IMG/VR virus record: IMGVR_UViG_3300031555_002578
DNA length: 64,000 bases
Origin: a virus
Lineage: Duplodnaviria; Caudoviricetes
Reading direction: 5' to 3' (one strand)
The notes under the pieces were generated by a model. It was given only the letters and a program-made list of their open reading frames with translations, had not been told where the DNA came from and made no database searches. The position numbers and the translations under genes are program-made. Shown piece by piece: positions 1 through 64,000 of the stretch. How positions within the stretch are numbered: the first letter of the stretch is position 1; each line of letters begins with the position of its first letter.

Positions 1-2
1 CA

Positions 3-605
3 GATGTTTATGATAGATATGCTAATTATATTATGCAGAATTTAAATAATGGGTTTAATCAGGTTTTAGTTGCGAATTCTATTTTAGAAGAATATATTAG
101 AGAAAAATATCCTGAATATCCTGTAATAAGAAGTATTATTGCATCTGAAAATGTTTATTATGATGATTCTGATAAATATTTTATGAGTGTATTAAGAAAA
201 CATAAAAATACGGATATAAGATTTCTTCAAAGTATTAAAAATAAAGATAAGATTGAATTATTAGTAAATGAAACTTGTGATGAAGATTGTCCTAGAGCAT
301 ATACACATTATTTAGAGTTTTCAAAAAAACAGAGATACTTAGACAATACTGGGGAAGAATTAATTATTAAATGTACATGTGATAGAAAATATCCTAGAAA
401 TCGTTTTTATAATTTATCTATGTGTTTAACTAGAGATAAAATTAAAAATATTTATGAACCTATGGGATTTAAGCATTTTAAAATTAGTGGTAGAGGTTCT
501 CATGGCGGTATTATTCTTGATTATGCTCATTATATGGTTAAACCTGAATGGAAAGAAGATTTTTTAAATATGATGTTAGATGCAGTTTGTACAGATAATA
601 GATAA
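3..605 (+). CDS. U32 peptidase-family-like (Fe-S) protein, 5' truncated by the window edge
   Basis: Frame is open from base 3. Motifs IELLVNETCxxxCP, a further Cys and GFKHFKISGR resemble the U32/collagenase-like core. Confidence 0.55.
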   Translation, partial: DVYDRYANYIMQNLNNGFNQVLVANSILEEYIREKYPEYPVIRSIIASENVYYDDSDKYFMSVLRKHKNTDIRFLQSIKNKDKIELLVNETCDEDCPRAYTHYLEFSKKQRYLDNTGEELIIKCTCDRKYPRNRFYNLSMCLTRDKIKNIYEPMGFKHFKISGRGSHGGIILDYAHYMVKPEWKEDFLNMMLDAVCTDNR

Positions 606-621
606 TTATATAGTATTTTAT

Positions 622-655
622 AGACCTTAGACTTGTTCTAAGGTCTTTTATTTTT
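622..655 (+). terminator. intrinsic terminator
   Basis: agaccttaga-cttgt-tctaaggtct followed by tttattttt. Confidence 0.8.
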
Positions 656-710
656 GAAAGCGAGGTCTATAGTTAAATGGCAACACTTTCTATAAAGGTA
701 GGTGAGATTA

Positions 711-1307
711 ATGAAACTTACCGAGTTGATTGATTATATAGATAGAATCCCATCCTCTACCCTTCTCGTTGGTATGATTGTATTAGGTGTGGTTGTTGGA
801 TGGTTTCTATCTAATAGAAAAGATATTAAAGAATTGTGGGATTCTTGGTATAAAAATAAGAAACGTAAAGATGAATTATTAAATATGTTGCTTCAAGACC
901 ATGATAGGATTGAGACATATGAGGATAATCGTAAACACGATAGAGAGCAAAGTTTTGAAATTCAAAAACAATTAGTTGATGCTAATACTCAACTTGTAGC
1001 ATCACATCAAGAATTAACTACTACTGTTATTGAAATGGCAAAATCTGCTGAAAATCGTGAAAAACAAATTCAAGCACTTATTATTGCTTGTAAAGAACTA
1101 TTGGCTAGTGACATTAATGAAAGTTATCAGAGATATATTTCTTTAGGGTATGTTCCAGAAGATGAATTTGATGAATTTAACAATAGATATTCTGCCTATA
1201 GAGGTTGTAATGGAAATCATACTATTGAAACGAAATATAAATATGTAATTGAACACTTACCTGTTGTGCCTGTAGAATCTCGTCCTATTCTTAAACATGA
1301 AGATTAA
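711..1307 (+). CDS. phage lysis-module membrane protein (holin-associated)
   Basis: N-terminal TM helix, coiled coil and a C-terminal YxxYxxxG...YxxxNGN motif typical of genes beside Firmicutes phage lysins. RBS aggtga precedes ATG 711. Confidence 0.55.
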   Translation: MKLTELIDYIDRIPSSTLLVGMIVLGVVVGWFLSNRKDIKELWDSWYKNKKRKDELLNMLLQDHDRIETYEDNRKHDREQSFEIQKQLVDANTQLVASHQELTTTVIEMAKSAENREKQIQALIIACKELLASDINESYQRYISLGYVPEDEFDEFNNRYSAYRGCNGNHTIETKYKYVIEHLPVVPVESRPILKHED

Positions 1308-1312
1308 AAGAG

Positions 1313-1669
1313 GTGATATTTTTGGCATCTCATAGAAACATGAAAAGAAATTCTGGTAGAAATAAAATGAAGAAAGAAAATTCAAAAAAGATTGTTGACT
1401 GGTTATTTTATCTTTGTTTTGCTTATTTTGCTTATATGTTTTATATGATGAAAATTACATTAGACCTCTCTCCTGCTGAATATATGGCTGATATCTTAAA
1501 GGTTGCTTTAGCAATTGGTGTTCCTGCATATATGTATAGAGCAGTCATGACAGATAAAGTGGAAATTCAATTAAAATATAAAAAAGAATCTAGTGAATTA
1601 AAGAAAAAATATGGTGAGAATTATATTGAAGAAGAACTTTCCGACCCAGAATTTTTGAACAAAAGTTAA
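1313..1669 (+). CDS. two-TM membrane protein, putative holin/antiholin
   Basis: Two hydrophobic segments; lies in the lysis cassette; RBS gaggtg. Confidence 0.5.
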   Translation: MIFLASHRNMKRNSGRNKMKKENSKKIVDWLFYLCFAYFAYMFYMMKITLDLSPAEYMADILKVALAIGVPAYMYRAVMTDKVEIQLKYKKESSELKKKYGENYIEEELSDPEFLNKS

Positions 1670-1692
1670 ATTGAAAGAGAGGTTTTATTGGA

Positions 1693-2007
1693 ATGGATAT
1701 TACTTGGTTAATTGAGTTATTGTTAATCATTATTATTTTCTTTAGCAAAAAGTATTGGATTCCTTTATTAAAAGGAACTGTTATTTTAAGAATGGCAAGA
1801 ACTTTTGTTTCTTCTGCAAATGAATTATATATTACAAAAGAGATTGAAGATAAAGCACAATATGTTTGGGATGAAATGGTTAAGTTCTTAAATAAATATA
1901 AAATTACTTTTGATGAAACAGAAGTTAAAGCATACATTAAACGTGCTGTAACAGAGTTAAGAGTAGACATTACGAATACTGATGCAGAAAAGAAAATTAG
2001 TAATTAA
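1693..2007 (+). CDS. LL-H-type phage holin
   Basis: Single N-terminal TM, then a VSSANE...DK...I..AV.EL pattern of LL-H holins; directly upstream of the lysin. Confidence 0.65.
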   Translation: MDITWLIELLLIIIIFFSKKYWIPLLKGTVILRMARTFVSSANELYITKEIEDKAQYVWDEMVKFLNKYKITFDETEVKAYIKRAVTELRVDITNTDAEKKISN

Positions 2008-2065
2008 TCCCCTCCCCATTTTTGTGGAGAGGTTTTTTATTTTGCAGAAAGGAGGAATGATACCA

Positions 2066-2791
2066 ATGGGTAAAAAGTTAGAACCTATTCTTTATATGCA
2101 GACTGACCCAAAATGGGCTAATAATGACTATTCTGCAAAAGGTGAAAAAACAACAATTAAGGCTGAAGGTTGTGGTATTGCTTGTTCTGCTATGGTAATT
2201 GCTTCTTTGGCAGATAAAGATATAACTCCAGAAGATACTTGCAAATGGTCACTTGAACATGGTTATAAAGCACCACATCAAGGTACATATTATGCTTATT
2301 TTAAACCTCAAATGGATGAATATGGTATTAAATGTCATATGATGAATAGTGTAAACTGTTATGGTAAACCAAATGCAGAGGTACATAAAGAAGTATGGAA
2401 AGCATTAGATAATGGAGATTGGGTTATAGCGGTAGCAGGTAAAGGTGATTTTACATCTAGTGGACATTATATTTTAGCGTGGGGTTTAGACCAAGATAAT
2501 GTTCTTATTAAAGACCCTTATAACACAAAATCAATTTGCTCAAAGATGCCTTGGGAGCGTTTTATTAAACAACAGAAATATTACTGGAAAGTCCAACTTC
2601 CAGATAAATACAAGGAGGACTTAGAAGTGGTTGAAAATATTAATATTGAAGTCGATGGCTTAGATTACACTGTATCTGCTATTAATAAAGATGGTTATAC
2701 ATATATTAAAACTCGTGACATTGCTAGTGCTTGTGGCTTTGATGTTTCTAATAAAGGTAAAATGCCTATTCTTACATCTAAAAAGAAATGA
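2066..2791 (+). CDS. endolysin: C39-like cysteine peptidase with C-terminal cell-wall-binding domain
   Basis: QTDPKW...GCG...GHY...DPY catalytic pattern. RBS ggagg at 2051-2055 favours ATG 2066 over the longer ORF start. Confidence 0.75.
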   Translation: MGKKLEPILYMQTDPKWANNDYSAKGEKTTIKAEGCGIACSAMVIASLADKDITPEDTCKWSLEHGYKAPHQGTYYAYFKPQMDEYGIKCHMMNSVNCYGKPNAEVHKEVWKALDNGDWVIAVAGKGDFTSSGHYILAWGLDQDNVLIKDPYNTKSICSKMPWERFIKQQKYYWKVQLPDKYKEDLEVVENINIEVDGLDYTVSAINKDGYTYIKTRDIASACGFDVSNKGKMPILTSKKK

Positions 2792-2805
2792 GGTGAAAGA
2801 GGTCT

Positions 2806-3435
2806 ATGTTTACTATTGTAATGAATTCTGATAAATCATGTACAGTTACACATCCAGTAACACTTTTTGAAAAAGAAACAGGAATTGATTGTATTCGTTG
2901 GCTTGTTCCACCTCAATATACAGAAGGACAAACTATTAAAAATATTGCAGAATATGTTGCTACAGTAAAAATTAAGTGTCCAGATGGTAGATACTGGATT
3001 GAATTACTAACTTGTGAAGAACTTCCTTATAAGGGAAAACTTGATTTTAGACAAGTAGTAACAAGTGATTTAACTAAAGTTTCAGGTCAAGTAATGATGC
3101 ATTTAACTTTTGCTAAAGTAATTGAAAATGAAGACGGTACAAAAGTACCTGATATTTTCTACAGTGATAATGTATTTATTACTATTGAAAGAAAAGAAGA
3201 ATTTATCTTTATTCCAGATAAATCTTTACAAGCAATTGACCAATATATTTTACAACTCAATGACAAAATGAATCAACTGAATAGTATGGTTGATGAAGTT
3301 TCTGAACAAAGAGCAAATGATATTGAAATTATTGACGGTCAAATTTTTGTTGGGTATAAGAATGAAGAAACTGGCGAATTTACCCCTATGGGTGATAGTA
3401 TTTCTGCAACATCTCACTCTTGGCAAGAAATGTAA
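2806..3435 (+). CDS. baseplate/tail-fibre attachment protein (BppU-N-like)
   Basis: Beta-rich N-domain then coiled coil; ends SWQEM; first gene of the fibre cluster. Confidence 0.5.
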   Translation: MFTIVMNSDKSCTVTHPVTLFEKETGIDCIRWLVPPQYTEGQTIKNIAEYVATVKIKCPDGRYWIELLTCEELPYKGKLDFRQVVTSDLTKVSGQVMMHLTFAKVIENEDGTKVPDIFYSDNVFITIERKEEFIFIPDKSLQAIDQYILQLNDKMNQLNSMVDEVSEQRANDIEIIDGQIFVGYKNEETGEFTPMGDSISATSHSWQEM

Positions 3436-3462
3436 TTTTATAATATTTAGGAGGAATTTAAG

Positions 3463-4530
3463 ATGGCGTTTACAAATGATATTGCTTACAGATATGGTTT
3501 GCAATCAACATATGATGCTTTGATTTCTCGTGACCCTCAAACACTTTATTGGTGTACAGATACACGCAAATTGTATCGTGGGGACGATGATTACACAGAA
3601 GCAGTTCGTTTTACCGATGACCATACTTCCCTATTAACTCCTGCTAGAAATGTTCTATATGTAGAATATACTGGTGCAGGTTGGGTGTATGTAAAAGATG
3701 TTGAATCTGGTTCTGATGTATGGAAACAAATCTTTGGCTCTGATGATGAATCTGGTATTACTATTGTAACAGTAATTGATGAAACATCTACAGATGATGT
3801 AGTACCTTCTGCTAAAGCAGTTTATGATTTATTCCAGACATTAGATGTTTCTGATTTAGATTTATCTGGTTATGCTAAAACAGAAGAAGTAGATAATAAA
3901 CTACAAAATTATGCTCTGAAATCTGATATTAAAAATATTGCAGACCAAATGGAATACGAAGTATTTGATAAGCCAGTTGGTACTTTAGTTGACTATAGAG
4001 ATAAAGAAATTCGTATTCTATGCCCTTCTACAACTAAATGGGTGCTGAGAACTTCTGGTGAAAATTCTGATTCTTCAATGTATTATTTAGGTTTCAAAGC
4101 GTATGCACCAAATGCAGATGTTGTATCTTTTAAAGAAGATTTAAAAGAAACTATTGAAGATGAAGAAATGTATTATTTTGAAAATAATGATTTTGCAGGT
4201 ATTGATGCATATGGCAGAAAATATTCTATCGTATGGTTGCCTGTTGCAAATTATGATTTAACATCTGATACATGGACATATTATGGCTCTATGTCTACAG
4301 AAGACAAATATATTGGTTGGTATTATCGTGTAGATTGGTATAATGCCGATGGTATTGTTATTGCTTCTGATATGATTAGAATTAATCTATCTAATGAAGA
4401 ATGTCATTATGCTATTTCTGATGCAGTAATGACTAATTTTGTAACAGAAGATGAAGTTGAAGTAATTAGCACAAGAGTTGATGAGTTAGAAGACAGATTA
4501 ATTGATGTTTCTACTTGGGCTGAAATGTAA
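3463..4530 (+). CDS. tail fibre protein
   Basis: N-terminal YRYG...TLYWCTD docking-like motif, VPSAKAVYD and DLSGYAK fibre motifs; ends TWAEM. Confidence 0.6.
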   Translation: MAFTNDIAYRYGLQSTYDALISRDPQTLYWCTDTRKLYRGDDDYTEAVRFTDDHTSLLTPARNVLYVEYTGAGWVYVKDVESGSDVWKQIFGSDDESGITIVTVIDETSTDDVVPSAKAVYDLFQTLDVSDLDLSGYAKTEEVDNKLQNYALKSDIKNIADQMEYEVFDKPVGTLVDYRDKEIRILCPSTTKWVLRTSGENSDSSMYYLGFKAYAPNADVVSFKEDLKETIEDEEMYYFENNDFAGIDAYGRKYSIVWLPVANYDLTSDTWTYYGSMSTEDKYIGWYYRVDWYNADGIVIASDMIRINLSNEECHYAISDAVMTNFVTEDEVEVISTRVDELEDRLIDVSTWAEM

Positions 4531-4547
4531 TTAAATAATGTTTAATT

Positions 4548-4578
4548 AAACACCTGAAGATTGGGTGTTTTTTATTTT
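4548..4578 (+). terminator. intrinsic terminator / stabilising hairpin
   Basis: aaacacctga-aga-ttgggtgttt plus T tract. Confidence 0.65.
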
Positions 4579-4621
4579 ATAACTTTCTATTTATATATTT
4601 TTGAAAGGATGTTTTTAAATT

Positions 4622-6493
4622 ATGGCAAATGTAAAATTTAACAAAGGTCTATATGCAAATCTACCTGCTCAATCTACAGAAGGTGCTCTGTATTTTACAA
4701 CCGATGAATCTATTTATCTAGGTCTGGCTAATGGTCAGTATCATAGATTTGGTGATTTTATTGAAGTAGCAAGTGTAGAAGCACTACCTGCTGATGGTGC
4801 TCATGTGAAAGCACTATACTACTGCACACTGGAAAATGTACTGGCAAAATGGGATGGCTCTGCTTGGAAACAAATTAATCTGGATACAGATACAACTTAT
4901 GAAATGACAGCAGGTGCTACAGCAGGTTCTATTAAACTGATTGGTAAAAACAAAAAAGGTACACAGGTTTCTTCTGTTGAACTGCAAGTTGTAGATGTTG
5001 CAGGTCTAAACGAAGCAATTGCCGATGCTAAAAAGGCAGGTACAGATGCACAGGCTTATGCTGAAGCACTATCTGACAAAGTTGGTGAGGTTGAAAACGG
5101 CAAAACAGTTGTTGGTATGATTTCTGATAATGCTACAGAAATTGCAGACCTAGCAGCAATTGTTTCTGCTATGACAGGTGACGAAGAAGGTTCTGTAGGC
5201 TCTATTTCTGAAGCAATTAAAGCACAGATTGATGCTCTGGATGTAACAGATGAAGCAGTTGAAGGTCAATTCGTAGTTGCTGTTTCTGAAACAGACGGTA
5301 AAATTACTGTAACAAGAGCATCTCTGAAAGTATCTGACATTCCTGAAATTGGTCAGGATAAAGTAACAGGTCTGGTTGATGCTATTGCTGATGCTAAGAA
5401 AGCAGGTACAGACGCTAATAATGCTCTGGAAACTTATAAAGGCACAAATGATGTTGCAGTAAAAGAAGCAAAAGATGCCGCTGATGAAGCAAAAGCAACA
5501 GCAGATGCTAAAGTTGCTTCTGTAACAGCAGGTGACGCTTCTGTAACAGTTGCAGGTACATCTACAGAACCTACAGTAGCAGTTAAACTAGACCCTTCCG
5601 CAGATAATGCTATTAAACTGGGTGAAAATGGTCTGAAAGTTGAAATTGGTGCTGCACCTGAATATAGCATTGTAAAAGCTGCTGATTCTGGTGAATATGC
5701 TGCAATCTATAACCTGACAAAAGATGGTGTTAATGTAGGTGCTTCTATCAATATTCCTAAAGACCTAGTTGTAAAATCTGGTTCTGTTGTTGATGGTGAT
5801 ATCGTTCTGGTGCTGAATGATGAAGCAAATACAGAAATTGTAATTCCTGCTGATTCTCTAATTGAATATGTAACATCTGGCTCTGTTGCAGGTGACATGG
5901 TTGTAATCAATGTTGATGAATCTACACACAAAGTAACAGCAACAATTACAGATGGTACAATTGGTCTGGCTAAACTGACAACAGAAGTTCAGACAGCAAT
6001 TGGTAAAGCACATAGCCATGCTCATCTTGAAGTTCTGGAAGGTATTACAGCAGATAAAGTTTCTGCATGGGATGCTTCTGAACAGAACGCTAAAGACTAT
6101 GCTGATGGTCTGGATGAAGCAATGGATATTCGTGTAAAAGCAATTGAAGACGATTATCTGAAAGAAGCAGATATTGCTAATAAAGCAGATAAAGCAACAA
6201 CACTGGCAGGTTATGGTATCACAGATGCTATGACAGCAGATGCAATCGCACAAGCAATTGAAGATTCTGAATATGATGACACAGCACTGGTAGGTAGAGT
6301 TGATGCACTAGAAGCAATTGACCACGATGCTTATGTTGATGCAGATACACAAGTGCTAACAGATGCGAAAGCATATGCTGATGGTCTAGCAGGTAATTAT
6401 GATGCTTCTGGTTCTGCATCTACAGCAGAACAGAATGCTAAAGATTATGCTGATTCCGCAGTAGAAACAGCAATGACATGGGGCGAATTCTGA
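4622..6493 (+). CDS. long tail fibre protein
   Basis: N-terminal KFNKG...GALYFTTD, Ala-rich coiled-coil repeats (AIADAKKAGTDA twice, AKDYAD), TTLAGYGITDA motif; ends TWGEF; CTG/CAG-rich codons suggest high expression. Confidence 0.7.
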   Translation: MANVKFNKGLYANLPAQSTEGALYFTTDESIYLGLANGQYHRFGDFIEVASVEALPADGAHVKALYYCTLENVLAKWDGSAWKQINLDTDTTYEMTAGATAGSIKLIGKNKKGTQVSSVELQVVDVAGLNEAIADAKKAGTDAQAYAEALSDKVGEVENGKTVVGMISDNATEIADLAAIVSAMTGDEEGSVGSISEAIKAQIDALDVTDEAVEGQFVVAVSETDGKITVTRASLKVSDIPEIGQDKVTGLVDAIADAKKAGTDANNALETYKGTNDVAVKEAKDAADEAKATADAKVASVTAGDASVTVAGTSTEPTVAVKLDPSADNAIKLGENGLKVEIGAAPEYSIVKAADSGEYAAIYNLTKDGVNVGASINIPKDLVVKSGSVVDGDIVLVLNDEANTEIVIPADSLIEYVTSGSVAGDMVVINVDESTHKVTATITDGTIGLAKLTTEVQTAIGKAHSHAHLEVLEGITADKVSAWDASEQNAKDYADGLDEAMDIRVKAIEDDYLKEADIANKADKATTLAGYGITDAMTADAIAQAIEDSEYDDTALVGRVDALEAIDHDAYVDADTQVLTDAKAYADGLAGNYDASGSASTAEQNAKDYADSAVETAMTWGEF

Positions 6494-6525
6494 TTTAATG
6501 GACATTTAACTTATGTTTTGAACTT

Positions 6526-6557
6526 GGGTAGAGGTTAATTCCTCTACCCTATTTTTT
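6526..6557 (+). terminator. intrinsic terminator
   Basis: gggtagagg-ttaatt-cctctaccc plus tatttttt. Confidence 0.8.
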
Positions 6558-6601
6558 GTAACTCTTAGGACAGTAAGATACGCTAATGAGGTGAAAATAT
6601 T

Positions 6602-7111
6602 ATGGCTTTATTTAAACCTTTATTGGGTGATGAATCTCGTATTTCATTAGAAGTCACTCCTTTTCATGAAGGATATGTGTACTTTGTGAAGGAAGGTTTT
6701 CTATACTTTGATGTTAACCTTGGCACAGAAGAAACACCTAATAATCAGAGAATTAAATTAAAGGCAGACGCAGAAATTGCACAAAAATTAATTGAACTTA
6801 ACAAACTATCTGAAATGGCATTTTGGATTGGTACTAAAGAAGAATATGAAGTAATTGAAACTAAAGAAGATAACGTTTTATATATTGTTACTGATGATTT
6901 CCAAGATGTAACCTTTGAAGATAAATCTAATAAAGTTGCTGTTTTAGATGAAACATGTACTGATGAACAATATCCTTCCGCATTGGCTATTTATAATTTT
7001 GTTCAAAGTTGCATTGAAGAATATATTGCATCTACACCAACTATTACAAGTTCCACATCTGAGCCTACTTCTGAAGATGGTAAAGTTGGAGATATTTGGG
7101 TGGTGATTTAA
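6602..7111 (+). CDS. tail fibre adaptor protein
   Basis: N-terminal FKPLLG...GYVYF, FWIGTKEEYE...LYIVTD motif, YPSALA, C-terminal PT..DG..GDIW. Confidence 0.6.
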   Translation: MALFKPLLGDESRISLEVTPFHEGYVYFVKEGFLYFDVNLGTEETPNNQRIKLKADAEIAQKLIELNKLSEMAFWIGTKEEYEVIETKEDNVLYIVTDDFQDVTFEDKSNKVAVLDETCTDEQYPSALAIYNFVQSCIEEYIASTPTITSSTSEPTSEDGKVGDIWVVI

Positions 7112-7112
7112 T

Positions 7113-8975
7113 ATGAAGTTTAAATCAATAAGAACATATACTGAATTATCATATATTGAAGGGACAGGCACACAATTTATTGACACAGGCTTTAAACCTA
7201 ATCAAGATACTAGAATTGTTCTTGACATTGATATTAGTACACAATCTAGTTATCCTATGGCATTATTAGGTGGCAGAAACGGTGATACTTCTTCTAATGC
7301 ATCATTTGTGATTTTTATTATGACTGCTTCTCAGCTTAGAACAGACTACGGTTCTGCAACAGTTAATGCTGATATTTCTACAGTTGGTAGATTTTTAATT
7401 GATAAAAATAAAGCAATATGTACTATTAATGATACTGCTTATACGAACACCGCAGCTACATTTCAGTCTGATTATACTCTAGCATTATTAACAGAGAATG
7501 ACCCAAGTGGTTACGATACAAGAATTACTTCTGCTAAGATTTATTCCTGTCAAGTGTATGATAACGATGTATTAATTCGTAATTATGTTCCTGCAAAAGA
7601 TGATAATGATGTAGTTTGTTTATATGACAAAGTAAATCATGAATTTGTTTATAATGCAGGTACAGGTACATTTGTTGCGGGTGAAACCATCAAAGAAATT
7701 GGTTCTGAATTATGGGAAGATGCACAATATTATTTAACAAAAACAGATGATAATATATGGTCAACTCCTAAATCTGTTTACACTAAAGTTTCTGAAAATT
7801 TGACTGTTTTGGATTACATTGAATCAGATGGTGCTAGTTATATTGATACAGGTTTTATGCCAAATCAAGATACAAGAATGGTTATTGATTATGAAGTGTT
7901 AGATACTAATACAGCAGAAGCACATATTAGTTCTGCTAGAACATCTGGTAGTACCCCATTATGGACATTGTACTCTAACGCTTCTCTAAAATTGGGAACT
8001 CGTTATGGCACAAGTGCTGCACAAACACTCACATCTCCTACTGGTGCAGGTCGATATTTGTTTGATAAAAATAAAAATACATTAAGCATTGATGGCACAC
8101 AAGTATATGAAGTAGCATACGAAACATTTACTGTATCAAGTACATTAATTATTTTTGCTAGAAACGATGGTACTGTTATTAATAACTATGGCAAAGGCAG
8201 GTTGTATTCTTATAAATTATACGATAATAATGTTTTAATCCGTGATTATGTTCCTGTATTAGACAGTTCTGGTGTTGCATGTCTTTACGACAAAGTAACA
8301 AATGAACTTTTCTACAATCAAGGCACAGGTACATTTAGTTACGGATACAAAACTGAATTTGAGCCTGAAACTGAGTTGGCATTCATTGAATCCAGTGGCA
8401 CACAATACATTGACACTGGATTCATGCACAATCAAAATACCAGAGTTGTTATGGATACACAGGTTACAACACAGCCTAGTGACCATGCGTGGTTGTTTGA
8501 AGGCAGAATTGATAACAATTCTGCTGCAAAAGGGGTGTTTCTGTTAAATGGTAAAGCATGGAACGCTGACTATGTAGGCAATAGCGGAAGGGTTTCCATG
8601 ACAAACTATTCTATCGGTATAACAGATAGGTTGAAAGTTGACTACAACAAAAACACAATTACCGTCAATTCGGTCAATAATTTTACACACACTTGGACAG
8701 TAACAACATTCCAAAGTACTTGTAATCTGGTGTTACTGGCAGCGAACACTGGTGGTACAGTTAGTGGTTTTATATCTGCTAGAATCTACTCTTGTTGCAT
8801 TTATGATAACGATACTCTGGTCAGAGATTATATCCCTAAAACGGATTCTCAAGGTGTTCCTGCACTCTTTGATAAAGTGTCTGGTACATACTATTACAAC
8901 GCAGGTACAGGGATGTTTGGTGCTGTAGAAAAATCAAATATAATTCAACGTGAATATTGGAAACAAGTGGCTTAA
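7113..8975 (+). CDS. receptor-binding protein with three tandem LamG/ConA-like lectin-type repeats
   Basis: Three ~190-aa units, each YIE.xG.xxIDTG..xNQxTR...YS..xYDN..LxRxYxP...LxDKV...YNxGTGxF. Confidence 0.65.
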   Translation: MKFKSIRTYTELSYIEGTGTQFIDTGFKPNQDTRIVLDIDISTQSSYPMALLGGRNGDTSSNASFVIFIMTASQLRTDYGSATVNADISTVGRFLIDKNKAICTINDTAYTNTAATFQSDYTLALLTENDPSGYDTRITSAKIYSCQVYDNDVLIRNYVPAKDDNDVVCLYDKVNHEFVYNAGTGTFVAGETIKEIGSELWEDAQYYLTKTDDNIWSTPKSVYTKVSENLTVLDYIESDGASYIDTGFMPNQDTRMVIDYEVLDTNTAEAHISSARTSGSTPLWTLYSNASLKLGTRYGTSAAQTLTSPTGAGRYLFDKNKNTLSIDGTQVYEVAYETFTVSSTLIIFARNDGTVINNYGKGRLYSYKLYDNNVLIRDYVPVLDSSGVACLYDKVTNELFYNQGTGTFSYGYKTEFEPETELAFIESSGTQYIDTGFMHNQNTRVVMDTQVTTQPSDHAWLFEGRIDNNSAAKGVFLLNGKAWNADYVGNSGRVSMTNYSIGITDRLKVDYNKNTITVNSVNNFTHTWTVTTFQSTCNLVLLAANTGGTVSGFISARIYSCCIYDNDTLVRDYIPKTDSQGVPALFDKVSGTYYYNAGTGMFGAVEKSNIIQREYWKQVA

Positions 8976-8992
8976 TTGGAGGTGACTGAATA

Positions 8993-9364
8993 ATGGCAAT
9001 GTATTTAAATGGAGTTAACCTTTCTTTTGGGCAAAAAGGTGAATCTGGTAAAAGTGCTTACGCTTACGCACAAGAGCAAGGTTATTCTGGCACTGAAGCA
9101 GAGTTTGGAGAACAATTATCTAATGCTGTTGCAGTACAAATGTTATTTGGTAAATTTAATAATCAAGTAACTTGGAATGATGATGAAACTGTGTTCACTG
9201 AAACTTGGACATATAATAATGATAGTTATAAAAGAGTTTCAACTATTATTTCAGATACAGAAACAACTGTTCAACTTACCATTAATGATGTAAATGCAGG
9301 TCTTTGGACAATGGTAATTGACGAAACAAATAAGGTATATGTGACAACATATACTGCACAATAA
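8993..9364 (+). CDS. small tail-associated protein
   Basis: GxxGKSAYxxAxxxGYxGTEAEF motif common in phage fibre proteins. Confidence 0.5.
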   Translation: MAMYLNGVNLSFGQKGESGKSAYAYAQEQGYSGTEAEFGEQLSNAVAVQMLFGKFNNQVTWNDDETVFTETWTYNNDSYKRVSTIISDTETTVQLTINDVNAGLWTMVIDETNKVYVTTYTAQ

Positions 9365-9398
9365 AGTAAATTTAAAAATGTTTTTAAATGAATTTTAA

Positions 9399-9430
9399 GG
9401 GAAGTCATATTGATAGACTTCCCATTTTTT
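9399..9430 (+). terminator. terminator ending the late operon
   Basis: gggaagtc-atattgata-gacttccc plus atttttt. Confidence 0.8.
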
Positions 9431-9499
9431 ACGATTTTATATCAAGATATTCCCTTCTAAATTTTTCTAAAAATTTTTCAATTTTTTTCAAATTTTCTC

Positions 9500-9528
9500 T
9501 TGCATTATTTAAGATTATCAGTTATAAT
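9500..9528 (+). promoter_or_regulatory. sigmaA-type promoter
   Basis: TTGCAT-17 nt-TATAAT with an A/T-rich upstream element. Confidence 0.7.
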
Positions 9529-9532
9529 ATAG

Positions 9533-9790
9533 ATAAATCAAAGAGAACTTAAACACTTCCTTCAAACACCATAGAGAGTTCAATTTGATTTATAAGAAGG
9601 AGAATAAAAAAGGGCTTCTTATAAGGGTAACGAGATAAAAAGTAAGAAGCAAGAAAATGTACGATTGTATTATTCTTAACTTTCTTAATTGTAACACTTC
9701 CAAAACAACTTTATTTACAGTAAGGCAAAAAAATTTCAACTTCTAAAAAGGAAAACTAGCATCATACATCTGGTGCTAGTTTTTCTTTTA
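9533..9790 (+). ncRNA. candidate structured small RNA (~255 nt)
   Basis: Bounded by the sigmaA promoter and a terminator; consecutive hairpins; no RBS-led ORF. Confidence 0.5.
9752..9790 (+). terminator. terminator of the candidate sRNA
   Basis: aaaactagcatca-tacatc-tggtgctagtttt plus tctttt. Confidence 0.75.
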
Positions 9791-9793
9791 TAT

Positions 9794-9836
9794 AAAATAA
9801 TAAAAATAGAATAGCCCATCTTTGAACGATGGGCTA
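9794..9836 (-). terminator. terminator of the 9878-10117 gene
   Basis: tagcccatc/gatgggcta stem; the A-rich flank reads as a U tract on the - strand. Confidence 0.7.
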
Positions 9837-9877
9837 ACTCTACCGCTTGGAATTAGAAGTAATTTTTTGTGGTATAC

Positions 9878-10117
9878 TCATTCCATATTATCGATGATTT
9901 CTTTGGCTTTGTCAAGCGTGATATCTTTCTTTTGGATAGTTTCAACGAGTAAATTAATTTTTTCTTTTTGAAGTTCTTCCTCATATTCTTTCTTTTGTTT
10001 TCTTAAATTTGCAAGTGTTTCTTCACTCTGCTCAATAGAGATTTCTAATTCAGAAATCGCAGAATTGATGTTATAAATTTTTTGTTCTGTTGATAATTCT
10101 CTAGGTTTTCTTGCCAT
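9878..10117 (-). CDS. small coiled-coil protein, monocistronic, beside attP
   Basis: Strong RBS aggaggt; basic MARKPR N-terminus and heptad repeats; own terminator. Confidence 0.7.
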   Translation of the reverse strand: MARKPRELSTEQKIYNINSAISELEISIEQSEETLANLRKQKKEYEEELQKEKINLLVETIQKKDITLDKAKEIIDNME

Positions 10118-10339
10118 AGTATTACCTCCTATTTATAACTATGATATACTTTTATTGAATCATTTTCAATCATTTTTGTATGAAAATGATTGACAGTAAA
10201 ATTCAATAATATACAAATTCTATTCAATAGATAAAAATATAACAATCAATTACTTCAAAAAGATAACTTTAAATATTTTTGTTTGTTTTCAGACCATCAA
10301 GGAGTAAAATTATAAGCAACACTTTAACCATTCTTCTAG

Positions 10340-10621
10340 TGGTGTCAAATTGGTGTAAATTAAAAAGATTTAAGGATTTTATGTGCCACAAATGCTTTAA
10401 AATCAACGTTTGTAGATTATCCAACCTTTTTTAACGAAAAACCAACCCACTATGACAATTTTTTTACAAAATCCTACCATGTAAGACTTAGGATGTCAGT
10501 TTTCCTTGATTTTTCGGGCTTTGTAGGAATTGATGATTTTAAACATTGATGTGGGACTTTTATTTTTCTTTGTATATTTTGGCACTGTTTGGTATGAATT
10601 TGGTGTAAATTTGGTGTAATT
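10340..10621. other. putative attP with integrase arm-type sites
   Basis: TGGTGTAAAT-like direct repeats at 11-bp period: two at 10340-10360 and three at 10590-10621, immediately downstream of int. Confidence 0.65.
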
Positions 10622-10636
10622 TAGCCAGACCAAATT

Positions 10637-11809
10637 TTATTCAATCTGGCTAATACGTTCCATTTCGTTAATTGCTAAACTACCATTCCAGTGTGTATAA
10701 ATATCCATAGTAGTTGCAATTTTTGCATGTCCCATAATATACTGCAAAGAACTAGAACTAAGTCCCTTCTCTGCCATTCTAGTACAAAACGTATGTCTTA
10801 AACTGTGTGGGCTGAGATGAGGAATTTGTTCTTTGTGTTCTTTATTGTATCTGTTGATGGCAGAATTTAATTCATATCTAACCATAGAGTTAGTTACAAT
10901 TCTCCATTTCTTATTTGATGTTAGAAGAAACTTTGTATAACCATTAATGATAGGTTCTACTGTTGTATTCTTGCTCCTTCTTTCAATCAAATTAAGAAAA
11001 GAATCGTATGCTCTGTCGGTGATATAAATATCTCTAATGCTTGTGCCTGTCTTAGTGGAAGTGATTTGCCACATTTCAGATTTTTCATTATAATTCTTGC
11101 CTAGTTGGTGGTCAATGTGAATAACTCTATTCTTTAAATCAATGTTATCTAAAGTTAATCCACATAATTCCCCTATTCTTAAACCTGTTTCTAACAGTAT
11201 GATAATAACATCATAGAGCCAATCACTTTTAGATGTTTCCTTGATATATTTAAGGAATTTTGCTTCTTGTTCTTCTGTAAGAATGTTCTTATCAAGATTT
11301 TCATTTGGTAAGAAGTTCAAACTTATATTACAAGGATTTTTCCTAATCAAATCATCATCTACTGCGATTTGGATTGCTAGTTTTAAGATGTTAAGATAGG
11401 TTCTCAGACTACTTTTTTTGATGCCACTTTCGTTCATGCTTATCATTAACTGTTTAACATGGGACACTCTCACATCTTTTATTTTCATCTGAGATAAAGG
11501 ATATGTCTTTAATTTGTTGACATTATATACTTTCATAGCCCTAGTAGAATCTTTCCATTTAGGGTTACTCTTTAGATAGTTGTCAAGCAATTCAGACACA
11601 GTGATTTTACCACCAGATACAACGATACCATCCTCTAAATCTTTTTTAATTTTTTGTTCTTTTTGTCTTAGTTCTGCTAATGTTGGAGCGTATATGCACT
11701 GTCTTACACCAAAGATATCAGTGTATCTATACATATATCTCCCGTCTTTACGTTGGCTTTCGCCACTGTACAATACTCGTTTATTACTATCCTTACGCTT
11801 TTCAGCCAT
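10637..11809 (-). CDS. int: tyrosine integrase, Tn916 Int family
   Basis: N-terminal arm-binding domain MAEKRKD...GESQRKDGRY; catalytic TGLRIGE, HSLRHT, MGH, Y; RBS ggagg at 11816-11820. Confidence 0.92.
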   Translation of the reverse strand: MAEKRKDSNKRVLYSGESQRKDGRYMYRYTDIFGVRQCIYAPTLAELRQKEQKIKKDLEDGIVVSGGKITVSELLDNYLKSNPKWKDSTRAMKVYNVNKLKTYPLSQMKIKDVRVSHVKQLMISMNESGIKKSSLRTYLNILKLAIQIAVDDDLIRKNPCNISLNFLPNENLDKNILTEEQEAKFLKYIKETSKSDWLYDVIIILLETGLRIGELCGLTLDNIDLKNRVIHIDHQLGKNYNEKSEMWQITSTKTGTSIRDIYITDRAYDSFLNLIERRSKNTTVEPIINGYTKFLLTSNKKWRIVTNSMVRYELNSAINRYNKEHKEQIPHLSPHSLRHTFCTRMAEKGLSSSSLQYIMGHAKIATTMDIYTHWNGSLAINEMERISQIE

Positions 11810-11875
11810 TAAAACCCTCCTTTGCGAAGAATGGTTGCAAAAAGAGGTCATTTACTGTGCTTAATGGTCATGTCC

Positions 11876-11904
11876 ATTATATCACATAAAGACCTCTTTG
11901 GCAA
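11876..11904 (-). promoter_or_regulatory. sigmaA promoter of int (extended -10)
   Basis: TTGCCA-17 nt-TATAAT with TG before the -10, on the - strand. Confidence 0.7.
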
Positions 11905-11913
11905 TTTTGTGTT

Positions 11914-12120
11914 TTAAATTACATTCATAGAATCAATTACTTTTTCAAATTTTTCACGTTTAATTAATGTCTTGTTACCATTATGGATTACATAATCTGC
12001 TAATGGGTTTTTTCTAATAAATTCTCTTAATCTTTTATTGCCTATATTGAAATAGATACTTGCTTCTTCTATGGTAAGCAAATACTTTTCCCAGATAGGA
12101 ATATCTTTGTTATCTGACAT
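11914..12120 (-). CDS. xis: excisionase, Tn916 Xis family
   Basis: IPIWEKYLLTIEEASIYFNIG...NG.K.LIKR.KFE signature. Confidence 0.9.
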   Translation of the reverse strand: MSDNKDIPIWEKYLLTIEEASIYFNIGNKRLREFIRKNPLADYVIHNGNKTLIKREKFEKVIDSMNVI

Positions 12121-12125
12121 TTATA

Positions 12126-12641
12126 TCACTGCTTTCCTGTAGAGCCAAAGCCACCGTTTCTAACGCCATCTGCATTGTCATCGTATGTAATACCAAATTC
12201 ATTAAATAAGCCCTGTGCAATGCCATCACCTTTTTTAACTTCCAATGTTTTGTCGTTTCTACTATCATTAGTCATTTTAAAGAAGATGTGACCTTCATTG
12301 TCAGAGTTATAATAGTCGCTATCAATAATACCTGTTGTATTATCTAATTGCAGACGATATTTTGTACCCAGACCACTTCTGGGGTAACATTTTAGTACCC
12401 AACCTTCATCAATTTTAACTCTAATACCTGTAGGAATTTTAATAGAATGTCCTGCATTTAGTTCAAATTCATAAGGGGAACTGAAGTCGTATCCTGCACT
12501 ACCAATTGTTTTTCTGATTGGTAGTTTAATAGCATCGTAAGTTTTTTTAATATCTTCTTCATACCAATCACCAAAAGTATCAATATAATCTTTTCTAAAT
12601 TGTTCGTAGGATACTTTTTCAAATTTTGCAATTCTTTTCAT
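12126..12641 (-). CDS. dut: trimeric dUTPase
   Basis: SAGYD, PRSGLG, GIIDSDY and RNGGFGSTG motifs. Confidence 0.93.
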   Translation of the reverse strand: MKRIAKFEKVSYEQFRKDYIDTFGDWYEEDIKKTYDAIKLPIRKTIGSAGYDFSSPYEFELNAGHSIKIPTGIRVKIDEGWVLKCYPRSGLGTKYRLQLDNTTGIIDSDYYNSDNEGHIFFKMTNDSRNDKTLEVKKGDGIAQGLFNEFGITYDDNADGVRNGGFGSTGKQ

Positions 12642-12859
12642 TCATTTGTCTCCTTTAAATAATCATAAAAATTTACTCCAGTGGGAACAGATATTTCATC
12701 AATTTTTGATTGTATGTATGCTTGTTCTTCTGGTGTTGCATCTCTCATATCTTCAACTGGATGAAGCACCCCTTTATCAATTAAAATTGCTTCAAGGAGT
12801 GCGTATTTTATTTCTTTATAGTGTTTAGATTCTTTTTGTTCTTTAGTTATTTCTTTCAT
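12638..12859 (-). CDS. hypothetical protein
   Basis: ORF packed in the operon with overlapping start/stop. Confidence 0.5.
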   Translation of the reverse strand: MKEITKEQKESKHYKEIKYALLEAILIDKGVLHPVEDMRDATPEEQAYIQSKIDEISVPTGVNFYDYLKETNE

Positions 12860-13406
12860 GATTTATTTTATTTAAAATTAAATTGCCAATAATAGGAACT
12901 GTACTTTCTGTGCCATCAAGTCTTATGTATGGCATATCAATCATATCTAAATATTCTTTAAACATTTTATCAAACTCTTTTGCTTGTTCTTCTGTTTCAT
13001 TTCTACCATTTGGATTAAATGGTTTTACTCTATTTAGTAGAATATTGAAGTTATTATATGAATGAAATGTTTCTCTAATTAAGTATTCATAAGCAGTGTT
13101 CCATACTACTTTATTTGGATTGCCATATATTCTATTATAAACAACTGACATAATTAGAGGTCTGTCTGTAACGATTACATCTACTTTGCCATTACATCTA
13201 AATAATCTGTGATTTTGTTTTGCAAAGATATAAAGTTCATCTTTAAATGTTTCTTTTCTTTCTTCCCAAACTAATTCTTTGGCAAATTCAGAACACATTT
13301 CACAGTCAACATTATGCCATTTTAGCCAAGCAAATAAGTTAGCCATGATAGTAGATTTGCCAGTCCCTTGACCACCAATTAGATTTACTACTAATGTGTT
13401 TTTCAT
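12843..13406 (-). CDS. P-loop nucleotide kinase (NadR/AAA_28-like)
   Basis: GGQGTGKST Walker A, EFAKE, VTDRP, GRNETEE. Confidence 0.7.
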   Translation of the reverse strand: MKNTLVVNLIGGQGTGKSTIMANLFAWLKWHNVDCEMCSEFAKELVWEERKETFKDELYIFAKQNHRLFRCNGKVDVIVTDRPLIMSVVYNRIYGNPNKVVWNTAYEYLIRETFHSYNNFNILLNRVKPFNPNGRNETEEQAKEFDKMFKEYLDMIDMPYIRLDGTESTVPIIGNLILNKINHERNN

Positions 13407-13420
13407 CTAAAATACCTCAT

Positions 13421-14275
13421 TCACTGGGAATTTTCTTGCACTAAATATGCATCAAATGTGTTCTGCATTAAAGATAATCTTGTCCATAAACCACTGCTAC
13501 CAATTACAGGAGTACACCAGTTTGTTACTTCTTTTACAGAATTAACATCAACATCTCCAATCATTTTACCGTTGGAATCAAAGTCAAAACCAACATTAAT
13601 TACTGTAGTATATTCATTCTTAATGTAGTCTGAATTAATCATATTACCTTTACCAACAGCACTTACAATTAGGTCAGCAGATAAACAAATCTCTTTTAGA
13701 TTTTTAGTTTTAGAGTGGCATACTGTGACAGTACAATCTTTGTCAAGAAGCATATCAAACAGTGGTCTGCCAACTAATTCACTGCGTCCAACAATGACTG
13801 CATGTTTACCTTTAAACCAATTTTTACCTTTAGAATATGTTAGATAATTAACTACTCCTAAAGGAGTACAAGCATAATGTTCACTGTCATTTTTAAATCC
13901 ATCAACATCTTTTTCAGGTGGAATAAATTTGATTACATTATGGAAATTAGAATCAATATCAAGATTTGTTGGTTTCTGAATAATACAAGCGTGGTAATTT
14001 TTAATTTCTGCTTTTAAGAAATTAATCATTTCTTCACAGGTAATATTGACAGGAAATTTCATTAAAGTTGCTTCAATGCCTACCTCATTTGCATCGGAAA
14101 TTTTACCCTTTACATATCTGTTTGAAGCAGGATTATCTCCTACTTGAATGATTAAAAGTCTTGGTCTAACATGACCTTTTGCAATTTGTTCATCAATATT
14201 TCTCTTTAATCTTTCTTTGTTTTCTTTGATGTATTCTGCAATATGTTCTTTGGTACAAAATTCAAATTCACTCAT
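13421..14275 (-). CDS. folD: methylenetetrahydrofolate dehydrogenase/cyclohydrolase
   Basis: VGDNPASxxYVxxK, Q.P, KDVDG, CTP.G, GRSELVGRP, TVTVCHSKT, GDVD. Confidence 0.9.
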   Translation of the reverse strand: MSEFEFCTKEHIAEYIKENKERLKRNIDEQIAKGHVRPRLLIIQVGDNPASNRYVKGKISDANEVGIEATLMKFPVNITCEEMINFLKAEIKNYHACIIQKPTNLDIDSNFHNVIKFIPPEKDVDGFKNDSEHYACTPLGVVNYLTYSKGKNWFKGKHAVIVGRSELVGRPLFDMLLDKDCTVTVCHSKTKNLKEICLSADLIVSAVGKGNMINSDYIKNEYTTVINVGFDFDSNGKMIGDVDVNSVKEVTNWCTPVIGSSGLWTRLSLMQNTFDAYLVQENSQ

Positions 14276-14276
14276 T

Positions 14277-14582
14277 TTATTTCACCTTTTTCTGAAAATA
14301 TTTGATAATTAAATTTGTAATAAATAGACCAACTGCTACACCAACAATTAGTCCAATTACTGTATAAATCCAAGTATCACCAATAGAAATGCTTAAAGTT
14401 TGTACGATATCACAGACAAGAAATGTTAGAGCAACTAAACAAATACAGTCATCAATATGTCTAATTGTTTCAAGTTTTTCTAGTTTTTCTTTGTCAATCA
14501 TACTTCTTAAAGTAGCATTTTCAATGATAAAAATGAGTGTAAGAATTGGAATTAACAGTGCAGGAATGTCCATAAAATTCAT
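14277..14582 (-). CDS. membrane protein
   Basis: Three hydrophobic segments. Confidence 0.5.
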   Translation of the reverse strand: MNFMDIPALLIPILTLIFIIENATLRSMIDKEKLEKLETIRHIDDCICLVALTFLVCDIVQTLSISIGDTWIYTVIGLIVGVAVGLFITNLIIKYFQKKVK

Positions 14583-14764
14583 TTTTTATCACCTTCTTTA
14601 TCCCTGATAAATACTTGATGGTCAAGTACCTTTACATCGTCATAAATCAATAGTCTATCTGTAATTTTCTTTCCATTTTCATTAATATAATATTCTTCAT
14701 ATTTATCTTCTTCTTCTACAATTCTTGTAACTTGAATTGTGTCAATGATTGTAAATTCTTTCAT
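14579..14764 (-). CDS. hypothetical protein
   Basis: RBS gagg; packed in operon. Confidence 0.5.
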   Translation of the reverse strand: MKEFTIIDTIQVTRIVEEEDKYEEYYINENGKKITDRLLIYDDVKVLDHQVFIRDKEGDKK

Positions 14765-14776
14765 TTTTTATCATCC

Positions 14777-15151
14777 TCATAAAATTGTTTTCATTGCTTC
14801 TTTAACTATAATTTCGACATTTGTTTTGAAAGTTTTCTCGTTAATTTCTTGGAAACTATCAAATTCATCTACCCAATAATAGTCTTCTTCAATATGAAAA
14901 TCTTTAATTTCTTTATAAATATCTTTATCAGTATCAAATGTAATACAAATTACTTTTTCTCCATTTAGTTTGATTGGTTTAATCCATACTTCTAAATCTG
15001 GAGCATAAAAATATTTATTTCTAATGTTCTTATTGAATTTATACTGAGTAACTTTTCTAATTAATGCAGTTTCTTCATTTCCTAATTCAGAAATCTTTTC
15101 TCTAACTTTTTTTAATTGATTTTGTTTTGCTTTATATTCTTGGTCTGTCAT
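14777..15151 (-). CDS. hypothetical protein with N-terminal coiled coil
   Basis: RBS gaggg; architecture similar to 20112-20528. Confidence 0.5.
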   Translation of the reverse strand: MTDQEYKAKQNQLKKVREKISELGNEETALIRKVTQYKFNKNIRNKYFYAPDLEVWIKPIKLNGEKVICITFDTDKDIYKEIKDFHIEEDYYWVDEFDSFQEINEKTFKTNVEIIVKEAMKTIL

Positions 15152-15321
15152 TGTTTATCCCTCATATATTCATTTTCTAAAATTGCTGTAGATGCCCAAA
15201 CAATAGCAGTAGCAATAATAACAATATATCCTTTAGTGCCAACATTGTAATTATCTAAAAATGTCAAACATCCAAACATAGAAAGAATTTGAATTATACT
15301 AGCAACAATAATATTCTTCAT
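15148..15321 (-). CDS. 57-aa two-TM membrane protein (not in the ORF track)
   Basis: MKNIIVASIIQ...EYMRDKQ; RBS gaggtga; stop overlaps next ATG. Confidence 0.55.
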   Translation of the reverse strand: MKNIIVASIIQILSMFGCLTFLDNYNVGTKGYIVIIATAIVWASTAILENEYMRDKQ

Positions 15322-15330
15322 AACTTCACC

Positions 15331-16080
15331 TCACTTGATTGGTTCAATCATTGTATAACAAGGCATGGGCTGTAGTTTAAATAGATTCTTATTATGTTTT
15401 GCGTCAATCAATCCTTTTACATAAGGGTCATCAATTTCACCAGTACGGATATATCTATCTAATACTTCATATGTAAAACCAAGATTGTCTTCATCTGATT
15501 TTCCAGTTAAACCATCAGAAGGTGTTTTTTCAACTAACATTCTAGGAAGACCTAATGCATGTCCAATTTCTTTAACTTCTGTTTTAGTGAGATTGGATAA
15601 AGGACTAAAATCACCAACTGAATCTCCATATCTGGTACTATACCCTACCCAGTCTTCAGATAGATTACAGGTATTTGCAACTCTACCATTAACAGACTGT
15701 GAAATGGCATATAGTGTTGCCATTCTAATTCTAGGTGGAAGATTTACGGATGTTTGGAGTGAAGGAAACAGTCTATTTTTATTAGCCATTTCTGCAAGAA
15801 TAGCAGTTACAGATTCTTTGATGTTAACTACCATAGAATTAATTTGAAGATGTTGCACTAACATTTCTGCATAAGCAATATCTCCTTGTTCTCCATTTGG
15901 CATTAAAACACCAATTACTCTATCTTTGCCAAGTGCTTCAACACATAGAGAAGCAACAACTGAAGAATCAGTCCCACCACTAATGCCAATTACGGCTTTG
16001 CAATTTTTACCATTTTTATTGAAGAAATCCTGAATCCAATATATGATTTCGTTTTTTATTTTTTCAGCATTAAATTTCAT
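15331..16080 (-). CDS. nadE: NH3-dependent NAD+ synthetase
   Basis: GISGGTDS, N..PRIRM, TCNLSE..VGYSTRYGD, KTPSDGL, DEDNLG. Confidence 0.92.
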   Translation of the reverse strand: MKFNAEKIKNEIIYWIQDFFNKNGKNCKAVIGISGGTDSSVVASLCVEALGKDRVIGVLMPNGEQGDIAYAEMLVQHLQINSMVVNIKESVTAILAEMANKNRLFPSLQTSVNLPPRIRMATLYAISQSVNGRVANTCNLSEDWVGYSTRYGDSVGDFSPLSNLTKTEVKEIGHALGLPRMLVEKTPSDGLTGKSDEDNLGFTYEVLDRYIRTGEIDDPYVKGLIDAKHNKNLFKLQPMPCYTMIEPIK

Positions 16081-16562
16081 CCTTTATCAAACCTCCATAG
16101 TTCAACTTCAAAGTTTGTAAAAATTTCATCAATCATGTGATATACTTCGCCCCAGTTTGCTCCACCTCTAGCACAAGAGATTTTCCAAGGCATTGCAATT
16201 TTAGCATTGTGTAGCAATCCGTGTTCACACTCTAATACATTACGAATTGAGATAAAGCAAGATTTTAGTGCTTCTATAGAAGTATATTTTTTGCCATCAT
16301 AGCCATAATTATTTTGAGCAAATAAATTACAAATAAATTGTGTTTTATCTGAGTTTGTAGGAATTAGTTGAATAGTACCTAATAAATATTTTGTGCAATC
16401 TTTAAATTCGTCACACATTTTTTTATATTCTGTATATGCTTCTGGATATTTATTTTTTACTTGTAATGCTACTCCACTACCCATCTTCCCTTGACAATTA
16501 ACTTGATGACAGATAATTTTTGCATCGGAATTAAATAAATCCCCGTCAATAATTTTAATCAA
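16077..16562 (-). CDS. macrodomain ADP-ribose hydrolase (Poa1p/DarG-like)
   Basis: GDLF...HQVNCQGKMGSGVA, NLFAQ, AMP.KI.C..GG..W. Confidence 0.85.
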   Translation of the reverse strand: MIKIIDGDLFNSDAKIICHQVNCQGKMGSGVALQVKNKYPEAYTEYKKMCDEFKDCTKYLLGTIQLIPTNSDKTQFICNLFAQNNYGYDGKKYTSIEALKSCFISIRNVLECEHGLLHNAKIAMPWKISCARGGANWGEVYHMIDEIFTNFEVELWRFDKG

Positions 16563-17038
16563 TTTAATCCCTCCAAAAATTTTATAATTTCGTCTAGGCT
16601 ATAATCCATGTCCAAAATTTCAAATACTGAAAGTCCGCATTTGCGTAATTCTTCAATATTTTCTTCATATCTATCTTTTGCATTCATTAGTGCTTTGTAG
16701 TCTTTATCAAGACCAGTTTGGCTATATCTATCTTCAAGTTTTTTAATCCACTCATCTTTTAGTTCTATAGATGGATAAATAATAAATACATCTTCTTTAG
16801 ATTTTTTCAATTCATTTCTTACTACTTTATGAGAGGATGTGAAAACAATGTATCCTTGTTCAGATAAATGATTTGCAATATTGCAGTATGGAATATACCA
16901 ATTAGCATGTCTGGTCTTAAAATATGTTTCATTATCATAAGTATCATGAAACCAGAAATTACCACTTTCTAAATCAATACATTTGTTTTTACCTGCAAGA
17001 GTACTTTTGCCAATTCCTTGATAACCAATAATAATCAT
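16559..17038 (-). CDS. small P-loop kinase/ATPase
   Basis: GYQGIGKST, IDLES. Confidence 0.6.
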   Translation of the reverse strand: MIIIGYQGIGKSTLAGKNKCIDLESGNFWFHDTYDNETYFKTRHANWYIPYCNIANHLSEQGYIVFTSSHKVVRNELKKSKEDVFIIYPSIELKDEWIKKLEDRYSQTGLDKDYKALMNAKDRYEENIEELRKCGLSVFEILDMDYSLDEIIKFLEGLN

Positions 17039-18519
17039 TAGAAATTACCTCCATGTAGAATATTTCTGATTCCAAACAAAGATTGTTCTCTCAACATTGT
17101 GCTATTTCTAAAAATTGGCTGAAGAAGATTATCTTCTGGAATAGTGTCTTTTGTATATTCATCTTTATATTTTAGTTCGCCATTTTCTTCATATACATAA
17201 CATAAGCCTTTTTGTGATTTTTTAAAGTTATTACCTTTAACTTTATCTGTTTTAGGGTCTTTAAAAATAAAAATTTCTTTATCGTTTACAACACCATATG
17301 TACTTTTAATTGCTACAGAGAATGTATCACGAGTAATAGGTTTAAGAATGCCATCTTCTTCAATACAATTAAAACTAAAACTACCTGCACCAAATACAAT
17401 ACAGTTAGATGCATAACCTTTTTCCATTAAGATAGAATAGATTTTTTCTGCTCTGCTTTGTGTTACTCCATCCCCATATACACAACCAATGTGAGGGTCT
17501 AATACTTTATAGCCCTTAGAGTTAACACCATAAGGAAATAGTTCATAAAGTTTTTCAACTGTTTTTACAGCAATTTCTACAATATCACCACTGTCAGGGC
17601 GAATTAGTAATTTGCCATTATGATTCATAATTTCTTCTCTACACTGAGGAAGTAGATTTTCAATTAAATTAAATAAATCATATGTATCAGAAACCATACT
17701 AAAACTTGCATTAGGATAAATTTCTGTTAGTAATCTTTTAATCATAGTGATTTCATCACCATCTATAGTGTAATTAGATGCCATAACAGAATGTTCTGTA
17801 CTAATCGCATTTTTGGCAAAAGGTTCTGTTATGTTATCGCAGTTGTAATTATATTCAATGTATGGAATAGCAGGAATTGTTGCTGTACCAGAAAAAGAAG
17901 TCAACCAAGCAGAAGATGCTTTAATTGCTTCTTGCATACAACTCATACCTCTGAAACCAAAATCAGAAATTGCACTACTATGAGGAATATCATCATCTAC
18001 AGTTAAATCATAATATTTATCAACGATTTGTCTGTAACTATATCCTACGTTTGCATGAACACAAGGTTTCCAGATTTCACTACTCATAAGAGATTCAACC
18101 CATTGTACTAGCCAAGCAAAATCATCATGGGTATTTGTAATTGCAATACAAGGTACATGCATAGGAACTTTAGCACCTTCTGGCAATGCAGAAATTTCTA
18201 ATGGTAAATATCCAAGTCTATGTAATTTACGAATTTTTTCAATATCATAGTTTCCTTCACCAAGCATAGAATCAATTACTCTTTTGTATTCAGAGACAAC
18301 ATCTTCTTCTGCAAGATTAAAGAAATTTTCGTTAAAATAATTGATTAAATATGTTTTACAAAATGCCTGTAAACCAAATAGCACCATTTCATTTTGTGTA
18401 TTTAATCTACTCATTCTTGGTGTAAGATAAGATACAAGTTTTGTTGTGCCTACTGGATATTGTTCTGCATGACAGTGCTTATATCCATCGGCAAGAATTA
18501 AAGCCATAATATTATGCAT
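17038..18519 (-). CDS. NAMPT-fold phosphoribosyl/ADP-ribosyl transferase (Namat-like), probably nicotinate-preferring
   Basis: DGYK..H..QYP, DFGFRG, TEHSVM, VSDTYD, IRPDSGD, YGDG, FGAGS, KKSQKG; GTAT replaces GTDT. Confidence 0.88.
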   Translation of the reverse strand: MHNIMALILADGYKHCHAEQYPVGTTKLVSYLTPRMSRLNTQNEMVLFGLQAFCKTYLINYFNENFFNLAEEDVVSEYKRVIDSMLGEGNYDIEKIRKLHRLGYLPLEISALPEGAKVPMHVPCIAITNTHDDFAWLVQWVESLMSSEIWKPCVHANVGYSYRQIVDKYYDLTVDDDIPHSSAISDFGFRGMSCMQEAIKASSAWLTSFSGTATIPAIPYIEYNYNCDNITEPFAKNAISTEHSVMASNYTIDGDEITMIKRLLTEIYPNASFSMVSDTYDLFNLIENLLPQCREEIMNHNGKLLIRPDSGDIVEIAVKTVEKLYELFPYGVNSKGYKVLDPHIGCVYGDGVTQSRAEKIYSILMEKGYASNCIVFGAGSFSFNCIEEDGILKPITRDTFSVAIKSTYGVVNDKEIFIFKDPKTDKVKGNNFKKSQKGLCYVYEENGELKYKDEYTKDTIPEDNLLQPIFRNSTMLREQSLFGIRNILHGGNF

Positions 18520-19306
18520 AATTTAACACCTCGATTTTTTCATGTTCTTTAGTAAAGATGCTGTTTGTAGTGAATACTTTTTCAATTAATCCACTATTAA
18601 GCAAATCTCCTTCAAGAATTGTATTTTCACAATGAGAAATATAAAGATAAATATTGTTAGCACCAAGTTCTTTTAATTTTTTAGCACTGTGATAGAAAGT
18701 ACCACCTCTACTGCAAATGTCATCAACAATAAGAATATTTTTACCTTTAATATCTTCTTGGCTAATTACATCCAATCCTTTGATTTCTCCAGTTCCCCAA
18801 TCACGTTTTTTCATACCAAACGAATAAGGAATACCAAACATAGATGAGTAACGCTTCATTGCTCCTTCATCTGGATAAAACATCATATCTATATCGTCTA
18901 ATTTTTGTTCGATTAATGCATCTACAATATCTTTAGGAGTTTCTACTTTAATATTATTGATAAGTGCTTCACTCACATAAGAATGAGGGTCTAACACAGT
19001 AACCCAATTGAAATTTAAAGAATTAATAATTTGTGCGAAATATTTTAATGTAAATACATCTTCTAATGTTTTAACTCTGTCTTGACGAGCATTTGGAATA
19101 TAAGGCATTTTTAAATTAATATCTTTTACATTATGAGCGTGAAGATGTTCTACTAAAAATATTAGAGCCAAAAGTTCTTCGTTATTTTCAAACAACCATG
19201 TAATACTAACTCCATGATGATATACTGGAACAATATTTTTCTTAATTAAAAAAGTACCATCTGGAAATTTGTCAATTTTCACAGGATGGTTGTTAATTTT
19301 AATCAT
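18512..19306 (-). CDS. PRPP-synthetase-like pyrophosphokinase (Adps-like)
   Basis: FPDG, MPYIPNARQDR, DPHS, PDEGA, KKRD, VDDICSRGGTF. Confidence 0.88.
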   Translation of the reverse strand: MIKINNHPVKIDKFPDGTFLIKKNIVPVYHHGVSITWLFENNEELLALIFLVEHLHAHNVKDINLKMPYIPNARQDRVKTLEDVFTLKYFAQIINSLNFNWVTVLDPHSYVSEALINNIKVETPKDIVDALIEQKLDDIDMMFYPDEGAMKRYSSMFGIPYSFGMKKRDWGTGEIKGLDVISQEDIKGKNILIVDDICSRGGTFYHSAKKLKELGANNIYLYISHCENTILEGDLLNSGLIEKVFTTNSIFTKEHEKIEVLNYA

Positions 19307-19312
19307 ATATAA

Positions 19313-19846
19313 TCACTCTCCAATTACTTCAATCTGACAACACTTCATTACATTTAGAGCATTTTTATGATTTTCTGGTGTAGTACCTGCACAACAAGAA
19401 GCATCTACTTTAATTATGTATTCAGGGTAAAATGCCTTAATAAGCATTGCATTAGAAATTACACAAATATCTGTACAAAGACCAATAAGTTCAATTTCAT
19501 AATTAGATGTAGGGTCTGCAACATAATCAATGGCACTTGCAATATCTTTTGCCCCAAAAGTTTCTTTAGTTACAAATGTAAATCTTTTATCTCCAATAGC
19601 ATCAAATACATCTTTATTAATTTCCCAACCTTTACTCATTTTGATGCAATGTGTTACAGGAAGTTTTTTACCTTCTTGTGTTTTAAGATAATTTTCTTCA
19701 TGTGTATCTAAAGTACAAATAATATGTCCATCAAATTCTTCAATTTTCTTAATTACATTAGGAATAATATCAATGGCTTCTGGAGAACCCAGAGAGCCAT
19801 CAATAAAGTCATTTTGCATATCTACAACAATAAGGATTTTGTTCAT
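19313..19846 (-). CDS. pncA: nicotinamidase (isochorismatase family)
   Basis: VVDMQNDF, DTH, HC, K.TFG, GLCTDICV. Confidence 0.85.
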   Translation of the reverse strand: MNKILIVVDMQNDFIDGSLGSPEAIDIIPNVIKKIEEFDGHIICTLDTHEENYLKTQEGKKLPVTHCIKMSKGWEINKDVFDAIGDKRFTFVTKETFGAKDIASAIDYVADPTSNYEIELIGLCTDICVISNAMLIKAFYPEYIIKVDASCCAGTTPENHKNALNVMKCCQIEVIGE

Positions 19847-19861
19847 TTAATATCATCCTCC

Positions 19862-20098
19862 TTATTCAGATTTCATTTTTTTCATTTTGTTGTCCATTTT
19901 TTCTTTTGCAACTCTATTGTTCAGTTTATCCATAATGCTATCCCACTGAGCAACTTCTGTTTTGTGAGAACGGTTTTTACGCTTTCTGTTAAATTTTTCT
20001 TCATAGTATTCCTGTGTACCTTCTTCAAAAGGATTAGGTTTATATGTATAAGTTTTACCAGATGCTTTTCTTTTGTTCATTTTTTCTTCTCTTGTCAT
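19862..20098 (-). CDS. basic hypothetical protein
   Basis: RBS aaaggag precedes the internal ATG (MTREEK). Confidence 0.5.
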   Translation of the reverse strand: MTREEKMNKRKASGKTYTYKPNPFEEGTQEYYEEKFNRKRKNRSHKTEVAQWDSIMDKLNNRVAKEKMDNKMKKMKSE

Positions 20099-20111
20099 AA
20101 TTTTTTCTCCT

Positions 20112-20528
20112 TTAAAATGTAAAATGTTCATTAATATAATGAATTAACTTTTTAATATCTACACTTAATTCTTCGATTTTTATAGGATGTTTGCTCCACC
20201 CAATAACAGTTTGTTTATCTACCCATTTTAAATCTATTCTTATTGTAAATTCATTGTCTTTAGGAATATTTTCCCCTAACCAAAAATTTTTATTATCGTC
20301 ATCGTTTTCATAAAAGTTATCTTGAATATAGAAAAATAAACACAAACAACATTCTTCATTATCTTTAATAACTCTCATATATCTTCCGTGGCTTTTAAAT
20401 ATTTGACCCTCAAAATTTTGATTATATGCTTCATTAACTTCTACTTTTAATGCGTCAATTTCATTATTGATTGCAACCATTTGATTTTCTAATTGTTTAA
20501 TTCTTTTTATTTTTTCATAATTGTTCAT
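20112..20528 (-). CDS. hypothetical protein
   Basis: RBS aggtga; N-terminal coiled coil. Confidence 0.5.
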   Translation of the reverse strand: MNNYEKIKRIKQLENQMVAINNEIDALKVEVNEAYNQNFEGQIFKSHGRYMRVIKDNEECCLCLFFYIQDNFYENDDDNKNFWLGENIPKDNEFTIRIDLKWVDKQTVIGWSKHPIKIEELSVDIKKLIHYINEHFTF

Positions 20529-20539
20529 TTTTTATCACC

Positions 20540-21292
20540 TTATGCTAATTGAATAATATCATTATAGATAAATCTAACTTTACCTTTATCTTTATCATAA
20601 TGAAAGTGACCAGAATAAATTTTTTCACAATCTATAATTTCTTCAACTTTATTTAAAAAGTTCTCTGTGCTTCTATCTACTGTTGATTGGTCAATATTAG
20701 GCAAGAATACTTCTGTTGGTTCATATTTTAAAGGTGTTGTATGAAATACTGCATAGTCAAATTCGTGTTCAATTTCTTTGTGAACACTATAATCCCAACT
20801 ATTTCTGTCATGTTTAAGCATTAACAAATATAAATCCATATCTGCTTCAATAATTTGCTCTGATTTAAACCATTTATATCCCATCATTTGTCTATAGTGT
20901 TTATCAACAGAATAAGCACCGCCAATAAACAAAAAACGCTTATTATTAAGTGATACAATACGAAAATCATCTAAAAATAGCAAATTGGGGAATTCTGGTT
21001 CTGCCCATGCAATAATATTGTTACTTCCTACTTTATAAGTGTCATGAATATATCCTTTACAATTCCACGCACGTTCTTCATGGTTGCCATGTAGTATCAC
21101 TAAAGTGATAGGAAGTTTAGATAATTTCTTTTTAACTTTTTTATCACTAGAATCAAGATAATAATTAATTCCTGCATCTCCTGCAACAATCATGATATCG
21201 TCTGTTGTTGTTTCATTATTTTCACAAAAGTCAAATATTTTATCAAACCAACGATGACAGTCTCCAGTAATATATATTTTACTTTTTCTCAT
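20540..21292 (-). CDS. calcineurin-like metallophosphoesterase
   Basis: GDCH, GDAG, GNHE, GGA.S.D, H, GHFH. Confidence 0.85.
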   Translation of the reverse strand: MRKSKIYITGDCHRWFDKIFDFCENNETTTDDIMIVAGDAGINYYLDSSDKKVKKKLSKLPITLVILHGNHEERAWNCKGYIHDTYKVGSNNIIAWAEPEFPNLLFLDDFRIVSLNNKRFLFIGGAYSVDKHYRQMMGYKWFKSEQIIEADMDLYLLMLKHDRNSWDYSVHKEIEHEFDYAVFHTTPLKYEPTEVFLPNIDQSTVDRSTENFLNKVEEIIDCEKIYSGHFHYDKDKGKVRFIYNDIIQLA

Positions 21293-22598
21293 TAATTTCT
21301 CCCATTAAATATGCTTCTTCAATATAATCTCTGTTATCATAAATTGGATTTGTATGCCATTCCCAAGGAATTTCAACACATACCATACCTCTTTCATTGA
21401 TTTGATTTTTATATTTATAATCGTCTTTTAATTTAAGTTTTTGTTTAAAAACAGAATAATCAACATAATGATGCCATCTATTAAATTTCCAAACGACTTT
21501 TGCAACGTCTGGATGCATTTCTTCTAGCATCTTAGATTTAGGTAACGTACCTTCTTCTGCGTAAAATTCTTCTGTGTTGCCACCCTTTTTGGCTTGAGTA
21601 GTTCTTTTTTCACATAAAAATAGATTAAATTGTACTGTACACCATCCATCTTTTAATGCTCTTAGGCTTAAATCAGTATCTTCGTTATATCTTCCTCTCC
21701 ATCTATATGGAATATCATTTCTAATAAATAAACATGAATAAATTCTTGTATTTAAAACAAATGCAGGTCTATCACTGCCACTCGTACAGAATTTAGAATA
21801 ATTTAATCCAGAAATTGCTATATTTTCATATCTTTCAACAAAGTCTTCTAGTGTTTTAAATGCTTGTCCAGAGAATACTCTATATCGTTTACCGTCTTTA
21901 TATCTTTCAAAACCTTCTAAATTATCATCCATTACCCAATGATATTTAAATCCATTTTTAATACTATGCTCCCAACAAAAGTTTCTAACTGCTCCTGCTC
22001 CAACTGAACCAACTTTTCCTGTGTCATTAAAACAATCGTAATTTTCTTTATAAGATAAATCCATTTTTATAATTGTTGTGTATTTTGAAGTAAACTCTTT
22101 TGAGTATTCTTCATATTCTTGAGGTTCTACAACCAGATAATGATTAATACTCATCTCAGCCAATCTATTTGATGTATGTGATTTGCCAAGCCAACTTCGT
22201 CCTTTGCTAATTACATAGATTGGATATTGTGGATTATCTCCTAATATGTATCTTAAATTTCTATGTTCTCCATGAATCAATTTTGGATACCATATGCTTT
22301 TTGTTTTGTCTGTAATTTTTTGTTCAAATATTTCACTCAATTCTTCTGATGATTTATCTGTCCAGAATTCAATACATGCATATTGATAATCTTTATTACG
22401 TTCTCTAAAGTATGGCATATCATCCCAGTGATATTCCCAATAACTTTTAGGATATATTTTTTCGGTTACTTTTTTATTTTTTATATCTTTTGTCTCTAAA
22501 TAGCATTTAGTTGTATTATCATATAAAGTAATTCCAATTTTTTTACCTAATATGTCTAAATCTTCTTGATTTCTAAATCTACAAATAATTTTTCTCAT
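21279..22598 (-). CDS. GREB1/TET-associated-type (TAGT) glycosyltransferase with N-terminal accessory repeats
   Basis: YPIYVISKGR, VEPQE, RNF.W, WVMDDN, RIYSC, YNEDTDLS, KGGNT. Confidence 0.75.
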   Translation of the reverse strand: MRKIICRFRNQEDLDILGKKIGITLYDNTTKCYLETKDIKNKKVTEKIYPKSYWEYHWDDMPYFRERNKDYQYACIEFWTDKSSEELSEIFEQKITDKTKSIWYPKLIHGEHRNLRYILGDNPQYPIYVISKGRSWLGKSHTSNRLAEMSINHYLVVEPQEYEEYSKEFTSKYTTIIKMDLSYKENYDCFNDTGKVGSVGAGAVRNFCWEHSIKNGFKYHWVMDDNLEGFERYKDGKRYRVFSGQAFKTLEDFVERYENIAISGLNYSKFCTSGSDRPAFVLNTRIYSCLFIRNDIPYRWRGRYNEDTDLSLRALKDGWCTVQFNLFLCEKRTTQAKKGGNTEEFYAEEGTLPKSKMLEEMHPDVAKVVWKFNRWHHYVDYSVFKQKLKLKDDYKYKNQINERGMVCVEIPWEWHTNPIYDNRDYIEEAYLMGEINEKK

Positions 22599-22765
22599 TC
22601 AATATCTCTCTCTTTAAACTCTCTCCGTGTTGCTTTATTTAAATATCTTTTAGCCCATTTAGCCCATTTAGATGTAATTCCATAGATACCTCTATGGTCT
22701 AGTCTGTCTTGTATATTTTTTGATTTTCCATTATTTCTTTTGTGTTTCTGTTTTTGATTGTTCAA
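22595..22765 (-). CDS. 56-aa basic protein (TTG start, not in the ORF track)
   Basis: RBS ggtga; stop overlaps the ATG of the glycosyltransferase. Confidence 0.45.
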   Translation of the reverse strand: MNNQKQKHKRNNGKSKNIQDRLDHRGIYGITSKWAKWAKRYLNKATRREFKERDIE

Positions 22766-23012
22766 TTATTTCACCATCTTTATCCTTCATAACATCATTT
22801 AACCATCTAGTTAATACGGCATGACAAAATTGTTTACTCATGTATTCACTATCAAAATCCCACTCTTGCTTTACTGTATCATAGTAAAAAATTAGTTCTC
22901 CAAATCCTAAATTAGCAGTCCATTTTAATCTAAATACGATGTGGTCAGGAAAAGATGTAGTTGCGTTAAACATTTCTGCTTCAACATCATAAATTTCATA
23001 CTTTTTGTTCAT
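22731..23012 (-). CDS. hypothetical protein
   Basis: RBS ggaggg. Confidence 0.55.
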   Translation of the reverse strand: MNKKYEIYDVEAEMFNATTSFPDHIVFRLKWTANLGFGELIFYYDTVKQEWDFDSEYMSKQFCHAVLTRWLNDVMKDKDGEIIEQSKTETQKK

Positions 23013-23071
23013 TTTTATCCCTCCAATTTGGCAATAAATTAAAAATTGGATATATTTCTAATTTCATATTT

Positions 23072-23212
23072 TTATTCCTTATAAGTATATTCTGTGAAAC
23101 ATAGCATCATAAAAAGTGCAATCCACCATTTGTTAAAATAATATGCAAGGTATGTCCAACAAATAGCCATCACACAATTTTCAATAGCAATGATTAACAT
23201 TGATTTATTCAT
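23072..23212 (-). CDS. 46-aa membrane peptide (not in the ORF track)
   Basis: MNKSMLIIAIENCVMAICWTYLAYYFNKWWIALF...; RBS aaggag. Confidence 0.5.
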   Translation of the reverse strand: MNKSMLIIAIENCVMAICWTYLAYYFNKWWIALFMMLCFTEYTYKE

Positions 23213-23431
23213 TTATTTATTCTCCTTAGATTTTCCTGCTTCAATCCATTTGTTAAATTCTTTATTGCATACAGGGCAAAGGTCTATTTTGTGATTTACA
23301 TTACCACATACAACTTCTTCATTTGATTTTTGATAATGCAATAATACGAATCTTCCGTAATATCCTCTTTCTATATATTTTGGTTCAAAATCATTCCCAC
23401 ATCTATCGCATTGATAAGTAAATGTTTTCAT
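23213..23431 (-). CDS. zinc-finger protein
   Basis: CDRCG...DLCPVC. Confidence 0.6.
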   Translation of the reverse strand: MKTFTYQCDRCGNDFEPKYIERGYYGRFVLLHYQKSNEEVVCGNVNHKIDLCPVCNKEFNKWIEAGKSKENK

Positions 23432-23560
23432 TTATCCTCCTTTGGTAGTTCACCAATTTTTACTACTTCTTCAGTTTGTGTGTCTTTTATTAAGATATTA
23501 TTTCTGTGAAATATTAATTGAAGTTTATCTTCAATTATTTCTTTTTTAAGCATTACAATA

Positions 23561-23872
23561 TCAATCATTTTTATTCACCCTCATTCTTGCACCACAGTTA
23601 GGACAGTAGTTTCGATATTTAGTGCCTATTTCTGCATCCTCATGACATACAGAACAAGTACCATAATTTTCATAGTGGTATGTTCCACCTTTCCCCCAAC
23701 CTCTCCACTCACCATGCTTCACAGTTTCTACTTCAAGGGTGGGCTGTTGTTCAATGAATTTCGCAAAAGATTCATATTCTTTTACATCCATATAATGTTG
23801 TTTACGAAATTCTATAATTGATAATATTTCTTTTAACATTTCATCCGCATCAATCGGTCTTGCCATCGTCAA
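23561..23872 (-). CDS. zinc-ribbon protein (HGxW...CxxC...YCPNCGAxM family)
   Basis: Motif seen directly in the translation. Confidence 0.65.
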   Translation of the reverse strand: MTMARPIDADEMLKEILSIIEFRKQHYMDVKEYESFAKFIEQQPTLEVETVKHGEWRGWGKGGTYHYENYGTCSVCHEDAEIGTKYRNYCPNCGARMRVNKND

Positions 23873-24249
23873 TCCCTCACTTTATTAGTCCAAACATAAT
23901 CAACAAATTTATCCCAGTTCATACTTAATTGATGGAAAATATCAATTTTCAAACTACAATCTAATGATACTTGTGTTTTGTAGTTAAATTTTTCATTTGC
24001 AATTCTATCTGCTTCGTCTTTACTGATGCATGGAGGGAAAGATGTAATGACAATTTCGTGTTCTGCTTTGCACCAGAAGTAGTACATTGTTGTAACACGA
24101 AGTTCTTCAGAGAATTCGTGATATCTCATATTCGTTCTCTGCATTCTTTTAACATCATTAAAAAATCTACTGTGTTTAAACACATTAAAAACATATATTC
24201 CTTTTTTGTTAATGTCATATCTGAATACATTCCAAGTTAAATCATTCAT
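23869..24249 (-). CDS. conserved phage hypothetical protein
   Basis: YYFWCKAEHE, KIDIF.Q..MNWD.F. Confidence 0.55.
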   Translation of the reverse strand: MNDLTWNVFRYDINKKGIYVFNVFKHSRFFNDVKRMQRTNMRYHEFSEELRVTTMYYFWCKAEHEIVITSFPPCISKDEADRIANEKFNYKTQVSLDCSLKIDIFHQLSMNWDKFVDYVWTNKVRD

Positions 24250-24250
24250 T

Positions 24251-24538
24251 TTATTTCTCCTTTAATTCATCCATAACACTTCCACACTCAGGACAAAATT
24301 TTAATTTATCACTTATACTTTGCTTAAATCCACAAATAGAACAGATGCCATACATAAACATAGGATTTGGTTCAATCTCTGGATATGCGTTAATCCAATG
24401 ACCGTGTTTAGCATAGTCTGTAAATGATTGTCTTTCAATCCAAATAATTAAATCATCAAATGTTATTTTCCCTGTTTGATAGTGCCATATTTTAATTTTT
24501 AGTTCATCAATGTTAATTATCTTTGACATATATATCAC
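24251..24538 (-). CDS. zinc-ribbon protein (same family)
   Basis: HGHW...CSICG...FCPECG.VM. Confidence 0.65.
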   Translation of the reverse strand: MIYMSKIINIDELKIKIWHYQTGKITFDDLIIWIERQSFTDYAKHGHWINAYPEIEPNPMFMYGICSICGFKQSISDKLKFCPECGSVMDELKEK

Positions 24539-24884
24539 CTCTCATATCTGTGCCACAGTTGGGGCAAAAATTCCATTCAGTATATTCACCATGAATATAA
24601 AACCAATCTTCATCATAAGATTTTCCACAATTTGAGCAGAAATAAGATGAGCCACAATCATCATCATTTCCATGTAACTCCCATTTGCCATATTTTTTAT
24701 TATCAATTGTTTGTGTGTTATGTACTGTTTTTCTAGCCCATTCTATAGTTGGAAGAATTGTTTTAATATAATTTTTTTCTTCTTCATCAATATCTTCTAA
24801 AAGTTCTCTTAATCTTTTACTTTCATATAAAAAAAATTTTTCTAATGCTTCTAAATCACCTAGTCTCATTATCAACACCTGCAT
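24513..24884 (-). CDS. zinc-ribbon protein (same family)
   Basis: YGKW...CSNCG...FCPNCG.DM. Confidence 0.65.
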   Translation of the reverse strand: MQVLIMRLGDLEALEKFFLYESKRLRELLEDIDEEEKNYIKTILPTIEWARKTVHNTQTIDNKKYGKWELHGNDDDCGSSYFCSNCGKSYDEDWFYIHGEYTEWNFCPNCGTDMRGDIYVKDN

Positions 24885-25182
24885 TCATTTTGCTACCACA
24901 CATGGGGCAATACTTAAAAAATTTGTCTTCTATTAAAGTTATCCAACCACATTCAGAGCAACAAATAATATTAGGAATTTTATATTCATCCCAATGCCCA
25001 TGTCTCATAATTATTTCTTTATGACCTGTTTTTGGAATAACATAATATTCATCATATAATTCTTTGACTTGTTTTGTTGTCCATTCATTTACAAAAGGTA
25101 AATCATCCCAAGAATCAATTAAGTCATATTCTAATTCTTCAAATGTTAAAGCATCTTTTAAATTTATATATCTGTCAATCAT
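24856..25182 (-). CDS. zinc-ribbon protein (same family)
   Basis: HGHW...CSECG...YCPMCG.KM. Confidence 0.65.
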   Translation of the reverse strand: MIDRYINLKDALTFEELEYDLIDSWDDLPFVNEWTTKQVKELYDEYYVIPKTGHKEIIMRHGHWDEYKIPNIICCSECGWITLIEDKFFKYCPMCGSKMNAGVDNETR

Positions 25183-25573
25183 TTTTATCTACTGGTTTAT
25201 TCCAACATTCATTGCAGTAATAATTTATTGTTTCTGGAATATGTATGCATCCTAATCCATATTCTTTATATCCCAAATCTCTTACACAAATAGTTGGGTT
25301 ATTGTCTCCTTTCTTATTGGCATTAGGGAATTTTTTAAAGTAGTCCATTTTTCTTGTAAAAACAGGATTCTCTTTTGCCCATTCATAAACATATTTAACT
25401 GCAATTTCTGGGTATAATAATTGAAATGCATCACAATCATGTTTTGTACCATTTTTTGTTCTACCTAATACGCAATCATTACAATCAATGGCACAATTAT
25501 CAGTAAGTCTTGACCTTTCTTTTAAATATTCTATTGCTGTCATTTGTCTGTGCATTCTTCTTCCTCCAACCAA
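25175..25573 (-). CDS. Cys-rich hypothetical protein
   Basis: CxxxCxxC...C and C-terminal CxxCWN. Confidence 0.55.
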   Translation of the reverse strand: MVGGRRMHRQMTAIEYLKERSRLTDNCAIDCNDCVLGRTKNGTKHDCDAFQLLYPEIAVKYVYEWAKENPVFTRKMDYFKKFPNANKKGDNNPTICVRDLGYKEYGLGCIHIPETINYYCNECWNKPVDKND

Positions 25574-25689
25574 TCAAAAACAATATTCGCTAAATCTTCT
25601 ACGGCATTATCAACACCCCAGTCAAGTCTGGCGTTTTCTTCAATTAAAAAATCTCTAATCCAACTTTCTAATTTTTTTCTATTTCTCAT
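25540..25689 (-). CDS. hypothetical protein
   Basis: RBS gaggtga precedes the internal ATG (MRNRKK). Confidence 0.45.
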   Translation of the reverse strand: MRNRKKLESWIRDFLIEENARLDWGVDNAVEDLANIVFDWLEEEECTDK

Positions 25690-25740
25690 TTTTATCACCT
25701 CTTTATATAATTCGATTTCTAAAATATTTTTGAACATAAA

Positions 25741-25770
25741 AATAAGAGTGGGAATGAACCCACCCTTATT
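25741..25770 (-). terminator. terminator after nrdG
   Basis: aataagagtggg...cccacccttatt imperfect stem with U tract on the - strand. Confidence 0.6.
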
Positions 25771-25772
25771 AG

Positions 25773-26315
25773 TTATTCTTCAAAAAGAACAATGGAATTA
25801 TAATATAGTGTTTTTTGAACATCAATTAGTCTTTGATTTGAAGAACCTCTAAATGCAAGAGTAATATCTCTCTGTTGATGAACATACTGACCGTCCACGA
25901 CAACATCAATATATTTCAGAATGCCATTTCTTAAATCTCTTACAATATTAACATCACTTGTAATTACAGAACCTCTTGGAATCCAAATATCTTCAAAATC
26001 ATATCCTGTATAAAGCCAAATTGTTTTATCTGGATAATTTGTCTTAATAATATCACACAGTTGGTATACATCAAATAAATTTTCTGGATGTAAAGGGTCA
26101 CCGCCACTAAAAGTAACACCATAAATATAAGGTAATTCTAATTGTTCAAGAATTGTATCAATTGTATCTTGAGTAATTTTTTCTCCTTTTGAACAATCCC
26201 AAGATTGTGCATTATGGCAACCTTCACAATGATGTTCACAACCAGAACACCAGATTACAAGGCGAAAACCTTTACCATCTGCAACACTGCATGTTGTCAT
26301 ATCTAACAGTTTCAT
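25773..26315 (-). CDS. nrdG: anaerobic ribonucleotide reductase activase
   Basis: CxxxCxxC radical-SAM motif, SGGDPL, VDG, RGSSNQR. Confidence 0.93.
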   Translation of the reverse strand: MKLLDMTTCSVADGKGFRLVIWCSGCEHHCEGCHNAQSWDCSKGEKITQDTIDTILEQLELPYIYGVTFSGGDPLHPENLFDVYQLCDIIKTNYPDKTIWLYTGYDFEDIWIPRGSVITSDVNIVRDLRNGILKYIDVVVDGQYVHQQRDITLAFRGSSNQRLIDVQKTLYYNSIVLFEE

Positions 26316-28576
26316 TGTACAGACACCCCACTATGTTTTTCTCTCATTTCAACTTCTTTTTGTTTACCATAGTTAAATGCAGTTGTATAATTACCTGTTA
26401 AATATCCTGTTACTCTACGCAATCTTTGAATATTTTTACTACCACATACAGGACAGGTATCATTAATTTCATCACAGAAACCACAATCCATGCATGTGTC
26501 ATTAGGAACATTAATTGCAAAATAAGGGATATCTGCATCCATAGCATAATTTACAAGTGTTTCTAGTGCTTCAATATTATGTTTTACAGAAGATTCAAGT
26601 TCTACATATGTAATACAACCTGCACTAGAATAGCCTGTTAATTGAGATTCAATATCAATTTTTTCAAATGGTGTTAGTTTATGCCATACTGGAACATGCA
26701 TAGAATTTGTGAAATAATCATTTTCAGAAACATTAGGAATTACACCATATTTTTCTTTAAATTTTTTCATTGCTGTATGACACAGATTTTCAGCAGGAGT
26801 ATAATAAACACCAAAATTTAATTTATATTCTTGTTTAAATTCTGCACATCTATCTTTAAATAATTGTTCAATACGTTTTGCTAATTCCATACCTTTTTCT
26901 TCTGTATGGTCACAGCCAATTAAAATTTGAAGTGTTTCTGCAAGACCTAATTGACCAATAACAATTGTGCCATGTTTTAATGCACTTCTAATACCTTCTT
27001 CTGGAACGTAACCTGCCATTAAGTTATTTTCATACATAAATTTTGCAGATTTAGGGTCTTGGCTACAAATCCATTCAAAGCGTTCAATTAACATATCTTT
27101 GGCTTCATGAATTTTCTGGTCAAGAAGTTTCATAAATGCTTCTACAATATTTTCATCATATTCGTGAACAAATTCTTCTTTTGCCATCATAGCCAGTGTT
27201 GGCATAATAATTGTTACAGGACAGATGTTACCTCTACCATCTTTTAACTGACCAAAACCATTAATATCCCAACCATTTGCAGTTCTACAACCCATCGTAC
27301 TAAAATATGTTCTGGGGTCATTAATATCATATCCTGCATTGCCAGACCAATCCACATTTGCATAATTTGGATACAATCTTTGTGCTGTAGATTTTAATGC
27401 AAGTTGATATAAGTCATAGTTGGGGTCTTCTGGATATCTGTTTACACCTTTCATGCACTGGAAAATACCACAAGGGAATACAGATGTTTTATGTAGTTTA
27501 CCAATACCTTCAATAGAAACTTCAAGCAGTGCTTTTGTTACCATTCTACCTTCTGGTAATGTACAAGTACCGTAATTGGTGGATGTGAATGGCAACTGAT
27601 TCCCAGACCTTGATTGAAGTGTATTTAGATTATGGTAAAGACCTTCAACTGCCTGATATGTTTCTTTAATAGTCATATCCATAGCATATTCCCATGCTTC
27701 TGGATGAAGTTCTTTAAATTCTTCATCTTCAAAATGTACAGTTCCATCTTTATGTAAATCATTTTCTATCCATTTATAAAAACGTTGAAGTTTGTATTCA
27801 GACTTTCCTTCACAATATTTCATTCCATCATGAAGATGTTTTGTAAAACTTTTTCTTACATAAGGAATCATTGTCCAATCAATATGTGTTGCTGATACAC
27901 CACCGAATTGTTGCAGAGATTGTAATTGGAAAATTACAGCCACTAATTGAAATGCTGTATTAATAGAATTTGCAGGTCTTACATCTGTTTGTCTTGTATT
28001 AAATCCTTTCGCAAGTAAATCATCAAATGGTATTGACAGGCAATTATGCATACCAATAGCATATGCGTCTAGGTCATGAATATAAATCATATTGCCTAAA
28101 TGATTATCTCTAGCCATTTTAGACATACAATGATTTAATGCAAACTGTTTCATTACAACAGAGTTTGCTTCACCCATTCTTCCCCCAAAAGAGTGTTCGT
28201 CAACATTTGCATTTTGATTCTGGACATTACTTGCCATCAATTTTTCTTTAATGGCTTTCATAAAATCTTCATATTGAGAACGAGCCATTGTTCTAAGGTA
28301 TCTATATTTTACATATGCTCTTGCAACATCTTTTCTATTACTAGCCATTAACTTTTCTTCTACAATATCTTGAATTTGTTCTACTGACATATCTTGCCCT
28401 AGATTTTCAACATGATTAGCAATATCTCTTGCTTTTTCTTTAGAATAAGGAGTTTCTTCGCCATCCACATCAGTAAATGCCTTTAAAACTGCTATTTTGA
28501 TTTTCTCTTTATCAAATTGGACTTTTTGCCCATTTCTTTTAATTACATTCAAAATAGTGTCTCCTTTCACTATCAT
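26312..28576 (-). CDS. nrdD: class III ribonucleoside-triphosphate reductase with ATP cone
   Basis: VIKRNG ATP cone, IHDLD, MGCRT, TPAE, CxxC-CxxC, RRVTGYL glycyl-radical motif. Confidence 0.95.
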   Translation of the reverse strand: MIVKGDTILNVIKRNGQKVQFDKEKIKIAVLKAFTDVDGEETPYSKEKARDIANHVENLGQDMSVEQIQDIVEEKLMASNRKDVARAYVKYRYLRTMARSQYEDFMKAIKEKLMASNVQNQNANVDEHSFGGRMGEANSVVMKQFALNHCMSKMARDNHLGNMIYIHDLDAYAIGMHNCLSIPFDDLLAKGFNTRQTDVRPANSINTAFQLVAVIFQLQSLQQFGGVSATHIDWTMIPYVRKSFTKHLHDGMKYCEGKSEYKLQRFYKWIENDLHKDGTVHFEDEEFKELHPEAWEYAMDMTIKETYQAVEGLYHNLNTLQSRSGNQLPFTSTNYGTCTLPEGRMVTKALLEVSIEGIGKLHKTSVFPCGIFQCMKGVNRYPEDPNYDLYQLALKSTAQRLYPNYANVDWSGNAGYDINDPRTYFSTMGCRTANGWDINGFGQLKDGRGNICPVTIIMPTLAMMAKEEFVHEYDENIVEAFMKLLDQKIHEAKDMLIERFEWICSQDPKSAKFMYENNLMAGYVPEEGIRSALKHGTIVIGQLGLAETLQILIGCDHTEEKGMELAKRIEQLFKDRCAEFKQEYKLNFGVYYTPAENLCHTAMKKFKEKYGVIPNVSENDYFTNSMHVPVWHKLTPFEKIDIESQLTGYSSAGCITYVELESSVKHNIEALETLVNYAMDADIPYFAINVPNDTCMDCGFCDEINDTCPVCGSKNIQRLRRVTGYLTGNYTTAFNYGKQKEVEMREKHSGVSVQ

Positions 28577-28713
28577 TTCATTTCTCTAATTTTTGCCTTT
28601 AAATTTTCTAATTCTCTATATACATCAGATTCAAAATTGTTTACATCTTTTGTAATCATTTCCATTTGTTTAGCACAAATTAAATCAAAAAGAAGTCTCT
28701 TTTCTCTTGCGTT
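28573..28713 (-). CDS. small hypothetical protein
   Basis: MNAREKRLLFDLIC...; likely internal ATG of the longer tracked ORF. Confidence 0.4.
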   Translation of the reverse strand, partial: NAREKRLLFDLICAKQMEMITKDVNNFESDVYRELENLKAKIREMK

Positions 28714-39183: not shown

Positions 39184-40186
39184 CCCCTATCATTTTAATT
39201 TCAGTTTTCAAAATTCTTTCTAATATACATTTTCCCATATCAGAAGGAGATACTTTATCTGGATAATTTTTATTTTCATTATCCCAATATCCAATCTCAA
39301 ATTCACTGAACCTAGAATAAGATTTAAGTATATAAATATTTCTCATGATAAAGTCTTTTTCATATCCTACATCATGTAGAAATATAACTTTTGTTGGATT
39401 TAATTCAAGAATCATTTGTGCTTGTTTTGCACTTAATGAGCCACTGCCTAAAGCAACGCAATTTCTAATTCCGTATGTATGAAATTGTAAAACAGACTTT
39501 TCTGCTTCTAGTATGTATACTGTGTTATTTACAAGATATTTATAATTATGAGCATATCCGTACAAAGTTTGGCTACACTGACAGGGAACATGATAATAAT
39601 ATTTCATACCACCATCTTCAACATCATAATTACATCTTGCTTTTATTCCCATTAAATCACCTAGTTGTGTATAAATAGGAATAATGATTGTTTGTGATTC
39701 AATGTCATATCTGATATCAAAATATTTTTGTGTTTCTATCGATATATTGTCTTGTAAGAATTTAGTATTTGCACATTTTTTATAATTATCTAGTATTGAA
39801 TTATCGTATGTATTTATCTGTAAATTTCGTTTCTTTTTAATGCGGTTGTAAAATCCACCAAATATGCCATTGTTTTCATATTGATAATAAAAATTTTCAA
39901 TATTCAAAACTTTTTTAACCATTGCCAATACATCAGAAAAGGATACTTTTCGTTGTTCTATAATGTAACTAAAAATATCCTTTCTAATGTTTCTGGCATA
40001 ATCCGTAACAATTAAATATGGATTATCATGCAATTTGATGACAATACTTTTTTTAGAAGAAACTTCATCTCTACCACATTGAATATAGTTTGGACGAATT
40101 ACAACATTACAATATCCAAATCCTTCAAGGACTTCTTTTAGTTTTTCTGGATTATCCAATAATTGCTTTTTAATTTCTTCTAACAT
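39158..40186 (-). CDS. DNA primase (TOPRIM; SPbeta YorJ-like)
   Basis: IPI...G.L.GIK.R, LYG, EAEKS; position in the replisome cluster. Confidence 0.8.
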   Translation of the reverse strand: MLEEIKKQLLDNPEKLKEVLEGFGYCNVVIRPNYIQCGRDEVSSKKSIVIKLHDNPYLIVTDYARNIRKDIFSYIIEQRKVSFSDVLAMVKKVLNIENFYYQYENNGIFGGFYNRIKKKRNLQINTYDNSILDNYKKCANTKFLQDNISIETQKYFDIRYDIESQTIIIPIYTQLGDLMGIKARCNYDVEDGGMKYYYHVPCQCSQTLYGYAHNYKYLVNNTVYILEAEKSVLQFHTYGIRNCVALGSGSLSAKQAQMILELNPTKVIFLHDVGYEKDFIMRNIYILKSYSRFSEFEIGYWDNENKNYPDKVSPSDMGKCILERILKTEIKMIGDDTDGEEL

Positions 40187-40215
40187 ACTTCCACCAAATT
40201 CCTATTATGTTATCA

Positions 40216-41784
40216 TCAAGTTATTTGTCCATGTCTGGGTCGGCACTGTGCAATTTCTCTGAATACCGCATAGTCCCCAGAGTATTTCAATAGATATGCA
40301 ACACCCGTATCTGTGGAGTTAGCCCCAGACCTTGTTTTATCAAGAAAGAGCATTTTCCATACTGCACTTCTATCTGGCTCATACGGTTCTTCTATCCATT
40401 TATTATTAATTTTCTTTAATTGAAATGGATTGCAGTAATATTTACTTTTAGGGTCAAATTCTTCTGGATATACGTTTCTAATCAAGAAAAGATTCTCCAT
40501 TACCTCTTTTGATTGTTTGGCGTTACTTAGAGTACTAGAATCTAAGAACAATTTACCCATAGTATGAATAGCCAACTGTAAAGATGCCAACATAATAATG
40601 TTATATTTTTTAGCAATAGCATCTAAATCACGGGTATCTTTAATCAATGCAAGGTCAGTTCTTGAATCTCCTGCTGTATTGAAATCAAGTTTTAAAGTGT
40701 CATAAAGAACTGTATCATATCCATGTCTTAATACATTTTCTCTAATTTTCTTTTTAACAACACCCATATTTGCATCAGCAATGGAAATAAATCTCAGTTT
40801 ACCTTTAAATTCTTCTCTCCAATATTCTTGAACAGATTTCATTTGCTCTCTGTCTTCTGTGGTAATATTGCCACTCATAAGTTTCTTTTTAGTGAGATTG
40901 TAGTATCTATTTTTCTTAGCAAGTAACCAAATCAAAAATTTAATTTTGAATTTTTTTACATTTTCTTCGTTTGAAATAATTAATACTTTTCTATCTCTAT
41001 AAAGCAAAGCCATAATAAGAGTGACATACCAAGTAGACTTCCCTGTCCCTGAGTATCCTGCCATAACAGTTAATGTACCATCAAGCAAACCATTGATTTG
41101 TCTTGATAAAAATGGGAAACAGTTGATTTCATTTAATTCATCATCTATTCCACCAACATCAAATGGGACACCATTTTCTAACCCTTCTGCACAATTATCA
41201 AAGAATTCATCGTCAAAATCAATTTCTTCTTCTTCTAAAACTTTGCTTGAATAGCCAGTGCCATATGATGCAATTCTCGCTTCATACCAATCAGTTACTT
41301 GTTCTGCTGACATTTTGCGGAATATTTTGATAGGGATAATTTTTTTATTTTGAATTTCTATTTCCTTTAATAAATTAAAACCATCATCATGTAACTTTAA
41401 AATAATATTTTCTCTATATAAAACATCAGCATAAACATCAAAATTTTGCACATTAATAATATTTATCTGATGTTGAATTGTTTCCCATCCACCACATTCT
41501 TCAAATCTCTCTAAAACTTCTTCATTGCAGTTGGATAAAATGGTAATTTCATCGAGAGAAAAAAAGCCTTTTTTGCGTAAATGTGACATTAATTCATAGT
41601 AAAAACGCCCATCTTTCGTTATAAAGTCATCTTTTGTGAAGTTAGTTTCATCCAAAAGTAACATATCTTTGAAAAAACAACTTACAACATTACCTTCATT
41701 CTCAATTCTGCCTTTCAGAAGTTGTGATGGATATTTTTCTGGAACACCAGAAATAAAAGCACCTTTATTCTTAATCGTCCTCAC
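40216..41784 (-). CDS. DnaB-like replicative helicase (start uncertain)
   Basis: GYSGTGKST, SNEE, YDTLK, SLQL, DKTRSG. Confidence 0.85.
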   Translation of the reverse strand: MRTIKNKGAFISGVPEKYPSQLLKGRIENEGNVVSCFFKDMLLLDETNFTKDDFITKDGRFYYELMSHLRKKGFFSLDEITILSNCNEEVLERFEECGGWETIQHQINIINVQNFDVYADVLYRENIILKLHDDGFNLLKEIEIQNKKIIPIKIFRKMSAEQVTDWYEARIASYGTGYSSKVLEEEEIDFDDEFFDNCAEGLENGVPFDVGGIDDELNEINCFPFLSRQINGLLDGTLTVMAGYSGTGKSTWYVTLIMALLYRDRKVLIISNEENVKKFKIKFLIWLLAKKNRYYNLTKKKLMSGNITTEDREQMKSVQEYWREEFKGKLRFISIADANMGVVKKKIRENVLRHGYDTVLYDTLKLDFNTAGDSRTDLALIKDTRDLDAIAKKYNIIMLASLQLAIHTMGKLFLDSSTLSNAKQSKEVMENLFLIRNVYPEEFDPKSKYYCNPFQLKKINNKWIEEPYEPDRSAVWKMLFLDKTRSGANSTDTGVAYLLKYSGDYAVFREIAQCRPRHGQIT

Positions 41785-42280
41785 CAACTTCCATAGTAAT
41801 ATCTTCAAGTGATACTCTTTGTTTGCGAGGTTTATATTTCATATCTGGCATATCAACCTGTACTTCTTTAGGAATATAATTTGATTGCACAGGCTGATTC
41901 AATTTTTTTGCTTTTTCTAATTTTGTTGCAATAATTTTAAAGAAATATCTGATTTTGCCAAACTTTGTGTCAAAGTCTTTATTTGTCATTATCATAATAA
42001 GTTCTTCAAAATTTTCTGTAACAATATCATTAATTTCTTTCATAGTGTAGAAAGCAAGAAGATTAGTCATTTCTTTATAAAAACGACTGTCTGAAATAGT
42101 TTCACCAAAAATATCATATATTTTTCTGTATGTATCTTCTCTTAACATTTGTTCGTTTTTCTTTTCAAGATATTCTTCTTCAGTACAGTAATACTCATTT
42201 CTGCCACTATTGTTTACAATTTTAAATGCAGTAACTTTGTCTACTTTTTTCCCACAAACCCTACATTTAGGTGCTGACAT
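41771..42280 (-). CDS. Zn-binding helicase loader/initiator-like protein
   Basis: KCRVCG...YYCTEEEY; RBS gaggtga precedes MSAPKC. Confidence 0.55.
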   Translation of the reverse strand: MSAPKCRVCGKKVDKVTAFKIVNNSGRNEYYCTEEEYLEKKNEQMLREDTYRKIYDIFGETISDSRFYKEMTNLLAFYTMKEINDIVTENFEELIMIMTNKDFDTKFGKIRYFFKIIATKLEKAKKLNQPVQSNYIPKEVQVDMPDMKYKPRKQRVSLEDITMEVGEDD

Positions 42281-42305
42281 AATATTCACCTCTTTGTTTG
42301 AAATA

Positions 42306-42326
42306 GGGAGACTATAAAAGTCTCCC
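42306..42326 (-). terminator. terminator after the Sak4-like gene
   Basis: gggagact-ataaa-agtctccc. Confidence 0.65.
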
Positions 42327-42337
42327 ATTTATTTATT

Positions 42338-43513
42338 TTAGTGCATTACATCATAAATACGTTTCAAGCCATCTGTAGGAACATCATTTAGTTTTCCATA
42401 TTCTGCAATAATTGCTTTTACTTGTGCTTTCAGAGATGCATCTTTAAGTGCTTTAAATTCAGTACGAATTACATCTGCTAAGTTATCAGGGTATTCAGAA
42501 TCAATATCAGAATCATCTTCATCTACATCAAAAGGAACTTCATCAGTTTCTTCTTCAATTGTTTCTACGGGTTCATCAATTTCTTCTTCTACTTCTTCAA
42601 AACCTTCATCAATGGGGTCTGGCATTGCTACTGGAATGGGTTTAGCCTTTTTTGCAACGGCAACAGCACCAGTTTTAGACTGTTCCATGCCCTTCTCTAC
42701 TACTTCAACAAATTCTTTACCCATATTAGGTTTATCAAAAATCATATATTCAGGTACAGTACCATCAGCAAATCTACCACCTGCATCAATCAGAGGTGTG
42801 CCACGGAAATAAAGTTTTCTAATAGAATCTTTGACGTAACGTTTCTTTTTATCTCCATCACCTTTTTCTTCGATATCTCTGTCAATTACGCCTGTTAGTG
42901 TAACGTCAAAAATATCACCAAAGGCAGCTTCATAGTCTGCACCCATATTGGATGTTAACTGCATGTAACCATCTTCTTCCAGACCACCTTTTTCTCTAAT
43001 CTGTTTAAATTTGGTATGTGCAATTACCCATACACCAAAACCTGCGTTTTGTAGTTTAGTCATCATAGGCTTAATAATATCGTTTGCAGAGTATTTTTCA
43101 CCTGCTGTATAACCGCCCATTGCACCTTTAATGGATTTTGCTTTTTTATTAGGATTTTCAAGATTGGACTGACGAATTGTTTCTTTATCTGCTAATAGTA
43201 CAAGTTCATCACCAGTATCAAAAGCAACAATTTCAATATCATGTTCTTTGCCTTTTTCTGCAATTAACCAATCAATCAGTTCTACAAGTTCTTTATATGT
43301 AGTAACCTGTGTTACATTCAGATTATCTAACATTTTATAACCAATTTCGTTACCACAACCAATTAGTAGACCACGAGAAGGGTCTTTATATTTTTCAAGA
43401 ATTACATCTCTAAAAAGTGTTGTTTTACCAAACTTTTTTGTACTTCTTAGATAAATAGACAGATTTTTAATATCTGCTTTAATTGTATTAATTACTGGTT
43501 TTTTAAAAGCCAT
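42338..43513 (-). CDS. AAA_24/Sak4-like recombination ATPase
   Basis: KKFGKTT, FDT, IAH; acidic C-terminal linker. Confidence 0.75.
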   Translation of the reverse strand: MAFKKPVINTIKADIKNLSIYLRSTKKFGKTTLFRDVILEKYKDPSRGLLIGCGNEIGYKMLDNLNVTQVTTYKELVELIDWLIAEKGKEHDIEIVAFDTGDELVLLADKETIRQSNLENPNKKAKSIKGAMGGYTAGEKYSANDIIKPMMTKLQNAGFGVWVIAHTKFKQIREKGGLEEDGYMQLTSNMGADYEAAFGDIFDVTLTGVIDRDIEEKGDGDKKKRYVKDSIRKLYFRGTPLIDAGGRFADGTVPEYMIFDKPNMGKEFVEVVEKGMEQSKTGAVAVAKKAKPIPVAMPDPIDEGFEEVEEEIDEPVETIEEETDEVPFDVDEDDSDIDSEYPDNLADVIRTEFKALKDASLKAQVKAIIAEYGKLNDVPTDGLKRIYDVMH

Positions 43514-43540
43514 TTTATATCCTCTCTCCTTTCTCAGATA

Positions 43541-44743
43541 TTACAGGTCATCATCGTCATCTTCAAAGATATCTTCAACTGCTTCATCGGCAACTGATTT
43601 TACAACCATATCATCTGTTGTATATACAGTTTCAGTGCTACCTTTTGTATAGCCACGAGCAGGTTTTTTAAATCTGTACTCTTTCATTCTTTCACCATAT
43701 ACACTGCCAAGTTCTGCTCTAATATCATCCATTGTAATGATTTCCAGTTCTAGGTCTTCTTTTTGTTCATCTGTCAGCATATCTTCTGTAATTTCTGTTT
43801 TCTGAGCACCATTAATCATATCAACGATTGCACCATATTCTCTGAAATTTTCACCAGATACAACAAATTTGTTTTTAATTACTTCTACTTTTTTCTTTGC
43901 TTTTGCATCAGCATCTTCAGGGGCAGAAGGAATTGCAATAGTTACAGGGACAGGGATATTCGCTTTACGGTTATTATCTCTTTCCATCATATAACCATTT
44001 ACATAATATCTGCCTTTTTCTTCTACGGCATCAACTACTGCGTCTTCACCAAATACCATTACAATTGTTGCTTCAGACATTTCTTCTGCATCATCATCGG
44101 CAAGATAAATTCTCTGAGGAACAAAATTTTCATAGAATTTTTCCTTATCATCAGAATAAGAATGTTCAGATTTACCTCTAATTAGGAATTTTTTATTTGT
44201 ATATTTGCCACTATCAATTACTTTTTTAATGAATTCAGCAAAATCCCATGCAGAAATATATTCGTGACGTTTTTTCTTACTTGCTTCAAGTGCTTTTTCT
44301 ACTGTTTCTTTGCTACCATCTTCTAGTTCCAGTTCTGCAATATCCTCATCGGACATATTACCACCATGAGAAACATTATCCAGTGCTTTTTCCAGTTTGT
44401 ATCTTCTATTAGGTTTTTCTAAGTCAATTACAAATTTTCTAAATTCAGCAACTTCTGCAATTTTAGGAGAAGTCAGTCTTTCTTTAAAAGGAATTTGAAT
44501 TGTTTCACCATTTACTTTATTGCCATTATCATCTGTATAAGATTTTGTAAATGTGTAAACATCACCATGACCATCTGCATAAGCACCTGCATCTACTGTT
44601 AAAGAATGTCTATTATCTCCACAGATAGCATTGAATACTAATCTACGTTTTACCCAACCAGAATCATATGTTTGTTCGCTATAAGGTTTAAAATTATCAG
44701 TTTCTTTTGGCATTGATAGTTTGCCAATCATTTCAAAATTCAT
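43541..44743 (-). CDS. putative single-stranded DNA-binding protein (SPbeta YorF-like)
   Basis: OB-like beta-rich N-terminus, acidic tail EDDDDDL, adjacent to the Sak4-like gene. Confidence 0.55.
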   Translation of the reverse strand: MNFEMIGKLSMPKETDNFKPYSEQTYDSGWVKRRLVFNAICGDNRHSLTVDAGAYADGHGDVYTFTKSYTDDNGNKVNGETIQIPFKERLTSPKIAEVAEFRKFVIDLEKPNRRYKLEKALDNVSHGGNMSDEDIAELELEDGSKETVEKALEASKKKRHEYISAWDFAEFIKKVIDSGKYTNKKFLIRGKSEHSYSDDKEKFYENFVPQRIYLADDDAEEMSEATIVMVFGEDAVVDAVEEKGRYYVNGYMMERDNNRKANIPVPVTIAIPSAPEDADAKAKKKVEVIKNKFVVSGENFREYGAIVDMINGAQKTEITEDMLTDEQKEDLELEIITMDDIRAELGSVYGERMKEYRFKKPARGYTKGSTETVYTTDDMVVKSVADEAVEDIFEDDDDDL

Positions 44744-44870
44744 TAAATGTTTTCCTCCTAATAATTAATTCTCATCAGTTAACATATTTAATCAATCTAA
44801 GATTGTTATATAGAATAACTTTATGTAAATATATATAATGAAACCTCCCCAGATTTCACTTTTGCTTTAA

Positions 44871-45701
44871 TTAACATCTTTCACAATTAGCATCACAATA
44901 TTCTTCTCTTGCAATTCTTGCTTTTTCTTCTTGACATTTATCATACATTTTCAGACCTTCACAAACCGCTTTTGCCTGTTCATTTAGTCTTCTCTGTTTT
45001 CTACGTTCAACATAACGAGCATGTTTGCGTTTTTTATTTGCTAGAGCATTTTTCTTAATTTCTTCATCTTTTTCTTTTTTAAGTCTTTCTTTTTCTGCTT
45101 TATTATGTTCTTTAATTGCTTTATCAACAATCTTCACATACATTTTCTTATAAGAAATCTGTTGTGCCATATATTCAATACCTTCCCAAGTATATTCGGT
45201 TTTATATAGATGTTTTGCAATAGCAATAAATAGACATTTTCTTAGGTCAAACACATCGTCTTCATGACATACCATTTTTTCTGTTCCTTCATCGTTGAAA
45301 GTAACTTTTACTACTTTATCTGGTTTAATAATTTCATAACTAACAATTACAGGGTCTATTACTTTTAGCATTTCTTTTTCTTCTCCTTTCTGTTCATCAC
45401 TATTCTCTCTATCATAAGATAATATATAATGCCCATTTTTAAAAACTATTTTGCAATTATTGCCAATTTCATAACCAGTATCAATAAACTGGATGCTGTT
45501 ATCTAAATATGTAAAATCTGAATAATTGTCTCCATATGAAGTAATAGTTGCACTATCATCAAATGAAATAGCACTACTAGCAGAATTCACACATTGTTCT
45601 AATGCACTGGATAAAGATGTGGTTGCATACGAACTTACATCTACAGCATTTTGTAATTCTTTAAAAGAACTACTATGATAACTGTTAACCATTTTCATCA
45701 C
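44871..45701 (-). CDS. hypothetical protein (possible second start MLKVID near 45371)
   Basis: V.V.F.D...K..C...D.FD...G/C...A..K phage motif in the C-terminal half; internal RBS aaaggag. Confidence 0.5.
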   Translation of the reverse strand: MMKMVNSYHSSSFKELQNAVDVSSYATTSLSSALEQCVNSASSAISFDDSATITSYGDNYSDFTYLDNSIQFIDTGYEIGNNCKIVFKNGHYILSYDRENSDEQKGEEKEMLKVIDPVIVSYEIIKPDKVVKVTFNDEGTEKMVCHEDDVFDLRKCLFIAIAKHLYKTEYTWEGIEYMAQQISYKKMYVKIVDKAIKEHNKAEKERLKKEKDEEIKKNALANKKRKHARYVERRKQRRLNEQAKAVCEGLKMYDKCQEEKARIAREEYCDANCERC

Positions 45702-45727
45702 CTATTTTTATTTCTAATTTTTCCAAC

Positions 45728-45764
45728 AATGTATCCCACAAGGAAAGACCCTGTGAGACACATT
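45728..45764 (-). terminator. terminator after the ABC/OmpA operon
   Basis: aatgtatcccaca...tgtgagacacatt imperfect stem. Confidence 0.45.
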
Positions 45765-45802
45765 GCAAACACACTTATTTTTAAAACAATCATGCAATCA
45801 CC

Positions 45803-47338
45803 TTATTCAACAAGTTTAAAGCATACATCTGTTCTTCTATTCATCTGCATATTCGCTTCAGAATCATTAGGTGCAACAGGTTTTGTGCCACCGTTACCAA
45901 CTGTAATAATTCTATCTGCATCAATACCATTAATTACAAAATACTGCTTAACTGTTTCTGCTCTCTGATGAGAAAGTGTAACACCACTTGCATCATCATT
46001 ATCAGAAGCAATATTGCCTTCAATCTGAATAATAGAGCCATCCAGAGTTTTAGCAATTTTAACAAATTCATCCAGTGCTTTAGATGCTTCTGCATTATCA
46101 AGGAATTTTGCTGTATTTGCCACAAAATTAACAGTTGCAGATTTTTTCAGTAGGGCAACAGAATTTTTAATATCCATTTCATTGTCTTCTGTTACTTTTA
46201 CGTTATTATTTTCTTTTTTTACTTCATTAAATTCATATTTATCAGCCAATGCATCTAAATAAGAATCATCAAATAGTGTTTCTACTAAATCAGAGTTTGT
46301 TTTTTCTCCAATGGAATTCCATACTTCACACATATCTGTAAATACAGAAGGTGCTGTTTCATTTAGGATTTCTTTATTTTCATTCCAGTTTGCCATTTCT
46401 GCATCAGCACACATTTCTTTAATATCAGCATCAGACATACCATTGAACATAGGCATTACTTCACGAACTGCATCAGATTCTTTTCCATACAGTTCAATGC
46501 CCTGAATTGTGCCATCAATAAATTTAGTAATTAGTTCAGGATTTTTAGATGCAAAATCTTCTCTAAATAAGATACCATCCATAATCATGTTTTTAGAACT
46601 TGCAGTACTAAACAGTACATGGCAATTAGATGTATTTTGAGCCTGAGTTAGATAAGGTTGCCATGTTGCAGCCACATCAATTTTACCTGCAAAGAATGCT
46701 TTAGCGGCATCATCAGGAGTATCAAAGAAAATTAGATTATCAATAATCTGGTCTTTCTGTTTGTCTGTTAAGTCAGAGTTATTTACAAACCAAACAACCA
46801 GAGAGTGTGCTTCAGAGAATTGAGGAACACCAATCTTAGCATCTACCAAAGATTCTACTGTTTTAAATTTATCTGTTGCGATAATACCATCACCACCACT
46901 AGAATAATTAGTGAAGAAAGGCATTACCACATCTGTACCTGCTTTATCAAATTTTTCAGATAAGAATGCTGTTCTATTAATTGTATAACCTGCACCATCC
47001 AGACTACCTTTAATTAGTGCATTACTGCTCTGGTCAGCATCATTGATAATTTTAATATTTACATCTAAACCTAGATTATCATAAATAGAACCTTCTTGAG
47101 TAGTTAAACCACCGTTGGCTAAAATAATGCTTGACCATCCCACCCATTCGTCTAGTGAAATGTCAATAGTTTCATCATTCTTAGCACTACCAGAAGAAAC
47201 GGGTTTATCTGAATCTCCACCATTCTTAATTACTCCTGTTTTCATTCCTACTGCGATACCGCCACCTGCAATAGCAAGAATCAAAACCAGAATCAAAATT
47301 TTTGCTACTTTTGTTAGTTTAAACCTTTTTGCACTCAT
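45803..47338 (-). CDS. membrane-anchored substrate-binding protein (SsuA/NMT1-THI5-like) fused to an OmpA-like peptidoglycan-binding domain
   Basis: N-terminal TM; W.GW, S.GGDGI, DVAATWQP; C-terminal IEG...LS..RA..V..Y...G.G...P...NRR. Confidence 0.8.
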   Translation of the reverse strand: MSAKRFKLTKVAKILILVLILAIAGGGIAVGMKTGVIKNGGDSDKPVSSGSAKNDETIDISLDEWVGWSSIILANGGLTTQEGSIYDNLGLDVNIKIINDADQSSNALIKGSLDGAGYTINRTAFLSEKFDKAGTDVVMPFFTNYSSGGDGIIATDKFKTVESLVDAKIGVPQFSEAHSLVVWFVNNSDLTDKQKDQIIDNLIFFDTPDDAAKAFFAGKIDVAATWQPYLTQAQNTSNCHVLFSTASSKNMIMDGILFREDFASKNPELITKFIDGTIQGIELYGKESDAVREVMPMFNGMSDADIKEMCADAEMANWNENKEILNETAPSVFTDMCEVWNSIGEKTNSDLVETLFDDSYLDALADKYEFNEVKKENNNVKVTEDNEMDIKNSVALLKKSATVNFVANTAKFLDNAEASKALDEFVKIAKTLDGSIIQIEGNIASDNDDASGVTLSHQRAETVKQYFVINGIDADRIITVGNGGTKPVAPNDSEANMQMNRRTDVCFKLVE

Positions 47339-47361
47339 ATTATCTCTCTCCTTTATTGTGC

Positions 47362-48105
47362 TTATTTATTATATTTACTTTTTAAACTTTCAAGATAATC
47401 ATTGCTACTTGCTTTTCTTGCTTCGACTTCTGCTTTGGAAATTTTAGTGGATGCTCTATTATTGTGAGCAATTCTAGCACCTTCTGTCATAGCGTTGAGG
47501 TCACTATTCTTTTCTCTAACGGCATCAAGCATTTTATCTGTACCAGTAACATTTTTCAAATCATTAATATCATCATAAACATCTTTAGTGATTTGCTGTA
47601 CCTTCATGTTTTCAACAACTTCTTTGCTTTCTCTCTTTAGTTTACGCAGACGTTTTTCACATTCCTGATGTGCTTCTTTGGCTGCTTTTTCTGCATCACT
47701 ATATGCTTTAATAATCTGTGTTTGTCTCTTAATATCAGAGATAATTTCTTCTCTTTCTTCTGCTTTTAACTGAGCATAATCCATTTTATTAGACTTAACC
47801 AAAGATTCACATTCAGATTCCACTTTTTTTAATCTTGCCTGTAGATTATCCATTTCTCTTTTAGCCATAGCCAATTTACCAGACGCTTTCTGTAAAGCAT
47901 CATCTGCTTTATTATAAGATTCTTGTGCTTGGTCAATTTTTTCACTATAAATTGCTTCTGCACCTTCTGGAGTAGTTGCCATATCTTTAATAAAGACACG
48001 AACAATACCTTTAAATAGGCTTCTTGCTTCTGGAAAGATAATAAAGATGCCAACAATTAAAATACATGCTACAATAAAGATGATTGTCTTCAATTCCATA
48101 ATCAT
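47362..48105 (-). CDS. PspA/IM30-like coiled-coil protein with N-terminal TM
   Basis: TPEGA...I..., long helical hairpin, C-terminal L..LK.K. Confidence 0.6.
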   Translation of the reverse strand: MIMELKTIIFIVACILIVGIFIIFPEARSLFKGIVRVFIKDMATTPEGAEAIYSEKIDQAQESYNKADDALQKASGKLAMAKREMDNLQARLKKVESECESLVKSNKMDYAQLKAEEREEIISDIKRQTQIIKAYSDAEKAAKEAHQECEKRLRKLKRESKEVVENMKVQQITKDVYDDINDLKNVTGTDKMLDAVREKNSDLNAMTEGARIAHNNRASTKISKAEVEARKASSNDYLESLKSKYNK

Positions 48106-48632
48106 TCACCTCCGATAATAAAGTCAATCAGTGCTTTAATTCTTTCGCATTCTGCATCAACTTTTTCTCTGCAAACTTTCATATCTGTTTCTGCTTCGGA
48201 GATTACTTTTTCAAGTCTTTCGATTTCCTGTTTGTGTTCCTCAATCTTAATTTTTGTTTCAGCAATTTCTCCTTCACAACTTTCTTTAACTTTATTTGCT
48301 ACTGCTGTTGTAATGCCAATCCTATTTTCACCATCACATACAACCATTTCTGCTGTAAGACCAAAACTAGCCATAATACCTTTTACTGTTGCCTGTTTCG
48401 TTGCAGTAGCCATTTCTTTAGGCAGAGAATTCATAATTTCTTCTACTTTAAAGATAGACTGGGATTTATCTTCAACACCATTTTCTTTATAAATATCTTC
48501 AATTAATGTATCTCTGTTTACTTCTTCTAATTCTGCTTCAATTTCTGGTTCTTCTTCATAATAATAATCTTTTTCATCAAATTCTTTTTCTTCTTCTTCA
48601 ATTAACAAATTCTTTAAAAATCCCATTGCCAT
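48102..48632 (-). CDS. acidic coiled-coil protein
   Basis: MGFLKNLL amphipathic start, SLP.EM, DG..R, C-terminal coiled coil. Confidence 0.6.
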   Translation of the reverse strand: MAMGFLKNLLIEEEEKEFDEKDYYYEEEPEIEAELEEVNRDTLIEDIYKENGVEDKSQSIFKVEEIMNSLPKEMATATKQATVKGIMASFGLTAEMVVCDGENRIGITTAVANKVKESCEGEIAETKIKIEEHKQEIERLEKVISEAETDMKVCREKVDAECERIKALIDFIIGGE

Positions 48633-48643
48633 ATTCTCTCTCC

Positions 48644-49255
48644 TTATAATTCAATAATTACATCACACATTCTTTCTGCTTCTTCCCTAGAGTGTGTTAC
48701 CATAATAATTGTATTTTTAATTTCTTCATGTTGTTTAATAATTAAATCCTGCATTTTCTTTCTAGTATTTGTATCTAATGCAGATAAAGGTTCATCCATT
48801 AGAACTACTTCTGGATTCATAAATAATGTTCTAGCCAACGCAAGTCTTTGTTTTTGTCCACCAGATAATTGTTTTGGATATTTATGTTGATGTTCATTCA
48901 ATCCTACAAGATGCAACATGTGTATTGCGTTTGTAATATCATTTTCATCAATTTTACCTTTGATTTCTTTTGCAATTAAAACATTTCTTAAACAATTAAG
49001 CCAATCAAACGAAGTATAATTCTGATGCATCATATACACATTATTTTTGTTTGCTTTTGTTACAACTTGTCCATCAATTATTACTTGACCTGCTAATGGT
49101 TTCGTTAAACCTGCAATTGTTCTTAATAATGTTGTTTTGCCACAGCCAGAACTACCTAAAATTCCATAAATTTTTGGTTCAAAAATATAATTGAAATCTT
49201 TTAAAAGCGGTTTATCTCTGCTATAACCTGTTTTTAGATTTTTAATTTCTATCAT
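48644..49255 (-). CDS. ABC transporter ATPase (SsuB/TauB-like)
   Basis: GSSGCGKTT, LSGGQ, MDEP.SALD, VTH. Confidence 0.92.
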   Translation of the reverse strand: MIEIKNLKTGYSRDKPLLKDFNYIFEPKIYGILGSSGCGKTTLLRTIAGLTKPLAGQVIIDGQVVTKANKNNVYMMHQNYTSFDWLNCLRNVLIAKEIKGKIDENDITNAIHMLHLVGLNEHQHKYPKQLSGGQKQRLALARTLFMNPEVVLMDEPLSALDTNTRKKMQDLIIKQHEEIKNTIIMVTHSREEAERMCDVIIEL

Positions 49256-49994
49256 CTAAGTACCTCCACTTGAATATTTTTTGTATTAACTTATTCGCAA
49301 AATTATCAATAATAAAACTCAAAATCATAATAACCATGATTCCCATGAACACTAAATCTGTTCTACCTCTTGCAGAAGATTGTTGAATGATATATCCAAG
49401 ACCTTTTACTGCATTAATTTGTTCACATACTGCTATATATGTAAATCCAATGCCTATCATCATAATGAAACTATTCATTACACTTGGAAGACAAGCAGGA
49501 ATTTGAATTTTAGTAATTGTTTGGAATCTACTCATTCCTAATGTCAATCCTGTATCAATTAGGTCTTGATTAATTTCATCTAAACATAAGATTACAGATG
49601 GCATCATATATACAAATGTTGCAATAAAAAGAAAAGCCACTTTCATAGATTCTTCAATGCCAAACCACATAATTAATAATGGATAAAATGCTGTAACAGG
49701 AACATATCTTAATGTACTTATAATTGGATGTAAAATATCATAAGCAATTTTTGAATTATAAATTAGCAATGCTACTGGAAATGCAACTAAACCAGATATA
49801 ATTGTTGCAACAAAAATTCTTCTTAATGAATACATCATGGCAATAAGTAATTGTCCATCAGAAATCATCTCTAGCATTGCAGAAAAAACATCTTTTGGTG
49901 AGGGTATGAAAATAGGATTTACAAATATTGATGTTACTTGCCATATAGCAAGTATTGAAATCAATAAGAACAATCGTTTTATAACTGTTTTCAT
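49242..49994 (-). CDS. ABC transporter permease (SsuC/TauC-like)
   Basis: PSP..V, RYVP..A..PL...WFGI.E, EAA-like loop, E...A..GLG. Confidence 0.88.
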   Translation of the reverse strand: MKTVIKRLFLLISILAIWQVTSIFVNPIFIPSPKDVFSAMLEMISDGQLLIAMMYSLRRIFVATIISGLVAFPVALLIYNSKIAYDILHPIISTLRYVPVTAFYPLLIMWFGIEESMKVAFLFIATFVYMMPSVILCLDEINQDLIDTGLTLGMSRFQTITKIQIPACLPSVMNSFIMMIGIGFTYIAVCEQINAVKGLGYIIQQSSARGRTDLVFMGIMVIMILSFIIDNFANKLIQKIFKWRYLDDRN

Positions 49995-50444
49995 TTATAT
50001 ATCCTCCAACTCTTTCTTAATATCTCTTTCTCTAAACCACATATTTATATCATACCATCTATCTTTTTCTGTTAAATAGAACACATAATCAGCATGTACT
50101 TTTTGGAAAAAGTTGTAATAAAAATTTCTTCCATATGTAGTACAGATTTCCCAAAAATAAGGGTCAATGTCTTGAAATATCTTCTCTATTGTCAGTATTT
50201 CATAATTTAAACTATTAATTGATTTATTGATATCTCTTTTCTCTTTTGAGAAAAACATTGTTTCATCTCTTTCATCTTGCAAATCTCTCATTGCATTTCG
50301 CAGTTCAATATATCGTGGAAATATTTTAATAATTTGCTCAATGTTCTCTTTTAAAAATGAATTATCTTCAAACTTAGAATTATATATCCAAGCAATTTTA
50401 TATGGGCATTCTTTTGTCGGTTCATGGATAAATGTATTTTTCAT
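49995..50444 (-). CDS. hypothetical protein
   Basis: ORF in operon. Confidence 0.5.
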   Translation of the reverse strand: MKNTFIHEPTKECPYKIAWIYNSKFEDNSFLKENIEQIIKIFPRYIELRNAMRDLQDERDETMFFSKEKRDINKSINSLNYEILTIEKIFQDIDPYFWEICTTYGRNFYYNFFQKVHADYVFYLTEKDRWYDINMWFRERDIKKELEDI

Positions 50445-50818
50445 TATTCATCATCCTTTACGTCCATTATTTGTACAGGTTTAGGGAAAAAATATGGTGT
50501 AATCATTGGCTTAATAACTACATCAATTATATCTTGTGGAACATTTCTCGCACACAAAATTTTGTTAAATCTTGTTCCTTTAAAACCACTACCTGTTATG
50601 CATATAATTTTCATTACACTTCCATTATTAAAAATTAATTCTGTTCTTGTGTTAAATCTTAACCTCTCTTGAAAGTTCTGATTATTTTCTTTATATTCAA
50701 GAATAAATTTATCAATCAGTTCTTTTTCTTCTTTTTCTGATACAATAATTGCACACTTTAAGAAAGGATTAATCTCACACAAATATATCATTTCAATAAT
50801 ACTTTCTTTAAATTTCAT
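50444..50818 (-). CDS. hypothetical protein resembling a fragment of a terminase-type ATPase
   Basis: IFNNGS.M.I...KG.R.N pattern with no Walker A. Confidence 0.35.
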   Translation of the reverse strand: MKFKESIIEMIYLCEINPFLKCAIIVSEKEEKELIDKFILEYKENNQNFQERLRFNTRTELIFNNGSVMKIICITGSGFKGTRFNKILCARNVPQDIIDVVIKPMITPYFFPKPVQIMDVKDDE

Positions 50819-50822
50819 TTAA

Positions 50823-51119
50823 TTACTCCATAAACATATCTCTTAAAACTACCATTGTTTCAATTAATTCTTCTAACATAGGGAATTTATTCATAGAAAT
50901 ATACTGTTCATTATGTGCTGTTTCATGGCTTACAAATGGAGCAAATGTAATATTCCCATTGTCATAACAAACAACACCAATTGGAACGCCCATTTTGTCT
51001 AACTGAAAATGATAATGATTGCTACCATTCATAAGTTTAATATTTACATTATCGCAACCAGTTTTTATTTTTAATTCTTCTGCAAATACTTTATAGTTTT
51101 TAAATTTTACAATTTCCAT
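50823..51119 (-). CDS. hypothetical protein
   Basis: RBS aggagg precedes MEIVKF. Confidence 0.5.
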   Translation of the reverse strand: MEIVKFKNYKVFAEELKIKTGCDNVNIKLMNGSNHYHFQLDKMGVPIGVVCYDNGNITFAPFVSHETAHNEQYISMNKFPMLEELIETMVVLRDMFME

Positions 51120-51293
51120 TTTATTCCTCCTGAAAATATTAAGCACCAATACTCACCACATCTTCTATTTTTTCATAAATAGGGGTTTCTTGTCCCTCAA
51201 TCCAAATTTCATATGTATCATTTATTTTGTCTATAAAATATACTTGATGGATAATATGTTTTGATTTTAAAACAACAATCATTGATTTACCTC

Positions 51294-51497
51294 TTATTTT
51301 TTAACTAAATTTTCGTCAATTGGTAGGTTACAAAGTACTTTAGAAGCAATAACATAGCCATACTGAATTCCTTGTCTAAAAATCATTTCTTCTAATTCTG
51401 TTATTGGTCTACCTGCATTTGCATATGTTTCTTTATATTTATTAATGATTGTATCAATTTCTTTTTGTAAAAATTTTTGCAAATCCATTAGTTTCAC
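51294..51497 (-). CDS. hypothetical protein
   Basis: ORF in operon. Confidence 0.45.
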   Translation of the reverse strand: MKLMDLQKFLQKEIDTIINKYKETYANAGRPITELEEMIFRQGIQYGYVIASKVLCNLPIDENLVKK

Positions 51498-51937
51498 TCC
51501 AATCCAAACTGTTTAGCAATTTCGTCAATTTGTAATTCGACTTTTTTATCTTCAGATAACAGTTTTTCAAGTTGTTTTTCTGCTGTTTTTAATCCCAGTT
51601 CTTTATTTCTATAATTTAGTACTTCAATTTTTTCTCTAATATCTTGCATCCACTCAACAGCAGTGAAGTTACCATACATTAAGGTATAATCTTCAAGCAC
51701 TTTTCCATAATAGTCACCAGTTTTTAAATCTTCACAAGCCAACACTTCCGCACCAATCATTACAAGTAAGTTTTTCAATTCAAATGGTGTCATAGCATGT
51801 ATGTTATAATCATTACCATGAAAACTTAACATACAATTTGTAATTGGTTTAAAAACAGGCTTATTTTCTTTTAGGTCTGTTTTCATTGATTCAATTTTAT
51901 TCTTTAAAACAAGGATTTTATCGTCATTTTTACTCAT
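51494..51937 (-). CDS. coiled-coil phage protein
   Basis: P.TNC, W..DI, LLSEDKK.EL. Confidence 0.6.
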   Translation of the reverse strand: MSKNDDKILVLKNKIESMKTDLKENKPVFKPITNCMLSFHGNDYNIHAMTPFELKNLLVMIGAEVLACEDLKTGDYYGKVLEDYTLMYGNFTAVEWMQDIREKIEVLNYRNKELGLKTAEKQLEKLLSEDKKVELQIDEIAKQFGLE

Positions 51938-53135
51938 ATTTTGTTGTCCCCCTTTGGTATATCTTGGTATTTCTTAGTCTAGTAACGTACAATTTTGGTT
52001 CAAAAGCAGAATGAATTTCTTCTAACGAAACATTTTCCATTCCAAAGACTGTTCTCCATTTAATTTCTTTTTCTATAATTCCCCATGACATTATTTCGAC
52101 TTCTTTTCTTTTTGTTACCCTAAATTTTGTATCTTCTTCAAAATGACTTAATGGTTTTGCTTTATATATTTCAATTTCACCATCACGCATAGATAAAAAT
52201 TCAATATCATAGTAATATCTATTATACTGTACCTTCTCTTTCATATAATCCAACGAGATATCTTCAAGAGTAGAACCTTCATAGTCGATTTGGGAGAATT
52301 CATAAGATGATTGTAACCTTTCATAATATTCTGAATATTCAGGGTCACATTCTTCTTTTACACAATCAATAAACAAATCTTTGCTAATTGATTTATATTT
52401 TGTTATCCATTTTCCATCTTCCATAAATACATATCTTTTACCGTATGGAATATCATATCTTACATTATATTTAACTTTATAATTCCATCTTGAAGATGTT
52501 CTTGCTTCATCTGGTAGTTTGTCATATTTTGTAACAATTTGTTTGTTTCCATTTGTGTCTGTGTATTCATAACCTGCACCAAACGTTTCAAATTGTCCCA
52601 TATAAACAAATTCAGCACCAGATTTCTTTTTATATGTAGCACCAACAATTAAATCCTTTGCTCTGATTGGTTGTCTTTCTTCTAATTTTTTAGTAAATTC
52701 CATAATTTCTTTATAATCAACAGAACTTGTTGGAATCAGAATCAAATCTTTGCCACACCAACCATATACAAATTTTCCTTCCAGACCTTTACCTACAATA
52801 GAAGATGTATTCTCAAGAATATAAAGTAAATTTTCAATAGTTATTTCAAATTCAAAACCTCTTGGGTCATATACTCTACAGTATGCTTGTCTTTGCTCCC
52901 AATAAGAATAACGATAATCACCAACTTTTTTATTTAAAACAAAACCTTCGGTTGGCTCATTATCAAATTCTGTATTTGGGATATTTATATCTCTCCAACT
53001 ATTCCAAGACCTTTCTTTTCTTAGTTTTCCTTTTTCGTCATAATAAATTACATAAGCAAGTTTTCCTGTATATGTATCTGGTCTGTTTTGATATCCAACA
53101 TTAATACATTTAGGAATATAAATGTTTGTATTCAA
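51930..53135 (-). CDS. conserved large-phage protein of unknown function
   Basis: VGYQNR.DTYTGKLAY...SWRD...N.P..GF...RVYDPRGFEFEI...G.FVYGW; TTG start with RBS gaggtga. Confidence 0.65.
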   Translation of the reverse strand: MNTNIYIPKCINVGYQNRPDTYTGKLAYVIYYDEKGKLRKERSWNSWRDINIPNTEFDNEPTEGFVLNKKVGDYRYSYWEQRQAYCRVYDPRGFEFEITIENLLYILENTSSIVGKGLEGKFVYGWCGKDLILIPTSSVDYKEIMEFTKKLEERQPIRAKDLIVGATYKKKSGAEFVYMGQFETFGAGYEYTDTNGNKQIVTKYDKLPDEARTSSRWNYKVKYNVRYDIPYGKRYVFMEDGKWITKYKSISKDLFIDCVKEECDPEYSEYYERLQSSYEFSQIDYEGSTLEDISLDYMKEKVQYNRYYYDIEFLSMRDGEIEIYKAKPLSHFEEDTKFRVTKRKEVEIMSWGIIEKEIKWRTVFGMENVSLEEIHSAFEPKLYVTRLRNTKIYQRGTTKYE

Positions 53136-53400
53136 TTATTTCACCTCTTTAAAAACTTTTAGTTTGATTGAAATTACGGAATGTGGCAACTCCTGCTGTT
53201 TGAGTTGTTTTAAATGATTGAATGAAAATATGTTGGCTATACAATGGTTTTCCACAAATAGGACATACTTGGTATTCTTTATATTTATTTTTCATTTTAA
53301 AACTATCACATTTACTGCACATAATTTCACCTCTTATAAAATAAAAATGAGTTACCTACTTTATAATTCGATAATTATATTTCAGTAACTCCATATTTTT

Positions 53401-53628
53401 TTAACGGTCTATAATTACTTTTCTACCAGATAATTCAATAAGTGCTTTTAAATTTGCTTTAGCACTATAAGAATAATCGAATAATTCTGTTTCATCATTA
53501 TCGTTAATCCATAAATCATGTTCAATTTCTTTTACGATATTATACGCTTGATTTAAAATTTCAAATTCAGAATCTTCTAATGAGAAAGAAATGTCTTTAT
53601 AAACAGATACATCTGCCATTATTATCAC
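53401..53628 (-). CDS. hypothetical protein
   Basis: ORF in operon. Confidence 0.5.
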   Translation of the reverse strand: MIIMADVSVYKDISFSLEDSEFEILNQAYNIVKEIEHDLWINDNDETELFDYSYSAKANLKALIELSGRKVIIDR

Positions 53629-53981
53629 TCCATATTGCTAATTGCTTCTTCAATTGCTTCATTAAAACTACATCCACCATTATAATACATAACATGGAAA
53701 TCAATTGTACCATCTAAATTTTGAGTAGCATTAAATATATCATCATCTGGGTCGATAGATATTTTCTCAATAATTTCATATACATTATGACCTGCAACAA
53801 CATACTTGTTATATAATTCATCATATACAGCCCAAACGAAATCTCCTTCATAAAAATCTAAATCGATATTAGTTTTATTACATTCTTTTAAAATGCGTTC
53901 ACATTGTTCATTTAATGTTTCATTTTTATGAAGTTTTGGTACAAATTTTAATTTACCTTTATATTGAACTGTTTCACTCAT
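53625..53981 (-). CDS. hypothetical protein
   Basis: MSETV.YKGKL...YYNGGC.F.EA; RBS aaggag. Confidence 0.55.
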   Translation of the reverse strand: MSETVQYKGKLKFVPKLHKNETLNEQCERILKECNKTNIDLDFYEGDFVWAVYDELYNKYVVAGHNVYEIIEKISIDPDDDIFNATQNLDGTIDFHVMYYNGGCSFNEAIEEAISNME

Positions 53982-54171
53982 TAAATTCTCCTTCTTCATA
54001 TTCTTCCAAATACTGTTTAGATGCTAATTCACGTTTTGTTCTTGAATGTTTTCTATTACCTTCACACCAATCACAACCACCATGATTTCTACATCTTTTA
54101 TCAATTGCTTTTCCACCAGTATAGGGTTTACGTCTTTCTTTCTTATGTTCAATTGCTTTGTTCAGTGTCAT
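53974..54171 (-). CDS. small basic Zn-binding phage protein
   Basis: KAI.H.KE.RKPY...CRNHGGC.WC..NR. Confidence 0.6.
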   Translation of the reverse strand: MTLNKAIEHKKERRKPYTGGKAIDKRCRNHGGCDWCEGNRKHSRTKRELASKQYLEEYEEGEFNE

Positions 54172-54526
54172 CTTCGTTATCCTCTTGGTAATATGCATTG
54201 CATTCATTAATTGCCTTTGTAATTACTTCTGTGTTGAATTTTATTTTATATAGGTCTGTTATATCCCTCTCATTATATGTACAGTCTGCTTCTCCTTCAC
54301 TATACAAAAATGAACCGCACATAGGACAAAATACATACTGTTGAGAAATATTTAATTCTCCAGTTTTAAAATCCTTTTCTCCTACTTGATGAGTGAAATT
54401 ACAAAAAGGACAAATAGCATAAATAGCCATATCACCTTTAAATTTTTCATATTGCCAATTAAGTTTTGCTTCTAATTCTACAACAATTCTGTCTTCATTT
54501 TCTTCCATAATTTTCATATGAATCAC
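54149..54526 (-). CDS. zinc-ribbon protein
   Basis: CPFC...FCPMCG. Confidence 0.55.
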   Translation of the reverse strand: MIHMKIMEENEDRIVVELEAKLNWQYEKFKGDMAIYAICPFCNFTHQVGEKDFKTGELNISQQYVFCPMCGSFLYSEGEADCTYNERDITDLYKIKFNTEVITKAINECNAYYQEDNEDDTEQSN

Positions 54527-54545
54527 CTATCAAAAATAATATTAA

Positions 54546-54917
54546 TTAACTATCTGTAAACCAATAACCTGTTGTTAAATATCTTAGTGAACCTACATTA
54601 TTAGTAATTTCTTCCCATTCTTTATCTCCATTATCTGATTCTGGATAAACAATACATCTAATAAAATCTGTATCATTAGCATATTGATTCATAATTTTTT
54701 CTTCTTCAAATAATGCTTTCTTTGCAATTTCAATATGTTCTTCATCATTTGAATTTAGATAATCTTCAATAATAGAATCTTTAATTGATAAATGTCTTCC
54801 AAACCATAAGAAATCACTCCATTTGATTTCTTCATTCATAAGGTCTTCTTTAGATAAATTGTCCCATTTTTTTAAATATTCTTTTTGTTCTTTTGTTAAT
54901 TCCATATTCATTTTCAT
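54546..54917 (-). CDS. hypothetical protein
   Basis: ORF in operon. Confidence 0.5.
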   Translation of the reverse strand: MKMNMELTKEQKEYLKKWDNLSKEDLMNEEIKWSDFLWFGRHLSIKDSIIEDYLNSNDEEHIEIAKKALFEEEKIMNQYANDTDFIRCIVYPESDNGDKEWEEITNNVGSLRYLTTGYWFTDS

Positions 54918-55177
54918 TCTCCTTTATAAACTTGAATTGTGCCATCAGTATTATAGAGTGGTGTAATACCAAATCCATATGACCCATAATGGATAAAATA
55001 TTTTATTTTTGTATCATTAGCATAAACTATAAATTCATAATCTTTCCATTTCTCCAAAACGGTAAAATATCCACCCATCAATTGTTTTCTGTATGTGTCG
55101 TTATTTTTATTTTGATGGTCTTCACCACACCCAGATAAGCAAAATACCATCATGATTAATAATATTAATTTTTTCAT
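54914..55177 (-). CDS. lipoprotein
   Basis: MKK-hydrophobic-LSGC lipobox; GITPLYN.DG. Confidence 0.7.
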   Translation of the reverse strand: MKKLILLIMMVFCLSGCGEDHQNKNNDTYRKQLMGGYFTVLEKWKDYEFIVYANDTKIKYFIHYGSYGFGITPLYNTDGTIQVYKGE

Positions 55178-55926
55178 TCTAGCCACCTATTTTCTAATCT
55201 ATAAAATCCATATACTGCTAAAGCAGTTAATGGAAACCAAAGAACCCAGAATAATCCTACATAAAAAGACCCATTAGATACTAGCATTTTATATGTTTCT
55301 TCTGTTGTTTGGTCATCATAAAAATTGGTGTTTTCTGGAATAGTATTGTCTTTTAGATTAGCAAAAATTGTACCTTTAAATTTTGTAGGTGTACCATAAT
55401 ATTTATATCTAATATGAGAAGATTCTTTGATTGTCTTAATATGGTCTGGAGAAGGAATGTCAAATTTAACAGAATCAAATACAACATCACTAAATTTAAT
55501 TTGTTTACAAGTTAGTTCATCTTGTCCTGCATAATCCCAAGTCCAATAATGTTCTGTTCTTGTCTGATAATGTTTTCCGACTTTATATCTAACAGTTCTA
55601 GTATGCATTGTATATTTTTCTTTTACTTTTTTAGCATACATATATTGTCCATCAATTTCTGGATAAGAAACAGTATCAACTGCTTCTAAATTTCCAAATA
55701 CAAATGCATTGCCAACATTTGTTTCCATACCATATTTAAATAAATCAGAATCTTCAATTTTGATTGCTTTATTGTATACTTCATTTCTATCAAGAATTGA
55801 ATCAGAAATTTTATTTGTAATCACTATACCAATCAGTAAAGATATAATAATAATACATATACTAAATAATATTTCTCTTTTTGTTATTTCTGTTCCATCT
55901 AAATTTCTTTTAACAACTTTACTCAT
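55174..55926 (-). CDS. two-TM membrane protein, LemA partner
   Basis: N- and C-terminal TM helices flanking an extracellular domain; directly follows lemA. Confidence 0.6.
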   Translation of the reverse strand: MSKVVKRNLDGTEITKREILFSICIIIISLLIGIVITNKISDSILDRNEVYNKAIKIEDSDLFKYGMETNVGNAFVFGNLEAVDTVSYPEIDGQYMYAKKVKEKYTMHTRTVRYKVGKHYQTRTEHYWTWDYAGQDELTCKQIKFSDVVFDSVKFDIPSPDHIKTIKESSHIRYKYYGTPTKFKGTIFANLKDNTIPENTNFYDDQTTEETYKMLVSNGSFYVGLFWVLWFPLTALAVYGFYRLENRWLE

Positions 55927-55929
55927 ATA

Positions 55930-56478
55930 TTAATCCTCAAATAAGTTTGTAGGAGCATCTTCACTTACACCGTAATCTAAATATTCATAATCCATAATTT
56001 CATATCCTAGAATACCTAAGAAGTTTCTAGCAGGAAATTTTCTAACATATCTATTATATTCTTTGACTTGCTGATTGAAGTTTTCTCTATGTTCTGCAAT
56101 CATATTTTCTGTAATAGATAGTTCATTCATCAATTGTTTATAGTTTTCATTTGCTTTTAATTCTGGATATGCTTCTGCTACTGCGGTAATTGCTGTCATA
56201 GCACCTTCAATATCTCCTGCTTGTCCACGCATTGCAACAGTTTCTTTTAGCAGAGTTGCTTCGTGTTCATTATAGTCTTCTACGCAATCAACTAGATTAC
56301 CAATTAGGTCAATTCTTCTTTTTTCTTGCACATTAATTGCAGATTGTGCGGAATTTACCTGTTCTTCCAAAGAGAATGCCCTGTTCTGATATCCTTGAAC
56401 ACCAAACACAATAAATAGTGCAATAGCAACTACAATGCCTACAATAATACCAACCAATTTCATCTCAGATTTATTCAT
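55930..56478 (-). CDS. lemA: LemA family protein
   Basis: N-terminal TM, RR.DLI.NLV, E.YPELKAN, L..TEN.I...R..FN..V..YN, FP. Confidence 0.88.
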   Translation of the reverse strand: MNKSEMKLVGIIVGIVVAIALFIVFGVQGYQNRAFSLEEQVNSAQSAINVQEKRRIDLIGNLVDCVEDYNEHEATLLKETVAMRGQAGDIEGAMTAITAVAEAYPELKANENYKQLMNELSITENMIAEHRENFNQQVKEYNRYVRKFPARNFLGILGYEIMDYEYLDYGVSEDAPTNLFED

Positions 56479-56493
56479 TTTAATTATCCTTTC

Positions 56494-57159
56494 TTATAAT
56501 AAATATGGTAATACTTTAATATACTTTTCTTTTAATCTATCTGTTAGTGTATCTTTTTGAGCAAAATGGTCTTTCATGTCAGCAAGTTTAACCCACCAAG
56601 CACATTGACCCCACATAGAATTTGTGTGTGCTTTAATTTTTTGAATATAATATAAATAATCCTCGTCTGGTTCTTTTGTTAATGTTTGTAGTGCAATAAT
56701 AAACATATTTTGCAATCTACCATTTACAGGATATGGAACATCATTTATATTGCAATTTGTATCTTCTATAATGTCATGCAAAATAGCAAGACACATACAA
56801 TCTAATCTATATTCTTCTGGAATTAACATATTGCATTTTACATATTCAGTAACTCGTTTTGCATGAGCAAAAGTTTCTTCATCATAATATTTAGATGCAA
56901 AACTCAGACAATTTTCATAATCTTTTTTCCAATTAATTTCTTCAATCATTGCGTAATTACCATCATCACCACAATACATTTTTGCTTCACAATATGTCTC
57001 TCCCATAGCATCCGTTTTCATAATACCCGTACCATAAGTAGACCAATCTATTGCCTGTCCATATTCTGTATCATGATAAACAAAGTAATTTCTTACATAT
57101 TTTTTACACATTTCTTTTTTAGAACAATTACTTCCTTTACATATTGCCATCGGTATCAC
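56494..57159 (-). CDS. HD-domain hydrolase (SpoT/Mesh1-like) with Cys-rich N-terminus
   Basis: H..RV, LHDIIEDT, LTK, VKLAD..DH. Confidence 0.75.
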   Translation of the reverse strand: MIPMAICKGSNCSKKEMCKKYVRNYFVYHDTEYGQAIDWSTYGTGIMKTDAMGETYCEAKMYCGDDGNYAMIEEINWKKDYENCLSFASKYYDEETFAHAKRVTEYVKCNMLIPEEYRLDCMCLAILHDIIEDTNCNINDVPYPVNGRLQNMFIIALQTLTKEPDEDYLYYIQKIKAHTNSMWGQCAWWVKLADMKDHFAQKDTLTDRLKEKYIKVLPYLL

Positions 57160-57179
57160 CTCCTAACTAAATATGTATA

Positions 57180-57608
57180 TTACTTGTGAATATATCTGTC
57201 TACTGGATTCATGTTATTTTTATCTTCCCAATATTTAAAATTTAAATAATTCGCAATATCTTCAAGGTCATTAAATACTCTTGCCCCATTTGATTCTACA
57301 AGTCTTTCTACAGCACAAAGACTATGATAAACTTGTTTATCCCATACTTTACCAAGAACACAGAATAAAGTTTTTTCTGGTCTTTTATTTGAATCATCTA
57401 CAACTTCTGCAATAGAATAAAATCCTTTCATCCCAGAAGTAATTACATATAATACATAATCTGATTCTTCTCTTTCTTTCACTTCACGCAGTCTATCTTC
57501 TTCATTCCAATTCTTTACAATAGGGTTATAATAATCACATTTAATCATTGGAATAAGTTTGTCACGCCACTTATATCCACTACAAGTACCACCTAAAAAT
57601 ACTTTCAC
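57180..57608 (-). CDS. nucleoside 2-deoxyribosyltransferase-like protein
   Basis: VFLGGT...WR...YNP.V..W...E...SIAE. Confidence 0.7.
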   Translation of the reverse strand: MKVFLGGTCSGYKWRDKLIPMIKCDYYNPIVKNWNEEDRLREVKEREESDYVLYVITSGMKGFYSIAEVVDDSNKRPEKTLFCVLGKVWDKQVYHSLCAVERLVESNGARVFNDLEDIANYLNFKYWEDKNNMNPVDRYIHK

Positions 57609-57737
57609 TTTATTCCTTCTCTCTATAATGTATAAAATTTTCTTCTTTACATTGGTTCATAGTGTAATCAACATCATCACCATATACTTCACAATACAAA
57701 TTGGTACAATGCACACATAATCTACAATCTACATTTT

Positions 57738-58610
57738 TCATAAACCTTCACCTACATAAATCAAATCATCAATATACTTTCTATCTTCACCTTTAAAAAT
57801 TGGAATATTCTTATCAATAAACCACTGACCTTCGCCAACTTCATTTGTCATCATTTTATTACCCCAAGGTTCTGAAACCATTTTATTTCTAATACAACAA
57901 GAACCATGTTTTTGATATGTAGGTAAATCGTTCCAGTTAATATTTTTCTGTGTTATCAGCATATCTTGAATCATATTACAAGATTTGCCTTGTAATTCTT
58001 TATGACTAAAATTAGCCTGTCCAATCATTTGAATAGAATTTCTTGTTGCATCTAACTGTCTCCAATAAACACAGTTTGTCACTTCTTCTTTGGGAATGTT
58101 AAAACATCTAGCATCAAACATGGCTTTGTTGACTTTTTCATAATAAACTTTATACTCTGCCTCTAATGCATCAAATTCTAATTGTGTACCGCCTTGGTCT
58201 ATTCCTCTTTCATGGAATTCTTTATAAAATTTGAAATCTACAATTTCAAGAAAGAATTTATTAAAAGCCATAGTTGCCATAGAAGCAGAAACACTGCACA
58301 TTTTTTGTACTTCATAATCAAACCATGCTTCTGATGTAAATTTCTGATAATCAATTAAAACAAGCGTAATTTCATCTGACTGTGTATAACCTAGAACACA
58401 ACCTTGAATATTTTCACAAAGATATTTCATTGTTTCTTGCATTGATTTAATTAATACTTCATCAAAAGGTTTCTTAAAACCTCTTGTAAATGTATGGAAT
58501 GCTTTCCCATCAAGTCGGATAATCACAGGTGTTCTTCTCATTAATTTTGTTTTTGGAATTTGTTCATAGAATGTCTTGATTCTAACTCCTAAATCATCGT
58601 TCACTGGCAT
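57738..58610 (-). CDS. Thg1-like tRNA(His) guanylyltransferase / 3'-5' polymerase
   Basis: RLDGKAFH.FT, YTQSDEI, FDAR, WRQ.DA.RNS. Confidence 0.9.
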   Translation of the reverse strand: MPVNDDLGVRIKTFYEQIPKTKLMRRTPVIIRLDGKAFHTFTRGFKKPFDEVLIKSMQETMKYLCENIQGCVLGYTQSDEITLVLIDYQKFTSEAWFDYEVQKMCSVSASMATMAFNKFFLEIVDFKFYKEFHERGIDQGGTQLEFDALEAEYKVYYEKVNKAMFDARCFNIPKEEVTNCVYWRQLDATRNSIQMIGQANFSHKELQGKSCNMIQDMLITQKNINWNDLPTYQKHGSCCIRNKMVSEPWGNKMMTNEVGEGQWFIDKNIPIFKGEDRKYIDDLIYVGEGL

Positions 58611-58771
58611 ATTATCATCTCCTTAATATTAATTTCATATATAATTTTATATATAATTCTTGATACCATTTAAGTTTGATGCCTAACATTTCTTCACAAA
58701 ATTTATACGGATTTCTTTTATAATAATCAATTCTTTCTTGATGTATAAACTTATCTAACTCAGAATAATTT

Positions 58772-58981
58772 TTATTCATTACTACTTCCTCCGATATTAG
58801 TAGGCATTACATCTGTTTTTCTTTGTAACCAATCTACCCACTCTTGTGAGGTTATTAAACAGCAACTACTTTGACTAACATAAATTGTTGCAGGAATAGG
58901 CACATACATATCTGGGTAATTCTCTTTATATTTCTCCCATTGTTCTGGCGTTCCACATCTACCAAAAATTTTTGCACTCAT
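58772..58981 (-). CDS. hypothetical protein
   Basis: ORF in operon. Confidence 0.45.
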   Translation of the reverse strand: MSAKIFGRCGTPEQWEKYKENYPDMYVPIPATIYVSQSSCCLITSQEWVDWLQRKTDVMPTNIGGSSNE

Positions 58982-59295
58982 TTATTCAACCCCTCATACA
59001 TATATTTATATTCTAATAATTGTTGATATAATTTCTTAGAGATTGTAATATGCTCATCAGTATCGTAAACACAAAATACTACTTCTTTTTTACCGTCCAT
59101 TCTAGGCACTTCATATCCGAAAAATCCGTCTTCTTCAAACTTATTCATCTTAATAAAATGTTGGAATACTGCGTCTACAGCATTATCAGTTACATCTATT
59201 CTTGTCTGCGTATTCATAGTGCCTTGCTTTTCATTTACAGTTGCCCAATAAATTGTATTTGAAATTGGAGCAACAACTAATTTTTTCATATGCAT
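58978..59295 (-). CDS. hypothetical phage protein
   Basis: P.SN.IY...DVT..A..AV. Confidence 0.5.
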   Translation of the reverse strand: MHMKKLVVAPISNTIYWATVNEKQGTMNTQTRIDVTDNAVDAVFQHFIKMNKFEEDGFFGYEVPRMDGKKEVVFCVYDTDEHITISKKLYQQLLEYKYMYEGLNK

Positions 59296-59299
59296 TACC

Positions 59300-64000: not shown

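Follow-up and report, generated by a model that had tools for sequence, protein, structure and literature searches.

A six-gene phage operon predicted to rebuild NAD+ by a nicotinate-type variant of the NARP1-AP pathway

NARP1 consists of Adps and Namat and has been described in phages SPbetaL1, Bas63 and ICP1 as well as in Paenibacillus foliorum (bioRxiv 10.1101/2024.02.11.579819; PMC12774641; PMC13586617). In NARP1-AP of Vibrio phage Gary, the set is extended to Adps-Adpp-Namat (bioRxiv 10.64898/2026.01.28.702374). NARP2, known from phages phiN3 and KVP40, pairs Nampt with Nmnat, and the classical Preiss-Handler pathway comprises PncA, PncB, NadD and NadE. Asp215 of Namat hydrogen-bonds nicotinamide, the D215A substitution cuts NAD+ output 8-fold, and Ala242 is a further residue of the nicotinamide pocket (PMC12774641). 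The equivalent Asp219 of NAMPT sets substrate specificity, according to Khan et al., cited in PMC7096376.

We analyzed a stretch of 64,000 nucleotides, here called the window, from IMG/VR record IMGVR_UViG_3300031555_002578, a gut phage (Duplodnaviria; Caudoviricetes) whose record measures 64.8 kb and is only about 40% complete. The original prediction had described contiguous pncA, prs-like, nampt-like, kinase, macrodomain and nadE genes, and six adjoining ORFs were indeed present on the minus strand (19846-15331) with gaps or overlaps of at most 8 nt. From 5' to 3', the order is PncA, the Prs-like protein, the Namat/Nampt-like transferase, the P-loop protein, the macro domain and NadE:

19313..19846, minus strand: PncA-type nicotinamidase, 177 aa (Pfam Isochorismatase, E 2e-22)
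18512..19306, minus strand: Adps-like Prs homologue, 264 aa, putative ADP-ribose pyrophosphokinase (phrog_619, E 4e-73)
17038..18519, minus strand: Namat-like transferase, 493 aa (NAPRTase and NAMPT_N; phrog_448, E 6e-152)
17881..17883, minus strand: Ala213 codon at the position of the nicotinamide-selecting Asp (alignment with Namat)
16559..17038, minus strand: small P-loop NTPase, 159 aa (Walker A GYQGIGKST)
16077..16562, minus strand: macro-domain protein, 161 aa, putative Adpp-like (Pfam Macro; phrog_335 'phosphatase', E 3e-42)
15331..16080, minus strand: short NH3-type NAD synthetase NadE, 249 aa (Pfam NAD_synthase, E 2e-55)

The adjacent Prs-like and Nampt-like genes, which overlap by 8 nt, resemble the NARP1 pair, and a Poa1p-like macro domain inside the operon, in a layout matching that of Vibrio phage K408, resembles NARP1-AP. 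Unlike in NARP1-AP, the macro gene of the window follows the transferase gene, and its phosphatase activity is a prediction. As in the Preiss-Handler pathway, PncA would act first and NadE last, on deamido-NAD (NaAD), but the window carries neither a PncB-type enzyme nor NadD; its only PRTase is Namat-like, and the two middle steps would be those of Adps and this transferase. NARP2 resembles the window's module in using a phage-borne enzyme of the Nampt fold, but the latter module includes no adenylyltransferase. The lack of NadD/NadM noted in the original prediction was borne out, with zero matches to CTP_transf_like PF01467 (NadD/NadM/NadR-type) in the 64.8-kb, about 40% complete record, and four relatives of 94-100% completeness likewise lack PF01467. 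The many matches of a bifunctional NMNAT-Nudix query (tblastn) beside the module covered the Nudix half only and were assigned to NrtR regulators rather than adenylyltransferases. One locus (L143) showed a weak N-terminal tblastn match to a bifunctional NMNAT-Nudix query. No GenBank phage matched the cluster by megablast, and a scan for promoters and terminators returned fewer matches than in shuffled sequence.

The Prs-like protein scored 111 bits against TIGR01251, just below the Prs cut-off of 113; true Prs encoded in host genomes reach 368-410 bits, and the validated Adps of P. foliorum reaches 91. Sequence identity is 43% with pfAdps and 22% with E. coli Prs. When Adps residues were mapped via the ICP1 gene itself, K166 was found equivalent to the catalytic Lys185 of ICP1, and the acceptor residues R74, H108, D146, D195 and D196 corresponded to Arg87, His121, Asp161, Asp212 and Asp213. 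The PP loop DDICSRGGTF is similar to DDLCSYGGTF of pfAdps and lacks the ICP1-type CDGAAS; since the validated P. foliorum enzyme has CSYGGT where the window has CSRGGT, the ICP1 motif does not hold across the Adps family. The C-terminal alpha11-12 module is missing, the aligned protein stopping before the C-terminal segment of E. coli Prs. Among solved structures, its best relatives are the class III Prs of archaea. With nine true Prs as the outgroup, a set that does not include those archaeal enzymes, the tree placed the protein within the Adps clade (SH-aLRT 99). There it shares a 34-row clade with pfAdps and lies between the validated enzymes of ICP1 and P. foliorum. These features suggest that the Prs-like protein is an ADP-ribose pyrophosphokinase (Adps).

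By both sequence and fold, the best match of the transferase was SPbetaL1 Namat (9w5x/9w5w; E 2e-115, TM 0.92, 42% identity). As in NARP1, the catalytic residues are retained (Asp13, Tyr15, Phe189, Arg192, His245, Arg306 and Asp308), and these are invariant in 137 clade members. The pocket departs from NARP1 at three positions, where Asp215, Ala242 and His187 of SPbetaL1 Namat are replaced by Ala213, Ser240 and Ser185, respectively. The first of these had been correctly pointed out in the original prediction as an Ala in the motif SFSGTATIPA (codon 17881-17883) where nicotinamide-type enzymes have Asp, and residue 213 aligns with Asp215 in FTGTDTIPA of 9w5x. The Asp215 position is Ser or Ala in 137/137 full-length clade members, and the Ala242 position is Ser in all 137 of these Ser/Ala-type enzymes but Ala in 56/56 Asp/Glu-type enzymes. 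The pocket switch is a clade-wide trait. Human NAMPT Asp219 mutants likewise carry a small uncharged residue at this position, although they are laboratory-made forms of a PRPP-using enzyme, unlike the transferase of the window as we read it; D219S, ascribed to Khan et al. in 2006, reportedly accepts nicotinate.

The adenine clamp of the transferase also differs from that of NARP1. In the subclade of the window, a beta-hairpin of 9-10 residues (385-394) interrupts the motif, which in the window reads GSFSFNC, the insertion and TRD, with Phe at position 3 and Cys at position 7. Tyr396 of the clamp is Cys in this subclade, whereas R38, the counterpart of Arg40, is retained. Basal members of the clade (Clostridium grantii with its relatives, and phage phAss-1) combine the exact Namat clamp motif with Ala and PncA, so the use of ADPR-pyrophosphate (ADPR-PP) is less secure in the subclade with the altered clamp than in the basal group. 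Considering the pocket together with the phylogenetic placement below, we infer that the transferase is a nicotinate ADP-ribose transferase.

The transferase phylogeny was rooted on NARP2-type Nampts, an outgroup of 24-28% identity. The Ser/Ala clade was nested inside the Adps-linked Namats, and both genes of the NARP1-like pair of the window sit in the corresponding Adps and Namat clades. Repeated independent Asp-to-Ser/Ala switches, which would have given the linkage statistical strength, were sought in the trees, and one change suffices; the switch maps to one branch, perhaps two, the sole candidate for a second origin being phAss-1, a long basal branch of that clade (support 87). Counts of linked genes were limited to loci flanked by 2.5 kb or more. 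PncA accompanied 114/115 and NadE 110/115 of the Ser/Ala type. In the viral subset, PncA, Adps-like and NadE genes were each found at 75/75 loci, and PncA at 39/40 loci in genomes. At Asp/Glu-type loci, PncA and NadE were found at 0/49 each. PncA and NadE are obligatory partners in the clade of the window, unlike in NARP1, and because the switch occupies one branch, perhaps two, their co-occurrence is counted as a single event kept over deep divergence rather than repeated convergence.

The best solved relative of PncA was P. horikoshii PncA (1ILW/1IM5, E 8e-13), with which the Asp-Lys-Cys triad aligned, as did the Asp-x-His...His metal site; across 130 module-linked homologues, all six of these residues are invariant or almost so. 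NadE scored 186 bits against TIGR00552 (cut-off 64) and has no glutaminase domain, and all 125 module-linked homologues share its SGGxDS loop unchanged. Among the solved relatives of the macro protein is the ADP-ribose 1''-phosphate phosphatase 6lfq-6lfu (E 6e-10), and the protein shares 37% identity with the macro gene between Adps and Namat of Vibrio phage K408. It is probably an Adpp-like ADPR-1''-phosphate phosphatase, judging from these relatives. A macro domain occurred at 46/75 Ser/Ala-type viral loci, so not in all viral relatives, versus 3/40 chromosomal loci. The 159-aa protein had been called a kinase; it has a P-loop, with an N-terminal Walker A, but matched no assigned family, leaving the label as only a plausible guess. 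It belongs to phrog_4182 (function not given), the search of solved structures returned no relative, and an Atlas lead to AAA_28 scored 0.89 only. Homologues were absent from about 200 related loci, and this NTPase is specific to the operon of the window's phage.

The original prediction had also cautioned that similar clusters occur in clostridial chromosomes, and this proved true: the same gene set is found in chromosomes of gut Clostridia as an NrtR-regulated operon, with NrtR linked at 34/40 genome loci, and at one locus (L191) the chromosomal copy is flanked by housekeeping genes. What the phage carries is therefore a lineage-specific pathway, either shared or captured, and not a phage invention. 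Host genomes with the module also encode true Prs, and 3/4 of them encode a separate PncB-sized NAPRTase-family protein, so the module does not seem to stand in for PncB or Prs.

Based on these comparisons, the operon would be a nicotinate-type version of NARP1-AP, a reading to which we assign a probability of roughly 60%. Cleavage of NAD+ by a host NADase would release nicotinamide together with ADP-ribose (or ADPR-1''-phosphate). The macro-domain enzyme would convert ADPR-1''-phosphate to ADPR, from which the Adps-like enzyme would make ADPR-PP with ATP, and PncA would hydrolyze nicotinamide to nicotinate and ammonia. The Namat-like transferase, with its Asp-to-Ala and Ala-to-Ser changes, would then join nicotinate and ADPR-PP directly into NaAD rather than the NAD+ made by NARP1, and the NH3-dependent NadE would amidate NaAD to NAD+. 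We infer all substrate specificities of the route, that of the transfer step above all, from sequence. The deamidating NARP1 variant of the original prediction thus gains support at that level from the pocket switch, the PncA/NadE linkage, the Adps and Namat clades, the resemblance of the macro domain to Adpp and the missing adenylyltransferase in complete relatives. These comparisons lend no support to its further idea that defence NADases may spare the deamido intermediate. We found no paper on a nicotinate-type module or on an enzyme reaction of nicotinate with ADPR-PP to deamido-NAD.

The same genes could instead serve a Preiss-Handler pathway completed by the host, in which the Prs-like enzyme makes PRPP, the transferase, as a nicotinate phosphoribosyltransferase, makes NaMN, host NadD makes NaAD, and phage NadE acts last. 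In favor of this, Namat can still use PRPP in vitro (PMC12774641), all hosts have NadD, the subclade of the window has an altered clamp, and 111 bits falls just short of the Prs cut-off. We nevertheless consider this unlikely, as the Prs-like gene groups with validated Adps far from true Prs, hosts already own true Prs and mostly a PncB-like enzyme, the clamp is intact in basal members, and an ADPR-1''-phosphate phosphatase-like macro domain would have no role. Alternatively, the transferase may still use nicotinamide, or both bases, and form NAD+ directly as in NARP1, with PncA and NadE as a parallel salvage pair. Ser or Ala at the Asp215 position could broaden or relax specificity without switching it, and D215A Namat retains residual nicotinamide activity after its 8-fold drop (PMC12774641). 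This appears rather improbable, since PncA would destroy the transferase's own substrate, the A242S change and the Asp loss are fixed in 137/137 members, and PncA and NadE never accompany Asp/Glu-type enzymes.

Another explanation concerns the biological role only and is compatible with the same chemistry as the proposed route: the operon may be ordinary NAD-homeostasis cargo, a phage copy of the chromosomal operon without a counter-defence role. Its chromosomal, NrtR-linked occurrence, amid housekeeping genes in L191, and the integrase encoded by the window's phage fit such an origin. It seems very unlikely given that 75 or more viral contigs retain the set, near-complete phages of 150-235 kb among them, and that many of these add the Adpp-like macro domain, which is nearly absent from chromosomes.

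Returning to the nicotinate-type reading, we lean, by a little over even odds, toward the wider proposal that the Ser/Ala clade has a new activity, nicotinate ADP-ribose transferase, and provides a fourth, deamidated route of NAD+ reconstitution, which would serve NrtR-controlled housekeeping recycling in gut Clostridia and counter-defence against NAD+-depleting immunity in their phages. If so, the joining of ADP-ribose pyrophosphate and nicotinate straight into NaAD would be a new reaction of NAD metabolism, and a two-residue rule (Asp215, Ala242) would separate nicotinamide-type from nicotinate-type Namats. The annotation of hundreds of genes as 'Prs + nicotinate phosphoribosyltransferase' would be corrected, and ADP-ribose recycling would extend beyond phage counter-defence to a regulated pathway in the chromosomes of abundant gut Clostridia.

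Open reading frame calling in the window revealed six head-to-tail frames on the minus strand (19846-15331), separated by gaps or overlaps of at most 8 nt. By family scan they encode, in order, an Isochorismatase, a protein with three Prs-type domains, an NAPRTase plus NAMPT_N protein, a protein of no family, a Macro protein and an NAD_synthase, and the contiguous pncA, prs-like, nampt-like, macrodomain and nadE genes of the original prediction were thereby borne out. The PHROGs matches in the operon were phrog_619 (ribose-phosphate pyrophosphokinase), phrog_448 (nicotinamide phosphoribosyltransferase), phrog_335 ('phosphatase') and NAD synthetase. No match to a CTP_transf_like adenylyltransferase was found in the 64.8-kb IMG/VR virus record containing the window (estimated completeness 40%), consistent with the predicted absence of NadD/NadM from the window, and PF01467 gave no match in four relatives that are 94-100% complete. 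The sole CTP_transf_like gene among relatives, at locus L136 (235-kb record of locus L001), is located 35 kb from the cluster and is a 187-aa frame scoring 30 bits. Elsewhere the window encodes an integrase, DNA polymerase, helicase, ligase and NrdD, which indicate a large phage. The tyrosine integrase (10637-11851, minus; phrog_1, E 2e-70) is located where coding strand and GC skew flip, and positions 1-10000 have the opposite coding strand and a higher G+C (0.33-0.36). Further genes around the operon are as follows.

13421-14275, minus: FolD-like tetrahydrofolate dehydrogenase/cyclohydrolase
20540-21292, minus: calcineurin-like phosphoesterase
21279-22598, minus: TET-associated glycosyltransferase (PF20691, E 1e-41), adjoining the phosphoesterase
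26312-28576, minus: NrdD anaerobic ribonucleotide reductase
60538-62730, minus: 730-aa fusion (phrog_8238, E 6e-228) with matches to families of polynucleotide kinase, phosphoesterase and RNA ligase

The FolD-like and NrdD genes fit an anaerobic host. The glycosyltransferase/phosphoesterase pair is immediately upstream of the NAD operon and suggests that this phage glycosylates hydroxymethyl-pyrimidines in its DNA. The 730-aa fusion looks like a Pnkp/RNA-ligase tRNA-repair enzyme and is likely a further counter-defence gene.

In NARP1, Adps and Namat rebuild NAD+ out of ADP-ribose (ADPR) and nicotinamide (bioRxiv 10.1101/2024.02.11.579819). Asp215 of Namat hydrogen-bonds nicotinamide, with Ala242 in the same pocket, and D215A causes an 8-fold drop in NAD+ output (PMC12774641); in human NAMPT, substrate specificity is set by Asp219 (Khan et al., as cited in PMC7096376). 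The transferase of the window carries SFSGTATIPA, with Ala213 encoded at 17881-17883 exactly as predicted, and alignment to the solved SPbetaL1 Namat (9w5x, E 2e-115) placed Ala213 opposite Asp215 of FTGTDTIPA. IMG/VR, GenBank phages and GTDB genomes together supplied about 200 related loci. Of 193 full-length transferases, 74 carry Ser at the Asp215 position, 63 Ala, 36 Asp and 20 Glu. At the Ala242 position, all 137 Ser/Ala-type proteins have Ser, whereas all 56 Asp/Glu-type proteins have Ala; the groups differ at the His187 position too, and no catalytic residue varies in either of them. The Glu-type homologues of crAss-like phages and Lak-C1 (L083, L099-L117, L084; GSET or GSES) are linked to an Adps-like gene and never to PncA or NadE.

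Linkage was counted only in loci with at least 2.5 kb of flank on each side. PncA, the Prs-like gene and NadE each accompany 75 of 75 viral Ser/Ala loci, with the macro gene in 46; in bacterial genomes PncA is present at 39/40 Ser/Ala loci and NadE at 35/40. Neither PncA nor NadE was found at any of 49 Asp/Glu loci. Across the linked homologues (125-130), the catalytic and metal residues of PncA show no or almost no variation and the PP-loop of NadE none, and the PncA-like protein of the window retains its triad and metal site when aligned to P. horikoshii PncA.

Adps is Prs-like, lacks the C-terminal alpha11-12 module and uses catalytic Lys185 (PMC13586617). The Prs-like protein of the window has the Lys185 equivalent and the acceptor residues, and its PP-loop takes the form seen in P. 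foliorum Adps (pfAdps). It too is without the C-terminal module, and its identity is 43% to pfAdps versus 22% to E. coli Prs. TIGR01251 scores were 368-410 bits for true Prs of five host genomes, 91-110 for Namat-linked paralogues including the validated pfAdps, and 111 for the protein of the window. With nine true Prs as outgroup, all Namat-linked paralogues form one clade (support 99), with ICP1 Adps near the base and pfAdps within a 34-row clade containing all Ser/Ala-linked genes. The Adps-like genes of three Ser/Ala modules (L065, L140, L162) cluster with the P. foliorum type, apart from other Ser/Ala-linked ones, so the kinase gene has been swapped between modules.

Some NARP1 operons include Adpp, a Poa1p-like macro phosphatase converting ADPR-1''-phosphate to ADPR (bioRxiv 10.64898/2026.01.28.702374). 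The macro protein of the window matches ADP-ribose 1''-phosphate phosphatase structures (6lfq-6lfu) and is 37% identical to a Vibrio phage K408 macro protein whose gene is itself between Adps and Namat. The 159-aa P-loop protein between the transferase and macro genes (16559-17038, minus) is unique to this operon among the roughly 200 loci; its Atlas match to AAA_28, to which the ribosylnicotinamide kinase domain of NadR belongs, is a weak and tentative lead.

The proposed phylogeny against Namat and Nampt was run, and the Ser/Ala transferases form a single clade (SH-aLRT 100) nested within the Adps-linked Namat radiation, with NARP2-type Nampts outside as root. A chromosomal Asp-type homologue of Lonepinella koalarum (L201) has no neighbouring Prs-like gene and branches amid the Namats linked to Adps; this homologue may be a NadV-type Nampt that arose from that group or gave rise to it. 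Namat prefers ADPR pyrophosphate (ADPR-PP) through an adenine clamp made up of Arg40 and the motif GS-X-phi-X-phi-X-phi-TRD (PMC12774641). The transferase of the window falls in a derived subclade with a 9-10 residue insertion after the clamp helix, which an AlphaFold2 model (pLDDT 93.5) shows as a beta-hairpin at residues 385-394, and with Tyr396 replaced by Cys or Ala. This altered clamp leaves room for the two main rivals: that NaMN is made from PRPP and host NadD completes the route, which we consider unlikely, and, ranked just behind it, that a relaxed transferase still uses nicotinamide. The top fold match of the transferase model is still Namat (TM 0.92). An unbroken clamp, GSYTYQYNTRD or GAYTYQYVTRD, occurs together with Ala, Ser242 and PncA in the basal Ser/Ala members, namely Clostridium grantii, C. 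tagluense and their relatives, and the already published gut phage phAss-1. Given a single clade with such basal members, the Asp-to-Ser/Ala switch arose once, or twice at most, and the PncA/NadE linkage is one event kept through deep divergence, not repeated convergence. The TAG-recoded phAss-1 locus (L204, OQ749652.1:96860-101298) encodes a nicotinamidase, a Prs-like protein, a Namat-like transferase with Ala, Ser242 and an intact clamp, a 139-aa ORF and NadE; its NAD module genes are not discussed in the phAss-1 publication. A Namat-like frame of C. tagluense (L199) spans 580 aa with its Pfam match in two pieces, suggesting a large internal insertion.

Many genome loci of the module are non-phage, and the clostridial chromosomal clusters mentioned as a caveat in the original prediction were indeed found in gut Clostridia, linked to NrtR. 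On a 384-kb contig (L191) the order is NrtR (Nudix plus NrtR winged helix; 7816-8655), PncA, Adps-like, Namat(Ala) and NadE, flanked by DegV, histidine kinases, a GGDEF protein and an AraC regulator. NrtR adjoins the module, directly upstream of the operon, here and in 33 further genome loci (34/40), and is absent beside the module of the window. Isolate genomes bearing the module also encode a true Prs and a NadE of the long, glutamine-type form, and a separate protein of PncB size is present in three of four, so the module is no stand-in for missing salvage genes.

Neither the papers cited above nor any other in the library searched connects Namat or ADPR-PP to PncA, NadE or nicotinate. Taken all together, the sequence evidence points to the operon being a nicotinate-type NARP1-AP, to which we assign a probability of about 0.6. 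In such a route, Adpp would supply ADPR, Adps would produce ADPR-PP, PncA would release nicotinate and ammonia, the remodelled Namat would form deamido-NAD (NaAD), and NadE would yield NAD+.
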